Below are positions 1-52,215 of a stretch of DNA of 52,215 nucleotides, piece after piece. The notes beneath the pieces are model-generated. The model worked only from the letters and a program-made list of their open reading frames with translations, was not told the origin of the DNA and ran no database searches. The position numbers and the translations under genes were made by a program. The DNA lies in IMG/VR virus record IMGVR_UViG_3300045988_073749; one strand, 5' to 3'. Within the stretch, counting starts at the first letter, position 1. Each line of letters begins with the position of its first letter. Source of the DNA: a virus.

Positions 1-77
1 TTTCTCCAGGGTAGCTTCCGCAACCGCGATGTCCGCCTCCTTCGAGGCGATGGAACGGAGGCGCCGCTCCTTGTACT
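1..77. repeat. 77-nt terminal duplication, identical to 52139..52215 (contig closure overlap)
   Basis: tttctccagggtagcttccgcaacc...ccgctccttgtact read at both ends. Confidence 0.95.
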
Positions 78-2784
78 CCAGGTCTTCCAGAGCGCCGAGG
101 GGGTCTCCGATCTCATCAATGGCGGCCTTTGCCTGATCGACAGCCGCCTTGAGCTCATCATAGCGCTTGCGGCACTCCGCCTTCTTGGCCTCAAGCTCCT
201 CCATCATTCCGGGTAGCGCTCGCTTGGATTCCACAGCAGAGGCCAGGAACTTGCAGGTCGCGGTGTCCGGCACCGGACACCCGCTGTCATCCAGTCTCGC
301 GGCTTCATCGGTCGCCCGCTGGATTTCAGCCTCGCGAGCCCGGATGTCCGACTTGGCCTCCTGGAGGTATCTATCACAGGCTGCCTTTGCCTCCTGATAT
401 GCTGCGGTAGCCTTCTCCAACTCTGCGAGGCGCTGGCGAATCGTCTCCTTCTTGGTGATGATCTCCTCCAGTTCGTTCTTCGCATGAACGATTTCATCCT
501 TCTTGGAGAGGATGGCCTCGTTGCGGGCCTTCTCGCTCGCAAGACGCTGCGCCTTCTCATCAGAGGTCACCAGATCGCTTGTGGCGCGGGCCCGGTCCTT
601 GACCAGGTCCTTGTCCCTCTCGACATCAGGGGCGTGCTGCTGCATGATCTCCCTGGCCGCCTTGACCCTATCCGCTGCCCTGGCTGCGTCCTCCAGGCCG
701 TCAGCGGCCGCCTCTGCCTCGGAGTGCTGCTTCTCCAGGTCCAGGTATTCGGAGGCCTTGTCGGCCGCCTGGAGGCGGCACTCCTGGGCCTGCCGCTTCT
801 TCTCCTCGGCCTGCCGGGCGATCTCCTTGCGTAGGGCCTCGGCCGTCTCTGCCTCACGGAGGTCCGCCTCCAGGTCCTTGACGAACTTCTCGACGTCGGC
901 CACCTGATCGGCAAGCTCGGCGTCTTCGCTCTCGATGCCCGCCTTCTGCTGGATAGTCTCATCGAGGATAGCGCTGCGCTCCCGGATGGCCGCCAGCTTC
1001 CGGCGCTGCTCCGTGGCCCCGGCCTTCGCCAGGTCCTCCATCCGGCCGTAGACGTCCAGGCCCAGGAGGGCAGACAGAACGGCCATGCGCTGATCGCTTC
1101 CGGCTTCCAGGAAAAGCCCGTAGGCGTCCTGCCGGATAAGTGCGATGGAGCAGAAGGTCGTGCAGTCCATTCCGAGAAGCCGCTCGATGCGGGCCTGGGT
1201 GAGCTTCATGGTGGTATCGCTTTCATCGGCCCAGGCCTGGCCGTCCGCGTCCCAACGCTGGAGCGCCAGGGTTCCGCGCCCGCTCTTGGTTCTGGTGCGG
1301 ATGACCCGGTAGTCCTGGCCGCCCAGGCCGAAGGTGAAGGTGATGCTGCCGCTCTTGGTGCCGTCCCGGACCCATCCGCCGATGTCCTCCTTGCGGGTCT
1401 GCTCGTACAGGCAATCGGCCAGGGCGTCCATGAACAGACTGGACTTACCTACGCCGTTCGGGCCGTTGACCATCGCCATGTGAACCGGCTCGAAGTCGAA
1501 GGTCGCTGCCGTGTAGCTGCGGTAGTTCTTGACCTCGATGGAGCGCGGGAAAAACGCTCCGGTATGCTTGCTGTCTCCGCGCCCGTCGTCCGCCTGCTTG
1601 ATGATCGGAGCGGCCAGCTCCTCAAGTCTGGCGGCCTTGTCCGGCTCCACGCCGTTGGTCTCCAGCCAGCGGGCCAGACACTCGGCCGGTCCGTCGTGCT
1701 CCGTGAGCTGGTCCTTTGTGTCCAGCTCCTCCACGTCCTCCGGCATAACCTCTGCGACGTAGAAGGCTCCAGCCTGCATCAGGTACTTTTGGAGCTCTGC
1801 CCGGTTGAAGGCCTTGTCCTGTTCGGCGGTACAGGAATACCGGACCCGAACAACGGCATCAGAGATCCCGTCCGGCGTCGGCGCCACTCCGCCGGTGATG
1901 AAGGAGGAGACGTCCTCCGGCGACAGGCGCAGGGTGAAGTGCTTCCGCTCCGGCGTCACAGCGAACTCGCTGGAGACCTGCCCGTCGATAGTGTGAATGT
2001 AAAAGCCGTGCTCCGTCCCCTCGTCGTTGAAGGTGAGCTGATTGACGGAACCGCAATAGAAGGCCGGTGTCTGGCACACAAGCCGCTGCGGCTTGTGGAT
2101 GTGCCCAAAACAGGCGAGGTCCACGCCCATGGCGTCGATGGTAGCCGGAAGCACTACGACATCCTGGCCCGCCAGGAATGTGGAGCCGTTGTCCGCCTCG
2201 CTGCCGCTTACCGTGTAGTGAGCCACCAGGACGGACGGCTTCGACTTGTCCAGCTCCGTGGACAGGCCCAGCATGACGTCGTTGATAAGCGCCGTGGCGT
2301 TCCGGTTCTCTGTCTCCTTATCCACCCCGGGGCAGAAAAGGCGGAGACGGGCCTTGTCGAAGCCGGGGACCGCTACGATCTGGACCGGCCCGTTGCTGGT
2401 GGTGATCTCCTCAACCTTCGGCTCTGTGTAGATATGCAGATTCTTGAGGTCCTGGGTGGCTCGCTTGATGAGCTCGAATGCCCTGGGGTTGTCGTGGTTC
2501 ATGGTGCCGAACAGTAGCACCACGGCGTCGCTGCACTTGCACAGCGGGATGATAAACTTCTCCAGGGCGTCGTTGACGTCCTCCAGGGCGGTGTCCGCCC
2601 AGACGCGGGACCGGTTGAACAGGTCTCCCGCGATGATGGTCACGTCAGGCTCCTCCAGGAAGGCCCGGTAGTAGACCTCCTGCATACACCTGATGGTGTC
2701 TGCCCTGCGAAGGTTCTGGCCGTCCTTGGTGGGACCGGCCAGGTCCCCGAGGTGAATGTCTCCGGTATGCAGAATCTTAATCAT
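1..2784 (-). CDS. SbcD/Mre11-like nuclease fused in frame to SbcC/Rad50-like ATPase, first 928 codons. The ORF leaves the window start and continues at 52215..51143 through the circular junction, ~1259 aa in total.
   Basis: Own translation from ATG 2784: MIKILHTGDIHLG, IIAGDLFN, GTMNHD, GHIH phosphoesterase motifs. Then, with no stop: ...AFFPRSIEVKNYRSY...VNGPNGVGKS (Walker A, ~1441-1479) and a long coiled coil. Missing from the ORF track because it has no in-window stop. Confidence 0.85.
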   Translation of the reverse strand, partial: MIKILHTGDIHLGDLAGPTKDGQNLRRADTIRCMQEVYYRAFLEEPDVTIIAGDLFNRSRVWADTALEDVNDALEKFIIPLCKCSDAVVLLFGTMNHDNPRAFELIKRATQDLKNLHIYTEPKVEEITTSNGPVQIVAVPGFDKARLRLFCPGVDKETENRNATALINDVMLGLSTELDKSKPSVLVAHYTVSGSEADNGSTFLAGQDVVVLPATIDAMGVDLACFGHIHKPQRLVCQTPAFYCGSVNQLTFNDEGTEHGFYIHTIDGQVSSEFAVTPERKHFTLRLSPEDVSSFITGGVAPTPDGISDAVVRVRYSCTAEQDKAFNRAELQKYLMQAGAFYVAEVMPEDVEELDTKDQLTEHDGPAECLARWLETNGVEPDKAARLEELAAPIIKQADDGRGDSKHTGAFFPRSIEVKNYRSYTAATFDFEPVHMAMVNGPNGVGKSSLFMDALADCLYEQTRKEDIGGWVRDGTKSGSITFTFGLGGQDYRVIRTRTKSGRGTLALQRWDADGQAWADESDTTMKLTQARIERLLGMDCTTFCSIALIRQDAYGLFLEAGSDQRMAVLSALLGLDVYGRMEDLAKAGATEQRRKLAAIRERSAILDETIQQKAGIESEDAELADQVADVEKFVKDLEADLREAETAEALRKEIARQAEEKKRQAQECRLQAADKASEYLDLEKQHSEAEAAADGLEDAARAADRVKAAREIMQQHAPDVERDKDLVKDRARATSDLVTSDEKAQRLASEKARNEAILSKKDEIVHAKNELEEIITKKETIRQRLAELEKATAAYQEAKAACDRYLQEAKSDIRAREAEIQRATDEAARLDDSGCPVPDTATCKFLASAVESKRALPGMMEELEAKKAECRKRYDELKAAVDQAKAAIDEIGDPLGALEDLEYKERRLRSIASKEADIAVAEATLEK

Positions 2785-2929
2785 TGACCTTCGCCTCCTC
2801 GTCCTCTTTCTTCTGCGCCCTGGCCCCGTCCAGGTAGGCGGCCCAATAACGGCAGTCGCCGCCGTCCGGTTCCCGGCTCTCCTCAATCAGTCTCTTTTCG
2901 GCGAAAGAGATCACAGTCTCGTTCTTCAT
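2777..2929 (-). CDS. Small hypothetical protein (50 aa, MKNETVISFAEKRLIEESREPDGG...)
   Basis: ATGA overlap with the stop of the upstream gene at 2929-2931; overlaps the sbcD-like start by 8 nt; internal start of track ORF 2777..3025. Confidence 0.5.
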   Translation of the reverse strand: MKNETVISFAEKRLIEESREPDGGDCRYWAAYLDGARAQKKEDEEAKVND

Positions 2930-3981
2930 CAGTGGCGGCCTCCCTTCTCGATCTCCTGGCAGGTGGGGCAGAGCACGCGCCCGAAGGTGCGCTGGCTGTA
3001 CGCGGCCACATCCTGCGGTGTCCACGCCCGTCCCTTCCGGGACGTTCCGCCGGTGATCTCCTGGCGGCAGCGCGAGCAGATGATCGGCTCCGGTGCCCCG
3101 ATCGCGGGGCGCTGCGGGGGCGTGCGGTCATCGTAGTCGGCCGGTCCGTAGCCGGGGTTCGAGCTCCAGGTGTCCGGCTCCTCCGGCGGCTCCTCCCACG
3201 GCGCCGCGCCCTGGACCTCATCCTCATAGGCCTCCACGGTCTCGACAGCCTTGGGAGCCTCGATCTGGTGATGTCCGGCCGCCGGTGCCTCGAATAGCAT
3301 CCCCATGGACTGCAAGTAGTTCTGGGCTACGGCCTGCTTGATCTCCGGCGCGTCCAGGTTCGGGACCATGCGGGCCACGACGAAGGGCTTTTTCAGCTCC
3401 TCCAGGGGATAGGTACCAGCAAGGCCCAGGGCGGCGCGGATGGCACGCATGAAGGCTTTGCTCTCCGCCATTGCGGTCCGGTGAGGTAGGAACCGGCGGA
3501 ACTGCTGCCCGTTGGCTCCGTCCTTCATGCTGGCCGCTTCCAGGGTGCAGTCGATCTCCTTAGTGGCCTGCATCAGCCGGAAGCCCCCAGAGGGCTCCGG
3601 CACGCGGATGGTTACGGTGACGGCTACGTCATGGACGTGCGGGCAGTTCCCGCACACCCGGGGCTGTCCGGTCGCCCGGGCCATCTCGATACAGCGCTGG
3701 CACCCCTCGGTTCGACCGGGCTCGGTGCCGACGATGGAGATGTTGGCCGCAGCGGCCAGCTTCATCCCTCCGACCTTCGTGATGGCAAAGGCGTTGCTGG
3801 ACTTCTCGAAGTAGATGTCCTTGCTCGGCCCCTTGTTGCTGCTGTCCTGCCGGGTGTCGAGCAGGACCTCGGAGACGGTGATCCGCTGGAGATTGGACGC
3901 CGCCTGCATAGTGGTGACTGGGACCAGGACGTTGTACCTGTCCTTCGGGTACTTGTTGAGCTGAACGATGTCGTATGCCAT
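2929..3981 (-). CDS. Hypothetical DNA-metabolism protein with Cys clusters and a C-terminal zinc-ribbon (CSRC...CPTC); possible single-strand annealing/DNA-binding protein
   Basis: 350-aa ORF with AAAGGAG RBS, immediately upstream of the SbcCD-like gene; function is guessed from position only. Confidence 0.3.
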   Translation of the reverse strand: MAYDIVQLNKYPKDRYNVLVPVTTMQAASNLQRITVSEVLLDTRQDSSNKGPSKDIYFEKSSNAFAITKVGGMKLAAAANISIVGTEPGRTEGCQRCIEMARATGQPRVCGNCPHVHDVAVTVTIRVPEPSGGFRLMQATKEIDCTLEAASMKDGANGQQFRRFLPHRTAMAESKAFMRAIRAALGLAGTYPLEELKKPFVVARMVPNLDAPEIKQAVAQNYLQSMGMLFEAPAAGHHQIEAPKAVETVEAYEDEVQGAAPWEEPPEEPDTWSSNPGYGPADYDDRTPPQRPAIGAPEPIICSRCRQEITGGTSRKGRAWTPQDVAAYSQRTFGRVLCPTCQEIEKGGRH

Positions 3982-4040
3982 TGATAAAACTCCTTTCGCT
4001 TGACAGGCGGCCGGGAGTATGGTACTATGATGACGGTTAG

Positions 4041-4541
4041 TTATTTCCGCATTTGGCCGCTTCCCGTTGCACCGGGGGCGGCCTTCCCATTTTCCAGGCC
4101 TATGAGTATGATGTCCATGATGGATTGCTCCAGTTGCCGGAGGAACTTGAGGGCGTCCGCGAACTCAACGCGCTCGCTGTCGTCAATGACGCCGTCAAAG
4201 GCGATCTCCTCCAGGCGGTCGGCTACATCCTGTCCATCTGCGATGAGCCGACGGATTCGCAGGGTGGCGTGTGGGAGCTCCAGCTCCCGCGCTTCCTTTC
4301 CCAGCTTCCTTCCGACCGGACAAGTCGCGCAGTAGTGGAGCAGCACCTCCGGCCGCTTGTAGCTCTCCGCGTAGGTTACGGCGTCCTCCGGCTCCATCTC
4401 GATGTCTCCGCGCTCATGCCGCCCGATTGTCTCGGGCGAAAACGGGACCGCAGTTGACGCCGTTCCACGGCTGACATATCCAGCCGCTATTCGTGCCTCT
4501 CGAAGAAATTCGAGGGGCCTTTTTTTCGTTGTGGTTGACAC
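4041..4541 (-). CDS. XRE-type helix-turn-helix transcriptional regulator
   Basis: 166 aa, GTG start preceded by GAAAGGAGGAGG; N-terminal FLREARIAAGYVSRGTAS...SPETIGRHERG resembles an HTH_3 domain. Confidence 0.55.
   Translation of the reverse strand: MSTTTKKRPLEFLREARIAAGYVSRGTASTAVPFSPETIGRHERGDIEMEPEDAVTYAESYKRPEVLLHYCATCPVGRKLGKEARELELPHATLRIRRLIADGQDVADRLEEIAFDGVIDDSERVEFADALKFLRQLEQSIMDIILIGLENGKAAPGATGSGQMRK
4055..4083 (-). promoter_or_regulatory. RNA stem-loop H4 with GUGCAA loop (GGCCGC-CCCCG-GUGCAA-CGGG-AA-GCGGCC on the transcript)
   Basis: Inverted repeat read directly; overlaps the last codons of 4041..4541; no U-tract follows. Confidence 0.5.
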
Positions 4542-4589
4542 GCTGTTCCTCCTCCTTTCTGGGTATAATGGGGATGGTAGAGGGGGAAC

Positions 4590-5696
4590 TCACTCGGCCG
4601 GGGCAATCGCCTTGATGCGGCGAGCCGCCCGCATGGCGTTGTCGGTAAGCTGACGCTGCCACGCTCCCTGCGACGGCGCCCACCGGAAGCCCTCGCCCTT
4701 GAGCTCCGACCGCAGATCAGCATCCGGCCGGTCATCGAAGATGATCTGGAGACGGTTGACGCCCTGGTTCACGACGACCTTCCCGCCGTCAAACTCCCAG
4801 CCCTCGTCCGGGTTCTCCTTCTTCTTCTCCAGCTCGGCGATCCGCTGGCGGATTCGCCGGATGTTCGCATTGTTGTTCTGGAGCTGATAGGCCGGGTAGC
4901 CGATGCGGCCGCAGAAGTCGGGTGCCCGGAGCTTGGCGATCTCCTCCTCGGTGTAGCCGAGCTCGGCGAGCTTCGCGTCGCCCGCTTCCTTGTTCTTCAT
5001 GCGGATAGCCGCGTTGGCCGCCTTCATCTCCTCCTGGAGCTCCTCCAGCTTCCGCAGCTTGAGCTTGAGCTTATCCAGGGCCAGGGGGTCATCGGACGAG
5101 ATGCCGCCCGTTCCGACGGACTTGATGCGGCCGATGATGCCGTTGATCTCCTGCCACTCCGCCATGTTCTTATCAGACGCCGCGTTCTGGCGCTCCTTCT
5201 TGCGGACCGGGAAGTTGCTTCCGCCGGAGATCAGCACCGATGGACACATCGTACCGATGCGGTACCCGTCGTTCAGGTTGGCAGCCAGGCGGCGGGAATA
5301 GGAAGCCAGCAGTCCGTCGATCTTCTCATGGTACATGGGGTCCGTGCGCTGCTTCTGACGCTGGGCCACCATGGAGGCCTTGTCCACCTGGAGGCGGTAG
5401 TCCCAGGTCGCGGACCCAGGGACGTACTCGCTGAAGCTCATCATCTCCTTGGCCCGGCGGGCCATGTTCTCGTTGATGGGGTGGTACTCGGGGGACGGGC
5501 CGGGGACCAGGCCGTAGGCGTCCAGGTCACTCCCGGGGAGCTCCTGCTCGAACTCGACGTACCCCCAGAAGCGCTCGGTGAATCCCTCGAACTGCGAGCC
5601 GTTCTGGCCGTAGCTCTCGATGACGTTCGGTGCGGTGGTGGTGGGGTACTCCATGACGCCCTCCGGCGTCTTACGGGTGATGTAGTAGCGGTACAT
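4590..5696 (-). CDS. DUF3560-domain protein with an N-terminal polyvalent-protein-like region
   Basis: C-terminal RLQIIFDDRPDADLRSELKGEGFRWAPSQGAWQRQLTDNA matches my memory of the DUF3560 signature; AAAGGAG RBS. Confidence 0.55.
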   Translation of the reverse strand: MYRYYITRKTPEGVMEYPTTTAPNVIESYGQNGSQFEGFTERFWGYVEFEQELPGSDLDAYGLVPGPSPEYHPINENMARRAKEMMSFSEYVPGSATWDYRLQVDKASMVAQRQKQRTDPMYHEKIDGLLASYSRRLAANLNDGYRIGTMCPSVLISGGSNFPVRKKERQNAASDKNMAEWQEINGIIGRIKSVGTGGISSDDPLALDKLKLKLRKLEELQEEMKAANAAIRMKNKEAGDAKLAELGYTEEEIAKLRAPDFCGRIGYPAYQLQNNNANIRRIRQRIAELEKKKENPDEGWEFDGGKVVVNQGVNRLQIIFDDRPDADLRSELKGEGFRWAPSQGAWQRQLTDNAMRAARRIKAIAPAE

Positions 5697-5721
5697 AGTC
5701 AGTTATCTCCTTTCGTCTGGT

Positions 5722-5737
5722 AGCGGTTGCACCCGCT
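5722..5737 (-). promoter_or_regulatory. RNA stem-loop H3 (AGCGG-GUGCAA-CCGCU)
   Basis: Intergenic, 25 nt upstream of ATG 5696. Confidence 0.5.
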
Positions 5738-5739
5738 CT

Positions 5740-6117
5740 TTACGCTTTGGGGAGCCCCTTGGGCTCCTTGGTCTTGCCTACGAAGCACTTGCCGCAGTAG
5801 GTCCACTCTCCATCCACCTTCGCAAAGGTGGTGTAGGTAGCCCTCCATCGGTCTGCCTCCGGGTCGTACTGGTGGGAATAGGGCTCACCAGCCTGGACCA
5901 GATCGCCGCGCAGCGTGGTCGGCGGGAGGCAGTTGACGAACTCCTCGACGATCTCCTCGTCCACCAGGTCCCCAGGCTTCGCAGCCTTCTCAAAGTCTCC
6001 GACCGCGCTCCAGTCGGCCATGCTCACGCGCCGCGCTTGGTTCTCTTGCCGGGCGCAGTCGCAAACCTCTCCCGGGTCCAGGCGGCTCCCGCAGCGGTCG
6101 CATTCGTGGTAGTACAT
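5740..6117 (-). CDS. Hypothetical protein with N-terminal zinc-ribbon (CDRCG...CDC)
   Basis: 125-aa ORF, RBS AGAAAGGGGAAA 5 nt before the ATG. Confidence 0.55.
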   Translation of the reverse strand: MYYHECDRCGSRLDPGEVCDCARQENQARRVSMADWSAVGDFEKAAKPGDLVDEEIVEEFVNCLPPTTLRGDLVQAGEPYSHQYDPEADRWRATYTTFAKVDGEWTYCGKCFVGKTKEPKGLPKA

Positions 6118-6392
6118 TCTCGTTTCCCCTTTCTGGTTCCAGCCGTCCAGCTCTTGAGCTTCCAGCCGGTGTAGATGAAGATCGCGGCATAGGCCGGGAT
6201 GCAGATTTCTCCGCCGACGGTACCGGCGCGAAGCTGGACGATGTCGATGGTCAGCAGCACCAGCCTTGCCGTTGCCATAGCGGCCAGGGCCAGGACAGAC
6301 ATTCTCGCGTACACCTTGAGCTCCCAGGCCTTCCGCTTGGCCTTCGCCCTCTCCTCGGGCTTGATCTTGATGGTCAGTTCTTTCGTCTCCAT
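6024..6392 (-). CDS. Small membrane protein (two hydrophobic segments); the 3' tail overlaps the next gene by 94 nt
   Basis: METKELTIKIK...VLALAAMATARLVLLTI...ICIPAYAAIFIYTGW; RBS TAAGGAGGG. Confidence 0.5.
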   Translation of the reverse strand: METKELTIKIKPEERAKAKRKAWELKVYARMSVLALAAMATARLVLLTIDIVQLRAGTVGGEICIPAYAAIFIYTGWKLKSWTAGTRKGKRECTTTNATAAGAAWTRERFATAPGKRTKRGA

Positions 6393-6402
6393 GATGCCCT
6401 CC

Positions 6403-6603
6403 TTACGCCATGGCCTCCAGGCCGTAGCGCTTATCGAAGTACCGGCGGCTCACCCGGCCGTCGCAGGTGCAGAACCCGGCGGCCTCCAGCTCCCGGTTGA
6501 GCTGGGCGATGATCTTGTAGCTCTTGCTGCGGGAGTAGCCCAGCAGCCGCATCACATCATCGACGCGGTAGAACAGATCGCGTGCAGTCTTAACCTTCGC
6601 CAT
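6403..6603 (-). CDS. Small MerR/excisionase-type (HTH_17-like) DNA-binding protein
   Basis: MAKVKTARDLFYRVDDVMRLLGYSRSKSYKIIAQLNRELEAAG...; trimmed from track ORF 6403..6936. Confidence 0.55.
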   Translation of the reverse strand: MAKVKTARDLFYRVDDVMRLLGYSRSKSYKIIAQLNRELEAAGFCTCDGRVSRRYFDKRYGLEAMA

Positions 6604-6605
6604 AC

Positions 6606-6827
6606 TCACGCCTCCATTCTCATGCGTTCCGTGTAGTCCTGCATGAACTTGCGGACGGTGGGGATGAGCTGGTGCCCGGCGCACCGGCCGGTCGTGGTCT
6701 CGACCAGGGTGGTGTATTTGACACCGGACCGCTCCGCCAGCTCTTTCACGGTCATTCCGGTCTGTGCCGTGAAGACCCGGACTTCGATTCCGAAGTCGGT
6801 CTTGGGCTTTACTCGGGTAGTCCTCAT
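6606..6827 (-). CDS. Cro/XRE-like HTH protein
   Basis: ...FTAQTGMTVKELAERSGVKYTTLVE...; ATG 6827 lies 8 nt after AAGGAG. Confidence 0.55.
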   Translation of the reverse strand: MRTTRVKPKTDFGIEVRVFTAQTGMTVKELAERSGVKYTTLVETTTGRCAGHQLIPTVRKFMQDYTERMRMEA

Positions 6828-6880
6828 GGTAATCACTCCTTATTCCTTTGGCTTGTGCTTTTGGCTTGTTGTGTGCTATA

Positions 6881-7093
6881 CTAATACCAGGTGTCTCGAT
6901 ACGGTAGGAAGATGAAGTCCTCCCGAACCGGGTCACACGGTTCGCCGTCGAAGTTGTTCCCCTGCTTGGTGCAGATGTCCGGTTCCCGGTTCTTCCTGGG
7001 GTCTACGTCCACCAGGAGCCGCCCGGTCGCGTCCATATAGACCGGGCGGTCCCAACTGTCTCGGCCTTTGAGCCAGAGGGTCATCTTGCTCAT
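6881..7093 (-). CDS. Hypothetical protein (70 aa)
   Basis: ORF with ATGA-type coupling to the upstream gene. Confidence 0.5.
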   Translation of the reverse strand: MSKMTLWLKGRDSWDRPVYMDATGRLLVDVDPRKNREPDICTKQGNNFDGEPCDPVREDFIFLPYRDTWY

Positions 7094-7791
7094 GCTCCAG
7101 CCCCCAGGGCTTCCCGTGCGGCTTGCCAGCCCAGCTTCGTGGAGGGGTCGAACTCCGTCCCGTCCTTGTAGCCCTTAGCCCGATAGCTGATGTGGTTGTC
7201 GTGGATGCGGCCGAAGGTGCTGGCCTTGCCCATGTCCTTCATGCTGTCGTCCACTTCCTTCGGGACTACCAGGACGAGGCCCCACTCGCGGTTCTCCTCA
7301 TCCTGCTTCTCGAAGGCAGCCTTCACACCCTGAACGAATCCCCATCCGTAGGCGTTGCACTTCTCGCGGTAGGTTCCGGGAGGGTCGGTCGGGTCCTTCT
7401 TGATCTCCCGCTTGATGTAGGACATCACGCAGTCGTAGGCGTACAGGAAGATGCGCTTGGCGATCTCGAAGTCTTCCTCCAGGCCAACCAGGCCGATCTT
7501 CACGGTACGGCTACCGGCGAACTTCTGGGTCCGGTAGGCGCGGCAGCAGTAGTGCGCCGCGATGACCGCAGACAGCGAGCAGGCCCAGGGGTTCGTCATC
7601 GACGTGCAGGTGACGTCCAGCACATCCCGGATGACCTTGGCCTTCTCGGCCTTCTCGATCTCCTCCGGGCGGAGCTTGTGCTCCGCCATGAGCTCCCGGG
7701 CCTTGAGCAGGGCCGCCCGGGCCTCGTTCTCGTTGGGGCTCTCCGCCAGAGCCAGCAGCTTGGCGATCTTGTCCTTGATGTTGGTTGCCAT
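7090..7791 (-). CDS. DUF2786 (+DUF7168-like) domain protein
   Basis: N-terminal IKDKIAKLLALAESPNENEARAALLKARELM is the DUF2786 signature as I remember it. Confidence 0.65.
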   Translation of the reverse strand: MATNIKDKIAKLLALAESPNENEARAALLKARELMAEHKLRPEEIEKAEKAKVIRDVLDVTCTSMTNPWACSLSAVIAAHYCCRAYRTQKFAGSRTVKIGLVGLEEDFEIAKRIFLYAYDCVMSYIKREIKKDPTDPPGTYREKCNAYGWGFVQGVKAAFEKQDEENREWGLVLVVPKEVDDSMKDMGKASTFGRIHDNHISYRAKGYKDGTEFDPSTKLGWQAAREALGAGA

Positions 7792-7797
7792 GGTCAG

Positions 7798-8052
7798 TTA
7801 CCTCCAGTTCGGAATGTGGTCCCCGTAGCCCGCCTTGATGTGGTCATCCAGGACGGCCAGGCCTTCGGGGCACAGGATGTATTTGGTCTTGTCGGTGATG
7901 ATCTCACGCAGTTGCGAGATCGTCGCATCCGGGTGATCTTGGTGGACCATGACGAGAAACCTTTCGGTTGCCACCGTGGAGCCGGAGACCCGGCGCTTCC
8001 GGCCCCGGACGTAATACTCGACGTCCTTGTGGTTCTTGGGGTATCGCGGCAT
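7798..8052 (-). CDS. Hypothetical protein (84 aa)
   Basis: ATG 8052 preceded by GGAGGTG; trimmed from track ORF 7798..8178. Confidence 0.5.
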   Translation of the reverse strand: MPRYPKNHKDVEYYVRGRKRRVSGSTVATERFLVMVHQDHPDATISQLREIITDKTKYILCPEGLAVLDDHIKAGYGDHIPNWR

Positions 8053-8068
8053 CAGGCATCCACCTCCA

Positions 8069-8614
8069 TCAGAAGTTGTAGTCATAGAACTCCCTGCGGC
8101 CCTTCGTAAGCTGGAGGTTTCCAGGGGTTCCGTAGCTTCCGTACTTCCTGGACCAGCGGAACGTGTAGATCTTCCCATCAGGGTCTTCCTCGTAGGTGTA
8201 GGTTTGGTCCTCCTGGTTGATACAGTGGGCGGCGAACCCTCCCGGAATCCACTCGGGCTTGAAGTTCGGGTCCAAGGTTGCCTTGTCCTGGCGGACGGTC
8301 ACGGTCATGGCCGTCTTCTTGATGACGGTCGCCGCATGGGAATCAGTCCAGAGATGGACGGTTACGCCGTCGCCGATCTGGATGGTAGCCGGGGTGAGGA
8401 TGTGCTCATGCACCCACTGGGCCTTCTCGATGGCCTGGTCGATGCGCTGCTCATAGGTCAGGGGGTACTTGAAGGAGGAGGGCCGCTCGGCAGCCCACAG
8501 GATGTAGTCGAGTTCCTGCCGGAACTCGTAGTTCAGGAGGATGTGCTCGGCGTTGTCGCCGAATCGTCCCTTGACGCTCTCCTCGATGGCGATCTTCAAA
8601 TTTTCCATACTCAT
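8069..8614 (-). CDS. Hypothetical protein (181 aa)
   Basis: ATG 8614 preceded by GAAAGGAGCTAACC. Confidence 0.55.
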   Translation of the reverse strand: MSMENLKIAIEESVKGRFGDNAEHILLNYEFRQELDYILWAAERPSSFKYPLTYEQRIDQAIEKAQWVHEHILTPATIQIGDGVTVHLWTDSHAATVIKKTAMTVTVRQDKATLDPNFKPEWIPGGFAAHCINQEDQTYTYEEDPDGKIYTFRWSRKYGSYGTPGNLQLTKGRREFYDYNF

Positions 8615-8636
8615 GGTTAGCTCCTTTCGCATTTGG

Positions 8637-8654
8637 CCGCCGTTGCACCGGCGG
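8637..8654 (-). promoter_or_regulatory. RNA stem-loop H2 (CCGCCG-GUGCAA-CGGCGG)
   Basis: Intergenic, 22 nt upstream of ATG 8614. Confidence 0.5.
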
Positions 8655-8656
8655 GT

Positions 8657-8893
8657 TCAGTCCTTCCCGTGGGCCGCCGCACGGCAGTGGGCGGCGATCT
8701 CCTCCGGGGTGTTGATGAGGTAGCAGCCCCAGGCCACCTTCCAGGCCTTCGCCTGGGCGAACTGGTCATCCTTGAGCAGGTCCAGCGTCGCGGCCAGGTT
8801 GGCGTTCATGCGCTGCTTTCTGGCGTACTCTCCAGGGACCTTGTCCCGTTCCGCCCTGCGCTCCTCCGGGGTGAGGCTTCTCCAGTCTCTCAC
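8657..8893 (-). CDS. Hypothetical protein (78 aa)
   Basis: ORF in the operon context. Confidence 0.5.
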   Translation of the reverse strand: MRDWRSLTPEERRAERDKVPGEYARKQRMNANLAATLDLLKDDQFAQAKAWKVAWGCYLINTPEEIAAHCRAAAHGKD

Positions 8894-8905
8894 GGTACCG
8901 CCTCC

Positions 8906-9184
8906 TCAAATCTCGTCGCTGCCGTCGATCTCGAAGGTGGTGGTGACGGCCTCGCGCTCCAGGATGAACATGACGTTGGTGATCGTCTGGCCGTCGCTGT
9001 GCTCCTTGATGTCGCAAGCGACGGTGTAGAGGTTTTCGTAGGTGGGGTTCATGGTTTCCACCATCTCCAGCATAGCGGAGTATTCCTCGCAGGTGCCGCC
9101 GGTGTAGAGGTGATTTCTGATGCAGGCCGCCCGGACGCTGTCAAAGGACCAGCGGCGCTTGGCATTGATCTCGTGATTGTTCAT
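8906..9184 (-). CDS. Hypothetical protein (92 aa), first ORF of the early operon
   Basis: ATG 9184 preceded by GAAAGGAAAGCTAACC. Confidence 0.55.
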   Translation of the reverse strand: MNNHEINAKRRWSFDSVRAACIRNHLYTGGTCEEYSAMLEMVETMNPTYENLYTVACDIKEHSDGQTITNVMFILEREAVTTTFEIDGSDEI

Positions 9185-9201
9185 GGTTAGCTTTCCTTTC
9201 T

Positions 9202-9217
9202 GCCGGTTGCACCCGGC
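9202..9217 (-). promoter_or_regulatory. RNA stem-loop H1 (GCCGG-GUGCAA-CCGGC)
   Basis: 17 nt upstream of ATG 9184. Confidence 0.5.
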
Positions 9218-9606
9218 GATCCCCTCCCGCTCTCACTTATGCGGTAACTTCCGTTCATCCTCTGCGTACTCGTCCGGCTTCCACGGCTCATCTGGGTCCC
9301 CCGAATTTACGGTTCCAGCCCATTTCTGCTTTCGACCTGGTATGCTTGGCTTGATCGGGTAGCATCTTAGCGGCTCTCTCTCCCAGCTTCTTCTTGAGCC
9401 GTCCCAGGCGGTGTTCAGTTGTCGGGGATGTTTGGGTTTCTGATTGGTGGGCCGGAGGTTGCCGTTCGTACCGCCGTTACCGCCTGCCGATCGAGCCCCG
9501 GGCGATGCCCGCTTACGACCCGGCTTTCACTGCCGCTTCCTGTTTTATCCTCCGGCCCGGTGCCTCGGGCCGTTTGCTTTGGGGTTTTACCTTATTCCTT
9601 TGGCTT
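9218..9606 (-). ncRNA. Long GC-rich untranslated 5' leader of the early operon; unclassified structured RNA candidate
   Basis: No ORF of 60 aa or more with a start on the transcribed strand. 9-bp long-range complement 9450-9458/9549-9557 competes with local hairpin 9554-9571. Confidence 0.35.
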
Positions 9607-9612
9607 GATTAT

Positions 9613-9641
9613 ATTATACATCACCTTGGGACTAATTGCAA
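9613..9641 (-). promoter_or_regulatory. Early (lytic) sigma70-type promoter
   Basis: On the minus strand: TTGCAA, a 17-nt spacer, then TATAAT; divergent from the CI-like gene. Confidence 0.7.
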
Positions 9642-9716
9642 GCGTTTTAGCACACAAACGAAGAAAAAGTTTACCTAACTTTTTGGGTATTCTGTATACC
9701 ACTTGGAGGTGGTCTA

Positions 9717-10100
9717 ATGACAATAGGCGAGAGAATGTTTGATGAACTTGATAAGAGGGGCCTAACAGCTTACGGGCTTTGCCAGGCTCTTGGCCTCGGA
9801 ACCAGCACCACTTCCAACTGGAAGTTGAGAAACACTGACCCACCTGCGAAGTATATAGTCCCCATTTGTGAATATCTGGGCTGCTCCCTGGAGTACCTGC
9901 TCACCGGCCAGGAAACAGAAAAAGCGCCCGTCCACGGGATGTCCGAGAACGGGCGCGAGATGCTGGAGCTCTATGAGCGGCTGCCAGAGCGTGAGCAGCT
10001 GCTCTTGCTCGGCCGCCTCCAAGAGATGACCGCGCCGGTGTCCGGTGAGGTCAAAGGGGGCAGCGAGGCAGCCGGGTCCTCCGCCGGGAGGGCCGGGTGA
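9717..10100 (+). CDS. CI-like repressor (XRE-family HTH)
   Basis: MTIGERMFDELDKRGLTAYGLCQALGLGTSTTSNWKLRNTDP...; GGAGGTGG RBS; divergent to the early promoter. Confidence 0.75.
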   Translation: MTIGERMFDELDKRGLTAYGLCQALGLGTSTTSNWKLRNTDPPAKYIVPICEYLGCSLEYLLTGQETEKAPVHGMSENGREMLELYERLPEREQLLLLGRLQEMTAPVSGEVKGGSEAAGSSAGRAG

Positions 10101-10181
10101 TCTGGGTGGACTTCCGGCCCAGATAGGATGTGGAAAACTCTGTGGAAATTGTGTGGTTTTAATGCCACGGAACCGCCTCTA

Positions 10182-10263
10182 TCAAAATAGGTGGTGATTT
10201 TTACCGGGTATTTTCAAAATAGGTGGTAATTATTCCCGGTAATTATTACCGGTAATTTTTACC
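10182..10263 (+). repeat. AT-rich iteron block: TCAAAATAGGTGGT twice, and the 13-mer GGT(A/G)ATT(A/T)TT(A/C)CC four times (three in perfect tandem), including the palindrome CCGGTAATtATTACCGG
   Basis: Read directly at 10182-10195, 10193-10205, 10214-10227, 10225-10237, 10238-10250 and 10251-10263. Confidence 0.85.
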
Positions 10264-10354
10264 GACATAATATAAACGTATCTTATAAACGTCTTATATA
10301 AACTATTATGTTCATGGTGAATACGCGCACGCGCGCGAGAGAGGAGCGAATGAG

Positions 10355-10630
10355 ATGCTTGGCTACAAGACCTGTCGGAGCTGTGGCTCCCTGATGAACT
10401 GTGCAGACCTGGTCTCCGGGCTGTGCCCACGCTGCGCCAGGGAGAGGGCTGCATACCTGGCCGATCTCCAGCGGGACTACCAGGCAGCCGTCGATGCTGG
10501 CGATCCGCAGGCCAGCTCCCGTGTCGCTGATCTGATCTTAGCCTACCAGGCGTCGGAGGGCGTCCGGTTGAAGGACGTTCCGGGGCACTTGCGGGCAGAA
10601 GCCCATATTTGCCCCTCGGAGCCACGTTAG
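10355..10630 (+). CDS. Small zinc-ribbon protein (lysogeny-module cargo)
   Basis: CRSCG...CPRC; RBS GAGAGGAG. Confidence 0.5.
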   Translation: MLGYKTCRSCGSLMNCADLVSGLCPRCARERAAYLADLQRDYQAAVDAGDPQASSRVADLILAYQASEGVRLKDVPGHLRAEAHICPSEPR

Positions 10631-10744
10631 GCTCCAGGGGTCCCGGTATATTCAGGGAGCCCGGAAACGCGCTCCTGGGCGCTCCTGGGCCGCGTGTGGC
10701 ATGATTTACACATACTTGAGAAGGGAGTGACCATTTTGCTGGAA

Positions 10745-11209
10745 ATGAAAAAGATTCTGCGTTCTATCCTTGGGAAGGACCTGAACGAAATGAACGATAG
10801 TGAGCTGTCTGGCAAAATAAAAGAAATGCAAGATACATACCAGCAAAGAAAGCCGTTGTCGTTCGATGAGTTGATGAAGGTTCCAATGGAACAGTGGGGA
10901 GATTACGATGTCGGGACAGTCCGATTTGTTCCGGCTGCTGGCGTAGAGCCGTGCGAGCTATGCTCCAAAGTTTCCGGCAAGTGCTTGTCTCTGTCGGATG
11001 CGAAATTTTACATTGACCACGTTAGGAAGAACCACCGGTCCCCTTTATGCCTAACCACAATCCCGGCACACAGGACCAAATATGGCTCTGGATGTACCCT
11101 CCCGGATGTACCGGAAGAAGGTTCGCCAGAGCTGCCCGGTTATCAGGTCTTCCACCAATGGGCGGAGGACGTCTTCAATCGGGACCGCCCTCCAGAGAGG
11201 GAGGAATAG
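10745..11209 (+). CDS. Hypothetical protein (lysogeny-module cargo; the region looks AT-richer than the rest by eye)
   Basis: ATG 10745 (alternatives: TTG 10736, GTG 10694) after GAAGGGAG. Confidence 0.45.
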   Translation: MKKILRSILGKDLNEMNDSELSGKIKEMQDTYQQRKPLSFDELMKVPMEQWGDYDVGTVRFVPAAGVEPCELCSKVSGKCLSLSDAKFYIDHVRKNHRSPLCLTTIPAHRTKYGSGCTLPDVPEEGSPELPGYQVFHQWAEDVFNRDRPPEREE

Positions 11210-11213
11210 CCAA

Positions 11214-12266
11214 ATGCCCACTTACAAAGACAAGGAACGGGGCACCTGGTACGCATCGTTTTACTACACGGACTGGCAGGGGCGCCGCCGCCTCAAAAAG
11301 AAGCGGGGCTTCCAGCGCAAGAAGGACGCCCAGGCGTTTGAGGAAGAGTTCTTGCGGACCCGCGCCCGGAGCTGTGACATGACCTTTCGCTCTTTCGCAG
11401 AAATCTACCTGGGGGACATGGAGCCGCGTCTCAAGCGGACCACCATGCAGAACAAGTGGTATCTCATCGAGCACCGGGTCCTCCCGTTCTTCGGGGACCT
11501 CCCGCTCAACGAGATTACCCCGGCCCACGTTCGCAAGTGGCAATCGCAGCTTCTCGCGGACAAGGTGGCCCCGACCTATGCAAAGACCATCAACAACCAG
11601 CTTTCGGCCATATTCAACTACGCCTGCAAATACTACGGCCTGGGTATCAATCCGGCCCGCCTCGCCGGTAGCGTGGGCAAGAAAGACGCCCAGGAGATGT
11701 CATTCTGGACGGTGGAGCAGTTCAACCAATTCATCCCCCACGTCAAGAAGCTGCCCGCCCGGACCGGCCTATCGGTTCTGTTCTGGACCGGCCTGCGGAT
11801 AGGGGAGCTGCTGGCGCTCTGCCCGGAGGACATCGACCTGGAGGCCCGGACCCTTACCGTCCGCCGGAACTTCCAGAGCGTAGAGGGCGAAGAGGTCATA
11901 ACGGACCCAAAGACCCAGCGAGGCCGCCGGGTGATACCGCTGCCGGAAAAGCTGTGCGATGAGATACGGGCTTATGAGAACGCCCTATACGACCCCCAGC
12001 CGGATGACCGGCTATTTCCGTTCACGAAGCACTATTTCCGGCGGGCGATGCTCAAGGGGTGCGTGGAGGCCGGTATGGACCCAATCAGGCTCCATGATCT
12101 GCGTCATTCCCACGCGGCCCTACTCATCCACCTGGGGACGCCTATTCTGCTGGTGAAAGAGCGCCTGGGCCATGAGGACATACAAACGACGCTGCGGACC
12201 TATGGGCACCTGTACCCCACCACCAGCGATGAAGCAGTCAAAAAGATGGATGATTTGATGCGTTAA
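11214..12266 (+). CDS. int: Tyrosine integrase
   Basis: MPTYKDKERGTWYASFYY... N-terminus; catalytic-region HDLRHSHAALLI and LGHEDIQTTLRTYGHLY; RBS GGGAGGAA. Confidence 0.9.
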   Translation: MPTYKDKERGTWYASFYYTDWQGRRRLKKKRGFQRKKDAQAFEEEFLRTRARSCDMTFRSFAEIYLGDMEPRLKRTTMQNKWYLIEHRVLPFFGDLPLNEITPAHVRKWQSQLLADKVAPTYAKTINNQLSAIFNYACKYYGLGINPARLAGSVGKKDAQEMSFWTVEQFNQFIPHVKKLPARTGLSVLFWTGLRIGELLALCPEDIDLEARTLTVRRNFQSVEGEEVITDPKTQRGRRVIPLPEKLCDEIRAYENALYDPQPDDRLFPFTKHYFRRAMLKGCVEAGMDPIRLHDLRHSHAALLIHLGTPILLVKERLGHEDIQTTLRTYGHLYPTTSDEAVKKMDDLMR

Positions 12267-12291
12267 TGCCAAAGTAATGCCACAGAAACAG

Positions 12292-12338
12292 AAAAAGCCC
12301 CGCAAACCCTTGATTTATCAGGGCTTGCGGGGCTTTTG
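12292..12338. terminator. Bidirectional rho-independent terminator between int and the lysis operon
   Basis: AAAAAGCCCCGCAAaCCCT-loop-AGGGcTTGCGGGGCTTTT. Confidence 0.8.
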
Positions 12339-12484
12339 TACTTTATTCCCACTCGATTGACGGGGGATGTTTTGGGCTATTTTTCGCGGTATTCCGGTCT
12401 ACTCGCCGGTTCCAAATGGCGGCGTTTCTCCATAGTCTCCACCGCTTTCAGGCGGCGTAATGCCAAAACAATTCCACGCGCAGA

Positions 12485-13513
12485 TTATACCACGGTCAGG
12501 TAGGACAGCGCAACCCAGGACGTGATTTCCTTGAGAAGCGCCTCCTGGACCCCCTTGTGGGTGGCGATCTGCTTCACGGTGTACCGGCGGTTCTTGCCGC
12601 TCACGTAGTCCGGGACCTTGGCCCCTCTGGAGGTGGCGAGGCCGCCGTAGACGGCCCCGGCCTGGATGGTGACGGTGCTGCCCACCGTCACGGCCTTGGA
12701 CGCCGTAGAGCTGCTGGTGCCGTTCTTGGTGGCGTAGTCCAAAGAAATCCACCCGGCTCCGCTCTTGAGCTTGCCCCACTTGGAAGCGCCGGTGCCGCCG
12801 GCCTCCGCAACGATGGTGTAGACGCCGGGGTTGATAGCGCCCTTGCTGCCGTAGTTGGTGCCGGGGCCGGAACGGATATTGAGGTCCGTCGCTGTCACTT
12901 TCACCGTGTAGTTTACGGCTGTCTGAGCGCTGCCGGATGCGCCGGTGCCGGTGCTGGGGCTGGTGGTGCTGGAGCTGCCACCCAGCCGCTTCGTGACCTC
13001 GGCGGCAATCTCGCCGTGGAGGTTGTAGAGGTAATCGCCGGGGCAAGACTTGTTCGCAAACCAGCGGTGAACGGTCATCACCATCTCCCCGGACTTGGGG
13101 GCATAGGCAAGGGTCTTCGCCTTGTCCCCGAACCAGAGCAGCTTCTTGGCCCCGTTCCGGCGGCAAATATCCGTCACAAGGTCCAGCAGCGCGGCATAGG
13201 CCGCCGCCGTGACCTTGTAGGGGGCCTTGTTCTCGCTGGCCGTCTCAATGGTAATGGCGCGGTGGTCGTTGGAGGAGCTGGAGGTACACCAGCTCCGGTC
13301 CTTTTCCTCCACGCACAGGCCGATGGAGCCGTCATAGCCCACAACGTAGTTGCAGGACGCTTGCTTGCTGGAGGGCTGGAAGACCTCACACCCGCGCTTA
13401 GCCGTCACTTGGCCGACGAAACAATGGATGCTGATGGTGTCGATTTTATGATTGCGGGGACTGTTCTTGTTGGGGCTGATGAGGGTATAGGTCGCAAGGC
13501 TGCTGTTACTCAT
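12485..13513 (-). CDS. Endolysin: N-acetylmuramoyl-L-alanine amidase (Amidase_2/PGRP type) with C-terminal SH3-like repeats
   Basis: ...IDTISIHCFVGQ...NDHAITIET...HRWFANKSCPG; two similar C-terminal modules; ATG 13513. Confidence 0.8.
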   Translation of the reverse strand: MSNSSLATYTLISPNKNSPRNHKIDTISIHCFVGQVTAKRGCEVFQPSSKQASCNYVVGYDGSIGLCVEEKDRSWCTSSSSNDHRAITIETASENKAPYKVTAAAYAALLDLVTDICRRNGAKKLLWFGDKAKTLAYAPKSGEMVMTVHRWFANKSCPGDYLYNLHGEIAAEVTKRLGGSSSTTSPSTGTGASGSAQTAVNYTVKVTATDLNIRSGPGTNYGSKGAINPGVYTIVAEAGGTGASKWGKLKSGAGWISLDYATKNGTSSSTASKAVTVGSTVTIQAGAVYGGLATSRGAKVPDYVSGKNRRYTVKQIATHKGVQEALLKEITSWVALSYLTVV

Positions 13514-13874
13514 GGTTGGTTTCCTCCTTGTCCTCGCTGACTTCGGTAGTGGTCTCAATGGCGATGCCCTCCAGAGGGATGATGCCCTGGGTCAGCTCAT
13601 AGACGGCGGCCTCGATGAGCGCGTCAAGCTCATTCTCATTCACAGTGACGCCGCGCTCTTTCAGCCAGGCAATAACGTACTGCTTCTTCTCTTCTCCGTG
13701 CCCGCTGCCCTTGAAAATCTGCTCAGCAGCGGAGACGGCGATTTTGACCCAGGCGTTGATTTCCGCCTGCTGGGATGCCGTGGTCTTGGACTTGATGAAC
13801 GGGATGAGCACACAGGTAACGATGACGCCGATCAGAGCGGCCACAGCTTCGATGATAGGGGTGATGTCGTACAT
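13506..13874 (-). CDS. Holin (LL-H-like)
   Basis: N-terminal TM segment (PIIEAVAALIGVIVTCVLIPFI), then ...EQIFKGSGHGEEKKQYVIAWLKERG. Confidence 0.6.
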   Translation of the reverse strand: MYDITPIIEAVAALIGVIVTCVLIPFIKSKTTASQQAEINAWVKIAVSAAEQIFKGSGHGEEKKQYVIAWLKERGVTVNENELDALIEAAVYELTQGIIPLEGIAIETTTEVSEDKEETNHE

Positions 13875-13892
13875 GATAAATCCTCCTTGTTT

Positions 13893-14213
13893 TTATCCGA
13901 GTGTAGGTCCGCTGGTGTCGGACCCGCCCTCTGTGTTGTTGGTTTGGAATGGGTTTCCGTCAGCGTCCAGCCCGTGGCGGTTTCGACTGACTTTTTCGGT
14001 GGTGGATGCCGCCGCATAGCTCACCAGATAGCCGATGCAGGCGGTAAAGATGGTGGTGGTAACATCGCTCGCGGTCTGCTTGTCCAGGTAGGCGAGGATG
14101 TAGGAAGCTACGGCGGTGGCCGTGGCAATAAGGACGGCCCACGCAGCGAGCTTCTTTTTGAACTCCCATGGGCGGCGCGTCTTGGCGCGTTTCCCCTCAT
14201 ACTTACCAGCCAT
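13893..14213 (-). CDS. Two-TM membrane protein (holin-like)
   Basis: Hydrophobic segments AAWAVLIATATAVASYILAYL and TIFTACIGYLVSYAAA. Confidence 0.45.
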   Translation of the reverse strand: MAGKYEGKRAKTRRPWEFKKKLAAWAVLIATATAVASYILAYLDKQTASDVTTTIFTACIGYLVSYAAASTTEKVSRNRHGLDADGNPFQTNNTEGGSDTSGPTLG

Positions 14214-14223
14214 AGCGTCCCCC

Positions 14224-14571
14224 TCAGTCCATCAAGGAGGAAACGCCTTGCCGGGTGAGGAAGTCCTTTTGCTTGTGTTTGATGTCGGCGGCGTAGTCCA
14301 GGGCGTCGTGCATATCCCCGTTACAGTGGGCGTCGGGGATGCGCTGGACGGCCCTTGCAGTCGCTTCCCCCAGGGCAATAGCGGCATTGGTCCCCTGGAC
14401 AACCAGGACGAAGAGGTCCTTTTGGCCCTGTTCCTGGGCCGCCTGTTCCTTTTCCCGCTTGTCGATACGGCGCTCCAGACGCCAGATGATAAGGCCCATG
14501 ATCGCGCTCGGAATACCCATAGCCGCGACAAAAGCAAGCACCATCTGGCCCAGGCCGATGTTTACTTCCAT
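14224..14571 (-). CDS. Membrane-anchored coiled-coil protein of the lysis cassette
   Basis: MEVNIGLGQMVLAFVAAMGIPSAIMGLIIW...; ATG 14571 after AAGGGGTGAG. Confidence 0.4.
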   Translation of the reverse strand: MEVNIGLGQMVLAFVAAMGIPSAIMGLIIWRLERRIDKREKEQAAQEQGQKDLFVLVVQGTNAAIALGEATARAVQRIPDAHCNGDMHDALDYAADIKHKQKDFLTRQGVSSLMD

Positions 14572-14584
14572 TGGTCTCACCCCT

Positions 14585-15367
14585 TTACTCCGTCACGACC
14601 TTGTAGTAGTCGTCCAGGAGCGCCGGGGGCGCCCAACCATCCTGCTTGGTGAAGACACGCAGGACCTCATACTCCGTGCCGTCGTGGGTGAAATGGTCGC
14701 CTACCTGGAACGTGTGATTGGCCTCCAGTTCATCCCAATCCGGGACATTCCCCGGCTCCGGCCCCGGTTCGGGTTCCGGCTCCGGCTCTACTTCTTCGTA
14801 GAGCTTGTACTCAGAGGGGACCAGGTGGGGGTAGTGCGGCTCATAGAGCGTGACGCCCGCCTCCTTGATGGGGGTATAGAGCTTCTGGTCCACGGGGTCC
14901 CGGCGCACCGCTCCGTAGGGGACGTGCTCGCCCCACATGAAGTCCAGATACCCTCCGGGTTCCTCCGGCTCGCTACGAAGCGGACGGAACAACGTCCGCC
15001 CGCCCACGGTTCCAGGTGCCCAATCCGCCTGCGCCTGGTGCTGCGTGGTGCAGATGTAAAGCTCGCTGTCCGGCCCCACGATAGGCTCATCCTTGAAGAT
15101 GGTCCCCATGGTGGCACTCCAGATGCGGGTGCCGTCCGCCGCCGCGATGATTTTCAGCTCGGCGTCGGTGTAGTCTCCGCTCTCAACCTGTCCGGCGCGG
15201 ATGAGGTTCGCCCGCGCCCGGTTCACATGAAGCTCCGGGAGGCCAGGGCCGCCCATCTCCACCAGAGCGTCATGGGTGGCAAGGATGGCCGCCCACAGCT
15301 CATAGGTGTCCACGCTCTTTTCCTGCTTCTGGTAGGCGCGGGCTTCGTCAAGACTTCTCATAGTCAT
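14585..15367 (-). CDS. Putative carbohydrate-binding (CBM5/12-like) fibre-associated protein
   Basis: Two W-x-PG aromatic modules; EPEPEPEPGPEP linker; C-terminal FQVGDHFTHDGTEYEVL...DGWAPP. Confidence 0.4.
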   Translation of the reverse strand: MTMRSLDEARAYQKQEKSVDTYELWAAILATHDALVEMGGPGLPELHVNRARANLIRAGQVESGDYTDAELKIIAAADGTRIWSATMGTIFKDEPIVGPDSELYICTTQHQAQADWAPGTVGGRTLFRPLRSEPEEPGGYLDFMWGEHVPYGAVRRDPVDQKLYTPIKEAGVTLYEPHYPHLVPSEYKLYEEVEPEPEPEPGPEPGNVPDWDELEANHTFQVGDHFTHDGTEYEVLRVFTKQDGWAPPALLDDYYKVVTE

Positions 15368-15373
15368 TCCCCC

Positions 15374-17071
15374 TTAGATGTAGCTTGCGGACAGAGAGTA
15401 GCAGGCGATGCTTTCATACCCTCCGACCTTGGTGATCTGGACGCGGACACCCACCGCAAAGCTATCCGCAGTCTTCGCGGAATTGCTGAAAATGTGCTTG
15501 AGGCCGAGCTGTGCAGTCTCCCAGGTCGGCTCTTCGTCGTTGTAGTTGTTGCAGACCTGGATTGTCACGCCGTCCTCGTGGGCGTTGTACCGCATGGAGA
15601 CAAGGATTTTCTGAGCGGCGGCGCTGGTGTCATCCACCTTCCAGTCAAAGTCGATGATGGAGACGGACCGGGTAAAGGTGATGGTACGGGTGACGCTGTT
15701 CCCGGCGCTGTCCGAGACCTTGATAGTCATGGTGTGCGGCCCAGTGAGGGCGGCGAACTGCGCCGCCGTGAGCGCAAAGGTGTATTGGTGGTTCCGCTCT
15801 GCCGGGGTGATGGTATTAAGGGTCACACCATCCAGGCTCTCTACGATGGTGAGCGTGTCTCCGGCGTCCCCGTCGTTGACCGTGTACTGGAACGAGGGCG
15901 GCGTAGTCACCACGCCGAGCTGCTGATCGCTGCCGCTCACTGTCGGGTCTACATTGTGGGTGACGGTCCGGGTGGGGCTGGTGGTGTATGCGCTATACGC
16001 GGCCTTGCTGTCCTTGGCGCGGACCCGGTAGGCTACCGTGTTCATCGCCGTGGTGATCGTGTCGCTGAACTGCGTCGCAGCCCCGTCGTAGATTTTGGAC
16101 CATGCGCCGCTATTGTACTGCCGCTCAAGCTCGTAGCTTACGGCGTCGCTGTCCGGGTCCACCGACGCCGCCCAGGAGACGGTGAGACCTTTACCGCTCC
16201 GCACGTCCTCCGGCACGGTGATGGACGGGGGCGTGGTGGGGGCGTTATTCCAGATAATCGTGTAGTACCCCTCTCCATCCGGTGTATCAGATACCAAGAT
16301 GTCAGAGGACAGATTCAAAGCCGGGCGCACACCCCAGTTGCCGTAGTACGCGCTGTTGTAGTGGAGGCTCCCGTCCGAGTACACGCAGCGCACGTAGTAC
16401 GCGTTCGACGAATACGGGGAGCGGAGCCACCAGTACCAGAACTGCGACGCGCTCAAGCTGCTATTGGTGTACTCGCTGTTGCTCACGGCCTGAGCTGTGG
16501 GCTTGCACTGGCGGCTTGCGTTGTCGCTGAACATAGCCAGCTTCGTGCCCTCCGCGACGCCGTTCTCCGAACCGAGGCCAACCTCTGCCATGGACAGCAG
16601 AAAAATCTTGTCTTGGACGGTCTCGGACCCGCCGCCGTCCGTGCCGGGCTTTGCGACGGTCAGGGTGGTGGTGAGCAGCGCGGCCAGCATCTCCGCGCCG
16701 AAGCCGGTCAGGAAGCCGGATTGTGCGTCGTACGCGTTGTGGCCGTTCCAGACGTAGGAATTGGACGGGGGCCGGTCATAGCTGTGCTGGGCCTGATACC
16801 AGCCGGTCCCGCTCTTATTGAGCCACTGGCGGATGTTAGCCAGGGAATAGCGGTTGTTGCCGTATCTCTCCCGGTCCAAGATGCCGTCGCTCTCCATAGC
16901 GTCGAAGCAGCAGATTTTGATGATGCTCTCGGCCACAAGGGTTGTGCTGTTGGCCGGATAGCCTGCGTGGTTTTTATCACCGATTTCCCAGCCGATGGGG
17001 ATGCCGTAATACTTAGTCTTTGCGTCCCGCACTTTCGCCTTTACGGGTAGGGCGCTGATTTTCTGCGGCAT
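15374..17071 (-). CDS. DGR target protein 1: DUF6273-like/C-type-lectin-fold domain carrying VR1, followed by Fn3/Ig-like C-terminal domains (receptor-binding candidate)
   Basis: ...FLLSMAEVG...FWYWWLRSPYSSNAYYVRCVYSDGSLHYNSAYYGNWGVRPALNL...; contains VR1. Confidence 0.8.
   Translation of the reverse strand: MPQKISALPVKAKVRDAKTKYYGIPIGWEIGDKNHAGYPANSTTLVAESIIKICCFDAMESDGILDRERYGNNRYSLANIRQWLNKSGTGWYQAQHSYDRPPSNSYVWNGHNAYDAQSGFLTGFGAEMLAALLTTTLTVAKPGTDGGGSETVQDKIFLLSMAEVGLGSENGVAEGTKLAMFSDNASRQCKPTAQAVSNSEYTNSSLSASQFWYWWLRSPYSSNAYYVRCVYSDGSLHYNSAYYGNWGVRPALNLSSDILVSDTPDGEGYYTIIWNNAPTTPPSITVPEDVRSGKGLTVSWAASVDPDSDAVSYELERQYNSGAWSKIYDGAATQFSDTITTAMNTVAYRVRAKDSKAAYSAYTTSPTRTVTHNVDPTVSGSDQQLGVVTTPPSFQYTVNDGDAGDTLTIVESLDGVTLNTITPAERNHQYTFALTAAQFAALTGPHTMTIKVSDSAGNSVTRTITFTRSVSIIDFDWKVDDTSAAAQKILVSMRYNAHEDGVTIQVCNNYNDEEPTWETAQLGLKHIFSNSAKTADSFAVGVRVQITKVGGYESIACYSLSASYI
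16318..16425 (-). repeat. DGR variable region VR1 (108 nt)
   Basis: Gap-free alignment to the TR; 10 mismatches, all at TR adenines. Confidence 0.9.
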
Positions 17072-18119
17072 GGTTTGACTTTACACTCCTTTCAAAGATG
17101 GAGGCGCAAACCGCGTCGTACTTGGTGATGAGTTCCCGGCATTGGCCGTGGGAAGCATGAGACCTCCAGCTCTGGTAGCTCTCTTCAATCTGCTTCCGGG
17201 TCATAGCGCCGTTTTCATACATCACCGCGTATTTCCGCAGCTTGCGCCTCATACGGTCTTTGCTGGAACGCCTAACTTTCCGTATTACCTTTCCGGTGTC
17301 GGTCAGGTATGTGTGGAAGCCCAAAAAGTCCAGGCCGTTCCGCAAGGGGAAGATCTGTGTCTTCTGGTTTAGCTCAAGACCTCTCGGGGTCAAGAACTGC
17401 TCGACTTTCCTCCACGCTTCACGAAGCGCCTCCTTGCTCTCGCAGATGATATAAAAATCATCCATGTAGCGGCCATAGTACCGCATTCGGAGGACTTCTT
17501 TGACGTAGTGGTCGAGTTCATTCAGATACAATAGGGCGTACACCTGGGACGATTGATTGCCTATGGGGATGCCGACATTACCAGGGGTGCTATCTATGAT
17601 AGCGTCGGACAAGGCCCGGCTCCGTGGGTCTGTGAGCAGCTTATTGACATCTCGCTTGAGAATGTCGTGCCGGATGCTGGCGAAGTAGTGCCGGACATCC
17701 GCTTTCAGGACCCAGCCGTCGGCGCTCCCGTGCTTCCGGTAATACTCCCGCATGAAGTCACGGAGGCGGTCGAGGCCGAAGTGGGTTCCCTTTCCGACTT
17801 GGCTCCCGTAGTTATCCAGGATAAAGGGGCGGCTCAGGACGGGGTAAAGGATGTTGTCGCAAAAGGCGTGTTGCACGATTTTGTCCTTGACGCTGTTCGT
17901 CTGGATGAGGCGTCGCTTTGGCTCAAAGACGTAGAACTCATGGTAATTTCCAGGCTTGTAGAGACCGTCCCGCAGCTCAGCTTGCAGGACGGTGATCGCC
18001 TCCAGAGTGTTCAGCTCCACTTTGGCAACGGAGTCTTTCCATCGCTTGCCTTTCCTGGTTGCCCGATACGCCGCATAGAGATTAGCGAAGTCATAAACGA
18101 CTTCAAAATTCTGTTCCAT
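17013..18119 (-). CDS. DGR reverse transcriptase
   Basis: GIPIGNQSSQ, RYYGRYMDDF (YMDD), LGF; ATG 18119; the 3' end overlaps the target-1 start by 59 nt. Confidence 0.9.
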   Translation of the reverse strand: MEQNFEVVYDFANLYAAYRATRKGKRWKDSVAKVELNTLEAITVLQAELRDGLYKPGNYHEFYVFEPKRRLIQTNSVKDKIVQHAFCDNILYPVLSRPFILDNYGSQVGKGTHFGLDRLRDFMREYYRKHGSADGWVLKADVRHYFASIRHDILKRDVNKLLTDPRSRALSDAIIDSTPGNVGIPIGNQSSQVYALLYLNELDHYVKEVLRMRYYGRYMDDFYIICESKEALREAWRKVEQFLTPRGLELNQKTQIFPLRNGLDFLGFHTYLTDTGKVIRKVRRSSKDRMRRKLRKYAVMYENGAMTRKQIEESYQSWRSHASHGQCRELITKYDAVCASIFERSVKSNHAAENQRPTRKGESAGRKD

Positions 18120-18288
18120 AATAGGCACCTTGCGCCGCTGGTAGCGCCGAAGCTCCAATGGGCGAGCCTCAGCGCGTCGGCGCTATGTGTTTATCCCTGC
18201 CCTGTCAGGCCGGGACCGGATACGTCCTCCTTTGATGGTGGGCTTCTGCTTTCTCCCTTTCGGGTTACTCGGTCACGGTATTCCACCG

Positions 18289-18396
18289 AAGCCGGGCGCA
18301 CACCCCTGTTGCCGTTGTACGCGTTGTTGTTGTTGAGGCTCCCGTCCGAGTTCACGTAGCGCACGTTGTTCGCGTTCGACGAATTCGGGGAGCGGA
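18289..18396 (-). repeat. DGR template repeat (TR)
   Basis: AAC-rich pseudo-ORF (SPNSSNANNVRYVNSDGSLNNNNAYNGNRGVRPA) homologous to VR1 and VR2. Confidence 0.9.
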
Positions 18397-18448
18397 CAAG
18401 GCACACCCAGGGGGATGCACGTACAGGACGCACCCGCGGCCTCTCAAA

Positions 18449-18877
18449 TCATCGCCGTGCGCCGCCGGTCTGAACTTGCTGCCGGAAGCGCTCGGCGTCC
18501 TTTTTACGCCACGACGCGGCAAGGTTCTTTACGTCGGTGGTGAGGCCCGTCCAATATTCACACCGCCTGATGTCGATATACCCCTGCTCCAGAGCTATAT
18601 CCAGGAAGTTCAGGAAGACCTTGCAGTTGGTCAAGACCTCTTTCTGGAGGTCAAGGCGCGTGTTCATCTCAGCGACGGTCCGAGGGTATATCTCGTTGGC
18701 CGCTATGATGTCATGCAGGATTTGGATTGAGAGGTTCTGCATCCTCTGGCAGAGGGTGAAGCGCACCTTTTTAGGGAACAGCTTAGTGTTGTTCGTGAGC
18801 TGCAAGGTATGGTTTACCAGGTCTTTTGCCTTGCAGATGATGGTGAGTTCACCGTGCCGGTTCTGCAAACAGGACAC
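18449..18877 (-). CDS. avd: Accessory variability determinant (Avd-like four-helix-bundle protein)
   Basis: ...KAKDLVNHTLQLTNNTKLFPKKVRFTLCQRMQN...; sits upstream of TR-RT; the start may be TTG 18868. Confidence 0.7.
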   Translation of the reverse strand: MSCLQNRHGELTIICKAKDLVNHTLQLTNNTKLFPKKVRFTLCQRMQNLSIQILHDIIAANEIYPRTVAEMNTRLDLQKEVLTNCKVFLNFLDIALEQGYIDIRRCEYWTGLTTDVKNLAASWRKKDAERFRQQVQTGGARR

Positions 18878-19092
18878 CTCCTTTCACGCAGGGCCTCCAG
18901 CTCATCAGCCGGTACGCCGTCCACTTCGAGGACGCCGGGCCGGACGCGGATAGTGACCCTCTGGCCTTTATATCCCAAACCGCAGAGCACAAGCCCCTCC
19001 AGGCCCTCGCAGGGGCAAGGGGTCTCCAGCTCTGCGATAAGGTTCGGAATAAGACAGCTCGCCTCTTCGGGGCTGCAAAGTAGCCCCGTCAT
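18814..19092 (-). CDS. Hypothetical protein (92 aa)
   Basis: ATGA coupling to the tail-fibre stop at 19089-19092. Confidence 0.35.
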   Translation of the reverse strand: MTGLLCSPEEASCLIPNLIAELETPCPCEGLEGLVLCGLGYKGQRVTIRVRPGVLEVDGVPADELEALRERRCPVCRTGTVNSPSSARQKTW

Positions 19093-19817
19093 GCTGTGAT
19101 GGAGCGTCCGGTCTGGCTCCAAACTCCGTCGCGCATGGCGATACCGGCGAGGGTGGCAAAGTCGGCGGTCTTGTTGATGCCTCCGGGCATATCGCCGGAC
19201 ACCAGATCGTTGAGTAGGTCGATTGCGGCCGCATGGTCGCTCAGGGTGTTGGCGAGGCCGGAAACGTCGCTGATTTCATGGCTGTGGCCCAGGAGCGCAT
19301 ACTTTTCCAGGTCCACCACGCGGGCCAGGGCGTCCGGGTCGATGATGGCCGAAACGCTCGCCGCTGCGCCCACAATGTTGATGATGTTGAAAGTCACCAT
19401 CTTGTTTACCGGGCTGCCCTGGGGCCTCATCCACTCCGGCTTGCTCTGGAGGGGCAGATAGGAATAGGCAACGTCGCCCTCGCCCTCCGGGTCCTTGATG
19501 TAGAGCATGACGCCCTTGACGTAGAAGCCGGTCTCGACGCCCACGCTGGTAGCCTGGACCACCACCGTAGCCTCGCCGGTGCCGGTATTCTCACACTTGG
19601 CAATCATGGCGTCTCCGGCATACTCAATCGGGGCGGTCAGGTCTTCAACCACCGTCCCCTCCGGGAGATCGCCGCTGTCCAGCTCCGCCTTTGTGAACTG
19701 GATGCCGCCGCTCCCAGCCATGACTTTACCCAGGGCGGTGTAGCCGCTGTTGAGCAGCACCGCGCCCTCTTCGCTCTCCGCGATGTCGGGAGAGGCCAGA
19801 ATTTCTCTGTTTGGCAT
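19089..19817 (-). CDS. Tail fibre protein
   Basis: Follows the baseplate genes; ...LLGHSHEISDVSGLANTL... fibre-type motif. Confidence 0.6.
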   Translation of the reverse strand: MPNREILASPDIAESEEGAVLLNSGYTALGKVMAGSGGIQFTKAELDSGDLPEGTVVEDLTAPIEYAGDAMIAKCENTGTGEATVVVQATSVGVETGFYVKGVMLYIKDPEGEGDVAYSYLPLQSKPEWMRPQGSPVNKMVTFNIINIVGAAASVSAIIDPDALARVVDLEKYALLGHSHEISDVSGLANTLSDHAAAIDLLNDLVSGDMPGGINKTADFATLAGIAMRDGVWSQTGRSITA

Positions 19818-19821
19818 GGTA

Positions 19822-20511
19822 TTACCTCGCTTTCATAGATGCAGTTATCGACACGTCCTCCCACACGGCCAGGCCCACATAGCTGCGGGCGGTTGCTGTG
19901 CGGAAAGGGGTTGTCCTGGGTTTCGCCTCAATCTCATTGTAGATCAGCGCCGGGACCGCGTAGTAGCTCCGGGACCGGGCCGTGTGGTAGGTCCGCAGGA
20001 AAACACGGGTCCCGACGCCCGCCGCCGCGATGCGCTTCATCAGCTCAGCTATTAGGGGCGCGGCCTCCAGGCGCTCATAGTCCAGGACGGCTTCATCGAC
20101 ATAAATCCAGATTTTCGCCGGGAACAGCTCTCGGACCTCTATCTCCGATACGTCCACGTTGAAGAGCGAGGCCGCAGCGGAGATGATGGTGTCGATGTCG
20201 CCGCCGGAAAGCAGCGCAATCATCTTGATTTTGATGAGCAGGCGGTAAAAGGTATCGTCCGCTCCACCGCGAGCGACGCCGAAATTGGCTCCGTAGCGGT
20301 CCAGGACGGACCCTCTGGCATTGTCTATGTCATCCCATAGCTTGAGTCGGTCCGCGTTCTCGTGGATGATTTCAAGGCCCCAGGCGAGGGTTCCAAATAA
20401 GCGCCCGATGTTCGTCTCCATGGGGAGGCTGTGGCGGCTGTTGCGGATGTCTGACCGGGCATAGGCCCCGGTCAGATACTCCAGCATTTGAGACAGGTAG
20501 CCGTAGCTCAT
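19822..20511 (-). CDS. Baseplate protein (XkdU/DUF2313, Mu gp48-like)
   Basis: Position after the J-like gene; family assigned from memory. Confidence 0.55.
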   Translation of the reverse strand: MSYGYLSQMLEYLTGAYARSDIRNSRHSLPMETNIGRLFGTLAWGLEIIHENADRLKLWDDIDNARGSVLDRYGANFGVARGGADDTFYRLLIKIKMIALLSGGDIDTIISAAASLFNVDVSEIEVRELFPAKIWIYVDEAVLDYERLEAAPLIAELMKRIAAAGVGTRVFLRTYHTARSRSYYAVPALIYNEIEAKPRTTPFRTATARSYVGLAVWEDVSITASMKAR

Positions 20512-21698
20512 CAGCTCACCTCCGCGATGGTGATTTTGTCGGTCGAGGTCACGGCCTTTTCCCTGGTGTCAATGACGATATTCTCTTCCCCGTAGTCACT
20601 GGCGGTCTCGCTGATGCCCAGGTCGAAGTCCACCACGCCGGGGACAGACAGGATGACACCGGGCAAGGCCATATAGAGAACGTCCGAGCCGATAGTCAGG
20701 CCGCCCCGCACATCGCCGCCGATGTACTCCACCAGGGCCTCCTTGATGCGGTCCTGCCCATCGCCCGGAAAGTCGCTGTTGGTCTCCAGGTTCTTGATTT
20801 GAATATACACGGCAACAGTGGTCGGCCTGGAAAACTTGATGTTGATGCTCTGGCCGCTCTTGGCGATGACGGCGATAGAAGAGCTGCCGGAGGTCTGGAT
20901 GCCCGCCGCCTTGCGCCGGAAAATGGCCTGAGCGATGTCGGCGTCCAGGCCGCCGTAGACGATGGCCTCAATGCTGTGCGGTGGGAGGCCCAGGGCGTCG
21001 GTTTCGTCGGTGTCGTTCTCGTAGCAGATCGCGGAGTAAACCGCGTCCACGTTCTGCATGATTTCACCGGCGATGGCGTCCGCATTGACGCCGCCCGCGT
21101 AATCCACAGACTGATAGTAACGGTCCCGGAACTCTTCATCAGTTTCTCGGCCCCGCCCGCCGTCGATGGCCGCCGGGTTCGTGCAGGCGCTCACGCCGTC
21201 CATGGGGTTTGTGATTTCCTTAACCGTTCCGGCGGCCACGTTGTAGTCCGGTCCAGTCTCCACGGCCTGGACCGGCAACGTGACTTTCCCGGTATCGTCG
21301 ATGCGGCCGGCGGCCAGGACCGCATACTGCAATCCGGCCACGGTGCGGACCAGGAAGCCCACGGGGATAGGAGTACCGGCGGCGCCGGTGAACTCAACGT
21401 AGCCGGATGCCTTTTGCGCGGGAAGCAGGGACAGGCCGATAGCTTTCCCCAGGTTGTATAGGCTGGTCCCTACCGCCGTATCAACGAAACGGCTATTGTA
21501 GACATCTTCCATGAGACTGAACAGGATGTTCAGCATCCATGCGAAAATCCGCAGGAAGATACCCAGGGGGGACCGGACAGTCAGGTTGGCCTTGCTCCCG
21601 AACAGCTCCCGCGCCTTGTACTCAATGGCGTCCAGAAGCTCTACGTAAGTAGGTCGATGGAAGCCGCGCTCGGTCACGCCCCACTCTTGATTGCTCAT
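20511..21698 (-). CDS. Baseplate J-like protein
   Basis: 395 aa; synteny (gp25-like, then J, then gp48-like). Confidence 0.7.
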   Translation of the reverse strand: MSNQEWGVTERGFHRPTYVELLDAIEYKARELFGSKANLTVRSPLGIFLRIFAWMLNILFSLMEDVYNSRFVDTAVGTSLYNLGKAIGLSLLPAQKASGYVEFTGAAGTPIPVGFLVRTVAGLQYAVLAAGRIDDTGKVTLPVQAVETGPDYNVAAGTVKEITNPMDGVSACTNPAAIDGGRGRETDEEFRDRYYQSVDYAGGVNADAIAGEIMQNVDAVYSAICYENDTDETDALGLPPHSIEAIVYGGLDADIAQAIFRRKAAGIQTSGSSSIAVIAKSGQSINIKFSRPTTVAVYIQIKNLETNSDFPGDGQDRIKEALVEYIGGDVRGGLTIGSDVLYMALPGVILSVPGVVDFDLGISETASDYGEENIVIDTREKAVTSTDKITIAEVS

Positions 21699-22069
21699 GC
21701 TGTGCTCACCTCCGTAGTGATGGTATTGCCGCTCTGGAGGCGGCCAGTCACGGAGACCTCCAGGCCCCGGCCCACAAGCTCATAGTCAACGGCGCTCACT
21801 TCGGAAACCTGCGGCTCCTGAAAGACGGCGTCCCGAATTACCTCCGGGATTTCGTCATCTTCCAGCTCGCTCCGCTTCTTGCCCATGATGCGCTCATACT
21901 CTGTGCCGTGGGTAGGGTCAAAGGGGAACTCCCCTCGGTAGACCTCCAGCGTCAGCCGGACGGCCTGGGCGGTGGTATCATCGCCCGATATGGTCTCCAG
22001 CGCTCCGGCGTCATCGAGGATGAGGTCTCTGCTTTCGGGGTCGATTTTAAGGGTCCAGTTATCTTGCAT
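21695..22069 (-). CDS. Baseplate wedge protein (gp25/XkdS, DUF2634-like)
   Basis: 124 aa; ...AQAVRLTLEVYRGEFPFDPTHGTEY... Confidence 0.6.
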   Translation of the reverse strand: MQDNWTLKIDPESRDLILDDAGALETISGDDTTAQAVRLTLEVYRGEFPFDPTHGTEYERIMGKKRSELEDDEIPEVIRDAVFQEPQVSEVSAVDYELVGRGLEVSVTGRLQSGNTITTEVSTA

Positions 22070-22072
22070 ATC

Positions 22073-22411
22073 TCACCCTCCAATCAGAACGTCCCCGCTG
22101 CCAGCAGAGACGGACCCGGTGCCGTTGTGGGCGGCCAGGGCGTCCCCAATACGGGCGGCGGGCTTTCCGTTGATGAAGACGCTTCCGCTGCCCTGGGCGA
22201 TGCTCCCTTGGCTGCTCCCGCAGCAGGCGTCATTTTCGGTCGTGGTGCTTCCGACGTAGGCCGCCGGTTGTCCATTGATGAAAACGTCCCCGGAGCACCC
22301 GCCGGAGATCGTTCCCGTGATAGGGAGGGGACCGTGCGGGGTGGCGTGTCCGTTGTGCTCTCCCGCTGTGGTGCCTTGTATGGCGTCCCCTTGCCGTGCG
22401 GCTCCAGGCAT
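22073..22411 (-). CDS. PAAR-repeat spike-tip protein
   Basis: NGQPAAYVG and NGKPAARIGD motifs. Confidence 0.8.
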   Translation of the reverse strand: MPGAARQGDAIQGTTAGEHNGHATPHGPLPITGTISGGCSGDVFINGQPAAYVGSTTTENDACCGSSQGSIAQGSGSVFINGKPAARIGDALAAHNGTGSVSAGSGDVLIGG

Positions 22412-22425
22412 AGCGCATACCTCCC

Positions 22426-22962
22426 TCAGTTCAGGTTAACGGTGCCGCCGCTGGTGGTGAGGTCCCCTGTGATGGTGACATTTCCCTTGATGGCGATACC
22501 GCTTGGTGAGATGGACAGGTACACGCCGCCGTCGGCTGTCCCCAGGCTCAGGGACCCGGCGGGGTGGCCGGATATGGAGCTTCCGCCGGTGCGGATGCCG
22601 CCCACAAAGACAGCATCATCCCCGCTGTGCAGACGCTCGGTGTTGGGGTCTGCCTCCGCGCCTCCGGCGATAACGGCGTCGCTGTCCCGGTCCAGGTAGA
22701 CCACCACGCCAATGTCCCCGGCCTTGTAGACAGGACGGATGACAAAGCCGCCCCCGTAGATGGTAGCCACGGGGACGGCCAGGACCGGCGGCTTGGTTTG
22801 GAATGTATCTTCGTCAGGGTAACGGGTGATCGGCTGAACATCTACGGTGAGGGCCGCCTCATCAAAGGCGAGGACCTTTACAACGTCCGCAACGCAAAGG
22901 CCCGCCGCGTCCGCCTGTTTCTTGGCGTCCTCATAGGCTTGCTTTCGGTTTTGTCTCGGCAT
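22426..22962 (-). CDS. Baseplate central spike (gpV/Mu gp45-like)
   Basis: Size, position and the beta-rich C-terminus. Confidence 0.6.
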   Translation of the reverse strand: MPRQNRKQAYEDAKKQADAAGLCVADVVKVLAFDEAALTVDVQPITRYPDEDTFQTKPPVLAVPVATIYGGGFVIRPVYKAGDIGVVVYLDRDSDAVIAGGAEADPNTERLHSGDDAVFVGGIRTGGSSISGHPAGSLSLGTADGGVYLSISPSGIAIKGNVTITGDLTTSGGTVNLN

Positions 22963-22977
22963 GGTAAGGTCCCTCCT

Positions 22978-23823
22978 TTACGCCGGTTTCATTTCGATGG
23001 TGGTTTTCCAGTTGCCTTTCGGTGTGCCGGTGTGCTTCCCCTTTGCGACGATAAACCGCCCGTTGAGGCTCTGAGACTGGATGACAACTTGCTCCGCCGG
23101 TCCGATATGGTAATTGAGCAGGCACTCACGGGTCACATAGTTGCCCTCTTCGCTCTTGGTTGCGCTGCTTTTCTGGCTGTCGCTGCCCACGGCGATGACG
23201 GTTTCCTCGACCTCATTCCCGGACAGAAGCAAGCCGCTCTGAGGGGTGAGGACCAGGCCGTTTGCGATGCCCTTAGCCGGGTCATTGATGAAGACGCTCC
23301 CGTTGCGTATGAGGAACCGGCTCTTGCAGTCGTTCACCACAATGCGCTTGAGTTCGTCTTTTACCTTGCCGTTGCACACAAGGCCCCGGTCGTAGACCTT
23401 GTTCGCGGCCAGGGAGAAATCCCCGATTTCCACTCCAAAGATATTGAGCAGATCGGAGACAATCTCTTTCGCCGTGCTGCCCTTGGCGTAGGTCTTGGAG
23501 ACCTTGGAGTTGAGCCATTGGTCCATAGCGGCGGTCGCTGAGATTTCGGTAATCCACTCGGTATTTTGGTGCTTGTGGCTGCAAGCGCTCACTTGGCCGA
23601 CGAAAATAGCCCCCACGTCTCCCTCGTAGCCTGCATTGAGGATGATAACATCCCCACGCTTGATACCCTTTCGGGTGCTCTCGGACAGGTTGTAGGCTTT
23701 GAATTTGGCCGTCTGGATGGTGTCGCTGTCCTCAAAGGGGACCTCAAACTCAAAGTACAGATTGTCCATGCTGTACTTTTTGCTCCCAATCTGGAGACTG
23801 GCCTCTCTCATCCAGAAGCTCAT
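22978..23823 (-). CDS. Baseplate hub protein (XkdQ-like)
   Basis: ATG 23823 in an ATGA overlap with the upstream stop; synteny. Confidence 0.55.
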   Translation of the reverse strand: MSFWMREASLQIGSKKYSMDNLYFEFEVPFEDSDTIQTAKFKAYNLSESTRKGIKRGDVIILNAGYEGDVGAIFVGQVSACSHKHQNTEWITEISATAAMDQWLNSKVSKTYAKGSTAKEIVSDLLNIFGVEIGDFSLAANKVYDRGLVCNGKVKDELKRIVVNDCKSRFLIRNGSVFINDPAKGIANGLVLTPQSGLLLSGNEVEETVIAVGSDSQKSSATKSEEGNYVTRECLLNYHIGPAEQVVIQSQSLNGRFIVAKGKHTGTPKGNWKTTIEMKPA

Positions 23824-24176
23824 GCCGTCCCCTCCCTGTCGAAGAGATAGAGCTTGACCTCTTCCCCCAGGTTCTCCCACGTCACGGCATCCACATCGTC
23901 CCCCGTGAGGCACAAGGGAATGATGACCGGCAAGGGAAAGCGCTCATCCTCAATGGGGCCGAACAGTGGCCGCCCGTAGCGGATGGGGTCTCCATAGGCC
24001 AGTACTTCGCCGGTGGCCGTCACAGATAGGTCCAGGGTAAAGAAGCCGCCGGTGTCGTTGTATCGGATAGTAAAGGAATAGGTCTTGTCGCTGAGCTTCA
24101 CGGAAAAGGTGTAGGGGACCTTGCTCACGTCGATGTCGATATACTCAACCTCTTGCCCCAGGTCAATAAGCTGCAT
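23820..24176 (-). CDS. Small baseplate/tail protein (plug-like)
   Basis: Synteny only. Confidence 0.4.
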   Translation of the reverse strand: MQLIDLGQEVEYIDIDVSKVPYTFSVKLSDKTYSFTIRYNDTGGFFTLDLSVTATGEVLAYGDPIRYGRPLFGPIEDERFPLPVIIPLCLTGDDVDAVTWENLGEEVKLYLFDREGTA

Positions 24177-24182
24177 GGTCCG

Positions 24183-24779
24183 TTACCTCCTCCCGGTGTT
24201 GCTGGGAGTAGCGCGGGACGTCGGCCCCGCGCTACTCTTCGGCTTGCTGTTGAAGCTGTTTACATAGGATATATAGGCGCTGGATGAGATTGTGGTGGAG
24301 ACGGTGGTTTTTAGGCCGTCCGCCTTGGTGCTGGAGGTTTGGGAGGAAGACTTCTGCGCCGCCTTGGTGCTTGCCTTGGGCTGTGACGCAGAAGCCGCAG
24401 CGTCCATACCGGCCATAGTCGAGGCCGTTCCGCTGTCCACGGAGCTGCCCAGGGTGACTTGCTTTAGGGTGGCCGTGAACGTGAAGCCCCCACGGTTCTT
24501 AGCGTCGTGGGTGCTCTGGAGCTGCTGAATGACAAGGTTGCTGATGCGGTTCCTTCCGGTGTAGGTGATAATGTCGCCGCTCTTCCACATCTTTTGCAGG
24601 GCGGCGATGGTGTCCGCACCGTTGATGGCCGTCCCGCTGATCTGGAAGCTCAACGGCTGAGTAAAAACATGGTCTTGGATATTGGAGCCGCCCTCAACCG
24701 GGTTATCGGTGATCGTGCTGCTCCGGCTCACGCTCTCGGAGGTCACTACGCCGGTAGTCAGAGGCTCGAAGCGGACCAC
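24183..24779 (-). CDS. Tail/baseplate hub-associated protein (XkdP position, no LysM seen)
   Basis: Immediately downstream of the tape measure gene. Confidence 0.4.
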   Translation of the reverse strand: MVRFEPLTTGVVTSESVSRSSTITDNPVEGGSNIQDHVFTQPLSFQISGTAINGADTIAALQKMWKSGDIITYTGRNRISNLVIQQLQSTHDAKNRGGFTFTATLKQVTLGSSVDSGTASTMAGMDAAASASQPKASTKAAQKSSSQTSSTKADGLKTTVSTTISSSAYISYVNSFNSKPKSSAGPTSRATPSNTGRR

Positions 24780-24821
24780 TCCGCATTTTCTTCCCTCAAG
24801 TGTGTAGATAGTAGCACCCCC

Positions 24822-27314
24822 TTATGCAAAGCCAGCCTGCATAGCGCGGTCCGTGTAGTCCTGGGCCTGGGCCTCTTGGTAAAGCTCATCGAACAGGGCG
24901 CGAAGCTGCTCTTTCAGGTTGGCAACGGTGGAGCTGTCGGCATTACCCGCAATCGTGATTTGGACGCTGGGGGCAAAGCTGACGCTCCGGCTGCTTCGGT
25001 TGTTGGTCGTGTTGTTGGTGTAAGATTTCATCAGGCGGTCAGTCTGGTCCGCCGGAATGATGGCAGAGCCGCCGGGGAGGATGGCAAGCTCGCCGCCCTC
25101 TTCGTTCATCCACGTGGGACCGCCCTCAAAGTTATCCGTGCCTCCGGCGTTGTGCGGGATGCTCGCTCCTATCTGGACATTGGAGGCGTTGCTCGCTTCA
25201 CGGGCCGCCGCCGTGATACGGGAAAACTGTGCGACGATGGCGTCCGTGCCTGTGGTGGCTGCGGTCTGCATGGCGCTCCAGGCCGTCTCCGCGTCGGTCT
25301 GCATGGTCCCATAGGCCGCCGTAGCGGACGCGCCCATAGCCATGAAATTTACGTCGGTTATCTCGGCGGCCTGGTTGGAGCTTTCGGTGACGGCCTCGGT
25401 GGTGGTCTCCGCTGCTCCGGTGACTTCCTCCTTGTACTGCGACGTATCGACCACAAGGGAAGTCTCCTTGCTCGCGGCGTCATCAAGGCCATTGATGGAC
25501 CCGCTCAGGTCGTTTACCGCCTCTTCGCTGTCCTTGGCTCCGCCGAACAGGTTAGAGAAGAAGCCTACGACCTTGCCCACGCCGTCGGCCAGCCAGCCTA
25601 CCACTTTGCCCAGGACCTCAGCGATGACGCCCAGGACATCTCCGATGACCTCAAGCACAGGGCTTACGGCCTCCAGGATGGGGGAGATCAGGCCCAGCAG
25701 TTGCGCAATGGGCGGTAGCAGCGCCTCGGCCAGCTTTTGAATGACCGGCACAAGGGGCTGAATGATGGAGGTATTTAGGGTGTTCAGGATGTCCACCAGG
25801 GGCGGCATGACGGTCTCGGCTATCATGCCTATGATGTCCGCCACAGGCGGTAGGATGGTCTGCGCCAGGTCTCCGAACACTTGCAAGAGTGGGAGGCCGG
25901 CCTCGAACACGGTCCCCAGCACGTCCGTTAGGACGGGCAACAGGGTCATGCCCAGCTCCGTGATGACCGGCATAGCCTGGGCAAGCCCGTTGCTCAGCAT
26001 ATCCACGAACTGCATGAGCATCGGCTCTATGGTCGGCCAGCTATCCAGGATGGTGCTGAACAGGCTTTCGATGACCGGCGTAAACCGGCTGCCAGCGTCG
26101 GCCATGAACTCGCTCCAGATGCCCTTGAGGTCTTTGGTGCTGTTCACCAGGCCGCCGGTGCTGTTGGCCGCCGATTGCTGGATTTTCTCGGTCTGCCCCA
26201 GCAGGGCATTCATGCGGACCTGGGCCAGAGTAGCATCGTCCATTTCGTCTATCTGGTCTCCCAGGCCCATTGAGAGCGCGGTATTTTTCAGGGCCACTTC
26301 ATCAATGTGGATGCCGTACTCTTCGAGTGCCGCATTGTTCCCGCTGATGTAGTCCTGGACCACGCCCAGGGCCTCGGTGTCATCCATGGCAAAGGCGTTG
26401 CCGAAGTCATAGGCAAGGGACGTGGTGGCCTTGGACAGCTCTGCGGCCGCGTCCCCGGTGATGCCCATTTCCCCGTATAGGGCCTTATTGGACACCATGA
26501 AAGACTTGACCTCATCGCTGCTCCGGTGGATGGCGTCGGCGTAGTTCTCTGCCCACTCCCCGGCGTCGGTGCCTGAGAAGTTGGCCTCAAACTTCCGGCC
26601 CACATTCTCAGCGGACCCGGCTGCTTCGATGGCCGCCGCGCCCAGCTCCTTGAGCATATCAATACCGGCCTGGATTGCCTCAAAGCCGATAAAGGCGGCG
26701 AGGGCGCCCTTGATGGCCTCTTTGATTTCGCCTCCGGCCTTGTCGCCCTCATCCCCCATATCGTCCAGGTCTTTTCGCGCATCGTCGGCCTCATCGCCCA
26801 CATTGTTAATCCTGTCGGCAGCGGCCTCCACCGCGCTCAAGAACTTCCCCCGGATGGTGTTTATCGGGTGCGTGAACGCGGTCCCAATGCCCTTTACTCC
26901 GGTCTTCACCTTGCCGGTGAAGTCGGAAAACTTCTTTTGGGAGTAGCCTATGGCCCCGTCAAATCCGGCCTTGATGGTCTTGGAAACGCTATTGGTCTCT
27001 TTGGCCGCAGCGCCCATAGATTTTCCTACGGCAGCACCGAAGCTGTCCGCCTCTCTGCCAATATCCCGGAAGCTGGTGCCTACATCGTCGGCGTCATCCT
27101 CCAGGTCATCCAGGGCGTCGCCTGCATCTCTGGCTCCGTCTCTGATCGCGTCAGTACCGGCGCGGACGCGAGCGCCCATATCCTGAGCGGCGTCCTCAAC
27201 GTCCTGGGCGCGGTCCACGATCTGCTCCAGGCGGTCTATCGTCTCGCCCAGGCGGTTTATCGCGTCATCCAGGCCAAAGTCCATGCCAAAGGTAAGCTCC
27301 CGGTTGTCTGCCAT
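24822..27314 (-). CDS. Tail tape measure protein
   Basis: ~830 aa, helical/low-complexity, repeated G-x-x-A/L segments; ATG 27314 after AAGGGGGTGGAG. Confidence 0.85.
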   Translation of the reverse strand: MADNRELTFGMDFGLDDAINRLGETIDRLEQIVDRAQDVEDAAQDMGARVRAGTDAIRDGARDAGDALDDLEDDADDVGTSFRDIGREADSFGAAVGKSMGAAAKETNSVSKTIKAGFDGAIGYSQKKFSDFTGKVKTGVKGIGTAFTHPINTIRGKFLSAVEAAADRINNVGDEADDARKDLDDMGDEGDKAGGEIKEAIKGALAAFIGFEAIQAGIDMLKELGAAAIEAAGSAENVGRKFEANFSGTDAGEWAENYADAIHRSSDEVKSFMVSNKALYGEMGITGDAAAELSKATTSLAYDFGNAFAMDDTEALGVVQDYISGNNAALEEYGIHIDEVALKNTALSMGLGDQIDEMDDATLAQVRMNALLGQTEKIQQSAANSTGGLVNSTKDLKGIWSEFMADAGSRFTPVIESLFSTILDSWPTIEPMLMQFVDMLSNGLAQAMPVITELGMTLLPVLTDVLGTVFEAGLPLLQVFGDLAQTILPPVADIIGMIAETVMPPLVDILNTLNTSIIQPLVPVIQKLAEALLPPIAQLLGLISPILEAVSPVLEVIGDVLGVIAEVLGKVVGWLADGVGKVVGFFSNLFGGAKDSEEAVNDLSGSINGLDDAASKETSLVVDTSQYKEEVTGAAETTTEAVTESSNQAAEITDVNFMAMGASATAAYGTMQTDAETAWSAMQTAATTGTDAIVAQFSRITAAAREASNASNVQIGASIPHNAGGTDNFEGGPTWMNEEGGELAILPGGSAIIPADQTDRLMKSYTNNTTNNRSSRSVSFAPSVQITIAGNADSSTVANLKEQLRALFDELYQEAQAQDYTDRAMQAGFA

Positions 27315-27330
27315 TGGCTCCACCCCCTTT

Positions 27331-27370
27331 CTGCAAAAAGTAAAGCAGCGGGGTCACTCGCCCCGCTGCT
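27331..27370 (-). terminator. Internal terminator-like hairpin between the chaperone and tape-measure genes
   Basis: AGCAGCGGGG-cgaguga-CCCCGCUGCU followed by UUACUUUUUG. Confidence 0.45.
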
Positions 27371-27566
27371 TGCTCCAGTCTTCGTTGTAGAGTATGCGGG
27401 CCTGCACCGCCTCCTGGTACTCAGCCAGGTCCATGCCCTTGAAGTCGGCATAGCACAGGCCGCCGCCGGTGAAGATGAGGACCCACATATTCCGGTTTCG
27501 CTTGGCCTTTCTGATTGCGCGGTCTACGTTAAGCTCACTCTCGCAGAAAGGTTTCGATGGCCTTAA
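27354..27566 (-). CDS. Putative frameshift extension of the tail assembly chaperone (T-like), in the +1 frame relative to 27535..27870
   Basis: Protein-like open frame ...LNVDRAIRKAKRNRNMWVLIFTGGGLCYADFKGMDLAEYQEAVQARILYNEDWSKQRGE* with no RBS or start of its own. Confidence 0.4.
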   Translation of the reverse strand, partial: LRPSKPFCESELNVDRAIRKAKRNRNMWVLIFTGGGLCYADFKGMDLAEYQEAVQARILYNEDWSKQRGE

Positions 27567-27870
27567 TCAGCTTCTCCGGGGTCTTGATGTCATCCTTTTC
27601 ATCGAAGTAGCTGATGCCGTCGGCCTTGACCTCGGCGGGAGAAATGACCACGTTCTTGAGCATGGTGTCAATGTACTTGGTGGTGTCCCGGCGTCCGCCG
27701 CCGGTCATGCCGCAATCGTCATTGACGCCGAAGTACCAGGTGGGAGAGACGGACTGGAGGGTGTATTCCTCGCCGTTGACGGTGACTTTCTTCTGCTTAG
27801 CCATAAATTTTCGGTAGCCCCTTTCAGATAGTGATTTTGGTTTGTTCGGCCAGTTGGGATAGCCTTTCAT
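27535..27870 (-). CDS. Tail assembly chaperone (XkdN-like)
   Basis: Lies between the tube and tape measure genes; RBS TAAGGGGGG. Confidence 0.65.
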   Translation of the reverse strand: MKGYPNWPNKPKSLSERGYRKFMAKQKKVTVNGEEYTLQSVSPTWYFGVNDDCGMTGGGRRDTTKYIDTMLKNVVISPAEVKADGISYFDEKDDIKTPEKLIKAIETFLRE

Positions 27871-27882
27871 GGGTAGCCCCCC

Positions 27883-28296
27883 TTAGCGGGGGACTACCGA
27901 CGGCGCATAGATATTGACGGTGATCGTGCTCTGCTCCTTATTGCGGGTGAGGTCGGGCATTTTCATTACCCGGCAGTTGTCCGCGCTGAGGGTGAACGCG
28001 TCCGCGTCGTTCACGTCGGAGATCGTCACGTTGACGGCCCGACGCTTCGCCTCCAGCTCCCGAAGATAGGACAGGCTGGAAGACGTGGACATGAGGGTAA
28101 TAGCGATGGTGCCGCTCTCGTTGGCGTTCTCGGAGTAGGTCACGTCGCCCTTTGCGCCTACGGCGGGGGTGATGCTGTCCTCGTTCTTGGTGACGGACAC
28201 GACACCATCAGCAGCAAAGCCGGTGATGGTGCGGCCCCCGACAATGACGTTGACCTTTTTAGGGTCATAGCTCGCAACTTCGATGCCTTTAGCCAT
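27883..28296 (-). CDS. Tail tube protein
   Basis: 137 aa, directly after the sheath gene. Confidence 0.7.
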   Translation of the reverse strand: MAKGIEVASYDPKKVNVIVGGRTITGFAADGVVSVTKNEDSITPAVGAKGDVTYSENANESGTIAITLMSTSSSLSYLRELEAKRRAVNVTISDVNDADAFTLSADNCRVMKMPDLTRNKEQSTITVNIYAPSVVPR

Positions 28297-28315
28297 GATG
28301 AATTACGCTCCTTTC

Positions 28316-29392
28316 TCACGCGCTCAGGGTGGCCCGCAGTACGCCCTTGACTTTGACGGTGTGGACCGCGCCCTCAAGCTGCGCCTCCCAGGTGATGTCC
28401 GGCATTTGCCGGGCGCGGGCCTCTTCGTCGGTGGCCTGGGACCGCTTGGGGACTACAACGGTAAAGACGCCCTGCTCGCTCTCCGGGTCCAGGGCGATAA
28501 TGCCCAGGTCGGTAGCGCGGTTCAGGGCGGAGAACACACCGGCAGCGACCAGGGCAAAGCCCGCGTCGGTGTAGCCAATGGTGGGGTTCTCCAGGAAGAT
28601 GTCGTAGAGGTTTTCCCTCATGTTCTTGGCGATGTAGTCAGCGCCCATCTGGACGTCGATAAATTCGCCGTCGGCGCACACGCCGTTCTTCACATACTCC
28701 CGCTTGTACTCGACGGTCAGGAAGTTCACGTTGGCCTCTTCCAGAGCGTCGCGCTCGGCGTTGGTGAGGTCCGGGACGGTGAGGCCCTGGGGCCGCTTGA
28801 ACTTCCACGTTACGCTCTCAGGATAGAACGGACCCACGTTGCCCACATAGGCGGCGTCGGGGTATTCCTCATCCTGGTCCCCGTAGATGACGATGGACCG
28901 GCGGTTGGTGACGGCAAGGCTCTTGTTCTGAGTGCGCCCAAAGTAGAGCTTGCGGTGGTCTTCCTCGCCCGCGCCCAGCTCCGCTTCGGTAGGCTCGGTA
29001 GCCTCGGCCCAGGCGCAGAGGGCTTTCACGGCCTCATCGCCGTCCTGGTCGGTCAGCAGGATATACCAATCATCATCGGTCTCCCGCAGGGTCTCCACGG
29101 CCTGCACCAGAGCAGATGCCTTTTCGGTCTCACCGCTCCCGGAGGGGGCAGCGATACCGGCGATTTTCACTTTACGGATAAGGGTCTCCGCAAGGGTGGT
29201 CTTGCCCTGCTCAAACAGGGCTTCGGCCATAGCAGCGACCTTTTTCCCGGTGAACGCCTCCTTGATGACGTCCAGATCGCGGTAGACGGCCACGTCCTTA
29301 GCGCCCTCGGTGGACAGCAGCAGAATGTCCAGGTTCTCCGTTCCGCTGGGCTTGGCGTCGATATTCACGACCACAACAACGTCTTTCGGCAT
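28316..29392 (-). CDS. Tail sheath protein (DUF3383-like)
   Basis: ATG 29392 lies 8 nt after AAAGGAG; synteny. Confidence 0.7.
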   Translation of the reverse strand: MPKDVVVVVNIDAKPSGTENLDILLLSTEGAKDVAVYRDLDVIKEAFTGKKVAAMAEALFEQGKTTLAETLIRKVKIAGIAAPSGSGETEKASALVQAVETLRETDDDWYILLTDQDGDEAVKALCAWAEATEPTEAELGAGEEDHRKLYFGRTQNKSLAVTNRRSIVIYGDQDEEYPDAAYVGNVGPFYPESVTWKFKRPQGLTVPDLTNAERDALEEANVNFLTVEYKREYVKNGVCADGEFIDVQMGADYIAKNMRENLYDIFLENPTIGYTDAGFALVAAGVFSALNRATDLGIIALDPESEQGVFTVVVPKRSQATDEEARARQMPDITWEAQLEGAVHTVKVKGVLRATLSA

Positions 29393-29397
29393 TAAAA

Positions 29398-29940
29398 TCA
29401 CTCCTTTACGTTTCCTTTGATTGTGGGTTTCTCAAGTTTGCTGATGGCCGCCGCGTCGGTCCGGGTGTACCGGAGCCGGACATCGAAACCGAACCGGCGG
29501 CCCATTTCGTCAAGCTCCAGGGCGTCCCGGCTGGTGGCGTTGGTGACATCAACAACGACGAAACCGGCCCCCGCTATGGCGTCTCTCCCGGTATGCAGGA
29601 AAAAGCCCTGGGCCAGCGTTGCCAGCTCCAAGGCCTCATCTGCACCCAGGACTTGCACCTGGGAGCCTTTATCGTCGTAGCAGCGGTTCACGCTGCAAGC
29701 AGTAAATGACAGGGTGGCGGTGGGCTGCTCTTCCCGGACCTCCACCAGATCGTCTTGCGTCGCACCCTCACCCAGCGAGTAGTTGCCCAGGCCGCCGTCC
29801 GGGATGTAGTCTGCGGTCACTGAGTAGACGATGAACGGGGGTTCTGCCTCCGGCTGGACCTGGGAGGCCAGCAGGACCGGGACGCCCACGGCCTTATGAA
29901 GCGCGGATATGAGGGCATTCCGCTTCGTGACGAAACTCAC
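29398..29940 (-). CDS. Tail terminator/completion protein
   Basis: Synteny. Confidence 0.4.
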   Translation of the reverse strand: MSFVTKRNALISALHKAVGVPVLLASQVQPEAEPPFIVYSVTADYIPDGGLGNYSLGEGATQDDLVEVREEQPTATLSFTACSVNRCYDDKGSQVQVLGADEALELATLAQGFFLHTGRDAIAGAGFVVVDVTNATSRDALELDEMGRRFGFDVRLRYTRTDAAAISKLEKPTIKGNVKE

Positions 29941-30326
29941 GCCCCACCGCCCCCTTTCGGCGCCGCGCCGGTTCTGGCCTCTACCAGATACCGCTTCATC
30001 GGGTGGATGCTGTTGTGGCCCAGCTCCTGGGTCACGGTGTAGGTGTTTCCGCTGTCAGGGTCATAGACCTGTGCTCCCACCTGGAGCGCATGGCCGTTGG
30101 TATAGATTTTCTCGCTCAGATCGGACACGGTGCCGGTGATTTCACGCCGTAGGTCCTTGTCGCTCACAGGGAGGACCGCGCCCTCAAAGGGGACGCGCAC
30201 AGGCTCACCGGCTACCCACTGGCCGCCCTTGTCCTGGTCGTAGTGGCCTCCCGCCTGGACCTCGTACATGGTATGCAGCAGGCCGCCCGGTATCATGGGC
30301 TGCGCCATTTTGAACGGGACGCCCAT
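29937..30326 (-). CDS. Head-tail adaptor / head closure protein
   Basis: Synteny. Confidence 0.4.
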   Translation of the reverse strand: MGVPFKMAQPMIPGGLLHTMYEVQAGGHYDQDKGGQWVAGEPVRVPFEGAVLPVSDKDLRREITGTVSDLSEKIYTNGHALQVGAQVYDPDSGNTYTVTQELGHNSIHPMKRYLVEARTGAAPKGGGGA

Positions 30327-30967
30327 TATTCCTCAACCTCCCACGTGATCGAATTTCGGAGCCGTCCGGTCACCATGAGAGGGCTGTCCGCATAGGACGG
30401 ATAGCGCTCCCTCTGGATTTTTCCTTTCGGCTCAAAGTTGCTCGCGTCGCTCATAAACTGCTGGATAAGGCCCACGGCCTGCCCGCCTATCCACGATATG
30501 GCCCCGTCCGCCGTCTGCTGACCTTGCCAGATGCGGGCAACCTCATTCTGGACGATTTCGGCCAGCTTGTTCTTGTTGTGGTCGAAGCCCGCTCGGATGA
30601 AGCTGCGCTCCGGTATGGTGACGGAGGGCAGCAGCAGGAACAGGAACTTGAGGTTATTCGGATTATCCTTATCCCTCCGTCCCTTTTTGGCTACGACGCC
30701 GAACAGGTAGCCGTCCCTGGACCGGATAAAGAAGAGGTCCTGGAAGTCCCTGGGGCTTTTGTCGTAGCTGTCCTTGTGGATAGGTATGCAGAGGTTCCGG
30801 GTGGCCTTGGGCGTGATGGTGGCCCCGTACTCATGGACACGGGCAATCATCAGAAGCTCGCTGTCGGCGTTGCCCTGGATGCCTATTTTTATCCGGGTGC
30901 CGTTCAGCTTCTCCAGCTCGGCCTTAACCCGCCGCAGATGCGGCAGTACATTGTCACGGACTTGCAT
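30326..30967 (-). CDS. HK97 gp10-family neck protein
   Basis: C-terminal ...TGRLRNSITWEV. Confidence 0.55.
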   Translation of the reverse strand: MQVRDNVLPHLRRVKAELEKLNGTRIKIGIQGNADSELLMIARVHEYGATITPKATRNLCIPIHKDSYDKSPRDFQDLFFIRSRDGYLFGVVAKKGRRDKDNPNNLKFLFLLLPSVTIPERSFIRAGFDHNKNKLAEIVQNEVARIWQGQQTADGAISWIGGQAVGLIQQFMSDASNFEPKGKIQRERYPSYADSPLMVTGRLRNSITWEVEE

Positions 30968-30971
30968 AGGC

Positions 30972-31625
30972 TCACCACCTCATGTAGTGGGCCAGGGTCT
31001 CCATCCAGGAGGCGCGGGGTTCCTTGTCAAAGGTCCACGACACGTCGGAGATGGAGAAAGCCGCAAGGCCCTGAGCGCCGTTCCGCAGGATGGAGAACTC
31101 CTGTTCCGCGATGCCCCACACAATCGCCACAATGTCCTCCGGCAGATCGGACGGCTCATCCTCGGTCGCGTCCTTGGGCAGCACATACCCAGCGGTGAAC
31201 TTCACTTCCAGGTAGCGCCGGGGGGCCGTGTAGTCGTTTGCAAGGCCGCCGATGTAGCCACGGAATACCCATCCCTCATCGCGGTACAGTACGCCCACGT
31301 CTCCGGTCATGGTAAAGTCGTAGCTGCTGGGGTCTATGCTCACGCCGTGCTCGGTGTCCCGGACGTACTCAACCGCCCGTATGGGGTACTGAGTGAGCAC
31401 AAGTTCCTGAGTGCCGGGGGCAACGTACCTGTGGGTGTAGGTGGCCTTACCGAACTTCCGCCCGGTGATGGTCTCAATCCAGGCAGACGCCGAATTGATA
31501 AGCCGGATGATGTTGTTCTTTACGGCGGTGTCCGCCGCCTCCGGTGGGATGCCCAGGCGCTCCATCGTGTCCTCAAGAGTAGTCATGGCGTTTGCGGCCA
31601 GTTTTACAGTCGGTTCATTTGCCAC
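30972..31625 (-). CDS. Head-tail connector (gp6-like)
   Basis: N-terminal ...TLEDTMERLGIPPEAADTAVKNNIIRLINSASAWIETITGRKF. Confidence 0.6.
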   Translation of the reverse strand: MANEPTVKLAANAMTTLEDTMERLGIPPEAADTAVKNNIIRLINSASAWIETITGRKFGKATYTHRYVAPGTQELVLTQYPIRAVEYVRDTEHGVSIDPSSYDFTMTGDVGVLYRDEGWVFRGYIGGLANDYTAPRRYLEVKFTAGYVLPKDATEDEPSDLPEDIVAIVWGIAEQEFSILRNGAQGLAAFSISDVSWTFDKEPRASWMETLAHYMRW

Positions 31626-31661
31626 GGTGTCGCCTCCATTCTCAAGGGGTGGAGGCGCGGG

Positions 31662-31784
31662 CTACTCGCCCGCGTCCTCCTTTTTGCCGTCGTTCTTGGG
31701 AGCGGTCGCTTTTTTCTCCTTGGGGCCTGATTCCCGCTTGTTCTCGGCGGGTTTCACGGTCTCGGGGGGATAGTGTCTTGCCAT
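31662..31784 (-). CDS. Small basic protein (40 aa, MARHYPPETVKPAENKRESGPKEKK...)
   Basis: Strong RBS AAGGAGG; too short for the ORF track. Confidence 0.4.
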   Translation of the reverse strand: MARHYPPETVKPAENKRESGPKEKKATAPKNDGKKEDAGE

Positions 31785-31820
31785 AGTGAAAACCTCCTTG
31801 TAGGGCCTCTCAGGGCCAAA

Positions 31821-32237
31821 TTAGACGGGGACCTCGGAAGCGTCACCCAGGGCCAGGGCAGCAGTAGCCTCACACTCCGGGCTGGTGCCGCCGGAGCAGG
31901 TAATCTCCACCTTGACCTTGACGTACTGCTTGAGACCCACCAGGTCCAGGTCGAAGTTTACCAGCTCGCCGCCTGCGGCGTCGGTGGTGACGGAGATCGC
32001 GCCCGCATCGTCCAGGGACGCGTTGCCCACACAGACCAGCTTATCCTTGACGGGCGCATAGCCGGTGCCGCTCTGGTCGCTCTCGGTGATGGTCAGCTTC
32101 ACGGCCATACCCGTAGGGGAGCCGGAGGGGGAGCCGACCTTGACGGCCAGGATGCCGGAGAGGAAGCCCTCGCGGTTGATGGCGTCCTCGCTGGTGTACG
32201 GGGTCACTTTGACACTCTGAATAAGTGCGCGTTTCAT
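31821..32237 (-). CDS. Head decoration-like / hypothetical capsid protein
   Basis: Directly after the major capsid gene. Confidence 0.35.
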   Translation of the reverse strand: MKRALIQSVKVTPYTSEDAINREGFLSGILAVKVGSPSGSPTGMAVKLTITESDQSGTGYAPVKDKLVCVGNASLDDAGAISVTTDAAGGELVNFDLDLVGLKQYVKVKVEITCSGGTSPECEATAALALGDASEVPV

Positions 32238-32254
32238 AGCTGAAATTCCTCCTT

Positions 32255-32290
32255 GTTGAAATTATAGGGCCGGGGCGGTATGCCCCGGCC
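32255..32290 (-). terminator. Hairpin after the major capsid gene (partial terminator or stabiliser)
   Basis: GGCCGGGGC-auacc-GCCCCGGCC followed by CUAUAAUUUCAA. Confidence 0.45.
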
Positions 32291-32295
32291 TCCGA

Positions 32296-33864
32296 TTAAA
32301 ACGCCTTGATGTTCTTGACGTGCAGGAAGCTCTCCTTGTGACGGGCAGCGATGTCCACGTACATGAGGGCGCGGGTGGCGGCCAGGTTCTCTTCAAAGGC
32401 GTTGTGCTGGTTGCCCTCTTCATCGACCCAGGAGCCGTCCAGGGTGGTGTAGGTCTCAAGGCCCATCTGCTCGCCCACCAGGAGGTCCGCCCAGTTGCCA
32501 AAGGCCAGCTCAGTGAGGCCGCTGGTGTCGGTGGTGATCTGGTTGGACACGCGATAGGGGAACCCCAGCAGCTTGCCGGTGTTCATCTCATCGCGGTAGA
32601 TGTACGCGCCGGTGGTGGTCTTGAGGTTCATCAGGTAGCCCTCCAGGACGGAGTTGAACGCCCAGCCGAGCTTGTTGTCGTCCACGTTCTTTGCCAGGAC
32701 CTTAGAGCGGACGAACACAGGGAAGTCGGCAGTAATCTTGCCGTTGCTGTCGGCCAGGTCATCGTTGCTCAGGGTCTTGGCGTCCACGTGCTCAACCTCC
32801 TTGTCGGTGAACACGCCGAGGGGCTGGAACTCGCCGCCCTTTCCGAACATAGCGCCGAAGTCAAGGCCCAGCTCCATGCGCCGGGTCAGGTCGTTGGCGA
32901 AGAGCTGATCGGCAGAGTAGTTGGTGCTCATCAGCAGCTCGCGGGTCTGAGGCACAATGGCCTCCAGGCGCTTCGCGGACAGACGGATGTTGCCGTAGGT
33001 GGGCTGGGTCTTCGCAATCTTGCGAGCCTCACCACCCCAGGTAGCACGGGCACCGCCGGTCATCTTGGGGATGTTCAGGTTGCCGTTGGCCATGGGGACT
33101 TTCTGGGCGCCCAGCTCAAAGATGACGGTCTTGGAGTACAGCAGCTCAATGATCTGGTCCAGGTAGATTTCAGGGATGAGGTAGCCGCCAGCAGCGGGGT
33201 TGGTGGCAGACAGGGCCTTGAACTCGCGGGCCATGTCTGCATCGTCATACTTCCGCTGCGCGTAGAAAGAGGCGGCGTCGGGGTCATGCTTGCCGAACAC
33301 GTCCAGGCACTTGATAGCGCGGGCGAGCTGCACGGCGGGCGGGATAGACTTCTTGGCGGTGCTGGTGGGGGTGGTACGGCTCATGTAGATGGAGCTGTAC
33401 TTCCGCTGGACGGGGGAGGCCGCGCTCTTGCGGGCGCTTTTGGTCTGGTGCTTGCGGGTGGCGGCCTTGCGCCCCTTGGCCTCATCAGTCACTTCCTCAT
33501 CCTCCTTGACCTCTTCCTCAACGCCGTCATCCTCCTTGGCCTCGCCCTCGGTGGCGTCGATAATCTCACCGACGGCCTCCATGACTTCCTCGGCGGTGAC
33601 GTCGCCCAGCTCTTCGCCGGCCTCCTTGCGGCTCTTGCGCTTCTCAGCGACAACGGCCATAGCGTCCTCAATCAGACCGGAGATGTCAGCGGGGGCAACC
33701 TCGGCAACAGCGTCCTCGGTTCCCTCTTCGCCCTCGGCCTTGGCCTCGGCCTGCTCATCCAGGGCCTCCTTGACGCAAGCCTTGATTTTCTCGGTCAGCT
33801 CATCGGCCTCCATCTTCATAGACTTGCGGCCAGCGGGTGCGGTTCCTTTCTTGGGAATAGCCAT
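32296..33864 (-). CDS. Major capsid protein (HK97 fold) with a ~150-aa acidic N-terminal scaffold-like extension
   Basis: ...AAGGYLIPEIYLDQIIELLY...NIPKMTGGARATWGGE... Confidence 0.85.
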   Translation of the reverse strand: MAIPKKGTAPAGRKSMKMEADELTEKIKACVKEALDEQAEAKAEGEEGTEDAVAEVAPADISGLIEDAMAVVAEKRKSRKEAGEELGDVTAEEVMEAVGEIIDATEGEAKEDDGVEEEVKEDEEVTDEAKGRKAATRKHQTKSARKSAASPVQRKYSSIYMSRTTPTSTAKKSIPPAVQLARAIKCLDVFGKHDPDAASFYAQRKYDDADMAREFKALSATNPAAGGYLIPEIYLDQIIELLYSKTVIFELGAQKVPMANGNLNIPKMTGGARATWGGEARKIAKTQPTYGNIRLSAKRLEAIVPQTRELLMSTNYSADQLFANDLTRRMELGLDFGAMFGKGGEFQPLGVFTDKEVEHVDAKTLSNDDLADSNGKITADFPVFVRSKVLAKNVDDNKLGWAFNSVLEGYLMNLKTTTGAYIYRDEMNTGKLLGFPYRVSNQITTDTSGLTELAFGNWADLLVGEQMGLETYTTLDGSWVDEEGNQHNAFEENLAATRALMYVDIAARHKESFLHVKNIKAF

Positions 33865-33878
33865 TTGTAATTTCCTCC

Positions 33879-34868
33879 TTATAGCAGAATTTCATAGGTG
33901 ATGCCGGTAGTCGGCGCGGACTTCGCGGCTCTGGTGTTGGCGGTATGGGAGACGGACTTCTCGGTGTCGCTTGCCTCTCGGATAATGCCGTCAAGGACCT
34001 TGGTAGCGGCTTTCATGGACGCGCTCGCGTCCTTGAGGGCCTTTAGCCGGGTCCCGCTGATTTTCCGACCGGCCTTGACTTCGGCGGTGGCCGCCTCCAA
34101 AAAGGCGTCCAGGAAACCGGCGGCGTCGGTGGCCTGCTTGTAGTCGGTGATCGTCGCCTCCGGGTTCATGGCCCAGGTAACGACGGAGACCTCCCACAGC
34201 TTGACTTCCCGCAGATGCCGGATGCCGTTTTCGTCGTAGTCAAAGACGATGGGGTCATATCCGATGGACAGCTCAGTGAGAACTCCATCTTTCAGCAGCA
34301 CTTTGATGTCGCGTCCCATCGAAGTGTCGCTGATTTTGGCCTTAATGAAAAGGCCGTTGCTGTCTTCCCTCAGCTCCAAAGGTCTGCCAATGGGGAGCCA
34401 GCAGTCGTTGTGCAGGGCGAGTATCTTCACCCTCTCCCAGCCTTCGGCGATTGTCTTCGTGAAGGCACCAGGCTCAATTATGTCCCCGCCGCTGTCGATG
34501 TTGCCATAGACCGCAGCGTAGCCACTAAAGATGCCGCTCTCTTCGTCGTACTCTTCGGTACGGAAAGACAGGGTTTTGTGCTCCGTCTTGGAGCTTTTCA
34601 CTTTCACCCCTCTACGGAGCGAAGCCTCCCACGCTTTCAGGCCCCGCCCGGAGGCATAGTAAAACGGCGAGACCCGCAGATGTGCCGCTGCGAGCTTCGC
34701 CGTCATAACGGGGTCATCGTTGGTAATATTCGTGTCCGGGCTTGCGGTGCCGTGCTCAAGCTCCGCATTCATCCCGGCTGTCAGGGCTTTCAGGTCGAAC
34801 CGCTCTTTCTCCAGGTCGATACCCGCAGATCGGGCGGCCTCCTGAGCCTGCATCTCGGTAAATTCCAT
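33879..34868 (-). CDS. Prohead protease (HK97/S78) with an N-terminal DUF5661-like domain
   Basis: ...GYAAVYGNIDSGGDIIEPGAF...ELSIGY...; N-terminal LEHGTASPDTNITNDD...AAHL. Confidence 0.8.
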   Translation of the reverse strand: MEFTEMQAQEAARSAGIDLEKERFDLKALTAGMNAELEHGTASPDTNITNDDPVMTAKLAAAHLRVSPFYYASGRGLKAWEASLRRGVKVKSSKTEHKTLSFRTEEYDEESGIFSGYAAVYGNIDSGGDIIEPGAFTKTIAEGWERVKILALHNDCWLPIGRPLELREDSNGLFIKAKISDTSMGRDIKVLLKDGVLTELSIGYDPIVFDYDENGIRHLREVKLWEVSVVTWAMNPEATITDYKQATDAAGFLDAFLEAATAEVKAGRKISGTRLKALKDASASMKAATKVLDGIIREASDTEKSVSHTANTRAAKSAPTTGITYEILL

Positions 34869-34880
34869 CAGGCGTCCTCC

Positions 34881-37118
34881 TTATTTGTCGAATGTCAGGA
34901 AACAGTGACAGTTCACGACCTCAGCGGGGTCCGTACAATCCGGGTCACAGGGCCGCATTAGGCCGTTTGAGAATTTGGCGTCGATAGGGACCCGCTCACC
35001 GTTCAGGCGCTTGTGGGATGGTCTGGCGGCGCTCATGTTGGCAACGTGCCAGGTCTTCCAGGCGGCCCCGGCCTTTCGCATCATGTCGTAGTGGCCGGTC
35101 AGGAGCGAGGTATTGCACTCCTGGGTGGCGATGGTCCGCGCCCTGGATGCCGTGGTCTGCATCTCCTGTTCAATCTGCTTGGCGATGGTGGCCCGGCTGT
35201 CTCCGTGCTCCAGTCCAGCGGAGACGATACGGGCGATGGACTGCTGGGTGGTCTCCGTGATGCCTTTGACCCGGACGCCGCCCCGCAGCTTCGCCGTGCT
35301 GATAAGCTCCGGCCTCTGGACCGCCTGGAGGTTGTAGAGCTTGGCAGACACCCCAGCGCCCTTGTCGTAGCTCTCTTTCCACAGCGGCTCAAAGATATTC
35401 AGCAGGGCCGTTTCCTCCTGGGGCCAGTCGATGAGGCCCAGGGTAAAGGCGCTCACAAGGCGGGTGCGGTCTGCCTCGCTCAAAGAGGACCACGCCGCCG
35501 CGCTCTGCTCCGCCGCGCCCTCGCTGTTCGGGTCATAGCCGGGGATGGCCCCCATGAGAATGTCCCAAACGCTCCGCTCATCCTTGGTGGTGCCGCCCAT
35601 GGCGTCACTCACCCGGCGGCCCTGCTCCCGCAGATATTTGAGGGTGGCAATCTCAAAACGCTGGGTTTGCTCCCTCTCAGCTTGCAGCAGGGCGCGTTGT
35701 GCGGCCTGCACCTGGAGGTTTTTACGCTCTTCCGGGGACGTACCCTTAGAGGACACGATTTCTATGCCCTCCGCGCCGTCTCCCGTCCCCTCTGAGCCGT
35801 TTTCGGCGTCCAGGGGTATTCCGTTATCCGTTATCTCAATGTCCTGCTCTCCGCCCGTCTCAAGCGGTGGTGCGCTCTCTGCATACTGGAGGTTGGCCGC
35901 CGCCGTGGAGATCGCCACAGGGTCATCGTCTTCCCGGATGTAGACGTCGGAGAACTGCGTCTTGTAGACATCGCCGCCCACCAGGGCCGGAGGCATACCC
36001 AACTTCTCGCGGGCCTCATCCTTGGTGAGTAGGCCAGCATTCCAGCCGTCTATGCCCAGGGCCTTGTCAAACTCCTGGTTCCGGGGAATGATGTCATCGA
36101 AGCGCCACACCAGGTCGTTTCCGAAATACGGGATGATCTGGTTGTTGATGGCCTCTTCCCGGCGGCGTAGGTTGGGCATGAGGACGTTTTGGGCATAGAT
36201 GAACTGAGCCGCCTCCGACGTGGCCCGGTTGCTGCTCTCCGTGATACCCATAATCTCACGGGGGACGCCGAAGTGCTCAAGGACGGCATTCCGCAGGAAT
36301 GTACGCCCGTTCACCATGTCCATGTCTTTCATGCTGTCTCCGACCTTGTTTACCGTGACCTCGCCGTTGACAGTAGCGACGCCGTGGCTCTGGAACACTC
36401 CCCGGAAGCGCTCAAGCCATTCAGACCGGAAGCGCTGTCGCTGCTCCGGGGTGGACTTGGGCATACCGATGATGAGGTTCGGCGTGGCGTCGTTGAAGAA
36501 AAAGCGCTTTTGGAACTTGGCCGCGTATTCGTCGGTCTCAATCTCATCTGCCAGGGCCTCAGCTTGCCCCAGGCCGCGCTTGAATGGGTCTATCGGGTTC
36601 AGGTCTTTCATCACGAACATATCATCTACGGACACGTTCATCAGCAGACCGTTGGTGAGCCGGACGGTGTAGTACGGGTGGTCCAGGTACGGGGTCATCT
36701 GTACCCAATGGACAGGGACCGGCCACAGCTCCACAGGGACGCCCAGGGGCGATTTCTCCATGATGAAGTACCCCTCGCCCTTGAGCTTGAGGTAAATCTC
36801 CAGGAGCCGCCACAGGGCCGCGTTGCTCATCTCATGCAGCGGGTTTGGGTTCGCCCAAAAGTCCAGGAACGGGTGATGAGTAAGCTCCTGTTCGTCTCCG
36901 TTCTCATCCACCCGGTAGAGCTTTCCCTCCGCAAAAGACAGATCGGAGGCGATGCGCTCCACGACGGACAGGCGGGGGTTGGTGTGAAACGCGTCTATCC
37001 ACTCCTGAGTGTTGCGCTCCGGCGGGTTGGTCCACCTGGGCAGCATAACGCTGTCGCTCCGGTAGGTCTGGCTCGCCCTCCCCGCACCACCCCCTCTAAA
37101 TCGGTTCCAGAATGGCAC
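34881..37118 (-). CDS. Portal protein fused to a Mu F/SPP1 gp7-like minor head domain
   Basis: 745-aa single ORF; C-terminal ...HKRLNGERVPIDAKFSNGLMRPCDPDC...VNCHCFL. Confidence 0.8.
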   Translation of the reverse strand: MPFWNRFRGGGAGRASQTYRSDSVMLPRWTNPPERNTQEWIDAFHTNPRLSVVERIASDLSFAEGKLYRVDENGDEQELTHHPFLDFWANPNPLHEMSNAALWRLLEIYLKLKGEGYFIMEKSPLGVPVELWPVPVHWVQMTPYLDHPYYTVRLTNGLLMNVSVDDMFVMKDLNPIDPFKRGLGQAEALADEIETDEYAAKFQKRFFFNDATPNLIIGMPKSTPEQRQRFRSEWLERFRGVFQSHGVATVNGEVTVNKVGDSMKDMDMVNGRTFLRNAVLEHFGVPREIMGITESSNRATSEAAQFIYAQNVLMPNLRRREEAINNQIIPYFGNDLVWRFDDIIPRNQEFDKALGIDGWNAGLLTKDEAREKLGMPPALVGGDVYKTQFSDVYIREDDDPVAISTAAANLQYAESAPPLETGGEQDIEITDNGIPLDAENGSEGTGDGAEGIEIVSSKGTSPEERKNLQVQAAQRALLQAEREQTQRFEIATLKYLREQGRRVSDAMGGTTKDERSVWDILMGAIPGYDPNSEGAAEQSAAAWSSLSEADRTRLVSAFTLGLIDWPQEETALLNIFEPLWKESYDKGAGVSAKLYNLQAVQRPELISTAKLRGGVRVKGITETTQQSIARIVSAGLEHGDSRATIAKQIEQEMQTTASRARTIATQECNTSLLTGHYDMMRKAGAAWKTWHVANMSAARPSHKRLNGERVPIDAKFSNGLMRPCDPDCTDPAEVVNCHCFLTFDK

Positions 37119-37120
37119 GG

Positions 37121-37294
37121 TTATTCGCCTCCCTCGCGCTTCGGCTTTTTACCGAGCACCTGGGAGACAGCGGGGTTTTTGGGGCCGCCGGTCATCTTCT
37201 GCCAGCGGCGCCGGGCCTCTGCCGCCGTATTTGCCCGGATGTACTTCATCGGCCAGCCGTCAGCCGATACAAGGTAACTGCATTTCGCTTTCAT
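37121..37294 (-). CDS. Small hypothetical protein (57 aa)
   Basis: ATG 37294 lies 5 nt after AAGGAGG. Confidence 0.45.
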   Translation of the reverse strand: MKAKCSYLVSADGWPMKYIRANTAAEARRRWQKMTGGPKNPAVSQVLGKKPKREGGE

Positions 37295-37304
37295 GGTGTC
37301 CTCC

Positions 37305-38741
37305 TTAGTCAATGCTCCAGTCGCTTACCAGCGGGTCATGCAGGGCCAAGGCCAGCGCGTCTCCCATATCCGGGGAGGACAGGCCGCGCTTTTTCATGGC
37401 CTCTTTCTTCTCCAGCTCAATCTTGCCAGCGCTGTTTACCACGTATTTCCGGTTGGAAAGTTGGCTTATCTGCTTATCATCGGGATATAGCTTGATGCTC
37501 TGCGTCCGCAGGGCCTCCCGGACCGCGCCCCACATAAGGCCGGTGCTGTTCTGGTAGTCGATAGGGTCATCGTCGCTGATGGTGCCGCCCTCGCCGCCAA
37601 AGTGACACTCCACGATGTCCAGGGAGAACGGGGGCGGGGCGTCCTCATCGTCTGCATACCGGCGGTCTCGCTGGGCCTGAACTTCCTCCACGATCTGCTC
37701 CCGCAGCTCCATGAGGCGGTCAAAGACGCCGACGCCCAGGCCGTCACAGTCGATTTTGACGTGTATCTCTGCCCAGGGCTGCTCCAGGGCATAGCGCTTG
37801 ATGAGCTGGACGGCCTTGCCGCTCAGCTCCATGGTGTCGTTGTGGTGGTATATCTCCGGCTTTTCCTGGAGCTTCTTGTCTAGGACAGGGGATAGGACGC
37901 TGCTGTCATCGCCGTAGCGGGCGACGTCAATCCCGATGTCCACACGGGCCGCCCGGTCAATCTCCGGGGCCTCGGCCTCGCTTGCCCGCTCCGCCCACTC
38001 CATCGGTATGAAGCTGTCAGGCAGGGCCTTGGGGAACTCCCCGGCCACACGGACCCGAAAAACGTCGCTGTCCTCACCAAACATATCAATGATGGTGTCG
38101 ATGAACTGCTGATCTACTCGGCTGCTGTCCCGCCCATCAATGTGCATGGCGTTGTAAAGCTCGCGGGACTTGTGGTGGCTGTCATAGAAAAAGCCGGTAA
38201 TCTTCGTGGGGTTCCCACACATTACCAGCTTTGCACCCTCCGTAGATAGTGCGCCGAGGACCGGCTCGAATATCTCATCTCGGACGCCGGAGGCTTCGTC
38301 GATGATGTAGAGCACGTGCTCTGCGTGAAAGCCCTGGAGGGCGTCGGGCTTACTGGCCGTCCGGCCTACCGCGAACCACTCTTCCGGGTGGCCTCTCATG
38401 TAGACCTTTTCCTTGGTCCATATCAGCTCTTGAGACAGAGCCGGGTTACTGCGGAGCCATTTCGCAATCTCGGCCCACAGGATGTCCCATAGCTGGTGCT
38501 GCGTAGGAGCTGTGCAGGGAATTTTCGGGTACGGCCGGGTGGTCAGGAACCAGATCGCAAGCCAGCTCTCCACCGCGCTCTTGCCTATACCGTGTCCACT
38601 TCTCACGGACGTCATGGGGTACCGGGCCACGCTGTTCAGGATGTCCCTCTGGTTGGCGTCCGGCTTGGCCCTGATGACGTCCTCCACAAAGTCCACCGGA
38701 TTGTCGGCATAGTAAAGGATGGCGTCAGCTGTCATTTTCAT
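37305..38741 (-). CDS. terL: Terminase large subunit
   Basis: ...VRSGHGIGKS (Walker A-like)...; size and position; ATG 38741 overlaps the terS stop. Confidence 0.85.
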   Translation of the reverse strand: MKMTADAILYYADNPVDFVEDVIRAKPDANQRDILNSVARYPMTSVRSGHGIGKSAVESWLAIWFLTTRPYPKIPCTAPTQHQLWDILWAEIAKWLRSNPALSQELIWTKEKVYMRGHPEEWFAVGRTASKPDALQGFHAEHVLYIIDEASGVRDEIFEPVLGALSTEGAKLVMCGNPTKITGFFYDSHHKSRELYNAMHIDGRDSSRVDQQFIDTIIDMFGEDSDVFRVRVAGEFPKALPDSFIPMEWAERASEAEAPEIDRAARVDIGIDVARYGDDSSVLSPVLDKKLQEKPEIYHHNDTMELSGKAVQLIKRYALEQPWAEIHVKIDCDGLGVGVFDRLMELREQIVEEVQAQRDRRYADDEDAPPPFSLDIVECHFGGEGGTISDDDPIDYQNSTGLMWGAVREALRTQSIKLYPDDKQISQLSNRKYVVNSAGKIELEKKEAMKKRGLSSPDMGDALALALHDPLVSDWSID

Positions 38742-39240
38742 TCTGCTTCCGCCTCCTCTCCCAGGCCTCGGAAATGACATCAGCAAGGCTCGTGGAACTG
38801 CCTTCCTCTCCACGGTCCGGGTCGGTCATCTGGACAATGTCCTGGCGGTTCTCCCGCTCCAGCTTGGTGGCCTCCCTGATGAATGCGACCAGGTTCTTCG
38901 GGTCGATGTCCTCCGCGTCCATCTTCTCCAGGGCCTCCATGGCCTTGGCCTGCAATTTCAGAGCTATGCCGATATGCCGGTCCGCCATCTTGCGGGCCTT
39001 CTTGACCGCCTCCGCATGGGCCTCCTTCTGCAAGTTATTGTCGTAGGCCCGGACGCGATCTTCCCACGCCCAGGTGTCCTTCCAACGGCGTATGAGAGTG
39101 TAACTTTTCCGCAACTTGTCCGCAACGGCTTGAAGTGTGCGCTTCTCGCCCATATCCCGGTAGATGACGAAGGCCTCAAAAGGCTTCTCGCCCTCCTTGT
39201 CCTGGCGCTCCCACGGCTTCGTTTCGCTGCGTTTCGGCAT
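38725..39240 (-). CDS. terS: Terminase small subunit
   Basis: ...PFEAFVIYRDMGEKRTLQAVADKLRKSYTLIRRWKDTWAWEDR... Confidence 0.75.
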   Translation of the reverse strand: MPKRSETKPWERQDKEGEKPFEAFVIYRDMGEKRTLQAVADKLRKSYTLIRRWKDTWAWEDRVRAYDNNLQKEAHAEAVKKARKMADRHIGIALKLQAKAMEALEKMDAEDIDPKNLVAFIREATKLERENRQDIVQMTDPDRGEEGSSTSLADVISEAWERRRKQNENDS

Positions 39241-39264
39241 TTCACTCCTCTCCTTACGTCTGGG

Positions 39265-39960
39265 TTATTTCACGGCAATCCACCCGCAGAAATTGAGGCA
39301 GCGCCAGAACATTTGTACCCGCCGGAAGCCCGCCTCCTTGAGCATGGCTTCATTCCACTCGGGCTCCAGAGGGGAGAGGACGTTCTCAAGGCTCCGGCGC
39401 TTCGCCATGATCTGCTCGTCGGTGTACCCGTTCTCCCGCTTCATCTGGTAGTAGAGGTCCACCATCAGATCGTCCAGGCTCCCGGCCACAACCTTCTCAA
39501 CATAGATCAGAGCGCCGCCATCGACGATGCTCTCGCAGATCTGGCGCAGCATAAAGCGCCGGTATGCCGTCGGCATGAACTGCATGGACAGTACAGAAAG
39601 AACCAGGCTCGCCCGGTCCTCAAGCGGAAGGAACTCCCAGAGGTTTCCCTCCTTCACCGTAACAGCAGGTTCGAAGCAGAAGCGCTCCCGGCAGGCCTGC
39701 GCCATGGCCGGTGCGTTGTCGATCAGCAGGAAGTCATTCTCGTCCCGATGCTTGGTGACGAACGGCTCCACAGCCAGGCCGGTGGAGCACCCGACATCAA
39801 CGATGAGGGTGTCGGGCTTCACGAACCGCTCTCCGGCGTTATAGACCAGGGCTCTCATAGATCGGTAGTCCGGGATGCTGCGCTCCAGCATATTTGCGAA
39901 ACAGGCAGCTACCTCGCCGTTGAACTCCCATGCCCCGGTAGGATTTGTGTTGTCTCTCAT
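39265..39960 (-). CDS. cmoA: CmoA-like carboxy-S-adenosyl-L-methionine (Cx-SAM) synthase
   Basis: End-to-end resemblance to E. coli CmoA as I recall it: WEFNGEVAACFANMLERSIPDYRS, VDVGCSTG, IDNAPAM, ENGYTDEQIMAKRRSLENV, CLNFCGWIAVK. Confidence 0.7.
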   Translation of the reverse strand: MRDNTNPTGAWEFNGEVAACFANMLERSIPDYRSMRALVYNAGERFVKPDTLIVDVGCSTGLAVEPFVTKHRDENDFLLIDNAPAMAQACRERFCFEPAVTVKEGNLWEFLPLEDRASLVLSVLSMQFMPTAYRRFMLRQICESIVDGGALIYVEKVVAGSLDDLMVDLYYQMKRENGYTDEQIMAKRRSLENVLSPLEPEWNEAMLKEAGFRRVQMFWRCLNFCGWIAVK

Positions 39961-41504
39961 GTGCTCTCCTTTCTCGGGATGGAGATGCCGAGGCGATGCT
40001 CAAAGGCCTTGCGGGCCCGCTCGGACAGTCCCATGCGGGTTCCGTCCGGGTATGGAAGCTCGAACTCGAAGTCCAGGGCAGCGCCCAGGGCCTCCGGGTC
40101 CACGATGGGCTCCGACACCTCCATGTACCAGAATTTTTGAATCATTTCCAGCCGGTCAACCTTGCGGAAGCACGGGGCGAAGATTTCCCGCATCTCCTCC
40201 TCGGTGTGCCCCTTCTGGGCCTTCGGGTGGTTTCCGATGTCTCCCAGGATGGTGTTGGGCTCGTAGTCCAGGTCGAAGGTCAAGGTCTTCTCGGCCGCCA
40301 GGAACTTCTTCTTGGTGTTCACGAACTGCGGGGCCTTATTGCTCTGGCACCAGCAGACCGTCCGGCCTCCAGGCGAACACAGGGCGGCGGCGATCACCGC
40401 GATCTGCTTCCGGTCTGCCATGAACGGAACGCTATTGAACACGCTGGAGATGAATACGGACGTGAAGGGCGTCCCGGCCTCCACATCGTCGAGGAACTTC
40501 TCTGCGATCTCCACGCTCTTTGCCTTGTGGATGTTCTCGCCCACAGTCACGAAGTACGGCTCAAAGGCGGCCACATGGATTCCGGCCTTCCGCAGCGTGC
40601 GAGTGTTGTTCAGCTTGCCCGCTCCGAAGTCCACGACGCTGGAGCCATAGTGACGGCGCCACGCCTCCAGGGCCGCGCCCTCCAGCTTGCAGAAGTCCCG
40701 GCCACGGTTCTTCGGGAACACGCCCTTGAAGAAGCCATCTCCCAGGGCTGCGTTTCCTTCGGCGTCGGTCTCTCTTGTGTTCCGCTCCCGCATGAACGAG
40801 TTGTACCGAAGATCGTCCGCGTAGGAGGCGATGTCGAAGTCCATGGACAGCAGGTTCAGCATGGCCGTTGCAAAGGCTTCCTGCTCCTTGGTGACGACCA
40901 CGCACCGGACAACGGGCCGCTTTGCCTCCGCTGCCACCTGGAGGCGGCCGATGCCGTTGATGACGTTCTCGCTTGCGCCGATCACGATGGGCATGGCCGT
41001 ACCGATGCGGCGCTCCAGGCTCTTGGCGAGCTGCCGGGTGTGGGTGTCAAAGCTCCGGTGGTTAGCCTTGGCGAGCTGGACGGTGTCCCGTCGGTGTAGG
41101 CAGAAGACGCACGGGAACGATTCTACGGTGTCCGGCGTGATGTCCGGCAGGCCGTCCACCATGCTTTCCACGTCCATCTCATAGAGGCGGCGCCGGATGA
41201 TGTCGCAGGTGTCTTGCTTCTGGAGGTCGTTGGTCGCCCGGTTGAACAGGACGTTCACGGCCTTCCGCTCTCCCAGGTCCTTCCCGCTGACATACTCGAC
41301 CGGAATCTGGGTGAAGCCCATGCGGGAGGCGACAAGGTGCCTCTGGTGTCCGCTCAAGATTTCCCCGCTGCGGTCCGCGTAGATCGGCAGCAGGAAGCCC
41401 AGCTTTCGGAGGGACAGCTCCGTCAAGGCCAGGCGCTTTTCATCGTTCCGCCGGGGATTGTACTCCGAGGCGTGAACGGATTCGATGGGTACCAGCTCAA
41501 TCAT
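39957..41504 (-). CDS. ParB/Srx N-terminal domain (plus a second degenerate ParB-like segment) fused to a class-I SAM-dependent methyltransferase fold
   Basis: ESVHASEYNPRRND...ILSGHQRHLV; ...VINGIGRLQVA...; SSVVDFGAGK (motif I), HVAAFEP; start ATG 41504, trimmed from track ORF 39957..41804. Confidence 0.6.
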   Translation of the reverse strand: MIELVPIESVHASEYNPRRNDEKRLALTELSLRKLGFLLPIYADRSGEILSGHQRHLVASRMGFTQIPVEYVSGKDLGERKAVNVLFNRATNDLQKQDTCDIIRRRLYEMDVESMVDGLPDITPDTVESFPCVFCLHRRDTVQLAKANHRSFDTHTRQLAKSLERRIGTAMPIVIGASENVINGIGRLQVAAEAKRPVVRCVVVTKEQEAFATAMLNLLSMDFDIASYADDLRYNSFMRERNTRETDAEGNAALGDGFFKGVFPKNRGRDFCKLEGAALEAWRRHYGSSVVDFGAGKLNNTRTLRKAGIHVAAFEPYFVTVGENIHKAKSVEIAEKFLDDVEAGTPFTSVFISSVFNSVPFMADRKQIAVIAAALCSPGGRTVCWCQSNKAPQFVNTKKKFLAAEKTLTFDLDYEPNTILGDIGNHPKAQKGHTEEEMREIFAPCFRKVDRLEMIQKFWYMEVSEPIVDPEALGAALDFEFELPYPDGTRMGLSERARKAFEHRLGISIPRKEST

Positions 41505-42177
41505 TTTCCAACAGCCTCCTCTTGATCTCCGCCTCGATGTCCGGCCCAGAGAAGATGCCGTCGTCCATGATGGTGTCCACCAGGCGCTTGTAGGCGGAAT
41601 ACTCGACCTTGAAGGAATAGTGGCCGATGCGGATGACCGTGGTGTTGATCGTGCCCTCCTCGGGAGCGTCCTCATCCTCCGGTTCATCATCCTCGGGTTC
41701 CTCCTGGTCTTCATCCTCCAGGTCGTCCAGGTCCTCGGCGTCGTCGTCGGCATCCGGCTCATGGGCGTCCTCAAGCTGCCGGTACAGGCGGACTTCCGCC
41801 TCATCGAAGCCGGTCTCCCATTCCAGGACGTCGTCGTCCCGCAGCAGATCGCCCAGCTTGTCGGTGTCCCACCGGCCGTCTATCCGGTTCAGGGCCAGAC
41901 AGAGCTTCTTCTCCTGGACCTCATCGGGCTGGTCGATGATGGAGCACAGGGCCTCGGTGAGGCCCATGTCCCGCATAACCGCGAGACGCTGATTTCCGCC
42001 CACGCACCTCATGTTGTGGATGTTCACCACCAGGGGCTCCACCACCTCATGCTGCTCCAGGCTGCGGCGCAGGGCGTCATACTCCGGCGTGTCCCGCTCG
42101 ATCGCCACCCGGGGATTGTAGGGACACTCGACGATGTCGGCCAGGGGTATGGTCTTGAAGGTGGTCTTATACTGCAT
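41497..42177 (-). CDS. ParB N-terminal domain protein with a poly-acidic middle region
   Basis: IPLADIVECPYNPRV...VGGNQRLAV; DADDDAEDLDDLEDEDQEEPEDDEPEDED. Confidence 0.65.
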   Translation of the reverse strand: MQYKTTFKTIPLADIVECPYNPRVAIERDTPEYDALRRSLEQHEVVEPLVVNIHNMRCVGGNQRLAVMRDMGLTEALCSIIDQPDEVQEKKLCLALNRIDGRWDTDKLGDLLRDDDVLEWETGFDEAEVRLYRQLEDAHEPDADDDAEDLDDLEDEDQEEPEDDEPEDEDAPEEGTINTTVIRIGHYSFKVEYSAYKRLVDTIMDDGIFSGPDIEAEIKRRLLEND

Positions 42178-42775
42178 CGAAAAGCCTCCTTTTCAGCTCC
42201 GCACAGATGAGCTCCTGCGTAAAGCCCACCGCTTCGCGCACGTCAACCATGAGGTCCGCGAACTCATCTTCGGTCAGGCGGAAGGTGTAGTCGCCGACGA
42301 TGCACTTGATACCCTCCTTGTCGTCCTTCTTCTTGTCCGTGGTGGGCGGGTCGTCATCGTCTCCAGCGCCCCCGAGGTCTCCCAGCAGCTCGTCGATCTC
42401 CTGGCGAGTGAAGCCGGTGCCCAGGAGGTCGGCGCTTTCGTCCTGGAGCTCCTGGAGGAGATCCGCAAGGCTGCCGTTATCCCATTCGCCGTCCAGCTTG
42501 TTCATGGCGATGCAAAGGGCTTTGGCCTGGGCCGGGTCCATGTCCACCACGACAGCCTCGGTCTCCGTCTCGCCAGAGGCGAGCAGCACGTTGAGCCGCT
42601 GGTGCCCGCTGATGAGGACGCCGTCCCGCAGGTTCACCACCAGGGGAAGGACCAGGCCGTTGTCCTCGATGCTTGCCGCCAGGGCCTTGTACTCCTGGTC
42701 CTTCTCGGTCAGGGTCACCCGTGGGTTGTATTCGGCCGGTTTGATGTCGGCCAGTTTGATGGTCTGAGTTCTCAA
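42167..42775 (-). CDS. ParB N-terminal domain protein
   Basis: IKLADIKPAEYNPRV...LISGHQRLNV; TTG start after AAAGGAGAGAGG. Confidence 0.65.
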   Translation of the reverse strand: MRTQTIKLADIKPAEYNPRVTLTEKDQEYKALAASIEDNGLVLPLVVNLRDGVLISGHQRLNVLLASGETETEAVVVDMDPAQAKALCIAMNKLDGEWDNGSLADLLQELQDESADLLGTGFTRQEIDELLGDLGGAGDDDDPPTTDKKKDDKEGIKCIVGDYTFRLTEDEFADLMVDVREAVGFTQELICAELKRRLFDAV

Positions 42776-42802
42776 ATACCTCTCTCCTTTCTTAATTTTG
42801 GC

Positions 42803-42834
42803 ATGAAAAAAGCGGGGCGCTTTCGCGTCCCGCT
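42803..42834 (-). terminator. Rho-independent terminator after the first gene of the late transcription unit
   Basis: AGCGGGaCGC-gaaa-GCGcCCCGCU followed by UUUUUUC. Confidence 0.65.
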
Positions 42835-42846
42835 GGTGGGCTGTGT

Positions 42847-43332
42847 TTAGAATAGGCTGACCTGGCAGTAGGTAGGCTGCGGCGCCACGGCCGTCCCCGG
42901 TCTCACGCTACGCATGAAGACATCGTAGGGCTGTCCCTTGATTCCGAACCGGTTATACATCGTCCTGGTCTTCGGGTTGCTCTCCACGGCGTAGTAGAAG
43001 GTCCCCTCCGGCCCCATCTGGAGGCCGTGCTTCGGAAAGATGAAGCGGCGAAGGGCACTCTCCTTGAAGACCGGAGGCTCCGCATTGATGTCGTTGAAGT
43101 ACCACTCCTGCGGCTCCCAGCCAGTCTTCCGGCGGATGTTCTCCATGGTCTGCCGCATCTGGTAATCCGGCCGGGCCGTGATGATGATGACATAGTCATC
43201 CTTGATGGCGTCGATCAGATCGCTGCGGTACTCCTCCGCCTCCATGCGACGGGAGAAGGGCCGGAGCATCCGGGTCTCCGCCTGGTTCCCTACCAGGGTG
43301 TAGTTGAGGTCTAAAAGACAAATCTTTTTCAT
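42847..43332 (-). CDS. HAD-superfamily-like protein (motif I variant DLNYT)
   Basis: KKICLLDLNYTL..., ...VIIITARP...; weak assignment. Confidence 0.35.
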   Translation of the reverse strand: MKKICLLDLNYTLVGNQAETRMLRPFSRRMEAEEYRSDLIDAIKDDYVIIITARPDYQMRQTMENIRRKTGWEPQEWYFNDINAEPPVFKESALRRFIFPKHGLQMGPEGTFYYAVESNPKTRTMYNRFGIKGQPYDVFMRSVRPGTAVAPQPTYCQVSLF

Positions 43333-43367
43333 GGTGTTCGCTCCTTTGGTTAGTATTTCCCACTCAT

Positions 43368-43396
43368 ATTATACCACTTTTCGGAATCCTTGTCAC
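43368..43396 (-). promoter_or_regulatory. Sigma70-type promoter with extended -10
   Basis: On the minus strand: GTGACA, a 17-nt spacer ending in TGG, then TATAAT; ~35 nt upstream of ATG 43332. Confidence 0.55.
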
Positions 43397-43507
43397 AGCT
43401 TTCAACAAAAAATCGAAAGTTTTTGCAACTTTTTTGGATTTACTTCCAATCGGTACAAGGACGGGCGGAGCTGGAACCCCCCTGAACGCATTACCTCATT
43501 GTGTTGC

Positions 43508-43575
43508 ATTATAACACAGGTAAATTGCACCCGTCTATTGCACGATTTTTGCACCGGTAAATTGCACCCCGTCTA
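43508..43575 (-). promoter_or_regulatory. Extended -10 promoter (TGTGTTATAAT) preceded by four GTGCAA boxes and a 19/20-nt direct repeat; candidate late-promoter activator or operator array
   Basis: ttgcac on the + strand at 43525-30, 43538-43, 43549-54 and 43562-67; repeats ggtaaattgcaccc(c)gtcta at 43519-37 and 43556-75. Confidence 0.5.
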
Positions 43576-44079
43576 CTTCGTGGCGTCGGCTCCGTAGAGC
43601 CACACCGCAAGGCGCTGCACCAGGCGCTTCCGGTTCCTCCAAACGGTGCTCGTGTCGCATGGAATGATCTCTGCGACGCGCTCATCGGGGAGGTCATCCA
43701 GGTATCTCCCGGTCACGGTCAGATAGTATTCGTCGTCCTGGATGACGGACAGGGCCTTGTCCATGGTGTCGATCTCATACTGATCGGCCGCGATGGTGGC
43801 CTCCATGTCCATGACAACCGCCTCGAAGATTTCCTCGGGCGACAGGCGCACGCCAGACTTCGTGAAGCGGGTAATGCTCTTGCTCCGCTCTCTGGGCCCG
43901 TACTGCCTGATCTCCTCCAAACGCTCCTTGTCATCGGCCAGCTTGCGTCGAAGGATGGGGAGCGCATAGAGGCGGCGCTCCGTGGCCTTGTAGGCGTCTT
44001 TAGCCGACCGCTCCGCGGAGATGCGGCCAGCCTCCACCGCCAGTTTGATAATGTCCTCAAGTTCCTTCCGATTTCCCAT
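43573..44079 (-). CDS. ArpU/RinA-like or sigma70-region-4-type late transcription regulator
   Basis: 168 aa from ATG 44079 (RBS GGAGGAGG); C-terminal ...ERVAEIIPCDTSTVWRNRKRLVQRLAVWL HTH; sits at the early/late boundary. Confidence 0.5.
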   Translation of the reverse strand: MGNRKELEDIIKLAVEAGRISAERSAKDAYKATERRLYALPILRRKLADDKERLEEIRQYGPRERSKSITRFTKSGVRLSPEEIFEAVVMDMEATIAADQYEIDTMDKALSVIQDDEYYLTVTGRYLDDLPDERVAEIIPCDTSTVWRNRKRLVQRLAVWLYGADATK

Positions 44080-44154
44080 TGAAAAGTCGCCTCCTCCGTG
44101 GTATGATAGCAATAGTCACGGGCTGTCACCCCTTCGGGGGAGGCGGCTCTTTTT

Positions 44155-44772
44155 TTACTCAACCTCGTTTCCCCATGTGTCCCATCCAGGTGTCGTGCAT
44201 CTCGCAAATAATTCTATCATTTTCACGTCTCCGGCAAGTTCTGCTATCCTGTCCCTTACCTCCGCCGGTTTTTCGCTATGCCGCCCTATCGGCGCATCAA
44301 TCACGCTATGAACGGACTTCGACACTCTTTTCGGCTTGCCCTTTACTCCGAGAAGGCACACCTCCGGGTTTGCCCTTGTCCAGTTTCCGAGGCCCCAAAA
44401 CCAGCCTGGGGACTTTTTGTTTCTCTTTACCCACACAAACGCAGCCGTTTTGTACTCAAATCCCCATCGCTTTATTGTCTCAATCGCTATCTCCAGATTT
44501 GGAAATGTCGCCCACATGAAAAGAAGGCAATCGTCTTCCGCTATGTCCTGGACCGGAAGGTTGTAAATGTCTTGAGGCGACATCGTTTGGTAATGCCTTG
44601 TGACATTTCTCTTCTTCCCGCCTGCCGAGTATGACCATGGAGGGTCCGCATAGATGACGGAATACTTCTTATCTGGGAGATTTACTTCCTTTTTTCTGCG
44701 AAGGCTTTCTGCCTCTCCCAAAGATACGGCGCAGGATTCCTTTCTTTTCGACTTCGTTTTGCTCACCCCCAT
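44155..44772 (-). CDS. MT-A70-family N6-adenine DNA methyltransferase
   Basis: VIYADPPW motif; ...LFMWAT...; ...SEKP... Confidence 0.8.
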   Translation of the reverse strand: MGVSKTKSKRKESCAVSLGEAESLRRKKEVNLPDKKYSVIYADPPWSYSAGGKKRNVTRHYQTMSPQDIYNLPVQDIAEDDCLLFMWATFPNLEIAIETIKRWGFEYKTAAFVWVKRNKKSPGWFWGLGNWTRANPEVCLLGVKGKPKRVSKSVHSVIDAPIGRHSEKPAEVRDRIAELAGDVKMIELFARCTTPGWDTWGNEVE

Positions 44773-44956
44773 TATTTTCTGTGTTCCCGGTCTCCGTCGC
44801 AGACGTCCGCATCCACCAGGAATCCATTGACCGGTGGGCGTTCTTCATCAGCTCCTCCCGGAGGTTGCTCTCCAGGTACCCGGCGGAGGCCATGATCTCC
44901 AGCTTGCTCACGCGCTTCTCCAGAGCCCGGAGCCGCTTCTCCCGTCGGGCGCTCAT
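44669..44956 (-). CDS. Hypothetical coiled-coil protein (95 aa); overlaps the MT-A70 start by ~100 nt
   Basis: ORF only. Confidence 0.35.
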   Translation of the reverse strand: MSARREKRLRALEKRVSKLEIMASAGYLESNLREELMKNAHRSMDSWWMRTSATETGNTENNGGEQNEVEKKGILRRIFGRGRKPSQKKGSKSPR

Positions 44957-45357
44957 CTGGACGCCTCCAGGAGCTGGCCCATGCGGACGTACACGCGCCG
45001 GAGGAGATCCGCTTCATCCATCACCGCTCCCATGACGGCCGGCATGAGGAAGCCGACACCGGGCATGAGGCGCCCCATCATCTTCGCGGAGCTTTCCGAG
45101 TTCTTGGCGCTAACCTGCTTCTTCACCATTAGCTCCTTCAAATCGCGCAGAAGGCGGACGTCCTCCTCAAAGCACGATGCAACAGCAACGCCATCGGTCT
45201 TCGCAGCGAAAGACTGCCCGATGATCTCCAGGGCCGACATGATGCAGTCATTGTCCTTCCGGTAGATATCGTCCCCGGTCTTGAGATAGGCCTCTCTGGA
45301 GCGCTCAGCGATCTCGTTCAGCCACTCGACTACCTCTGATTTGCTCATCTTTCCCAT
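44953..45357 (-). CDS. Hypothetical protein
   Basis: ATG 45357 lies 7 nt after AGGAGG. Confidence 0.5.
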   Translation of the reverse strand: MGKMSKSEVVEWLNEIAERSREAYLKTGDDIYRKDNDCIMSALEIIGQSFAAKTDGVAVASCFEEDVRLLRDLKELMVKKQVSAKNSESSAKMMGRLMPGVGFLMPAVMGAVMDEADLLRRVYVRMGQLLEASR

Positions 45358-45371
45358 GGTATTTCCTCCTG

Positions 45372-45905
45372 TCACTTAATGTCCGCTTCGCTAAGGAATA
45401 GCAGCACCCCGGGCCCGCCGATGCGGACCTCGAACCTCGCTGCCTCCTCCGGCGTGATGTACTTGTGTCCAAAAACACCCTTCATGTCCCGCCATACGGT
45501 CCACGGAATCCGGTAGAATCCCGCATATCCGAACGAGCAGAGCACAAACGCCAGAGCTCCATACTCAACGGCACGCTCCAGGCGCTCGGCCTGATCCGGC
45601 GTCACCCTGTCCTGCTCCATCCGGCCGGTGTCCGTGTGCTTCGCCTCAAACATGACGGTCCGGCCCCCAAACAGGAAGCCTTTGAAGTCTGCCTGGGCCG
45701 CCTTGGTATAGTGGGCGATGAACTTCCCACCCCCAAGGTCCTTGATCGGCCGCATAGGCTCCGGCGTCTTCTCGATGTCCGCCACCTTCCGGTCCCGGTA
45801 GAAGTTGCATCCAGCCTCGATCAGGGCCTCGAAGTAGTCCCCCTGGGCTTTCGACTTCTTACCGGCGAACCTTCTGGCAGCGGCCAGTTGTTCCTTCGGT
45901 GTCAT
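45372..45905 (-). CDS. recU: RecU-like Holliday junction resolvase
   Basis: ...GDYFEALIE...ADIEKTPEP...ADFKGFLFGGRTVMFEAKHT... pattern. Confidence 0.65.
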   Translation of the reverse strand: MTPKEQLAAARRFAGKKSKAQGDYFEALIEAGCNFYRDRKVADIEKTPEPMRPIKDLGGGKFIAHYTKAAQADFKGFLFGGRTVMFEAKHTDTGRMEQDRVTPDQAERLERAVEYGALAFVLCSFGYAGFYRIPWTVWRDMKGVFGHKYITPEEAARFEVRIGGPGVLLFLSEADIK

Positions 45906-46201
45906 TCTGCATCTTCCTCCTTCCCCAGCATTTTGTCCGCCTCATGCTTGGTGAGGAAGACCGTCCGGCCCCATTCATCCAGTAGGAGCAGGGTGAACGG
46001 TACCGGCTCAACGATGCGACGGGGTGTTACTACCCGGCCGAACAAGAACTTTTCCGCTTCCCGCACTCCGTAATGACAAGCCGGGTTCTGGCGAACTCTC
46101 CAGACCGTAGACCCGATCGGAACCGGAAGTCGAAGCAGCAAGCCCGCCGCTTCATCCTTCCGATACCGCTCCAGCTCCGCAGCATCATCGCCGCTCCACA
46201 T
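45902..46201 (-). CDS. Hypothetical protein (99 aa)
   Basis: ORF, coupled to its neighbours. Confidence 0.45.
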   Translation of the reverse strand: MWSGDDAAELERYRKDEAAGLLLRLPVPIGSTVWRVRQNPACHYGVREAEKFLFGRVVTPRRIVEPVPFTLLLLDEWGRTVFLTKHEADKMLGKEEDAE

Positions 46202-46379
46202 GGTCTTTCCTGGGCCTTCGGCCCGCAGAGGCCGGGATGCCTCCGCCTTTCTGCATCGCCTGTACCAGAATGTCCACGACCTCGCCTTCTTTCACACCGA
46301 GGCGTTCCGCCGTCTCTCTGATGTGATGCGCGGTCTGGCTGGCGACGCGCACAGTGATCTTCTTCTTGTGCTGGCTCAT
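46185..46379 (-). CDS. Ribbon-helix-helix (CopG/Arc-like) protein
   Basis: KKKITVRVASQTAHHIRETAERLGVKEGEVVDILV. Confidence 0.5.
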   Translation of the reverse strand: MSQHKKKITVRVASQTAHHIRETAERLGVKEGEVVDILVQAMQKGGGIPASAGRRPRKDHVERR

Positions 46380-46672
46380 AGCATATCGTCATCGAGCTCC
46401 GGCAGAGGCGGCAGGAAGCCGTCCCTGCGGGCCATGGCCTTGAGCTTCCGCACAGTGGCGTCGCTCACCCGGAGGCCGTCATCCCGGCGGATGGTGATGG
46501 CCTCAAGGAAGGCGGTGATGATCTCCTCCTTGGAGGGTTGCGGTTCCGCCCGGGTGACACCCAGGCCGTCCAGGTACTCGCAGAGCTGCGCGTCGGTCAT
46601 CTTCCGCACCCGGATGGCGCGGTCATGCTGCTCCCTCTCGATGTCGGTCTTCCGACAGTTTCGCTTCTTCAA
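46376..46672 (-). CDS. Hypothetical protein (98 aa)
   Basis: ORF. Confidence 0.45.
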   Translation of the reverse strand: MKKRNCRKTDIEREQHDRAIRVRKMTDAQLCEYLDGLGVTRAEPQPSKEEIITAFLEAITIRRDDGLRVSDATVRKLKAMARRDGFLPPLPELDDDML

Positions 46673-46700
46673 TAGGTCTTCCTCCTTTTGCCAAGCGGCG

Positions 46701-47519
46701 TTACTTGACCTCCGGCCACACCATGCCGTCCGGGTGGTCTCTGATGAGATCGTCGCCCCAGATCGGCGCCAGGCTGTCCTTCATAAAGACGGCGGCATGG
46801 GTCAGGCCAGCGGCCTCCACGATGTTCTCTACCCACTCCCGCTTCGGCTGGTGCTTCTTGCTACCGGGCCCGGTCATAGCCCCTACGATAACCCAACGGA
46901 CGCCTCCGAAGCTCCCGAGACCGGCCTCCAGGTTCTCCATGAGCGGTTCAATGCTCAAGAAGGTATTGAAGTCCACGCTGGTCGCAAAGAGGGGAGCTCC
47001 CTTCCCGGTCACGCTGGTCCCGTACCAGAAGTTATCCCGCTTCGGCAGCTTCCCGGCGTTCGCCAGATCGCAATACCGCTGTGGGTTCTTGGTGAGGAAC
47101 AGGTAGGTGTGCTGCGGTGCCTTGTCGCAGGCATCGAAGACATCCTGAATCCAGATGTCCGGCACCCACTCCCCGAACAGATCGCCCATGCTGGAGACGA
47201 ACACCCGGGACGGGATAGCCCGCTTGGCCGGATAGTCCAGTGTGTAGGTGTGGAAGGTGGGCGCGAATCCCTTCGGGTACGGCGTGGTCCTCGCATAATT
47301 CTGGACGTCGTCCACCGCGTTGCACGGTGAGTTACTGACGTAGATGCCGGACCCCTTGGGAAGATACTCCATAGGCTCCGGCTCCGGCCGCTCACAGGGC
47401 TGCGGCTTGAACCGGTCGATAAATCGCCGGGCGTAACAGTAGGGGCAGCCATGCAGGCAGCCGGTCACCGGGTTCCAGGTGTGGGTACACCATTCGATTT
47501 TGCTTTTGTGCAGGTTCAT
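46701..47519 (-). CDS. Phage Gp37/Gp68 family (DUF5131) protein
   Basis: KIEWCTHTWNPVTGCLHGCPYCYA N-terminus with a CxxxCxxC motif. Confidence 0.7.
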   Translation of the reverse strand: MNLHKSKIEWCTHTWNPVTGCLHGCPYCYARRFIDRFKPQPCERPEPEPMEYLPKGSGIYVSNSPCNAVDDVQNYARTTPYPKGFAPTFHTYTLDYPAKRAIPSRVFVSSMGDLFGEWVPDIWIQDVFDACDKAPQHTYLFLTKNPQRYCDLANAGKLPKRDNFWYGTSVTGKGAPLFATSVDFNTFLSIEPLMENLEAGLGSFGGVRWVIVGAMTGPGSKKHQPKREWVENIVEAAGLTHAAVFMKDSLAPIWGDDLIRDHPDGMVWPEVK

Positions 47520-47525
47520 GGTCAG

Positions 47526-47870
47526 CTATCTCCTTTCGTCGAGCCATCCGCAGCGCGAGTTACACGGGTCCGGGCAGGCCGCGCAGCAGTCGTATGGCTC
47601 CGAACAGTATGCGGCCGCGCCACAGTGCCCGCTTGGGCTTTTCCCGGTGATACACTTCCCGTTCAAGGGGCTCTTGCTTTCCTCCGGCTGCGTCATATCA
47701 AACAGGCTACATTGGTTCTCCATCATCTTCCGGTCGGCCTCCTCCTGCCTCATCTTTCGGAGGCAGCAGGGGCCGTACCCGTCCCGGAGCCCCTGGGAGC
47801 TCGTGAGCAATCCTCCACACCGTTTGCACCGGCGGGCAGGGATGGTGAAGACCTCCTCCTTGGCGCTCAT
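47526..47870 (-). CDS. Cys-rich protein (DUF6011-like N-terminus, Cys-rich C-terminus)
   Basis: CKRCGGLLTSSQGLRDGYGPCC...; CCAACPDPCNSRCG. Confidence 0.45.
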   Translation of the reverse strand: MSAKEEVFTIPARRCKRCGGLLTSSQGLRDGYGPCCLRKMRQEEADRKMMENQCSLFDMTQPEESKSPLNGKCITGKSPSGHCGAAAYCSEPYDCCAACPDPCNSRCGWLDERR

Positions 47871-48022
47871 GCTCCCCAGGCGGCCAAGATCGCCAGGGCA
47901 ATCAAACCGGCCGCCGTGACCCTGGACCCGTTGCTGCGGTCCATCTGCGTCTTACCTCCGAACGTGTAGCAGAATCCGCAGAAGGTGAACAGGATGGTGA
48001 TGATCTGCGCGGAAATTAACAT
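47867..48022 (-). CDS. Small two-TM membrane protein (51 aa)
   Basis: MLISAQIITILFTFCGFCY...AAGLIALAILAAWGA; trimmed from track ORF 47867..48169. Confidence 0.4.
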   Translation of the reverse strand: MLISAQIITILFTFCGFCYTFGGKTQMDRSNGSRVTAAGLIALAILAAWGA

Positions 48023-48026
48023 AGGC

Positions 48027-48908
48027 TTATCCCTCCAGAAGGCTTTCCAGGTTGTCCAGTCTCTTGCACTCCATCTCGCTGTTGTCCCCGAAGATGACGT
48101 GGAGCTGGTTGAGCATGATCTCAACGTCGGCCCGCTCCATGGAGATGTTGTCGCGGATGGCCTGCTCATCCCCGATACCGTAGTCCTCGCAGAACACCAG
48201 CTTCAAGATGGCCTGGGACAGCTCGCTCATCTCCTCAATCGCCTTGAGGGCCTGGGCTCTCTTGCCCCACTTGGCAACGGCCTTCTCATAGAGTGCCATC
48301 TCGCGCTGCTCCGGGGTCATCTCCTCCGGCTCCTCCGCCTGGTCTTCCTGGTCATCGACAGATACCAAGATGTCAGATTTCAGGGTCAAAGCCGGGCGCA
48401 CACCCCCGTCGCCGACGTACGCGAGGTCGTAGTCGAGGCTCCCGTCCGAGTACACGAAGCGCACGAAAGAGGTGCCGGAGCTGGCGGGCGTACCATCGGG
48501 GGTAATGAGCCAGCGCCAGTGTTCCGGCGCAGGGTGAAGGTCTCTGGTCTCCCGGTATTCATCCGCCGTCAGCATGGTCACCTTATCGAGGCAAGCCCCG
48601 TAGTCGTTGAGGCCATCATCGGCGGTCAGATCGCGGTAGGTGGGGACGATGAACTCCAGGATGCCGGGGCGTTCCTTCTCCAGGGCGTCCAGGAAGTCAC
48701 CGTTCAGCCGCTCCCGCAGGCTGGCGTTATTCCAGTTGTTGTTGCCGTTCTCGTCGAAGGGTGCCTGGAAGATGTCTTCCGCAGCCTCGCAGAAATAGTT
48801 CTGCACGGCTCCAGAGTGGGCGGGCTCAAGCTCCTTGAGCACCTTCCAGTTGATACCGGCCAGGGCGAAGGTGTCGCCACGGCGCAGCGCGTTCAGTTTG
48901 ACTTCCAT
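48027..48908 (-). CDS. DGR target protein 2: DUF6273-like/CLec-fold domain with VR2, an acidic linker, and a MazG-like all-alpha NTP-pyrophosphohydrolase-type C-terminal domain
   Basis: ATG 48908 after AGGAGG; ...WRWLITPDG...FVRFVYSDGSLDYDLAYVGDGGVRPALTL...; C-terminal KAIEEMSELSQA... and ...MERADVEIMLNQL. Confidence 0.7.
   Translation of the reverse strand: MEVKLNALRRGDTFALAGINWKVLKELEPAHSGAVQNYFCEAAEDIFQAPFDENGNNNWNNASLRERLNGDFLDALEKERPGILEFIVPTYRDLTADDGLNDYGACLDKVTMLTADEYRETRDLHPAPEHWRWLITPDGTPASSGTSFVRFVYSDGSLDYDLAYVGDGGVRPALTLKSDILVSVDDQEDQAEEPEEMTPEQREMALYEKAVAKWGKRAQALKAIEEMSELSQAILKLVFCEDYGIGDEQAIRDNISMERADVEIMLNQLHVIFGDNSEMECKRLDNLESLLEG
48389..48467 (-). repeat. DGR variable region VR2 (79 nt of TR homology)
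   Basis: 13 mismatches to the TR, all at TR adenines; homology ends after TR position 79. Confidence 0.85.
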
Positions 48909-48924
48909 ATTGATTTCCTCCTGT

Positions 48925-49137
48925 TTATTTATTGGGGCGTTTCCCCCGGGGCAGCTTCTTATTGGCCGACGTTTTCGCGGTAGGAAGGACCTGGCCGCAG
49001 CGGCTCGGGTGGTTGAGGCACGGGTTTTTGCAGGTCCCGTTATTCTCTGGGTTGTACCCGCAGTCAGCGCAGCAGACGTTCCCATGCCTTCGGTCGCAGT
49101 TGAAGATCGTGCATCCTCTCGGGTATGATCTGCTCAT
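48925..49137 (-). CDS. Cys-rich small protein (70 aa)
   Basis: CTIFNCDRRHGNVCCADCGYNPENNGTCKNPCLNHPSRCG. Confidence 0.45.
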   Translation of the reverse strand: MSRSYPRGCTIFNCDRRHGNVCCADCGYNPENNGTCKNPCLNHPSRCGQVLPTAKTSANKKLPRGKRPNK

Positions 49138-49146
49138 TCAGATCAC

Positions 49147-49377
49147 CTACACATTCTGGAACCGATTGGGGCAGTTCACGTTATTGCAGAAACGCTCCGT
49201 TCCGATCTCCCGCAGCGGATGCCCGCAGTATTGGCAGAATCGGCCAGGCTGCCGGGTCGGTTCCTCGTCGGCGTGGGTTCCCCCAAACCTCATACGGTTT
49301 ACCATGCACATGATAGAGCCAGGCTGCGCGGCTGCGCTGCACTCGCTCTTGGCCTTGCAGGTGTAGCAGTTATACAT
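49147..49377 (-). CDS. Zinc-ribbon small protein (76 aa)
   Basis: CYTC...C; CQYCGHPL...CNNVNC. Confidence 0.45.
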   Translation of the reverse strand: MYNCYTCKAKSECSAAAQPGSIMCMVNRMRFGGTHADEEPTRQPGRFCQYCGHPLREIGTERFCNNVNCPNRFQNV

Positions 49378-49741
49378 TCACATCCTCCTCCAGGTACTTT
49401 TCCCAGGTGCGCCGCATGGGTTCCTCTCCCATCATGTAGGCCCACACCCGATCATTCTTCTCGGTAAGCTCAAGGGCATATAGGGCAGCTTCCCTCGGCG
49501 TCCTGAACACCTTTTTTCCGATGTCCTTGTTCTTGTAGTAGTGCAACTGCCGGTATCCGTCTGGGCCGGGCCCATGAAGGACCATCTCATCCCATTTCGG
49601 TAGCAGTTTTTGGACCTCCGCTCTGCACACGCAATACTCCTTCTCGCAAAGGTGGCTGCCCTTCGGCGTGTAGAAGTGCTCTACTACGACCCAGAAGACC
49701 TCTCCGACCTTTGCCTGGTCTCTCGCGCTCACTATCATCAT
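49370..49741 (-). CDS. Hypothetical protein (start uncertain: ATG 49741/49738 or GTG 49732)
   Basis: AGGAGG abuts the first ATG. Confidence 0.45.
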   Translation of the reverse strand: MMIVSARDQAKVGEVFWVVVEHFYTPKGSHLCEKEYCVCRAEVQKLLPKWDEMVLHGPGPDGYRQLHYYKNKDIGKKVFRTPREAALYALELTEKNDRVWAYMMGEEPMRRTWEKYLEEDVNV

Positions 49742-50334
49742 CCTCCTTCGTAGGGGTCCGGCAAGCTCCAGTCCCACGTTTCCCCGGTCTTCTCGTACTC
49801 CTTGCGGAAGTGGTTCTCCACTCCGTCTCCCTCGAAGAACAGGTAATCGGCCGGCAGCGTGCGGCCCACATCTTCCTCGCCAGCCTTTTCGGCCCCCCAG
49901 CGCAGAAGGACATCCTCAGCCAGTATCAGGAACTCTCCTGTCACCGGGGATGCCGGGTCGTAGGCGAACTGGTAAGGGGCGCTTACAACTTCCGCGATGG
50001 TCTCGCCATATCCACCGGCGTCCACCCGATTGAGGACGCACCAGACGACGGCCGCTTGCTGTGCTTTGCTCTTAACACCCCGGGCCTCCGCCCAGACTGT
50101 CTTCGCCAGCATCTCGATCTCCTGATGTGTCCAGGGGATCTCTGGCTCATCTGATGTCACATCGTCCGGGTCAGGAAGCAAAACAGAGCCTTCCCCAATC
50201 TCGATCTGAACCAGGTCCCCAGGGGCGGATTCCTCACCCGCCTCGGTGCCGAGCCGAAGCCCTCCGACGGTCACGCTTGCAAACAGGACCGCGCAGAGGG
50301 TCAGACACACGGCCACCACCAGTTTCTCTTTCAT
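49738..50334 (-). CDS. Secreted SleB/CwlJ-type cell-wall hydrolase
   Basis: Signal-peptide-like MKEKLVVAVCLTLCAVLFASV; ...TVWAEARG...VVWCVLNRV... Confidence 0.7.
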   Translation of the reverse strand: MKEKLVVAVCLTLCAVLFASVTVGGLRLGTEAGEESAPGDLVQIEIGEGSVLLPDPDDVTSDEPEIPWTHQEIEMLAKTVWAEARGVKSKAQQAAVVWCVLNRVDAGGYGETIAEVVSAPYQFAYDPASPVTGEFLILAEDVLLRWGAEKAGEEDVGRTLPADYLFFEGDGVENHFRKEYEKTGETWDWSLPDPYEGG

Positions 50335-50374
50335 GGGTACCACCTCTCGTTTTAATGCCACAGCGGGCAAGATT

Positions 50375-51094
50375 TTACCGGCCCATCCGGTTATCCCTGT
50401 CATAGTCATAGTCGTAGGCGTCATCCACAGACTTGATATTTCGAGCCCCAAAGTTGCGGTATATGGCATTTATGTATCTCCAGTTCACCGCGCCTGCAAG
50501 GCTGGCCTGCTCAAAAGCATAGACCAGGAGGGCCTTTTTCTCCTCCGATACCGTCATGACCGTGCCTTCCGGCCCTGTGCCCTCCTGATCTGTGATCTTG
50601 CGGAACACTTCGAGTTCGTCCCTCTGGGTCGCTCTCTCTCCCGGCCGGAACGTATCAAGCAGCTCTTGTGTTACGCTCTTGATCTCGCTCCCGATCTCCT
50701 CCGTGTAGCCGAAGTACCTGGTGTAGTCGTCCTCCAGGTATCCTTCGATGCCTGGCCTATCATTGGCCGGGTATACGTCGCTGCTTCCGGCGGCGTCCGG
50801 GTACTCCTGGAAGGCGATGGACACCAGCTTGTACCGTCCAGGTTTCTTCTTGACGCCCTTCTCGTAGATCAGCAGCCCGGCGTCCATGAGCTGTTGCCTC
50901 GCCGTCCGTACTGTTTTGTCAGAGCCGGACCCAAGGAGGGCTGTTAATCTGTCATTGTCTACGCTGAACCACTCCGGCCAGTGTAGCCTATTGGAAAACG
51001 CCATGAGCTTGTACCATAGGAGCTGCGCCGTAGCCGGGAGGGGCTGCCGTTTCATCCGCCGTTCAAAGGCATTTATCTCCAAGATGTAGTTCAA
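50375..51094 (-). CDS. DnaD-like replication protein / replisome organiser
   Basis: N-terminal winged-helix-like segment (...LWYKLMAFSN...DKTVRTARQQLMDAGLLIY) and C-terminal DnaD-type segment (...LVYAFEQASLAGAVNWRYINAIYRNF). Confidence 0.6.
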   Translation of the reverse strand: MNYILEINAFERRMKRQPLPATAQLLWYKLMAFSNRLHWPEWFSVDNDRLTALLGSGSDKTVRTARQQLMDAGLLIYEKGVKKKPGRYKLVSIAFQEYPDAAGSSDVYPANDRPGIEGYLEDDYTRYFGYTEEIGSEIKSVTQELLDTFRPGERATQRDELEVFRKITDQEGTGPEGTVMTVSEEKKALLVYAFEQASLAGAVNWRYINAIYRNFGARNIKSVDDAYDYDYDRDNRMGR

Positions 51095-51142
51095 CCGGCA
51101 GTCCCTCCCTTCGTTTAGACTTCCGGCGCTGGATGTCCGGCG

Positions 51143-52215
51143 TTATTCCATCGTGACTGTGCTCCCGTCCTCTCCGCCGGTTACCACGATGTTCTGCACA
51201 AACCGGGCCTTCATGGTCGGGTCGTGCGAGATAGCAAGGATTCTCATATTGGGGTTTCTGGAGGCCATGGCGGCCAGGGCGTCGGCGTAGGCCTCGGTTC
51301 CGTCGGCGTCCAGGAAGGGGGGCTCGTCGATGAACAGCATCCCAAGCTGCACCCCCGCCCGGCGAGCTTTCACGTCAGCCAGGCCCAGGGTGACGGCCAG
51401 CGCGATCTTGACCTTCTCGCCTCCACTGTGGGAGAGGTAGGGTCTGTTGCCTCCTGTGATGGTGTTAATCCACACCTCCAGGCTGTTCACGATCTGCTTC
51501 GTGGACTTCTGCTCCCGCTCGGTTCGGATGTCCACCGCCATACGGCCGCCGGTCATGGCTGCCAGAATTTCATTGGACCGGCGCATGATCTCCGGCACGA
51601 CGCCGCGCACGATCATGTACTGGATGCCGTCCAGGCCAAATGCCTGGGCCAGGGTGGTGTAGTCGCTCAAGACCACGCCGACGGCTTCCGCCTCCCGGCG
51701 GAGCTCCGAGGACTTGGTCTCCGCCTCTGCGATGTCCTCCAGCTTTGCCTTGAGCTGTCCCCGGCGGGTTGCTAGGTCGGTGAGGGACCGTCGCTGCGCT
51801 TCGATGTTGGCGCGGATGCGGTCTGCCACGTTCCCACCTCCCGGCACGCGGGCGGCGATCTCGTCGGCCTCTCGAAGTGCCTGCTCGGACTTGCCGCGCA
51901 GCTCCTCCACTTCCGCCTTGAGCTTCCTGATCTGCGGCTCCAGGGCCTCGGCCTTCGCTGCGGCCGCCTGACACTCCGCCAGAGTATCAGCCAAAACGGA
52001 AAAGGCCTTCACGTCTCCCTCGGCCTCCTGGTAGGCGGTAACGGCCTGGGCGAGCTTCACGCGCTCAGCGTCGATCTCGTCGATGCGGGCCGCCGCTGCA
52101 TCGAAGGTCCGTTTCACTTCCAGGACGGACGCCTCGAGTTTCTCCAGGGTAGCTTCCGCAACCGCGATGTCCGCCTCCTTCGAGGCGATGGAACGGAGGC
52201 GCCGCTCCTTGTACT
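51143..52215 (-). CDS. C-terminal part of the SbcD-SbcC fusion ORF (continues from 1..2784 through the circular junction)
   Basis: Coiled coil, then ...LSHSGGEKV (ABC signature) and GMLFIDEPPFLD (Walker B/D-loop); same frame as 2784..1 once the 52,138-nt period is applied. Confidence 0.85.
   Translation of the reverse strand, partial: YKERRLRSIASKEADIAVAEATLEKLEASVLEVKRTFDAAAARIDEIDAERVKLAQAVTAYQEAEGDVKAFSVLADTLAECQAAAAKAEALEPQIRKLKAEVEELRGKSEQALREADEIAARVPGGGNVADRIRANIEAQRRSLTDLATRRGQLKAKLEDIAEAETKSSELRREAEAVGVVLSDYTTLAQAFGLDGIQYMIVRGVVPEIMRRSNEILAAMTGGRMAVDIRTEREQKSTKQIVNSLEVWINTITGGNRPYLSHSGGEKVKIALAVTLGLADVKARRAGVQLGMLFIDEPPFLDADGTEAYADALAAMASRNPNMRILAISHDPTMKARFVQNIVVTGGEDGSTVTME
52139..52215. 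repeat. Second copy of the 77-nt closure overlap
   Basis: Identical to 1..77. Confidence 0.95.

Follow-up and report, generated by a model that had tools for sequence, protein, structure and literature searches.

Does the segment between positions 15,374 and 18,877 of the window (the whole stretch of viral DNA analysed, 52,215 nt) hold a complete diversity-generating retroelement (DGR), and what would such an element diversify? The sequence-only reading had proposed a DGR with accessory protein (Avd), template repeat (TR), reverse transcriptase (RT) and one target, and had taken it as a signature of mutagenic retrohoming. Judged by its sequence, the DGR at this locus is genuine and complete, and the proposal holds as far as it went; it was incomplete, since it overlooked a second target whose variable repeat (VR2) lies 30 kb away; the element is one of a published class of two-target "tentaclin" DGRs. 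Our reading, to which we assign a probability of about 0.88, is that of a two-target DGR in a temperate, contractile-tailed gut phage, in or near Pseudoflavonifractor/Flavonifractor. We establish here the anatomy of the element, the restriction of mismatches to adenines at both VRs, natural VR diversification with a constant TR, and covariation of the RNA that flanks the TR.

Anatomy of the element

All DGR genes lie on the minus strand in the order avd–TR–RT–target 1, with target 2 at a remote position, as follows:

18449..18877, minus: avd; likely true start TTG at 18868 (139 aa); PHROG 3206, "Avd protein of DGR", 5e-41
18289..18396, minus: TR, 108 nt; 27 adenines, 10 AAC codons and 1 AAT codon; 0–1 base differences across 15 related loci
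18289..18306, minus: A-free, GC-rich TR 3′ end GGGGTGTGCGCCCGGCTT, the same in TR, VR1 and VR2; IMH-like homing end
17013..18119, minus: DGR RT, 368 aa; ATG at 18119, stop at 17013; IGNQSSQ and RYYGRYMDDF
15374..17071, minus: target 1, 565 aa, tentaclin-type; N-terminal DUF6273 lectin-like domain, then three Ig-like beta-sandwich domains
16318..16425, minus: VR1, coding for aa 216–252 of target 1; 10/10 mismatches at TR adenines
16289..16300, minus: conserved, rare-codon ATCTTGGTATCT motif 3′ of VR1
48027..48908, minus: target 2, 293 aa; N-terminal DUF6273 with VR2, acidic linker, C-terminal MazG-like four-helix domain
48389..48465, minus: VR2, 77 nt; matches TR positions 32–108; codes for aa 207–233 of a 352-aa ORF
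48360..48371, minus: conserved, rare-codon ATCTTGGTATCT motif 3′ of VR2
48030..48323, minus: putative MazG-like NTP-pyrophosphohydrolase-type domain (AF2 four-helix bundle, fold matches, PHROG 2245)

Both RT motifs named in the sequence-only reading are intact in the ORF and fit the [ILV]GxxxSQ and YxDD patterns of DGR-clade RTs; the active site is not disrupted. The protein matches Pfam RVT_1 (5.6e-20) and PHROG 1423 (2e-138); of the solved structures, the Bordetella phage bRT matches it best (8ub7, 2.7e-40), with IGxxxSQ and YMDD aligned, and group II intron RTs follow at 2e-12. The Avd-like gene upstream of the RT is borne out by its PHROG match, and its start, placed at 18877 before, needs revision: TTG at 18868 is in frame 8 nt after the ribosome-binding site AAAGGAGG, GTG at 18877 abuts AAAGGAGG, and the TTG appears the more likely start. 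Avd scores under the curated cut-offs of Pfam bAvd (32.6 bits against 40; 1.2e-7) and NCBIfam DivGenRetAVD (36 against 80; 6e-9), and a search of solved structures gave no sequence match for it.

The TR is non-coding, sits between avd and RT and is indeed AAC-rich, as had been noticed. A computed alignment with VR1, which lies in the downstream 565-aa gene as claimed and is internal to its protein, is gapless over 108 nt and reproduces the ten mismatches counted before (7 A>T, 2 A>G and 1 A>C), with no substitution at a non-adenine TR position. Since 27 of the 108 TR bases are adenines, ten random positions would all be A with a probability of 2.2e-7. VR2 differs from the TR at 11 positions, again all of them adenines (P = 1.1e-8). 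Homology between TR and VR1 ends abruptly at both borders; the final 18 nt in coding sense, whose identity between the two had been pointed out earlier, contain no A and recur in VR2. The alignment contains no IMH/IMH* mismatches at the TR/VR ends, where homology simply stops. Every TR adenine (27/27) occupies codon position 1 or 2, none of the possible substitutions at these adenines creates a stop codon, and the theoretical diversity is about 7e15 peptides.

VR2 lies outside the segment covered by the sequence-only reading and is not mentioned in it. The ORF of target 2 stays open back to 49085; an AGGAGG stands 7 nt 5′ of the ATG at 48908, and the resulting length is the same in more than 260 homologs. 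The start of target 1, for its part, overlaps the 3′ end of the RT by 59 nt (17013–17071). Up to 100 nt after VR1 or VR2, no inverted repeats that could form a hairpin or cruciform were found, and the folding z-scores of the DNA downstream of the two repeats are −0.96 and −0.40. In place of a cruciform, the linear motif ATCTTGGTATCT follows both VRs.

Flanking RNA and diversification in related genomes

The sequence around the TR has the following elements:

18425..18430, minus: upstream duplex strand CGTCCT, 19 nt past the avd stop and 29 nt ahead of the TR
18120..18288, minus: structured spacer RNA between TR and RT, conserved in 120/155 RT loci
18283–18287 with 18237–18241, minus: spacer helix P1 (GGTGG with CCACC)
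18254–18265, minus: GAAA-capped hairpin
18226–18236, minus: conserved sequence ATCAAAGGAGG
18223–18228, minus: duplex strand AGGACG, pairing with CGTCCT at 18425..18430
about 18194–18217, minus: hairpin
within 18120..18288, minus: conserved sequence GGATAAACACAT

RNAalifold predicts 18 pairs in the spacer, 12 of them with compensatory changes. Paired cells amount to 94.9%; in shuffles the figure is 80.1%, with 0 of 500 as high, and it falls to 35–49% when the partners are slid. For the duplex that brackets the TR, the mean Watson–Crick run across 28 representative loci is 7.04 in cognate and 4.74 in non-cognate upstream/spacer pairs (p = 2.5e-15). The RNA flanking the TR has covarying helices, including a long-range TR-bracketing duplex, like those that the Bordetella DGR requires.

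We compared 12 related genomes whose RTs are 81–100% identical and, among related loci, 15 TRs, 14 VR1s and 11 VR2s. When each TR is aligned to its own VR1, 144 of 146 differences fall at adenines. Sites that vary in VR1 include all 27 A sites and only 4 of the 81 non-A sites. The TR is nearly invariant (4 variants in 15 loci), whereas the 14 VR1 loci carry 14 variants; VR2, likewise, differs in 11/11 related loci, at adenine sites. A few rare TR variants outside adenines are shared with the VRs: the polymorphism G35C recurs in both VRs of the contigs that have it in the TR (L079/L163, L083/L165), the G allele being retained in L078/L164, and T95C is common to the TR and VR1 of L085. A constant TR, adenine-variable VR1 and VR2, and co-segregating rare non-adenine TR variants argue that the lineage homes into both targets. 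RTs that are 98–100% identical nevertheless accompany VR1 sequences that are all different, which suggests a very recent diversification when compared with other divergence. The mutagenic-retrohoming proposal gains support from these data, together with the Bordetella-like RT and the covarying RNA.

By what route this might happen we infer from the Bordetella paradigm. Transcription would yield an RNA that covers the 3′ part of avd together with TR and spacer, and this RNA would fold into the conserved helices, i.e., the stem-loop just 3′ of the TR and the long-range duplex around it. The RT–Avd complex would then use the TR as template for cDNA and misincorporate opposite its adenines, and the cDNA would replace the homologous repeat in the two genes, with the A-free end GGGGTGTGCGCCCGGCTT as anchor. 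Both cis-priming and the route of cDNA integration are part of this presumed enzymology.

Could the same pattern come from ordinary duplicated DUF6273 paralogs that diverged by normal mutation or gene conversion beside an unrelated RT (of a group II intron, a retron or an abortive-infection system)? Targets 1 and 2 are indeed paralogous DUF6273 proteins, and the RT weakly matches group II intron and defence RT models. However, those alternative models score far under their cut-offs, with the Bordetella DGR RT best by 28 orders of magnitude; a non-coding TR with sharp homology borders lies between avd and RT; and mismatches are adenine-exclusive at both VRs, as they almost always are in the relatives. 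We consider the chance of this scenario next to negligible, and the mismatch spectrum refutes it. A less radical alternative is that of a fossil, i.e., the TR/VR pattern would record past activity of the lineage and the present copy would no longer diversify. Published relatives keep both targets without a DGR, and the evidence for retrohoming is at the level of the population. Against it, this copy has an intact RT, avd, TR and spacer RNA and two VRs with intact A-free ends, and near-identical RTs each come with a different VR1. We regard a fossil as improbable and favor a DGR that still serves two targets.

The two target proteins

In target 1, DUF6273 spans aa 41–255 (Pfam, 6e-37) with VR1 at its C-terminal end. 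Pfam Big_9 and Big_13 match the Ig-like part, which AF2 models as three beta-sandwiches (aa ~269–565, pLDDT 82–96), and PHROG 10993 matches the protein at 8e-252. An N-terminal DUF6273 with the VR, followed by Ig-like domains, is characteristic of tentaclins (Baykov et al. 2023). Tentaclins also have a C-terminal Ig-like anchor domain with a seven-residue consensus, which target 1 may share in view of its 47% identity to the nd4 and nd12 tentaclins over residues 1–558. Target 2 matches Pfam DUF6273 (3.4e-8), PHROG 9958 (1.7e-66) and PHROG 2245 (5.8e-16). VR2 is likewise at the C-terminal end of its DUF6273 domain, which is probably the same kind of lectin-like domain as that of target 1. AF2 confidence is low for the DUF6273 domains of both targets (pLDDT 32–86), and the lectin-like (C-lec) fold that we propose for them draws on the DUF6273 match, on Foldseek matches to DUF6273 models and to 9qa6, and on published homolog models. 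We infer the roles of both proteins; that of target 1 is most likely to serve as an adhesin on the virion.

AF2 predicts a four-helix bundle for the C-terminal domain of target 2 (helices 199–214, 216–243, 248–273 and 277–292; pLDDT 84–96). Foldseek matches it to DCTPP1, RS21-C6 and iMazG in the PDB (prob 0.75–0.98), and in BFVD to phage models named "nucleoside triphosphate pyrophosphohydrolase" (TM 0.56–0.78, rmsd 2.6–3.8 Å), with TM values of 0.51–0.78 overall. E225, E229, E258, R259 and D261 are invariant and E226 nearly so, which gives EEMSEL ... ERAD; the invariant E-x3-E and E-R-A-D are found in 28 fusion proteins and in a stand-alone form of the domain, a 112-aa gene at the same genomic place in relatives. 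The MazG family has the acidic metal-binding signature E-x2-E ... E-x2-D, which the residues of target 2 fit as a pattern rather than by residue-level alignment to a characterised enzyme. PHROG 2245 is the sole sequence model that matches the helical domain: no Pfam family, MazG families included, matches it in target 2, 6 of 14 homologs match DUF2443 only, and a PDB profile search returned only an unrelated weak match. Taken together, the model and fold matches point to a putative MazG-like NTP pyrophosphohydrolase.

It is also conceivable that both targets are virion receptor-binding proteins, with the small target Mtd-like and its helical domain an oligomerisation or attachment module instead of an enzyme. 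MazG-type bundles oligomerise, and such a bundle would give avidity. The DUF6273 fold matches include phage proteins named receptor-binding protein and tail-collar fiber. Published hypotheses favor receptor binding, and a role like that of Bordetella phage Mtd was proposed for the small target by Baykov et al. 2023 (PMC10743442). The gene for target 2, on the other hand, is located among replication and early genes, where a DnaD-like protein and DUF5131 flank it; it lies upstream of the terminase, by about 9 kb, and is well separated from the tail genes. The stand-alone gene at the same place and the invariance of the acidic motif in fused and separate forms also speak against a purely structural module. 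We give the receptor-binding explanation for both proteins somewhat less than even odds, and prefer for target 2 a diversified lectin-like domain fused to a MazG-like domain.

Comparison with known systems

With the prototype BPP-1 (mtd-avd-TR-brt), the element shares a homologous RT (E = 2.7e-40), Avd, adenine-specific mutagenesis, an A-free GC-rich VR 3′ end and structured TR-flanking RNA, in which a stem-loop directly follows the TR and an upstream strand pairs with a downstream one. The order is target-avd-TR-RT in BPP-1 but avd-TR-RT-target here, where there are two targets and the VR lies inside a multidomain protein. BPP-1 has a differing IMH/IMH* pair, whereas here TR and VR are equal up to the end of homology, and BPP-1 needs a hairpin/cruciform after the VR, a feature that is not universal in DGRs and is absent here.

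The DGRs of the Faecalibacterium phages Toutatisvirus, Lelie and CP11 (PMC11792537; bioRxiv 10.1101/2024.10.15.618418) are closer in layout. Downstream of their Avd and RT comes a "Hoc-like" DUF6273-Ig target, and a second DUF6273 target lies far upstream of the TR in the core genome (17,480 nt in Toutatisvirus). Their targets are only 31–36% identical to the present ones; no NTP-pyrophosphohydrolase fusion is reported for them, and tblastn matches end before the MazG-like domain.

The closest likeness is to the two-target tentaclin DGRs of the gut phages nd4 and nd12 (Baykov et al. 2023, PMC10743442; GenBank OR777945, OR777946). These, too, are small temperate myovirus-type phages, with a tentaclin of 565–579 aa whose VR ends the N-terminal DUF6273 domain, a smaller second DUF6273 target with a shorter VR kilobases off among early genes, and an AAC-rich TR in which A>C is the rarest change. 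Target 1 is 47% identical to its counterparts in both phages over 99% of its length (residues 1–558), and the TR and spacer are about 80% identical to nd12 at the DNA level. The present phage belongs to another lineage; the phage collection contains nothing close to it, and 30 kb separate its VR2 from the TR. Homology to their second targets is limited to residues 2–184: neither the nd4 protein (234 aa) nor that of nd12 (294 aa, with an N-terminal DUF3310-like helix) has the C-terminal MazG-like domain of about 100 aa.

Gut phages of Oscillospiraceae (nd4, nd12, Toutatis and Lelie) have already been described with the arrangement Avd-TR-RT-tentaclin and a small DUF6273 target at a distance; the present element, from the features of its genes and repeats, is therefore a further member of this described class of gut-phage DGRs. 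Its helical domain resembles enzymes of the DCTPP1/RS21-C6/iMazG fold in its predicted four-helix bundle, carries invariant E-x3-E and E-R-A-D residues, and differs from the phage MazG-like NTP pyrophosphohydrolases in being fused to a DGR-diversified lectin-like domain. This fusion to the small target and the conserved rare-codon motif ATCTTGGTATCT 3′ of both VRs appear to be unreported additions to the class.

The cassette and its second target

The window carries a real, complete diversity-generating retroelement (DGR), and every gene across the region lies on the minus strand. Its parts are the following:

18449-18877, minus strand, avd
18289-18396, minus strand, template repeat (TR)
18120-18288, minus strand, structured spacer RNA
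17013-18119, minus strand, reverse transcriptase (RT)
15374-17071, minus strand, target 1 (565 aa)
16318-16425, minus strand, first variable repeat (VR1), in target 1
48027-48908, minus strand, target 2 (293 aa)
48389-48465, minus strand, second variable repeat (VR2), in target 2

In a computed alignment, TR and VR1 match over 108 nt with 0 gaps, abrupt borders on both sides and 10 mismatches (7 A>T, 2 A>G, 1 A>C). All ten fall at TR adenines, as the sequence-only reading had counted; given 27 adenines in the 108-nt TR, ten random positions would all be adenine with P = 2.2e-7. Exact pairwise alignment, the check named in that reading, thus leaves no non-adenine TR position substituted in VR1. 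The terminal 18 nt, GGGGTGTGCGCCCGGCTT, are indeed the same in both repeats and free of adenine, and the description of the TR as AAC/Asn-rich holds in its codons (10 AAC and 1 AAT). In the target frame, every TR adenine occupies codon position 1 or 2, adenine substitution can create no stop codon, and about 7e15 peptides are reachable.

The IGNQSSQ and YMDD motifs reported earlier for the RT are intact. The protein matches RVT_1 and PHROG 1423 (2e-138), and among solved structures the Bordetella phage DGR RT is closest to it (8ub7, 2.7e-40), with both motifs aligned; since group II intron RTs reach 2e-12 at best, another RT class is rejected. The ORF upstream of the TR is Avd by PHROG 3206 (5e-41), so the earlier identification stands; its scores against Pfam and NCBIfam models lie under the curated cut-offs, and no sequence match was found among solved structures. 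The start at 18877, on the other hand, is less likely than the TTG at 18868, preceded by a AAAGGAGG site, which is probably the true one. A scan of the cassette for promoters and terminators returned sites no more frequent than in shuffles, and no tRNA or tmRNA was found in the window.

Two gene overlaps were observed. The RT gene ends within target 1: its last 19 codons share 59 nt (17013-17071) with the first 19 of target 1, read in another frame, and both ends are confirmed by where homologs start. A conserved 102-aa ORF of unknown function (18814-19122, minus strand; PHROG 21058, 1e-43), located between a tail-fibre gene and avd, overlaps the annotated avd start.

When the window was searched for TR copies, scored on non-adenine TR positions only, a third one emerged at 48389-48496, separated from the TR by 30 kb. 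Here VR2 aligns to TR positions 32-108 with 11 mismatches, 11 of 11 at adenines (P = 1.1e-8), and ends in the same 18 nt as TR and VR1; TR positions 1-31 have no DNA homology at this copy. The gene that holds it lies ~9 kb upstream of the terminase gene and has AGGAGG 7 nt ahead of its ATG; its neighbours encode a DnaD-like replication protein, a cell-wall-hydrolase-like protein and DUF5131. Ordinary paralog divergence as the source of the repeats is rejected, the mismatches being adenine-only at both VR1 and VR2. The earlier proposal of a complete DGR with the signature of mutagenic retrohoming is therefore supported, and is extended by a second target that it had not listed.

At the 5′ border of VR2 (~48466-48469), opposite TR positions 29-31 (CAA), some relatives have CTA and others TTT (related loci L157, L158, L160 and L162). 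The 5′ homing limit in target 2 may thus shift by a few bases from one genome to another.

Diversification among related phages

An RT with 100% identity to the window's is encoded by Pseudoflavonifractor sp. Marseille-P3106 (LT827125, prophage at ~370-392 kb), a cultured isolate that offers a culturable host, and some dozen gut viral contigs encode one with 98-100% identity. Across 15 related loci the TR exists in only 4 variants, each one base apart, while no two of the 14 VR1 copies are alike, with variation at 27/27 adenine sites vs 4/81 others. When each TR was compared with its own VR1 in 12 genomes, 144 of 146 mismatches were at adenines (A>G 73, A>T 51, A>C 20). VR2 likewise differs, at adenine sites, in 11/11 related loci recovered.

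Rare non-adenine variants of the TR are copied faithfully, as expected if transfer into both targets runs in one direction, from TR to VR. G35C is found in TR, VR1 and VR2 of the same contigs (locus pairs L079/L163 and L083/L165), position 35 is G in all three repeats of L078/L164, and T95C is common to TR and VR1 of L085. Five loci (L002, L080, L081, L082 and L106) have T for A at TR position 12 (window 18385), and VR1 has T there in 3/3 of those that also hold VR1 (L002, L080 and L081), as templating predicts. At the population level, these patterns show recent DGR activity in the lineage, rather than in the window copy itself, and such very recent diversification at both targets makes for a tractable system.

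The window seems to be the complete, circularly permuted genome of a temperate myovirus, with an integrase (11082-12266, plus strand), a primase (4590-5696) and sheath, baseplate, portal and terminase genes. Mosaicism is evident among these phages (L078/L164, L079/L163, L083/L165, L156-L157): target 2 shares just 61-62% identity with the window's in contigs whose RTs are 99-100% identical, and 97% in other contigs. Megablast of the cassette and target 2 against the phage collection found no close relative; the sole match was to nd12 and MT837771, in a 178-nt stretch of TR and spacer that is 80% identical.

Cis elements around the repeats

The ~170 nt spacer between TR and RT is conserved in 120/155 loci, down to ~44% RT identity. 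In its consensus structure, built from 31 aligned representatives, 12 of the 18 pairs have compensatory changes. Paired cells amount to 94.9% in the true register, against 80.1% in column shuffles (0/500 reach it) and 35-49% when the partners are slid. The elements recognized in the spacer alignment and structure are these:

18283-18287 (GGTGG) with 18237-18241 (CCACC), minus strand, stem directly after the TR, around a GAAA-capped hairpin
ATCAAAGGAGG, minus strand, conserved element in the spacer alignment
Further hairpin, minus strand, in the spacer consensus structure
GGATAAACACAT, minus strand, conserved element in the spacer alignment

An Rfam scan of the whole window at gathering thresholds returned no family; the spacer RNA is thus without a curated model.

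The spacer also appears to pair across the TR, since CGTCCT (18425-18430), 29 nt upstream of the TR, is complementary to AGGACG (18223-18228) in the spacer. Motif-anchored search was too crude for the upstream strand, which was resolved by testing cognate against non-cognate complementarity: among 28 loci, the mean perfect run was 7.04 bp for cognate upstream/spacer pairs vs 4.74 for non-cognate ones (p = 2.5e-15), with full compensation in, for example, TGGGCTTT:AAAGCCCA and TGTGACCC:GGGTCACA. When duplexes were predicted over the whole length, 60 nt upstream of the TR versus the spacer, the scores did not exceed those of shuffled sequence. In the Bordetella DGR ribonucleoprotein, an Avd-binding stem-loop and the "cPRT Stop" duplex are counterparts, in position and logic, of the stem and the TR-bracketing duplex found here, and the authors of that work predicted such RNA elements in other phyla.

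A 12-nt motif, ATCTTGGTATCT, occurs exactly twice in the window (0.09 expected), each time 18-29 nt after the end of a VR:

16289-16300, minus strand, exact match to ATCTTGGTATCT, after VR1
48360-48371, minus strand, exact match to ATCTTGGTATCT, after VR2

Pyrimidine-rich relatives of the motif follow the VR in clades down to ~44% RT identity and are absent after the TR; no hairpin was found after VR1 or VR2. The motif may be a DNA element for target recognition or homing, acting in cis in place of the Bordetella hairpin. It also encodes I-L-V-S, with codons rare in this 60% GC genome (TTG 6.9% of Leu, GTA 10.3% of Val, TCT 9.5% of Ser), and could just as well be a conserved beta-strand whose codons were inherited with it.

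The target proteins and comparison with known elements

In target 1, DUF6273 (aa 41-255, 6e-37) precedes Ig-like domains, and PHROG 10993, "Hoc-like head decoration", matches the protein along its entire length. With target 1 of the gut phages nd4 and nd12 it shares 47% identity across 99% of its length. In its AF2 model, three beta-sandwich domains are confident (aa ~269-565, pLDDT 82-96) and the N-terminal domain is poorly modelled; confidence was low for the DUF6273 domains of both targets, probably because the alignments held close homologs only. Directly downstream of target 1 and ahead of the lysis genes, a 260-aa protein (14585-15367, minus strand; PHROG 35850, 8e-173) ends in a CBM_5_12 carbohydrate-binding module and could be a partner of this tentaclin-type target.

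Target 2, which has numerous homologs of the same length, combines DUF6273 with matches to PHROG 9958 and PHROG 2245, "NTP pyrophosphohydrolase". Its AF2 model has a confident C-terminal four-helix bundle (pLDDT 84-96), whose fold matches DCTPP1, RS21-C6 and iMazG in the PDB (prob 0.75-0.98) and many phage NTP-pyrophosphohydrolase models in BFVD (TM 0.56-0.78, rmsd 2.6-3.8 Å); the EEMSEL ... ERAD residues of this domain are invariant, the glutamates E225, E229 and E258 among them. With moderate confidence, the fold would place the domain (aa 196-293) in the MazG-like NTP-pyrophosphohydrolase type. The confidence is only moderate because sequence searches gave no support for MazG, whether of the window domain against PDB and Pfam, of a 14-homolog profile against PDB or of each homolog against Pfam. 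In Pfam, 6/14 homologs of the domain matched DUF2443. A weak uvsW match looks like chance.

Relatives that lack the fusion encode a stand-alone 112-aa homolog of the C-terminal domain at the same syntenic position (5977-6315 in the related locus L171, window 48030-48323), between a homolog of 49370-49777 and DUF5131. The fusion thus added a lectin-like module to an early gene already present there, which argues for an intracellular or enzymatic role of target 2, as its partner is of NTP-pyrophosphohydrolase type. For the N-terminal domain, the best PDB fold match is the IgA peptidase of Thomasclavelia ramosa (9qa6), whose own N-terminal domain is DUF6273 as well, a hint that such domains can serve host-protein recognition. 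We hypothesize, giving it roughly one chance in four, that target 2 is an early-expressed intracellular enzyme, with a hypervariable lectin-fold binding domain and an active MazG-type pyrophosphohydrolase, and not a virion receptor-binding protein. If so, the phage would retarget an enzyme by mutagenic retrohoming, e.g., towards variable host factors or nucleotide-based defences, and a DGR would be put to a use other than altering adsorption specificity.

As such, the window DGR is ordinary: Avd-TR-RT-tentaclin with a remote small DUF6273 target is already known from gut Oscillospiraceae phages in at least three papers. Of the two targets in the nd4 and nd12 elements, one is a tentaclin, in which an N-terminal C-lec/DUF6273 domain is joined to Ig domains, and the other is a small DUF6273 protein whose VR is shorter; the substitution biases reported for these elements are the same as in the window lineage (Baykov et al. 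2023, PMC10743442). Faecalibacterium phages Lelie, Toutatis and CP11 have paired large and small DUF6273 targets (PMC11792537). In Toutatisvirus, which encodes Avd and RT, a Hoc-like target follows the RT gene, and the second target is located 17,480 nt upstream of the TR (bioRxiv 10.1101/2024.10.15.618418). The role of the second target is called unclear in the published literature, and the fusion in target 2 gives a direct way into it; full-text literature searches found no report of a DGR target with MazG or pyrophosphohydrolase. Beyond the literature searched are this fusion, the covariation evidence for a TR-bracketing duplex in this clade and the conserved motif downstream of the VRs. 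The duplex and the motif are concrete cis sequences for a Bacillota DGR, mechanistic work to date having been almost entirely on the Bordetella element. In nd4 and nd12, target 2 also lies among early genes, but its homology to the window's target 2 stops before the MazG-like domain; the window element has the architecture of the nd4/nd12/Toutatis class in a different phage lineage.

Follow-up and report, generated by a model that had tools for sequence, protein, structure and literature searches.

The canonical role of CmoA lies in tRNA modification, where it works with CmoB in the pathway to cmo5U34. CmoB reads the carboxylate of its cofactor, carboxy-SAM (Cx-SAM), via Lys91, Tyr200 and Arg315 (PMC4482062), and in CmoA the carboxymethyl carboxylate of Cx-SAM is bound through a salt bridge with Arg199, the SAM-contact residues having been defined likewise (PMC3663124). 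Cx-SAM-dependent modification of DNA was shown to be natural in late 2025, and through C5-cytosine methyltransferase homologues only (PMC12783734). In that system, the CmoA, CmoX and CmoY proteins of Synechococcus phage S-B43 make 5cxmC and 5gcxmC (Nat Commun, December 2025). CmoX is a C5-cytosine methyltransferase homologue with an SPPC motif and a Cx-SAM-binding Arg350, CmoY is an ATP-dependent amide ligase resembling Asn synthetase, and a phage CmoA only 30% identical to EcCmoA is a proven Cx-SAM synthase that supplies the DNA modification (PMC12783734). The same study noted ParBc proteins accompanying CmoA/CmoX systems, turned up no candidate for an N6-A or N4-C carboxymethyltransferase in linkage with phage CmoA, nor any further transferase class, and raised SAM depletion as a possible role of CmoA. 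The first-pass annotation of the locus described below had stated that no natural DNA carboxymethylation system was known, and on this point it has been overtaken by the December 2025 publication (PMC12783734).

The window, the whole stretch of 52,215 nucleotides that was analysed, is a complete circular phage genome described as that of a gut prophage or temperate phage. Five minus-strand genes, encoding in order a HAD-like protein, two ParB-N proteins, a ParB/ParB-like/methyltransferase-fold fusion and a CmoA-like protein, head its late (packaging) operon, with terS, terL and portal downstream and a strong promoter-like site 5′ of the HAD-like gene (Table 1); the HAD-like gene, the two ParB-N genes and terS/terL had been placed in the same way before. 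The ATG of the cmoA-like gene overlaps the stop codon of the fusion gene as ATGA (39960-39957), again as first described, and the overlap is preceded, inside the fusion gene, by the Shine-Dalgarno sequence aaggagag. An MT-A70 DNA methyltransferase of the ordinary kind is also encoded by the phage. The complete circular genome contains neither tRNA genes nor a CmoB-like gene, the phage encodes no DNA polymerase or nucleotide kinases, and megablast of the whole region against cultured phages returned no nucleotide-level relative. We put at about even odds (roughly 0.5) the reading that the five-gene module is a carboxy-SAM-dependent anti-restriction DNA carboxymethylation system, with a chemistry unlike that of the CmoX product.

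Table 1. Features of the module, in order of transcription, with the matches on which each assignment is based.
Feature	Position	Strand	Basis
Promoter-like site heading module and late operon	43368..43396	(-)	GTGACA-17-TATAAT, upstream TG, 11/12 matches; consensus match only
Capless HAD-fold protein, 161 aa, polynucleotide-3′-phosphatase-like fold	42847..43332	(-)	phrog_32036 (unknown function), E 5.7e-88
Stand-alone ParB-N protein 1, 202 aa	42167..42775	(-)	phrog_620, E 1.5e-46; NCBIfam Noc, E 2.8e-9
Stand-alone ParB-N protein 2, 226 aa, acidic tract	41497..42177	(-)	phrog_620, E 4e-35; phrog_498 N-terminal part; Pfam ParB_N
ParB-N / ParB-like / class-I methyltransferase-fold fusion, 515 aa, candidate Cx-SAM-dependent transferase	39957..41504	(-)	phrog_5475
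Fusion domain 1, ParB N-terminal (NTP-binding type), residues 1-95	41220..41504	(-)	Pfam ParB_N; Noc/ParB structures 7NG0/7BNK
Fusion domain 2, degenerate second ParB-like, residues ~136-220	40845..41099	(-)	Model secondary structure; weak phrog_12305 match (residues 156-228)
Fusion domain 3, Rossmann class-I methyltransferase fold, residues ~276-515	39960..40679	(-)	Weak Methyltransf_23 match
CmoA-like carboxy-SAM synthase (putative), 231 aa	39265..39960	(-)	TIGR00740, 4GEK, phrog_4752 matches

The fusion matches phrog_5475, a family of unknown function, at E 3e-179, and its AlphaFold model has a pLDDT of 88.8 and a pTM of 0.81. Its ORF is open to 41804, yet the start is placed at 41504 because all homologues begin with MI(E/K)LVPI. 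The three-part architecture proposed in the first-pass annotation, namely a ParB_N domain with SGHQR, a second ParB-like segment, and a Rossmann domain with VVDFGAGK and AAFEP, is borne out by profile matches and by the model. The Pfam match of the first domain to ParB_N (PF02195) is below cut-off (E 4e-4), and matches to PHROG ParB families reach E 1e-23, with E 5.7e-24 to phrog_498. NPR, GHQR and FNRxTN are invariant in this domain across 14 divergent lineages, all three box motifs being kept, and NTP binding is predicted for this fold. The second domain contains NGIGR, with N183-G184-x-x-R187 invariant across the 14 lineages, and in the third the invariant residues are DFGAG, EP, NSxPF, DR, KxQK and R504. 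As had been observed earlier, the fusion lacks a DPPY/NPPY-type motif IV, (D/N/S)PP(Y/F/W); the position after strand 4 is held by the invariant N-S-x-P-F.

Sequence searches of the fusion against solved structures, with the single sequence and with a profile, returned ParB/Noc N-terminal domains only and nothing for the methyltransferase domain, while comparison of the model with PDB and BFVD by fold brought up ParB proteins and class-I methyltransferases of a generic kind and nothing else, with no clue to the substrate. In Foldseek, the neighbours of the methyltransferase domain are all generic class-I enzymes that methylate small molecules or RNA (such as GSMT, CcbJ and METTL6) at E ~1e-5, and DNA methyltransferases are not among the nearest solved relatives. 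The domain is found in the ParB-fused architecture only (313 matches in 1.84 billion representative proteins), and the family comprises roughly 200-300 clusters at 50% identity. Literature searches found nothing about the fusion, nor about DNA modification in the carrier phages SM1 and PaMx31. An origin of the methyltransferase domain as a duplicated CmoA was considered and rejected, as hhalign of the two families detects no relationship past motif I. Two apparent Rosetta-stone proteins (P0098 and P0120) join the first ~388 residues of the fusion to an internal part of CmoA; they are taken as deletion variants or assembly artefacts because their junctions remove half of each Rossmann domain and they form single-member clusters.

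The HAD-like protein, overlooked in the first-pass annotation as a component, is conserved as part of the module, present in 64/71 prophage loci and in nearly all viral loci; ParB-N protein 2 is likewise conserved in related loci. The best fold matches of the HAD-like model (pLDDT 90.9) are the phosphatase domain of T4 Pnk (2IA5, E 4e-5) and Pnkp1 (4XRU), with which the protein shares a capless Rossmannoid fold and the motif I nucleophile Asp. Whereas the T4 Pnk/Pnkp1 type carries an Asp+2 general acid/base, DxDx(T/V), motif I here is LLDLNYTL (D-x-N), the +2 residue being Asn, His or Gln in all lineages and never Asp. Phosphatase chemistry is doubtful because this general acid/base Asp is missing and motif IV reads E-S-N rather than D-D. 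The motifs also hinted at chemistry of the haloacid-dehalogenase type on a carboxymethyl electrophile, a speculation that was set aside as the fold search favours capless HADs of the polynucleotide-phosphatase type.

These folds bear on whether DNA is the acceptor. The fusion may use Cx-SAM on another substrate: an RNA of the host (tRNA or rRNA), a protein of, for instance, the packaging or ParB machinery, or a small molecule, perhaps a nucleotide, that sits in the NTP-binding ParB/Srx-type domains. The proximity of the methyltransferase fold to GSMT, CcbJ and METTL6, the NTP-binding fold of ParB-N with its three box motifs, the resemblance of the HAD partner to polynucleotide or nucleotide phosphatases and the canonical tRNA role of CmoA would all fit such an acceptor. 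It is nonetheless unlikely, given that the fusion has no similarity to CmoB, that the genome has no tRNA genes, that the ParB-N type in the window is characteristically fused to DNA methyltransferases, and that the published use of phage CmoA is DNA modification (PMC12783734). Modification before replication, at the nucleotide level, was also judged unlikely in a temperate phage without the DNA polymerase or nucleotide kinases that this route requires.

The genomic association of the two enzymes is close to complete. The fusion and the CmoA-like gene occur together in 67/68 viral loci, in 69/71 prophage loci from many bacterial phyla and in 14/14 cultured phages, which answers in the affirmative the co-occurrence check proposed earlier. 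The prophage loci have hosts among Oscillospiraceae, Lachnospiraceae, Verrucomicrobiota, Alphaproteobacteria, Cyanobacteria, Chloroflexi, Vibrio and others, and the cultured carriers fall into three groups (Pseudomonas SM1/PaMx31/UF_RH6, Gordonia Evaa and Aeromonas HJ05). Both prophage exceptions, L105 and L111, are truncated prophage remnants; the locus of the apparent exception L066 starts at a contig end, and L064 ends at a contig edge. The fusion, CmoA, HAD and ParB1 diverge in step (rho 0.91-0.94; 0.94 for ParB1 against the fusion), co-divergence of fusion and CmoA spanning 23-98% identity and many phyla, and terL is exchanged independently of the module genes. Functional coupling of the CmoA-type synthase to the ParB-methyltransferase fusion, the core of the earlier interpretation, is strongly supported because the genes overlap, co-occur almost always and show parallel divergence between phages that are very remote from one another. 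Such co-occurrence is evidence of a functional link but does not identify a substrate. Many of the hosts are Gram-positive or come from further lineages in which cmo5U synthesis is not known, and this would account for a synthase carried by the phage itself.

The near-obligate linkage also bears on whether the two proteins act separately, the fusion as a plain SAM-dependent DNA methyltransferase and CmoA as a drain on SAM directed at SAM-dependent host defences or a means of reprogramming host tRNA through host enzymes. Plain-SAM ParB-methyltransferase fusions are common in phages, and SAM depletion has been suggested as a CmoA role (PMC12783734). Genes of independent function would, however, be expected to be separated frequently by the mosaicism of phage genomes, as happens to terL, whereas here the genes overlap and diverge jointly and the methyltransferase domain is never seen outside such loci; separate action is accordingly rather improbable, more so than a non-DNA acceptor for Cx-SAM.

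The CmoA-like protein resembles CmoA along its whole length, as the first-pass annotation had claimed from strings that are indeed present. It matches NCBIfam TIGR00740 at E 2.7e-45 and 154.9 bits over model positions 11-239 of 239, with the equivalog cut-off of 193.3 not reached, and PRK15451 at 124.4 bits against a cut-off of 285; residues 9-231 match the E. coli CmoA structure 4GEK (E 3.2e-36), and phrog_4752 is matched at E 6e-78. Identity is 33% to EcCmoA, 45% to the CmoA of Erwinia phage Y3 and 28.6% to the biochemically verified SpCmoA. Lys198-Arg199, of which the Arg had been pointed out earlier, and the LENV motif are kept. Of the SAM contacts, Tyr39, Asp62, Gly64, Ser66 and Asp89 are kept, while Asp117 and Asn132 are replaced by Asn and Val; the active SpCmoA has Leu at 132. 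At position 199 the verified SpCmoA has Glu, and the CmoA partners from Evaa, HJ05 and SM1 have Ala, Asn or Thr. The window protein is accordingly a predicted Cx-SAM synthase. That it instead makes another SAM derivative, or is itself a methyltransferase, so that the module installs a different group, is the least probable reading: the sub-cut-off score, the two substitutions, the missing Arg199 in several lineages of the module and PDB matches to further SAM-dependent enzymes with this fold (9FCE among them) would fit it, but genuine CmoA proteins (TIGR00740, 4GEK) are far ahead of all other matches, Lys198-Arg199 and LENV are retained, and substitution of Asn132 is common to the verified SpCmoA.

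In the DNA carboxymethylation scheme, the CmoA homologue would convert SAM and prephenate to carboxy-SAM, and the translationally coupled fusion would transfer the carboxymethyl group from carboxy-SAM to phage DNA that has been replicated. Loading or tethering of the enzyme would fall to the ParB-type domains, aided by the two stand-alone ParB paralogues; the HAD-fold protein would be a further conserved component, without a role in the scheme as proposed. The outcome would be an anti-restriction mark chemically unlike 5-carboxymethylcytosine, because the transferase is no C5-cytosine methyltransferase. We infer that the fusion uses Cx-SAM rather than SAM as its cofactor, and similarly that its substrate may be DNA, with the atom modified and a role in evading host defences following as further suppositions of the scheme. 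By analogy, DNA is a plausible target because the ParB-N type is fused to phage DNA methyltransferases (phrog_498) and ParBc proteins accompany CmoA/CmoX systems. A bolder form of the scheme is tentative and falls short of even odds: the fusion would found another natural class of DNA carboxymethyltransferases that does without CmoX, placing the carboxymethyl group off cytosine C5, possibly with further processing that involves the HAD-like protein, so that the DNA would bear a modification new to the literature, and the NTP-binding ParB domains would load onto DNA or slide, spreading the mark along the genome.

Several observations count against DNA carboxymethylation. The nearest folds of the transferase are small-molecule and RNA methyltransferases, a DPPY-type motif is missing, and the CmoA score is below cut-off. 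Arg199 is lost in the Evaa, HJ05 and SM1 partners (yet the verified SpCmoA has Glu), the phage already possesses an MT-A70 methyltransferase, and the scheme assigns no function to the HAD-like partner.

The locus supplies another transferase class linked to phage CmoA, one that is compact, architecture-specific and almost always CmoA-linked, and the module is spread over many phyla, some of whose taxa are abundant in the human gut; its prophage carriers include gut Clostridia, Akkermansia and Vibrio. If DNA is modified, this would mean a new base chemistry, a new carboxyl handle for biotechnology and a new route of restriction evasion for temperate phages. As three cultured phage groups carry the module, the DNA question is directly testable.

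Among known systems, the CmoA-CmoX-CmoY system is similar in that a phage CmoA homologue adjoins a methyltransferase-fold gene with ParB-domain proteins nearby, and both are presumed to serve anti-restriction DNA modification via Cx-SAM. In the CmoX system the partner is a C5-cytosine methyltransferase homologue, whereas in the window a ParB-ParB-class-I methyltransferase fusion takes that place, belonging to an uncharacterised family and accompanied by a HAD-fold protein. By tblastn, SpCmoX has no match in the complete circular genome or the viral loci, and SpCmoY and the Asn-synthase-like protein of Y3 have none in the window or related loci; PF00145 is absent from the scanned early and module genes, and no long ORF has a C5 motif. 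A C5-cytosine methyltransferase homologue (SPPC/R350) and an Asn-synthetase-like ligase are absent from the genome and about 150 related loci, and the product of the window module cannot be reached by the covalent Cys-C6 mechanism. The CmoA/CmoB tRNA cmo5U34 pathway shares most of the CmoA cofactor contacts, Arg199 and a class-I Rossmann transferase as partner, but the window partner has two ParB-type domains, a place in a phage late operon and hosts of many phyla, and no CmoB similarity appears in its Pfam, NCBIfam or PDB sequence-profile matches or among its top 50 fold matches. ParB-N-fused phage DNA methyltransferases (phrog_498; PF02195 + PF01555 N6/N4) have a homologous N-terminal ParB and a similar place just upstream of the terminase genes; their catalytic domain is PF01555, whereas that of the fusion is a family-specific class-I fold without DPPY and almost always CmoA-linked. 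The window locus is a different version of the phage CmoA system, probably a second kind of phage DNA carboxymethylation distinct from the published one (PMC12783734), and its new part is the transferase, which is neither CmoX, CmoB nor a canonical DNA amino-methyltransferase.

The assembly of the window is circular and complete and represents a temperate phage of about 52.1 kb, since its ends share an exact 77-bp terminal overlap (1-77 = 52139-52215) and a fused Mre11/Rad50 (SbcCD-like) gene spans the junction, running from 2886 down to 1 and on from 52215. Its genes include those for an integrase, RecU and an SH3-domain amidase. With the whole genome in hand, gene absences can be stated: the circle carries no C5-cytosine methyltransferase, Asn-synthetase-type ligase, CmoB-like gene or tRNA gene, and no DNA polymerase or nucleotide kinase, and the sole methyltransferase outside the module considered here is an MT-A70 enzyme. 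Every gene of the module region is on the minus strand. A HAD-fold protein and two stand-alone ParB-N proteins are encoded 5′ of the fusion, and terS, terL and portal 3′ of the module, an order that the first-pass annotation had described correctly as far as terS/terL; a near-consensus promoter-like site stands immediately 5′ of the HAD-like gene.

Features of the window; residues marked invariant were judged across 14 divergent lineages of the fusion
Feature	Coordinates	Strand	Matches, motifs, remarks
CmoA-like gene, 231 aa	39265-39960	-	NCBIfam TIGR00740, 4GEK, phrog_4752
Fusion, 515 aa	39957-41504	-	phrog_5475 (unknown function), E 3e-179
Fusion, ParB box			invariant NPR, GHQR, FNRxTN
Fusion, second ParB-like domain			invariant N-G-x-x-R
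Fusion, methyltransferase domain			invariant DFGAG (motif I); E315-P316 (ribose-binding acid); N357-S-x-P-F361, after strand 4; D364-R365; K428-x-Q-K431; R504
ParB2	41497-42177	-
ParB1	42167-42775	-
HAD-like protein, 161 aa	42847-43332	-	homologues in related loci L001, L017-L072
MT-A70 DNA adenine methyltransferase	44155-44772	-	DPPW
DUF5131 (phage Gp37/Gp68 family) protein	46701-47519	-	among early genes, E 1e-39
Diversity-generating retroelement	15374-18396	-
Retroelement reverse transcriptase	17013-18158	-	RVT_1, E 5.6e-20
Retroelement template repeat	18289-18396	-
Retroelement variable repeat	16318-16425	-	inside DUF6273/Big_9 target gene (15374-17071)
Another DUF6273 protein	48027-49085

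The MT-A70 gene has a third-position GC of 0.56, against about 0.8 in its neighbours, and looks by composition like a recently acquired moron; nowhere in the window is GC lower (0.567) or GC skew more negative (-0.17) than in the 44-46 kb region. The 108-nt repeats of the retroelement differ at 10 positions, all 10 of which are A in the template.

The CmoA-like strings quoted in the first-pass annotation are all present in the ORF, and the likeness extends over its whole length, as had been claimed: the protein matches the NCBIfam CmoA model TIGR00740 end to end (E 2.7e-45; its 154.9 bits fall short of the equivalog cut-off, 193.3), the crystal structure of E. coli CmoA, 4GEK (E 3.2e-36, residues 9-231), and phrog_4752, ‘tRNA methyltransferase’ (E 6e-78). 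When aligned with E. coli CmoA (EcCmoA), SpCmoA of Synechococcus phage S-B43, the CmoA of Erwinia phage Y3 and partners from other lineages, it retains Tyr39, Asp62, Gly64, Ser66, Asp89, Lys198 and Arg199, the last of which forms the salt bridge to the carboxymethyl carboxylate (PMC3663124). Asp117 is replaced by Asn, and Asn132 by Val, a position occupied by Leu in the active SpCmoA. Identity to EcCmoA is 33%, versus 30% for the verified SpCmoA; the window protein and SpCmoA share 28.6%. Because most of these residues are kept and the protein is slightly nearer to EcCmoA than SpCmoA is, its sequence makes activity as a carboxy-S-adenosylmethionine (Cx-SAM) synthase quite probable. The closest cultured-phage CmoA is that of Erwinia phage vB_EamM_Y3, with 45% identity (locus L080, 5989-7657 and 11956-12756). 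In the jumbo phages of Erwinia, Dickeya and Yersinia, the Y3-type CmoA adjoins an Asn-synthase-like (CmoY-like) gene, and of the annotated DNA methyltransferases there the nearest is a Dam-like one (FDPPY) rather than a C5 enzyme.

The ATG of the CmoA-like gene overlaps the TGA of the fusion gene (ATGA, 39960-39957), as first noted from the sequence, and is directly preceded by aaggagag. Although the fusion ORF is open to 41804, its homologues all begin MI(E/K)LVPI, so 41504 is the right start. Pfam matches are weak only, to ParB_N (residues 2-69) and Methyltransf_23 (residues 284-381). AlphaFold, given 37 homologues, models the fusion with confidence (pLDDT 88.8, pTM 0.81): a ParB-N domain comes first, then a helical linker and another ParB-like domain, and the C-terminus adopts a Rossmann methyltransferase fold; this architecture and the lack of a DPPY/NPPY motif in the fusion agree with the earlier reading. 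Among its top 50 matches in the PDB, Foldseek gave generic class-I small-molecule/RNA methyltransferases only (3D2L, 3H2B, GSMT, CcbJ, METTL6; E ~1e-5), with no DNA methyltransferase, C5-methyltransferase or CmoB; a PDB sequence profile search matched the ParB part only, and BFVD gave nothing further. From these generic matches the modelled fold is that of an AdoMet-type transferase and does not indicate the modified atom. A relationship of the methyltransferase domain to CmoA was rejected, as hhalign shows none past motif I. By analogy with CmoB Lys91 and CmoX Arg350, the latter described in PMC12783734, invariant Lys/Arg residues of the fusion could bind the Cx-SAM carboxylate. In two metagenomic relatives, P0098 and P0120 (single-member clusters), the first ~388 residues of the fusion, ending at CWCQS, run straight into an internal segment of CmoA; the junctions remove half of each Rossmann domain, and the chimeras are either deletion variants or assembly artefacts.

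Co-occurrence of phage cmoA with the ParB-methyltransferase gene, proposed earlier as a check, is nearly complete. Full-length fusion homologues occur in the cultured phages Gordonia Evaa (gp2), Aeromonas HJ05 (gp2) and 12 records of the Pseudomonas SM1/PaMx31 group, each followed by a CmoA-like gene of ~240 aa and then terminase. Among viral contigs that carry a genuine homologue at full length and continue downstream of it, the CmoA-like gene lies within about 1.2 kb of the fusion in 67 of 68 loci, the lone exception (L066) starting at a contig end. A survey of bacterial genomes, one per species, found prophage copies with 85% identity in Flavonifractor and Pseudoflavonifractor, probably the host group of the window phage, and others in further Oscillospiraceae, Lachnospiraceae, Akkermansia and other Verrucomicrobiota, Alphaproteobacteria, Leptolyngbya, Bacteroidota, Phycisphaerae, Anaerolineae, Vibrio, Photobacterium and Desulfovibrionaceae. 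In prophage loci with at least 2 kb downstream (n=71), 69 have the CmoA-like gene and 64 the HAD-like gene; the two without CmoA are stumps that end straight after the HAD-like gene. Identities of fusion, CmoA, HAD and ParB1 to the window proteins drop in parallel (Spearman rho 0.91-0.94, a descriptive value and not a probability, the loci being mutually related), whereas terL is mosaic relative to the fusion (for instance fusion 85%/terL 98%; fusion 80%/terL 52%). A search with the methyltransferase domain alone drew just 313 proteins (E <= 1e-3) from 1.84 billion representatives; of the complete ones, nearly all are 500-540 aa long with the domain at about residues 225-510, and it seems from these sequences to exist in the fusion architecture only. 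A C5-methyltransferase-like ORF (23-25% identity to SpCmoX of S-B43, E ~1e-11) lies <5 kb from the fusion/CmoA module only in L108, L109 and L113, which are Alphaproteobacteria prophages.

The HAD-like protein is part of why the module exceeds ‘CmoA plus a methyltransferase’. Its confident model (pLDDT 90.9) best matches 2IA5, the T4 polynucleotide kinase 3′-phosphatase domain (E 4e-5), and 4XRU, Pnkp1 (TM 0.63), which are capless HADs acting on macromolecules. Ordinary phosphatase chemistry is disfavoured by its sequence motifs, because no lineage has Asp at +2 from the nucleophile Asp of motif I (LLDLNYTL), where Asn, His or Gln stands instead, and motif IV is E-S-N instead of D-D. ParB2 contains a run of ~35 residues that are almost all Asp/Glu (DADDDAEDLDDLEDEDQEEPEDDEPEDEDAPEE), which separates the ParB-N domain from a small C-terminal domain that ParB1 also has.

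The best-supported reading is that of a second type of phage Cx-SAM module, one that does without CmoX, in which the CmoA homologue would provide Cx-SAM and the ParB-tethered transferase would carboxymethylate phage DNA after replication, expression from the head of the late operon coinciding with genome packaging. A pre-replicative route is unlikely, given a phage without DNA polymerase or nucleotide kinase. DNA is the presumed substrate by analogy, as this type of ParB-N is common to phage DNA methyltransferase fusions (phrog_498) and a published precedent exists; the acceptor may be something other than DNA, and the fold matches are to small-molecule/RNA enzymes. Use of Cx-SAM by the fusion is suggested by its link with CmoA; another SAM derivative may be involved, the retained Lys198 and Arg199 of the CmoA homologue favouring Cx-SAM. 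The two enzymes may have independent functions, against which stands a strongly supported functional link between them.

The first-pass statement that no natural DNA carboxymethylation system was known is out of date, and its proposal of a Cx-SAM module, right in direction, was partly pre-empted by the description of S-B43 (Yang et al., Nat Commun, December 2025; PMC12783734). There, phage CmoA produces Cx-SAM, CmoX, a homologue of C5-methyltransferases that carries SPPC and Arg350, yields 5-carboxymethylcytosine, and CmoY ligates glycine to the carboxymethyl group; ParBc proteins occur in many CmoA/CmoX contigs, and the authors reported finding no candidate N6-adenine or N4-cytosine carboxymethyltransferase in association with phage CmoA (PMC12783734). 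Loci like that of the window fell outside that survey because its seed was CmoX. When SpCmoA, SpCmoX and SpCmoY from the S-B43 record were compared with the window, SpCmoA alone was matched. In comparison with the S-B43 system, the window thus has a CmoA homologue but, in a complete genome, no CmoX- or CmoY-type gene; what is new here is a widespread family of uncharacterised transferases with a HAD-like partner, both tied to phage CmoA, in a module that is directly testable in cultured phages.

Follow-up and report, generated by a model that had tools for sequence, protein, structure and literature searches.

The virus whose DNA was analyzed here (IMG/VR record IMGVR_UViG_3300045988_073749; the whole stretch of 52,215 nucleotides [nt] is called the window) carries a DGR with two targets, and in the second of them, target 2, a hypervariable DUF6273/C-type-lectin-like domain is joined to a MazG-like domain. 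Judged from its repeat match and from its variation in natural populations, the target-2 gene is functionally targeted, from a remote position, by the single DGR (diversity-generating retroelement) of this gut phage. Our best inference from domain architecture and gene position is that the hypervariable protein would function inside the infected cell and not on the virus tail.

The DGR cassette and the second target gene

The reverse transcriptase (RT), an Avd-like protein, and the template repeat (TR) are present in one genome together with VR2, the variable region of target 2, and the TR sits between the RT gene and the bAvd-like gene (Table 1). Target 1 (15374-17071) fits the definition of the tentaclins, a family described in PMC10743442, in that an N-terminal DUF6273 domain is followed by Ig-like domains. 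Its variable region, VR1 (16424..16318), differs from the TR at 10 positions, all 10 of which are TR adenines. Target 2 has no Ig-like domain and falls outside the tentaclin definition.

Table 1. Features of the DGR and of the target-2 gene in the window
Feature	Coordinates	Strand	Evidence
Target 1, tentaclin-type (DUF6273 + Ig-like domains), carries VR1	15374..17071	-	Pfam DUF6273 E 6e-37, Big_9
DGR reverse transcriptase, 381 aa, YMDD	17013..18158	-	Pfam RVT_1 E 5.6e-20, translation
Template repeat (TR), 107 nt	18289..18395	-	Repeat family D1, adenine-only mismatches
bAvd-like accessory protein	18449..18877	-	Pfam bAvd E 1.2e-7, below gathering score
Target-2 gene (293-aa lectin-linker-MazG-like protein)	48027..48908 (stop codon within end coordinate)	-	ORF list and translation
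MazG-like all-alpha NTP-pyrophosphohydrolase domain, four helices, residues 199-293	48030..48314	-	phrog_2245, AF2, Foldseek
ExxD motif (E258 R A D261)	48126..48137	-	Invariant, 53 homologues
EExxE motif (E225 E226 M S E229)	48222..48236	-	Conservation, BcMazG alignment
Acidic flexible linker VDDQEDQAEEPEEM, residues 185-198	48315..48356	-	pLDDT, DNA read
DUF6273/C-type-lectin-like domain, residues 1-184	48357..48908	-	PF19789, phrog_9958, Foldseek
19-nt element TCTGACATCTTGGTATCTG, situated downstream of VR2 at a distance of 11 nt	48359..48377	-	Alignment and flank comparison
VR2 core, 77 nt, residues 148-173	48389..48465	-	11/11 mismatches at TR adenines; population variation

Translation of 48027..48908 on the minus strand yields the 293-aa protein quoted in the preliminary description. 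The ATG at position 48908 lies behind a Shine-Dalgarno sequence (AGGAGG) 8 nt upstream. A longer, 352-aa open reading frame starting at 49085 is not needed and was rejected, since it would run into the Cys-rich gene upstream and since the Shine-Dalgarno sequence at the ATG at 48908 is strong. The protein has 268 homologues at E<=1e-3, mostly full length; among the INPHARED phages, neither a full-length lectin-MazG homologue nor a close relative of this genome region was found. The maximum Kyte-Doolittle mean over 19 residues is 0.7 and thus the protein contains no transmembrane-like segment, as had been claimed. Lack of a signal peptide, as read in the preliminary description, would be equally usual in a virion protein and does not separate a cytoplasmic from a virion protein.

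The N-terminal part was originally described as a DUF6273-like/C-type-lectin domain that contains VR2, and both family databases agree with this assignment: Pfam DUF6273 (PF19789) matches residues 52-178 (E 1.9e-8), and phrog_9958, a family of small DGR targets, matches residues 2-213 (E 2e-66). In Foldseek comparisons, the modelled domain was paired with BFVD entries for DUF6273 proteins (E 5e-8) and with the IgA peptidase of T. ramosa (9qa6; E 4.7e-5), the N-terminal domain of which is DUF6273. DUF6273 itself has been assigned as C-lec (PMC10743442). VR2 occupies the C-terminal end of this C-type-lectin-fold domain (residues 148-173, against 52-178 for the Pfam match).

VR2 is diversified in natural populations

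Alignment of VR2 (48465..48389) with the TR (18365..18289) revealed 11 mismatches, all of them at TR adenines. As 19 of the 77 TR positions are adenines, the probability of such a pattern arising by chance is about 2e-7. The comparison was extended to the seven IMG/VR contigs that hold both a target-2 homologue and the TR region beside the RT; in these, VR2 can be aligned with the TR of its own contig for about 77 nt, and 51 of the 53 mismatches fall at adenines. Among 16 relatives with 95-98% identity, variation occurs almost only at residues 151, 153, 159-162, 165, 167, and 168, and a second lineage (a cluster of 7,330 members) exhibits the identical pattern of variation restricted to VR2 codons. 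When target 2 was compared with two phages of 97% identity, the 77-nt core accounted for 9 of the 20 nucleotide differences from one and for 14 of the 22 from the other. The possibility raised in the preliminary description that VR2 might be invariant across populations has therefore fallen away, and its proposal that VR2 is diversified is borne out by the variation seen in nature.

The same comparisons allowed us to separate selection on the variable region from that on the remainder of the protein. In seven of eight comparisons, dN/dS of the variable region was 1.0-3.4, and that of the scaffold was 0.2-0.6; for the C-terminal domain, the values were 0.12-0.57. Scaffold and C-terminal domain are thus under purifying selection. 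In most of the eight comparisons, dS was only 0.07-0.2 in the variable region versus about 1.0 in the scaffold, and synonymous divergence so far below that of the flanks points to ongoing overwriting from the TR. In this process, TR-derived cDNA (from 18.3 kb) replaces the 77-nt VR2 (at 48.4 kb) and thereby randomizes about 10 codons on the surface hairpin of the lectin-like domain.

We also considered that VR2 could be a degenerating relic, left by duplication of a lectin domain and TR-like by mere resemblance. VR2 does share only the 3′ 77 nt (18365..18289) of the 107-nt TR, and it is followed by no significant hairpin: when the sequences after VR1 and VR2 were searched for a BPP-1-like hairpin, they folded no better than shuffled sequence (z about -0.4). 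A relic, however, would not be expected to differ from the TR at adenines only, to confine its hypervariation to adenine-templated codons across thousands of cluster members, or to keep a dS far under that of its flanks, the signature of continuing overwriting, and we regard this explanation as extremely improbable. With regard to an IMH-type 3′ boundary, VR1 and VR2 have a GC-rich 3′ end in common (GGGGTGTGCGCCCGGCTT) that the TR does not share, and the 19-nt element TCTGACATCTTGGTATCTG downstream of VR2 recurs identically downstream of VR1 (16288-16306) and is missing after the TR. It is a possible candidate for a target-recognition flank.

The C-terminal domain is a divergent MazG-like fold

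The C-terminal domain had been suspected to resemble all-alpha MazG-type NTP pyrophosphohydrolases. Modelled alone by AF2, it folds into four helices with a pLDDT of 97.4. The best 50 Foldseek matches in the PDB are all MazG-like NTP-PPases (DCTPP1/RS21-C6, iMazG, DR2231, BcMazG, and AF1178), with probabilities of 0.80-0.99 and TM scores of 0.43-0.59, at weak E values of 0.09 or worse. The phage NTP-PPases in BFVD are closer (TM 0.70-0.77, rmsd 2.7-3.4).

At the sequence level, membership in the MazG superfamily rests on the match to phrog_2245, "nucleoside triphosphate pyrophosphohydrolase" (E 4e-16). Pfam returned no match for this domain at E<=1, and the gathering score of MazG (PF03819) was not reached; among 68 relatives, 3 match PF03819 at E<=0.01, and one relative, P0180, reaches E 4e-8. 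When PDB sequences were searched with the single sequence, only chance-level matches were obtained, and a profile search placed a STAS-domain protein first (E 0.0024), followed by the MazG entries 5ie9 and 2q73 at E 0.025-0.08, which provides weak support at best.

The MazG superfamily is defined by a metal-binding motif, EExxE(12-28)ExxD. Target 2 contains both halves of this motif, with 28 residues between E229 and E258. Across 53 full-length homologues, E225 and E229 never vary, and conservation of E226 is 90% or higher; the EExxE positions are likewise at least 90% conserved in the 68 relatives, most of which are stand-alone proteins, and they align with EEMGEL of BcMazG (5ie9). Collectively, the profile match, the predicted structure, and the conserved motif identify the C-terminal 95 residues as a divergent MazG-like member of the all-alpha NTP-pyrophosphohydrolase superfamily that has kept its acidic metal-binding residues, and the earlier assignment was thus upheld.

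Target 2 lies in the replication module and probably arose by fusion

Target 2 is surrounded by genes for SbcC-like and DnaD-like proteins, a cell-wall hydrolase, small Cys-rich proteins, DUF6011, and DUF5131, and further by a Holliday-junction resolvase, a methyltransferase, and a sigma-like regulator. The order SbcC-DnaD-hydrolase-u70-[gene]-DUF6011-DUF5131-resolvase-regulator-TerL, an array upstream of the terminase, is kept in about 20 loci. Relative to the late regulator, the gene is about 4 kb upstream, and about 28 kb separate it from the tail fibre gene (19089-19817). Neighbors and synteny therefore place it in a replication or early-middle module and outside the tail module, as had been asserted.

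Several observations bear on how the two domains came together. In three sibling phages (L004, L049, and L056), the slot of target 2 is occupied by a stand-alone MazG-like gene of 114 aa, which suggests that an enzyme already resident there probably acquired the lectin domain by fusion. At seven loci, a lectin gene and a MazG-like gene occur separately, 2-10 kb apart on one strand. The acidic linker VDDQEDQAEEPEEM noted in the preliminary description is present, with residues 187-194 modelled at a pLDDT below 50. Its DNA contains GGAGGAG repeats immediately before the M197 codon, and homology to the stand-alone MazG-like protein starts at MTPEQREMALYE. We propose that the gene of a small DGR-target lectin fused onto the resident MazG gene, and that the linker, with its Shine-Dalgarno-like GGAGGAG sequence, would be an apparent former intergenic region.

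It could be argued that the fusion is fortuitous, a small DGR-target gene having been extended, by loss of its stop codon, through the neighboring MazG gene, so that the two domains work independently, one in dNTP house-cleaning and the other in an unrelated lectin function. The linker with its retained GGAGGAG repeats and the ATG where stand-alone homology begins would fit such an accident, as would the separate genes in other phages and the full-length AF2 model, in which the domains do not pack against each other (pTM 0.61). Yet lineages that share from 97% to as little as about 43% identity have all retained the fusion, and a second one has formed with another lectin subtype: a search for this architecture in other phages, as had been suggested, revealed an AT-rich phage (40% GC) in which a tentaclin-type lectin domain is fused to the MazG family of target 2, probably an independent second event. 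A third arrangement is seen in phage nd12, where a MazG-like gene is followed by a kinase-like-lectin gene. Such repeated linkage of lectins with nucleotide enzymes argues for functional coupling, and we therefore hold a fortuitous fusion to be quite unlikely.

The enzyme is nevertheless not essential to the role of the lectin domain, because many small targets of the phrog_9958 family (28 fetched loci, including Lelie and nd4) have no enzyme domain at all. A hidden MazG in orf59, which follows the small target of Lelie, was considered and discarded (hhalign probability 0.4%), and a comparison with PHROGs revealed no family for the extensions that some other small targets (L042/L053 and L060 types) have at the N terminus.

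Relation to known diversified proteins

Remote small second targets have been described in gut Firmicutes phages, namely, target 2 of nd4 and nd12 (Baykov et al. 2023, PMC10743442), and further remote small DUF6273 targets in Lelie/CP11 (PMC11792537) and in FP_Toutatis/Toutatisvirus (bioRxiv 10.1101/2024.10.15.618418). They resemble target 2 in belonging to phrog_9958, in the DUF6273/C-lec domain with the variable region at its end, and in lying many kb from the TR among nonstructural genes; as here, target 1 is a tentaclin beside the RT. Unlike target 2, the published small targets (215-297 aa) lack a MazG-like domain. In place of MazG, nd12 target 2 combines an N-terminal DUF3310 domain (nucleotide-kinase-like) with the lectin domain, and the gene immediately before it encodes a pyrophosphatase; in nd4, target 2 adjoins a DNA-polymerase exonuclease gene. 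All three analyses (PMC10743442, PMC11792537, and 10.1101/2024.10.15.618418) interpret the small targets as Mtd-like receptor-binding proteins and leave the link to nucleotide enzymes unmentioned.

The Mtd of Bordetella phage BPP-1 shares with target 2 a variable domain that adopts a C-type-lectin fold and a C-terminal variable region rewritten from the TR by adenine mutagenesis. In contrast to target 2, Mtd is a trimeric tail-fibre tip with a beta-prism and a beta-sandwich, and its gene neighbors that of the RT within the tail module. Target 2 shows neither of these Mtd-like traits: its gene is located outside the tail module, it lacks N-terminal domains for virion attachment, and Pfam and the AF2 model contain no beta-prism, beta-sandwich, or Ig attachment domain and only two domains in all.

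Hypervariable lectin-enzyme fusions have a precedent in Quimbyvirus ORF84 and the CotH-kinase-C-lectin fusions (Benler et al. 2021, PMC8008677), phage DGR targets that lie outside the structural module and for which a nonstructural, conflict-related role was argued. Those systems, however, belong to Bacteroides phages and have other partner domains and other neighbors (methyltransferases and a tRNA ligase), with no MazG. Kinase-lectin and STAND-NTPase-lectin fusions among the intracellular DGR targets of bacteria, proposed to be diversified sensors (PMC7517822 and PMC7159879), likewise join a variable lectin to a cytoplasmic nucleotide-using domain, but they are cellular multidomain proteins of signalling or conflict, whereas target 2 is a small phage protein of the replication module. 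On the enzyme side, the MazG domain shares the four-helix fold, the EExxE...ExxD motif, a length of about 100 aa, and the genomic slot with stand-alone phage MazG-like proteins (phrog_2245), and fold and motif with DCTPP1/RS21-C6, integron iMazG, DR2231, and BcMazG. It differs from the stand-alone forms in being fused behind a DGR-diversified lectin and in being too divergent for Pfam MazG.

The preliminary description had called target 2 unusual. This holds for the MazG fusion and its implication, which are new, but not for a remote small DUF6273 target as such (nd4/nd12, Lelie/CP11, and Toutatisvirus), nor for a nonstructural second target or a kinase-lectin fusion (PMC8008677). Our literature searches yielded no report of a MazG-fused target for DGRs with MazG or pyrophosphohydrolase and nothing decisive for phage MazG as an antidefense factor.

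Proposed function

The fusion of lectin and MazG, together with the location in the replication module, suggests action inside the infected cell and not on the virus tail. We consider it fairly probable that target 2 is made with the replication genes, acts in the cytoplasm and not in the virion, and, after fusion onto the resident MazG gene, uses its variable lectin domain to tether or regulate the MazG-like enzyme. The MazG family dimerizes, and the MazG domain of target 2 probably does so too; the predicted dimer would be active as a nucleotide pyrophosphatase and would also display the variable lectin domains in multivalent form. The variable domain would then tether or regulate the enzyme via a ligand that differs between hosts, most likely a host or defense factor or a nucleotide-related molecule, and the phage could retune this intracellular interaction in each generation. 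We counted in favor of an intracellular role the kinase-like/pyrophosphatase linkage in nd12, the exonuclease adjacency in nd4, and the lack of a transmembrane segment, and against it the enzyme-less family members and the published Mtd-like interpretations.

Target 2 might instead be a virion-associated or released receptor-binding protein, the lectin of which, like Mtd, recognizes a ligand on the cell surface or in the environment, the MazG-like bundle being only an oligomerization or attachment module. Every published reading of homologous small targets is of this kind, many family members have no enzyme domain, and the sister target, tentaclin, has been reported in a bacterial secretome. 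DGR variable proteins need avidity, moreover, and MazG-type bundles oligomerize. The gene is, however, fixed in the replication module far from the tail fibre gene, and the protein is devoid of beta-prism, beta-sandwich, and Ig attachment domains. The domain has preserved its catalytic acidic residues together with every other position conserved in the family, which is more than a mere scaffold would require; a stand-alone enzyme fills the slot in sibling phages, and related targets are fused to or adjoin other nucleotide-metabolism genes. Hence, we judge a receptor-binding role unlikely.

The intracellular reading can be taken one step further, to a DGR that serves as an adaptive counterdefense. 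The lectin would evolve from one phage generation to the next to capture variable host immune proteins or immune/alarm nucleotides, and the tethered pyrophosphatase would destroy the bound or locally made nucleotide, or binding would switch it on or off. We put this forward as a speculative extension that is more probably wrong than right by a good measure. If true, the repeated linkage of the target family with nucleotide enzymes (MazG-like, kinase-like DUF3310, adjacent pyrophosphatase, and polymerase exonuclease) would point to an entire class of gut-phage effectors that are tuned by DGRs and act within the cell but are now annotated as receptor-binding proteins.

Significance

The current view of phage DGRs is almost entirely one of devices that switch tropism by way of tail proteins. 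Here, a remote second target, the active diversification of which is evident from thousands of natural variants, is linked covalently with a nucleotide-hydrolase-like domain whose counterpart in sibling phages is an ordinary gene of the replication module. The fusion provides the first domain-level clue to the role of the widespread small DUF6273 targets in phages of human-gut Firmicutes and challenges their published receptor-binding interpretation. Whether targeted hypermutation serves intracellular phage conflicts becomes a directly testable question, for which target 2 is well suited, being small and soluble-looking, with an enzyme domain that lends itself to assays and with variable-region sequences that nature supplies as a ready library.

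A second, remote target of the DGR

The window ends in an exact 77-nt terminal direct repeat (bases 1-77 = 52139-52215) and thus constitutes a circularly closed contig of approximately 52.1 kb; an SbcC-like gene spans the contig junction. The contig is the genome of a temperate tailed phage, and since its prophage relatives reside in Pseudoflavonifractor and Flavonifractor genomes, its host is an Oscillospiraceae bacterium of the gut. A long minus-strand array starting with the primase runs over the junction through genes for SbcC-like, DnaD-like, cell-wall hydrolase, and small Cys-rich proteins to target 2 (T2), and then through DUF6011, DUF5131, Holliday-junction resolvase, methyltransferase, and sigma-like regulator genes. 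Terminase, portal, protease, major head protein, and tail fiber genes follow, and then the DGR cassette and the endolysin. T2 indeed lies among replication genes, as the preliminary description had stated, and the tail fiber gene lies elsewhere.

The cassette is arranged on the minus strand in the order bAvd, TR, RT, and target 1, a "tentaclin" as that term is used by Baykov et al. 2023 (PMC10743442). All 10 mismatches between VR1 and the TR are at TR adenines. A third copy of the repeat, VR2, was found within T2, 30 kb from the cassette; it resembles only the 3′ 77 nt of the 107-nt TR, and the sequences upstream are unrelated. Its 11 mismatches in 77 nt are likewise all at TR adenines (A>T, 5; A>G, 5; A>C, 1), and since adenines make up 19 of the 77 residues of the TR core, the probability of this occurring by chance is approximately 2 × 10−7. 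The translated T2 open reading frame (ORF), which starts at ATG 48908 with AGGAGG 8 nt upstream, is identical to the protein quoted in the preliminary description and, together with the adenine-only mismatches, confirms the original observation of a second target. The 19-nt element TCTGACATCTTGGTATCTG is shared by both targets despite diverged flanking coding sequence and was absent after the TR in a comparison of the flanks; no significant hairpin accompanies it after VR1 or VR2. This element may be part of the DGR target-recognition signal.

Features of the phage genome discussed in the text
Feature	Coordinates	Strand	Remarks
Primase	4590-5696	-	annotation; start of long minus-strand array
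Repressor	9717-10100	+	annotation
Integrase	11082-12266	+	annotation
Endolysin	12485-13558		annotation
Target 1	17071..15374	-	565 aa; DUF6273 + Ig-like domains
VR1	16424..16318	-	inside target 1
RT	18158..17013	-	
TR	18395..18289	-	107 nt
bAvd	18877..18449	-	
Tail fiber gene	19089-19817		annotation
VR2 core	48465..48389	-	77 nt; inside ORF 48908..48027 (T2)
19-nt element TCTGACATCTTGGTATCTG	48359-48377 and 16288-16306	-	identical; 11 nt downstream of VR2 and VR1
Small membrane protein	47867-48022	-	51 aa; phrog_38445 (E value of 4 × 10−19); two hydrophobic segments (MLISAQIITILFTFCGFCYTF...AAGLIALAILAAWGA)
Cys-rich flanking proteins (u70, u76, DUF6011-like) and DUF5131	46701-47519, 47526-47870, 48925-49377	-	
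SleB-type cell-wall hydrolase	49738-50469	-	243 aa; N-terminal hydrophobic segment; Pfam Hydrolase_2; phrog_30550

VR2 is diversified in natural populations

T2 fell into a 90%-identity cluster of 1,104 distinct sequences; a lineage 61% identical to it comprised 7,330. In 16 relatives of 95-98% identity, the C-terminal 93 residues were identical and variation was concentrated at positions 151, 153, 159-162, 165, 167, and 168, which are TR-adenine-templated codons, while in the second lineage columns with at least five residue types occurred only at 153, 159-162, 165, and 167. In nucleotide comparisons with two 97%-identical phages, the 77-nt core accounted for 9 of 20 and 14 of 22 differences. 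Seven IMG/VR contigs carried a homolog (61-98% identity) and a TR region adjoining the RT, and in each of them VR2 matched the local TR over approximately 77 nt, with 51 of the 53 mismatches at adenines. Pairwise dN/dS was 1.0-3.4 in the VR in seven of eight comparisons; for the lectin scaffold it was 0.2-0.6 and for the C-terminal domain 0.12-0.57. Synonymous divergence in most comparisons amounted to 0.07-0.2 in the VR versus approximately 1.0 in the flanks, as predicted if the VR is continually overwritten by the TR. VR2 is a live DGR target, rewritten specifically at adenines from a single TR; the diversification ascribed to it earlier is borne out in both lineages, and a dead VR2 is hardly credible.

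The lineages of T2 and RT proved to be shuffled (IMG/VR contigs L008/L102, L013/L092, and L014/L093), with one contig combining a 97%-identical T2 with a 74%-identical RT and others a 61%-identical T2 with a 98%-identical RT. VR2 nevertheless still tracks the resident TR, which points to exchange of the cassette and its subsequent re-homing to the remote target.

T2 combines a lectin-like and a MazG-like domain

Residues 1-184 of T2 matched Pfam DUF6273 (E value of 1.9 × 10−8) and, along the full stretch, phrog_9958 (E value of 2 × 10−66), which also includes the "small" DGR targets of Faecalibacterium phage Lelie, nd4, and nd12. The AlphaFold model of T2 (mean pLDDT of 84.6) places a mixed alpha/beta domain before four long helices (199-292), and the acidic linker noted previously was modeled between them as disordered (187-194; pLDDT of <50). 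The best BFVD neighbors of the model were DUF6273 proteins, and the best solved neighbor was the Thomasclavelia ramosa IgA peptidase 9qa6 (E value of 4.7 × 10−5), whose N-terminal domain is DUF6273. This match (model m146c1debd393) ties phage DGR targets to a domain of a gut-bacterial IgA-cleaving enzyme.

The C-terminal domain had no Pfam match; it matched phrog_2245, "nucleoside triphosphate pyrophosphohydrolase" (E value of 4 × 10−16), and had 1,362 relatives at an E value of ≤1 × 10−3, the best-scoring of which were mostly stand-alone proteins of approximately 90-130 aa. When it was modeled alone with 67 relatives (pLDDT of 97.4), the best 50 PDB matches were all MazG-like all-alpha NTP pyrophosphohydrolases, namely DCTPP1/RS21-C6, integron iMazG, DR2231, BcMazG, and AF1178 (probability of 0.80-0.99; weak E values of 0.09 or worse; TM of 0.43-0.59). 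Predicted phage NTP-PPases from BFVD superposed better (TM of 0.70-0.77; rmsd of 2.7-3.4 Å), and the modeled likeness to solved MazG proteins is moderate. Among 53 full-length homologs, E225, E229, E258, and D261 were invariant and E226 nearly so, and stand-alone relatives conserved the same acidic positions plus G215, Q219, L230, A260, V262, M265, and Q268. The motif aligns with EEMGEL...EEELGD of BcMazG, and the MazG metal-binding residues are retained. The MazG-like character proposed in the preliminary description is thus upheld, and by modeled fold and motif we assign the domain to the MazG-like superfamily, as a divergent member that fails the curated Pfam model.

Origin and spread of the fusion

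Gene order was compared by tblastn of the window proteins against 85 related loci. The conserved order was SbcC-DnaD-hydrolase-Cys-rich u70-(lectin-MazG)-DUF6011-DUF5131-u98-u99-resolvase-regulator-TerL, where u98 and u99 are further window proteins. The u70, u76, DUF6011-like, and DUF5131 genes are all syntenic with the target 2 slot in relatives, and the DUF5131 (Gp37/Gp68-type) protein has a CxxxCxxC-like N terminus. The 243-aa hydrolase gene is part of the replication module and distant from the endolysin, a position kept in related phages. The ORF of the 51-aa membrane protein, also in this module, begins 5 nt past the T2 stop codon.

In a Muriventricola aceti prophage (L004) and two further loci (L049 and L056), the slot before DUF6011, bounded on its other side by u70 or, in L056, by the hydrolase, contains MazG-like sequence only. 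In the prophage this is a stand-alone 114-aa gene whose homology to the fusion protein starts exactly at MTPEQREMALYE, corresponding to M197 of T2. Just before the M197 codon, the linker DNA (48315-48340, minus strand; GGCGGAGGAGCCGGAGGAGATG) contains two Shine-Dalgarno-like repeats, whose spacing is lost in relatives with a 3-aa shorter linker. The simplest history suggested by these sequences would be an in-frame fusion of a small lectin-type target gene to a resident MazG gene via its former ribosome-binding region. Possibly the repeats are what remains of the ancestral ribosome-binding site, and translation might perhaps start internally to give a free MazG domain.

When all fetched loci were searched with profiles, the same lectin-MazG architecture was found in other phages, with 28 loci containing the fusion, 28 the lectin only, 25 the MazG-like domain only, and 7 separate genes on the same strand 2-10 kb apart; because the loci were picked with patterns from both domains, the sample is biased and these counts are not frequencies. 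An AT-rich phage of approximately 40% GC (IMG/VR loci L064 and L065) encodes a 314-aa fusion in which a tentaclin-type lectin (phrog_10993), not phrog_9958, is joined to a MazG part of the same family (phrog_2245; E value of 9 × 10−22), and to judge from its domains this fusion probably arose independently. At the start of the L065 contig, 320 nt of the fusion gene recur with 14 differences, most of which cluster in the VR; this looks like an assembly bubble from VR heterogeneity.

Target 2 of nd12 (OR777946.1, 4294-5600; L166) joins phrog_9958 to an N-terminal DUF3310 (Pfam E value of 2.5 × 10−16; PHROG "nucleotide kinase" families, E value of 4 × 10−31), previously treated as an alpha-helical motif with no assigned role (PMC10743442). 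There is a 7-nt overlap between its gene and the end of a "pyrophosphatase" gene (phrog_3301; E value of 6 × 10−40) with weak MazG and PRA-PH Pfam matches. The nd4 target 2 immediately precedes a DNA-polymerase exonuclease gene, and the Lelie target has methyltransferase and peptidase genes as neighbors on one flank, with regulator and replication-initiation genes on its opposite flank. Thus, the small-target family is repeatedly fused or adjacent to genes of nucleotide and DNA metabolism, and in the loci examined it was never found in the tail module. Many members lack an enzyme domain. Both domains of T2 are under purifying selection. We regard a neutral fusion of independent functions in T2 as quite improbable.

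Proposed function

We favor the reading that T2 is intracellular, with its lectin and enzyme functionally coupled, as the probable one. T2 would be made together with the replication genes, and the lack of a virion-attachment domain and of a transmembrane segment (highest 19-residue hydropathy mean of 0.7, in keeping with the earlier description) suggests that it stays in the cytoplasm. It may oligomerize via its MazG bundle, as the MazG family does, which would create a multivalent, DGR-tunable binding surface coupled to a predicted nucleotide pyrophosphatase. Candidate ligands are a variable host or defense factor or a nucleotide-like small molecule.

Viral DGR targets are mostly tail proteins (Roux et al. 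2021), and an Mtd-like receptor-binding role has been suggested for the small target (PMC10743442; bioRxiv 10.1101/2024.10.15.618418). T2 could be a virion or released receptor-binding protein whose bundle is only an oligomerization module; with its gene in the replication array, we consider this unlikely. The combination of a tentaclin adjoining the RT with a remote small DUF6273 target has been described in nd4/nd12 (PMC10743442), in Lelie/CP11 (PMC11792537), where the function of the small target was left open, and in Toutatisvirus, whose second VR is in a core gene 17.5 kb from the TR (bioRxiv 10.1101/2024.10.15.618418). For Quimbyvirus, Benler et al. 2021 (PMC8008677) argued for a non-structural, conflict-related second DGR target; they also mentioned CotH-kinase-lectin fusions in phages, and intracellular kinase- or STAND-lectin DGR targets are known in bacteria (PMC7517822, PMC7159879).

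The literature searched contained no report tying a DGR target to MazG or a pyrophosphohydrolase. Long UniProt-derived BFVD entries, automatically named "NTP-PPase-like protein," align over 284-286 columns; the lectin-MazG architecture has therefore probably been deposited already, and we found no discussion of it in that literature. What our analysis adds is a domain-level argument that gut-phage DGR targets of this widespread class work intracellularly, in a nucleotide-related context.

Follow-up and report, generated by a model that had tools for sequence, protein, structure and literature searches.

Can the single template of a phage DGR also rewrite a second, remote variable region that matches only part of that template and lies in another functional module of the genome? 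This question is raised by a 79-nt segment at 48389..48467 (minus strand), here called VR2, in a 52,215-nt viral sequence (IMG/VR record IMGVR_UViG_3300045988_073749; the whole analyzed stretch is referred to as the window). The original prediction, made from the sequence alone, described this segment as a truncated second variable region served in trans by the same template (TR) as a first one (VR1). We examined the segment by exact alignment, by comparison with related genomes, and by analysis of the protein in which it lies. The best explanation for the combined data, and one that we hold with high confidence, is a single avd-TR-RT DGR with two recipient sites, the second of which is VR2 in a fused target-2 gene.

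Positions 1-77 of the window recur as a direct repeat at 52139-52215, and the window therefore reads as a genome that was assembled as a circle and measures 52,138 nt. Nearly all of its credible genes lie on the minus strand, and PHROG matches supplied their order in the direction of transcription. A replication, recombination, and early module comes first, with genes for SbcC-like and DnaD-like proteins, a SleB-like hydrolase, the VR2-containing protein, a DUF5131 protein, a Holliday-junction resolvase, a regulator, and a ParB-like protein. Terminase, portal, and major head genes follow, then sheath, tape measure, baseplate, and tail fibre genes, then the DGR, then holin-like genes and an endolysin gene, and last a primase gene and other genes. 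These features are best explained if the window is the complete genome, assembled as a circle, of a temperate, myovirus-like phage that infects Oscillospiraceae of the Flavonifractor/Pseudoflavonifractor group. The hosts are likely to be relatives of Flavonifractor/Pseudoflavonifractor, as matches in an isolate genome and a metagenome-assembled genome (MAG) point to that group.

The TR has a 108-nt core with 27 adenines (18289..18396, minus strand) and is located between an avd-like gene and the reverse transcriptase (RT) gene, a placement of all three that is typical of a DGR. RTs of the DGR type are characterized by the motifs [I/L/V]GxxxSQ and YxDD. The RT encoded in the window (17013..18158, minus strand; 381 aa; Pfam RVT_1, E = 6e-20) shows IGNQSSQ and YMDD, and an RT of this type is thus found on the same replicon as VR2. 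The avd-like accessory gene (18449..18877, minus strand; 142 aa) matches Pfam bAvd-like with E = 1.2e-7 and 32.6 bits, which is below the curated Pfam cut-off of 40; its size and its place upstream of the TR fit. A repeat finder returned three in-register copies, at 16318-16425 (VR1), 18289-18396 (TR), and 48389-48496, among which the TR is the copy that carries A wherever VR1 and VR2 differ. A search with the GC-rich 3' core hit these three sites only, and neither it nor the repeat finder revealed another TR or any further VR in the window. The window holds a single RT and a single adenine-rich template copy.

VR1 (16318..16425, minus strand) spans the full 108 nt of the TR and differs from it at 10 positions, all 10 of them adenines in the TR. 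It falls at residues ~216-251 of the 565-aa product of the target-1 gene (15374..17071, minus strand), that is, in the 5' half of the gene. This gene adjoins the RT gene downstream of the tail genes. Its product is of the tentaclin type, with an N-terminal DUF6273 domain (Pfam E = 6e-37, residues 41-255) and Ig-like domains (Big_9/Big_13 at 369-467), and it matches phrog_10993, whose annotation reads "Hoc-like head decoration" (E = 8e-252). In a Megablast search against GenBank phages, the DGR region had only the TR of phage nd12 and one fragment as matches, and the VR2 region was without a match.

We next aligned the TR with VR2. Read on the coding strand, the TR core aligns without gaps over its final 79 nt (18367..18289) with 48467..48389, so that VR2 corresponds to TR positions 30-108 and encodes residues ~148-173 of the target-2 protein. 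The TR has 21 adenines in these 79 nt, and VR2 differs from it at 13 of them, while all 58 non-A positions are identical (13/13 mismatches at A; hypergeometric P = 7.7e-10). The exact alignment thus reproduces the 79-nt match and the 13 mismatches that had been counted from the sequence, all at TR adenines, with zero non-A mismatches inside the tract. The adjoining upstream stretch of the coding strand (48468..48496, minus strand) is in register with the TR's 5' 29 nt and mismatches it at 21 of 29 positions, 15 of them at non-A bases, so the homology between TR and VR2 truly stops there, and this stretch is not rewritten by the TR. The separation of the two sites is also close to the ~30 kb, or ~22 kb round the circle, that had been put forward: 30,100 nt by the direct route and 22,038 nt in the opposite direction around the 52,138-nt circle.

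To place this pattern in a wider sample, we took sequences related to the VR2 protein and to the RT from IMG/VR and collected further alleles from metagenomes and genomes. Six further genomes had a cognate TR and VR2 readable on the same contig, which gave seven with the window. Across the 79-nt tract in these seven genomes, TR and VR2 mismatched 75 times at A and twice at non-A positions (Fisher P = 5e-48), the two exceptions being position 35 in contig 096603 and position 84 in 3300029856_000349. Upstream of the tract, the 5' 29 nt of the TR and the corresponding VR2 sequence showed 11-15 non-A mismatches in every one of the seven. The proposals that VR2 uses about three-quarters of the TR and that one TR serves this remote site in trans therefore hold beyond the window, as does the relation between TR and VR2 itself, which recurs in all six of the related genomes.

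The same comparison gave the direction of transfer. The TRs of different genomes are polymorphic at four non-A positions, 35 (G/C), 48 (T/A), 62 (C/G), and 95 (T/C), and at these sites VR2 carries the base of its own genome's TR in 27 of 28 comparisons. This agreement is seen in spite of reshuffled histories of cassette and target gene: the VR2 genes closest to that of the window (~97-97.5% identical) are paired with an RT that is just 74% identical and belongs to a different DGR cassette, while the closest RTs (98-99% identical to that of the window) are paired with VR2 genes that are just 61% identical. Information has therefore flowed from TR to VR2 after these exchanges. That VR2 follows the resident TR once cassettes and targets have been reshuffled between phages provides, in our view, unusually clean comparative proof of rewriting in trans.

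Variation among close relatives is likewise concentrated at the adenine-derived sites. Between VR2 genes with 97-98% overall identity, VR2 itself carries 8-16 substitutions, nearly all at TR-A sites. The VR2 gene of L001, for example, differs from that of the window at 20 positions, 9 of which are in the VR core and 8 of these at TR-A (Fisher P = 2e-9), and the VR2 gene of L012 differs at 10 positions, with 8 in the VR core and 7 at TR-A. Among 10 unique VR2 alleles recovered by their flanks, 18 of the 21 TR-A columns vary, compared with 5 of the 58 non-A columns (P = 1e-10), and four of these five are the TR polymorphisms at 35, 48, 62, and 95. All four bases occur at the variable A sites. 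Unbiased flank-anchored scans contributed three extra metagenome alleles, along with two viral ones that were already known, so the allele numbers behind these counts are modest.

A similar picture was obtained at the protein level. The 90%-identity cluster of the target-2 protein contains 1104 distinct sequences, and we compared residue variability in 16 sequences (15 members of this cluster plus the window). Every position with at least five different residues lies in the VR (151, 153, 159-162, 165, and 167). Positions 148 and 168 are variable too, with fewer states, and elsewhere in the protein the variable positions have two or three. Hypervariability is thus confined to codons that contain TR adenines in this between-genome comparison, just as the differences between TR and VR2 occur almost only at TR adenines. 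Collectively, these sequence comparisons support VR2 as a genuine and recently active recipient of the window's TR that would be rewritten in trans.

Three other accounts of VR2 have to be set against this one. The segment might owe its likeness to the TR to chance or composition, with no DGR link, given that VR1 and VR2 both encode the conserved C-terminal strand of one domain family. A resemblance of that origin leaves the split between 58/58 identical non-A positions and 13/21 differing A positions (P = 8e-10) unaccounted for, and the same pattern appears in the six other genomes; alignment, P value, and seven-genome comparison together refute this account, and we give it next to no credence. 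VR2 could instead be a fossil, a DUF6273 paralogous segment that was formerly a DGR target or arose as a duplicate of VR1 and is no longer rewritten. Its truncated homology on the 5' side of the TR would suit such a relic, as would the finding that the VRs of the Faecalibacterium prophage Lelie gave no read-level signal during induction (PMC11792537). A relic would, however, gather non-A differences as well, and only two such differences were counted against 75 at A; genes as close as 97-98% still differ by 8-16 substitutions within VR2, nearly all at TR-A, and VR2 has taken up the private non-A bases of the resident TR following exchange of cassette or gene. We regard this account as largely refuted and very unlikely.

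The remaining account retains ongoing change at VR2 and, in place of retrohoming, attributes it to homologous recombination or gene conversion, whether the partner is VR1 or a co-infecting phage. VR1 and VR2 do have ~100 nt of framework in common, as well as a 3' flank, and a chimeric protein in the database, P0084, joins a target-2 N terminus to a tentaclin C terminus inside the VR. That chimera may, however, be a mis-assembly, and VR1 and VR2 of the same genome differ from each other at about 10 A sites. Conversion would also bring along the 5' 29 nt of VR1 and its flank, which is not seen, and it offers no reason for variation that is specific to A sites with all four bases present. We judge this account less probable even than the fossil. 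Rewriting of VR2 by the TR of the same genome is thus the explanation that we carry forward.

We then considered what bounds the rewritten tract on either side. At the 5' end, the first mismatch is the A>T change at TR position 30, and a T is found there in every VR2 allele recovered (as a TTC or TAC codon, for F or Y), so this position may be under selection or may fall just short of the tract that is transferred. Variation is thus demonstrable for TR positions 31-108, and 20-21 of the 27 TR adenines are usable at VR2. Next to the 5' boundary is an A-poor stretch, CGTGCGCT, and the short homology for resolving the 5' end of the cDNA could come from it. Such a role for short homology at the cDNA 5' end is drawn from published work on Bordetella phage BPP-1.

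At the 3' end, the GC-rich sequence GGGGTGTGCGCCCGGCTT is common to TR, VR1, and VR2, and past it the VRs and the TR part ways, an asymmetry of the kind expected for an IMH/IMH* pair. VR1 and VR2 agree at 25 of the 31 nt of the VR-specific 3' flank (48358..48388, minus strand), among them an identical 19-mer, TCTGACATCTTGGTATCTG, and the TR lacks this flank. By its distribution, this flank is a candidate IMH-like element marking the recipient sites. Its synonymous codons are conserved, at a level not clearly above the gene mean (0.78) in a sample dominated by close relatives. We found no hairpin or cruciform 3' of the VRs, where DNA folding gave z-scores of -0.4 (VR1) and -0.6 (VR2) and no common stem.

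Taken together, these features fit a model in which the TR RNA would be reverse transcribed with adenine-specific errors and the cDNA would replace the homologous DNA at each VR. The cDNA would supply the whole 108-nt TR core to VR1 in the adjacent tentaclin gene and only positions 30/31-108 to VR2, 30.1 kb away, because the homology stops there. In both cases, transfer would be anchored at the common GC-rich 3' end, GGGGTGTGCGCCCGGCTT, with direction presumably given by the 3' flank that both VRs possess and the TR is missing, and at VR2 the 5' junction would resolve within the A-poor CGTGCGCT. About 20 adenines would in this way diversify ~10 codons of a C-lectin-like domain (148, 151, 153, 159-162, 165, 167, and 168).

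Which protein is diversified at VR2? The target-2 gene (48027..48908, minus strand) encodes 293 aa, comprising a DUF6273/C-lectin-like domain, an acidic linker, and a C-terminal domain of ~98 aa. Its start is most likely the ATG at 48908, which has an AGGAGG 8 nt upstream and gives a product in keeping with the 287-306 aa of the homologues; a longer ORF start at 49085 was dropped on both grounds. The N-terminal domain matches Pfam DUF6273 (E = 3e-8), and residues 2-213 match phrog_9958 over its full length (E = 2e-66). VR2 is in frame at the C-terminal end of the C-lectin-like domain, where the DUF6273 match ends, and hence in mid-gene. An AlphaFold2 (AF2) model of the protein places beta strands at 148-177, and the best Foldseek match of the variable domain was the IgA peptidase of T. 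ramosa, a protein with DUF6273 as its N-terminal domain. The gene lies among those for DnaD-like, SbcC-like, Holliday-junction resolvase, ParB-like, and DUF5131 proteins, whereas VR1 sits beside the RT past the tail genes, and the expectation that the two targets belong to different modules is borne out. The two proteins had also been described as unrelated in context. They are not unrelated as proteins: each has a C-lectin-like DUF6273 domain, and in each the VR occupies the C-terminal end of that domain.

The C-terminal domain (48027-48323, minus strand) resembles the MazG/DCTPP1-like pyrophosphohydrolases. It matches phrog_2245, "nucleoside triphosphate pyrophosphohydrolase," with E = 4e-16, and its AF2 model is a four-helix bundle with a pLDDT of 95.4. 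The top ~35 PDB matches of this model in Foldseek were nearly all all-alpha NTP-PPases, among them DCTPP1, RS21-C6, iMazG, DR2231, Bacillus MazG, and YpjD, with TM scores of 0.5-0.6 and weak E-values of 0.2-2. In 40 homologues, down to 57% identity, E225, E229, E258, and D261 are invariant and E226 is conserved in at least 90%; the ExxE...ExxD motif is also invariant in an alignment that includes stand-alone proteins. E226/E229 and E258/D261 have the spacing ExxE-x28-ExxD, which we take to be that of the metal site of the DCTPP1/MazG family. Single-sequence and profile searches of Pfam and PDB returned no MazG match to the domain, which leaves the PHROG match, the fold, and the motif as the basis of its assignment. 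By these measures the domain appears MazG-like in fold and motif, and it may, like that family, hydrolyse (d)NTPs to monophosphate and PPi.

Related phages indicate how this gene may be composed. In L016 and L117 (Muriventricola aceti), a stand-alone homologue of the C-terminal domain, 112-114 aa in length, is found at the syntenic position, just upstream of zinc-finger and DUF5131 genes that the window shares. The gene in the window is therefore a tgt2-type variable domain fused to a resident phage gene. The same fusion is present in the isolate genome of Pseudoflavonifractor sp. Marseille-P3106, which has a related prophage on scaffold LT827125.1, and in a Flavonifractor MAG, so it is no assembly artefact.

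The layout of a remote, shorter VR2 is that of an already published class of two-target phage DGRs. In the gut phages nd4 and nd12 (Baykov et al. 2023, PMC10743442), the "tentaclin," with DUF6273 and Ig domains, serves as target 1, and a small DUF6273 protein serves as target 2. For these phages it was stated that "VR2 is shorter," with 21/25 TR adenines usable in nd4 and 20/28 in nd12 (PMC10743442). As in nd4/nd12, the window has one avd-TR-RT cassette, a DUF6273 plus Ig-like target 1 with the VR in the 5' half of its gene, and a remote DUF6273 target 2 encoded kilobases away, with a VR2 that is shorter and takes in fewer TR adenines than VR1. The TR regions of the window and of nd12 are ~80% identical, and the N-terminal domain of target 2 is 39-44% identical to the tgt2 proteins of nd4/nd12. 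Unlike in those phages, target 2 of the window is not a DUF6273-only protein whose gene has the VR at its 3' end; the extra MazG/DCTPP1-like domain of ~98 aa leaves the VR in mid-gene. The host group, relatives of Flavonifractor/Pseudoflavonifractor, also differs from that of nd4/nd12.

Other phages have comparable pairs of targets. The Faecalibacterium prophages Lelie and CP11 have a large and a small DUF6273 target with the VR at the DUF6273 C terminus (PMC11792537), and in Toutatisvirus a core gene without known function contains a second VR, at a distance of 17.5 kb from the TR (bioRxiv 10.1101/2024.10.15.618418). Lelie orf58 and the N-terminal domain in the window both give full-length matches to phrog_9958. 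The target-2 protein of Lelie/Toutatis, to which that of the window is about 32% identical in amino acids, has 215 aa and, unlike that of the window, is without a C-terminal enzyme-like domain. The gene following tgt2 in Lelie, orf59, was considered as a split-off MazG-like gene and was rejected, as it is not MazG-like. More generally, many phage-associated DGRs have one adjacent and one non-adjacent target less than 50 kb from the RT, and avd, TR, and brt act in trans (Wu et al. 2018, PMC5758913); that work is a general survey, without the target architecture of the window.

The window also shares the adenine-specific TR-to-VR transfer, the GC-rich VR 3' end, the TR/VR difference directly 3' of it, and a C-lectin-fold target with Bordetella phage BPP-1. 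The BPP-1 DGR has a single adjacent target, the tail-fibre receptor-binding protein, and a hairpin/cruciform after the VR, unlike the window, where we detected none 3' of the VRs; not every DGR has such a structure. Likewise, the C-terminal domain of target 2 has the four helices, the length of ~100 aa, and the ExxE...ExxD acidic residues at metal-binding spacing, judged from model and sequence, of MazG-like NTP pyrophosphohydrolases, and it differs from DCTPP1/RS21-C6, iMazG, DR2231, and phage MazG in being fused to a DGR-diversified lectin-like domain. No pyrophosphohydrolase-like fusion to a DGR target is described in the papers on nd4/nd12, Lelie/CP11, and Toutatisvirus or in Wu et al., nor in the papers examined that mention both DGRs and MazG. 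A second DGR target fused to a nucleotide-hydrolase-like domain thus appears to be unreported, and the new elements here are this architecture, a variable C-lectin-like domain joined to a MazG-like one, and what it implies for function.

The proteins encoded by tgt2 genes have no known function, and a receptor-binding role has been guessed in the literature. In Toutatis and nd4, as in the window, the tgt2 gene sits among early and replication genes, a location that fits this guess poorly. Because the gene is consistently found in such modules, and because in the window it is fused to a conserved MazG-like domain that stands alone at the same position in relatives, gene content and order suggest that target 2 acts inside the cell and not in receptor binding. 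A more specific version, in which tgt2 encodes an intracellular early protein whose lectin-like domain would recruit, or be co-regulated with, an active MazG/DCTPP1-like enzyme, and would not be a virion receptor-binder, is one that we propose tentatively and consider possible rather than probable. If it were true, target 2 would be an "adaptor-enzyme" diversified by the DGR, its targets might be variable host factors, for instance defence proteins or nucleotide signals, and one template would diversify both an enzyme-linked intracellular effector and a virion surface protein. The fusion also offers a concrete biochemical handle on what phage DGRs diversify beyond host recognition.

The target-2 gene and the DGR cassette have discordant histories among the IMG/VR relatives (L001-L012 versus L031-L045). 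In the relatives with the closest target-2 genes (97% identity), the RT is only 74% identical, while in those with the closest RTs (98-99%), the target-2 genes are only 61% identical. As a separate observation, the VR1 of one relative (L042:~4680-4800, contig IMGVR_UViG_3300045988_023173) carries an internal deletion relative to its own TR, which puts its VR1/TR alignment out of register.

The MazG-like domain that forms the C terminus of the target-2 protein also has a stand-alone homologue of 112-114 aa, found at a syntenic position in related phages and prophages. In both L016 (4977-5315) and Muriventricola aceti (L117:2986-3330), this gene precedes genes for a zinc-finger protein and a DUF5131 protein. 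At the other end of the target-2 gene, the mechanical ORF runs 59 codons further upstream than the likely start (window 48909-49085, minus strand); homologue lengths and the presence of an AGGAGG site both speak against translation of the added segment.

The tgt2-type second DGR targets in Toutatis (gp24, L118:5884-6531) and nd4 (L119:4995-5699) are neighbored by methyltransferase, regulator, replication-initiator or polymerase-fragment genes, not by virion genes. For Lelie orf58 (L109:2884-3531), no module can be assigned, since every neighboring gene is annotated as hypothetical. The early/replication module of the window also encodes a protein with a SleB/endolysin-like cell wall hydrolase domain (49738-50469, minus strand), distant from the lysis cassette (12485-14580). 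The contig itself is a complete genome of 52,138 nt, either circular or terminally redundant, and positions 1-77 and 52139-52215 form an exact terminal direct repeat of 77 nt.

Variant forms of the target-2 protein were also observed among its database relatives. In P0084 (488 aa), a tentaclin C terminus is fused onto a target-2 N terminus with the junction exactly inside the VR, corresponding in the window to the 5' part of the VR2 gene joined to the 3' part of the VR1 gene; this protein reflects either mis-assembly across the repeat or real recombination between the two VRs. Two relatives of the 48027-48908 product, P0035 and P0036, lack the MazG-like domain because they are frameshifted and end just past the acidic linker, and these frameshifts could be sequencing errors or natural on/off variants of the fusion.
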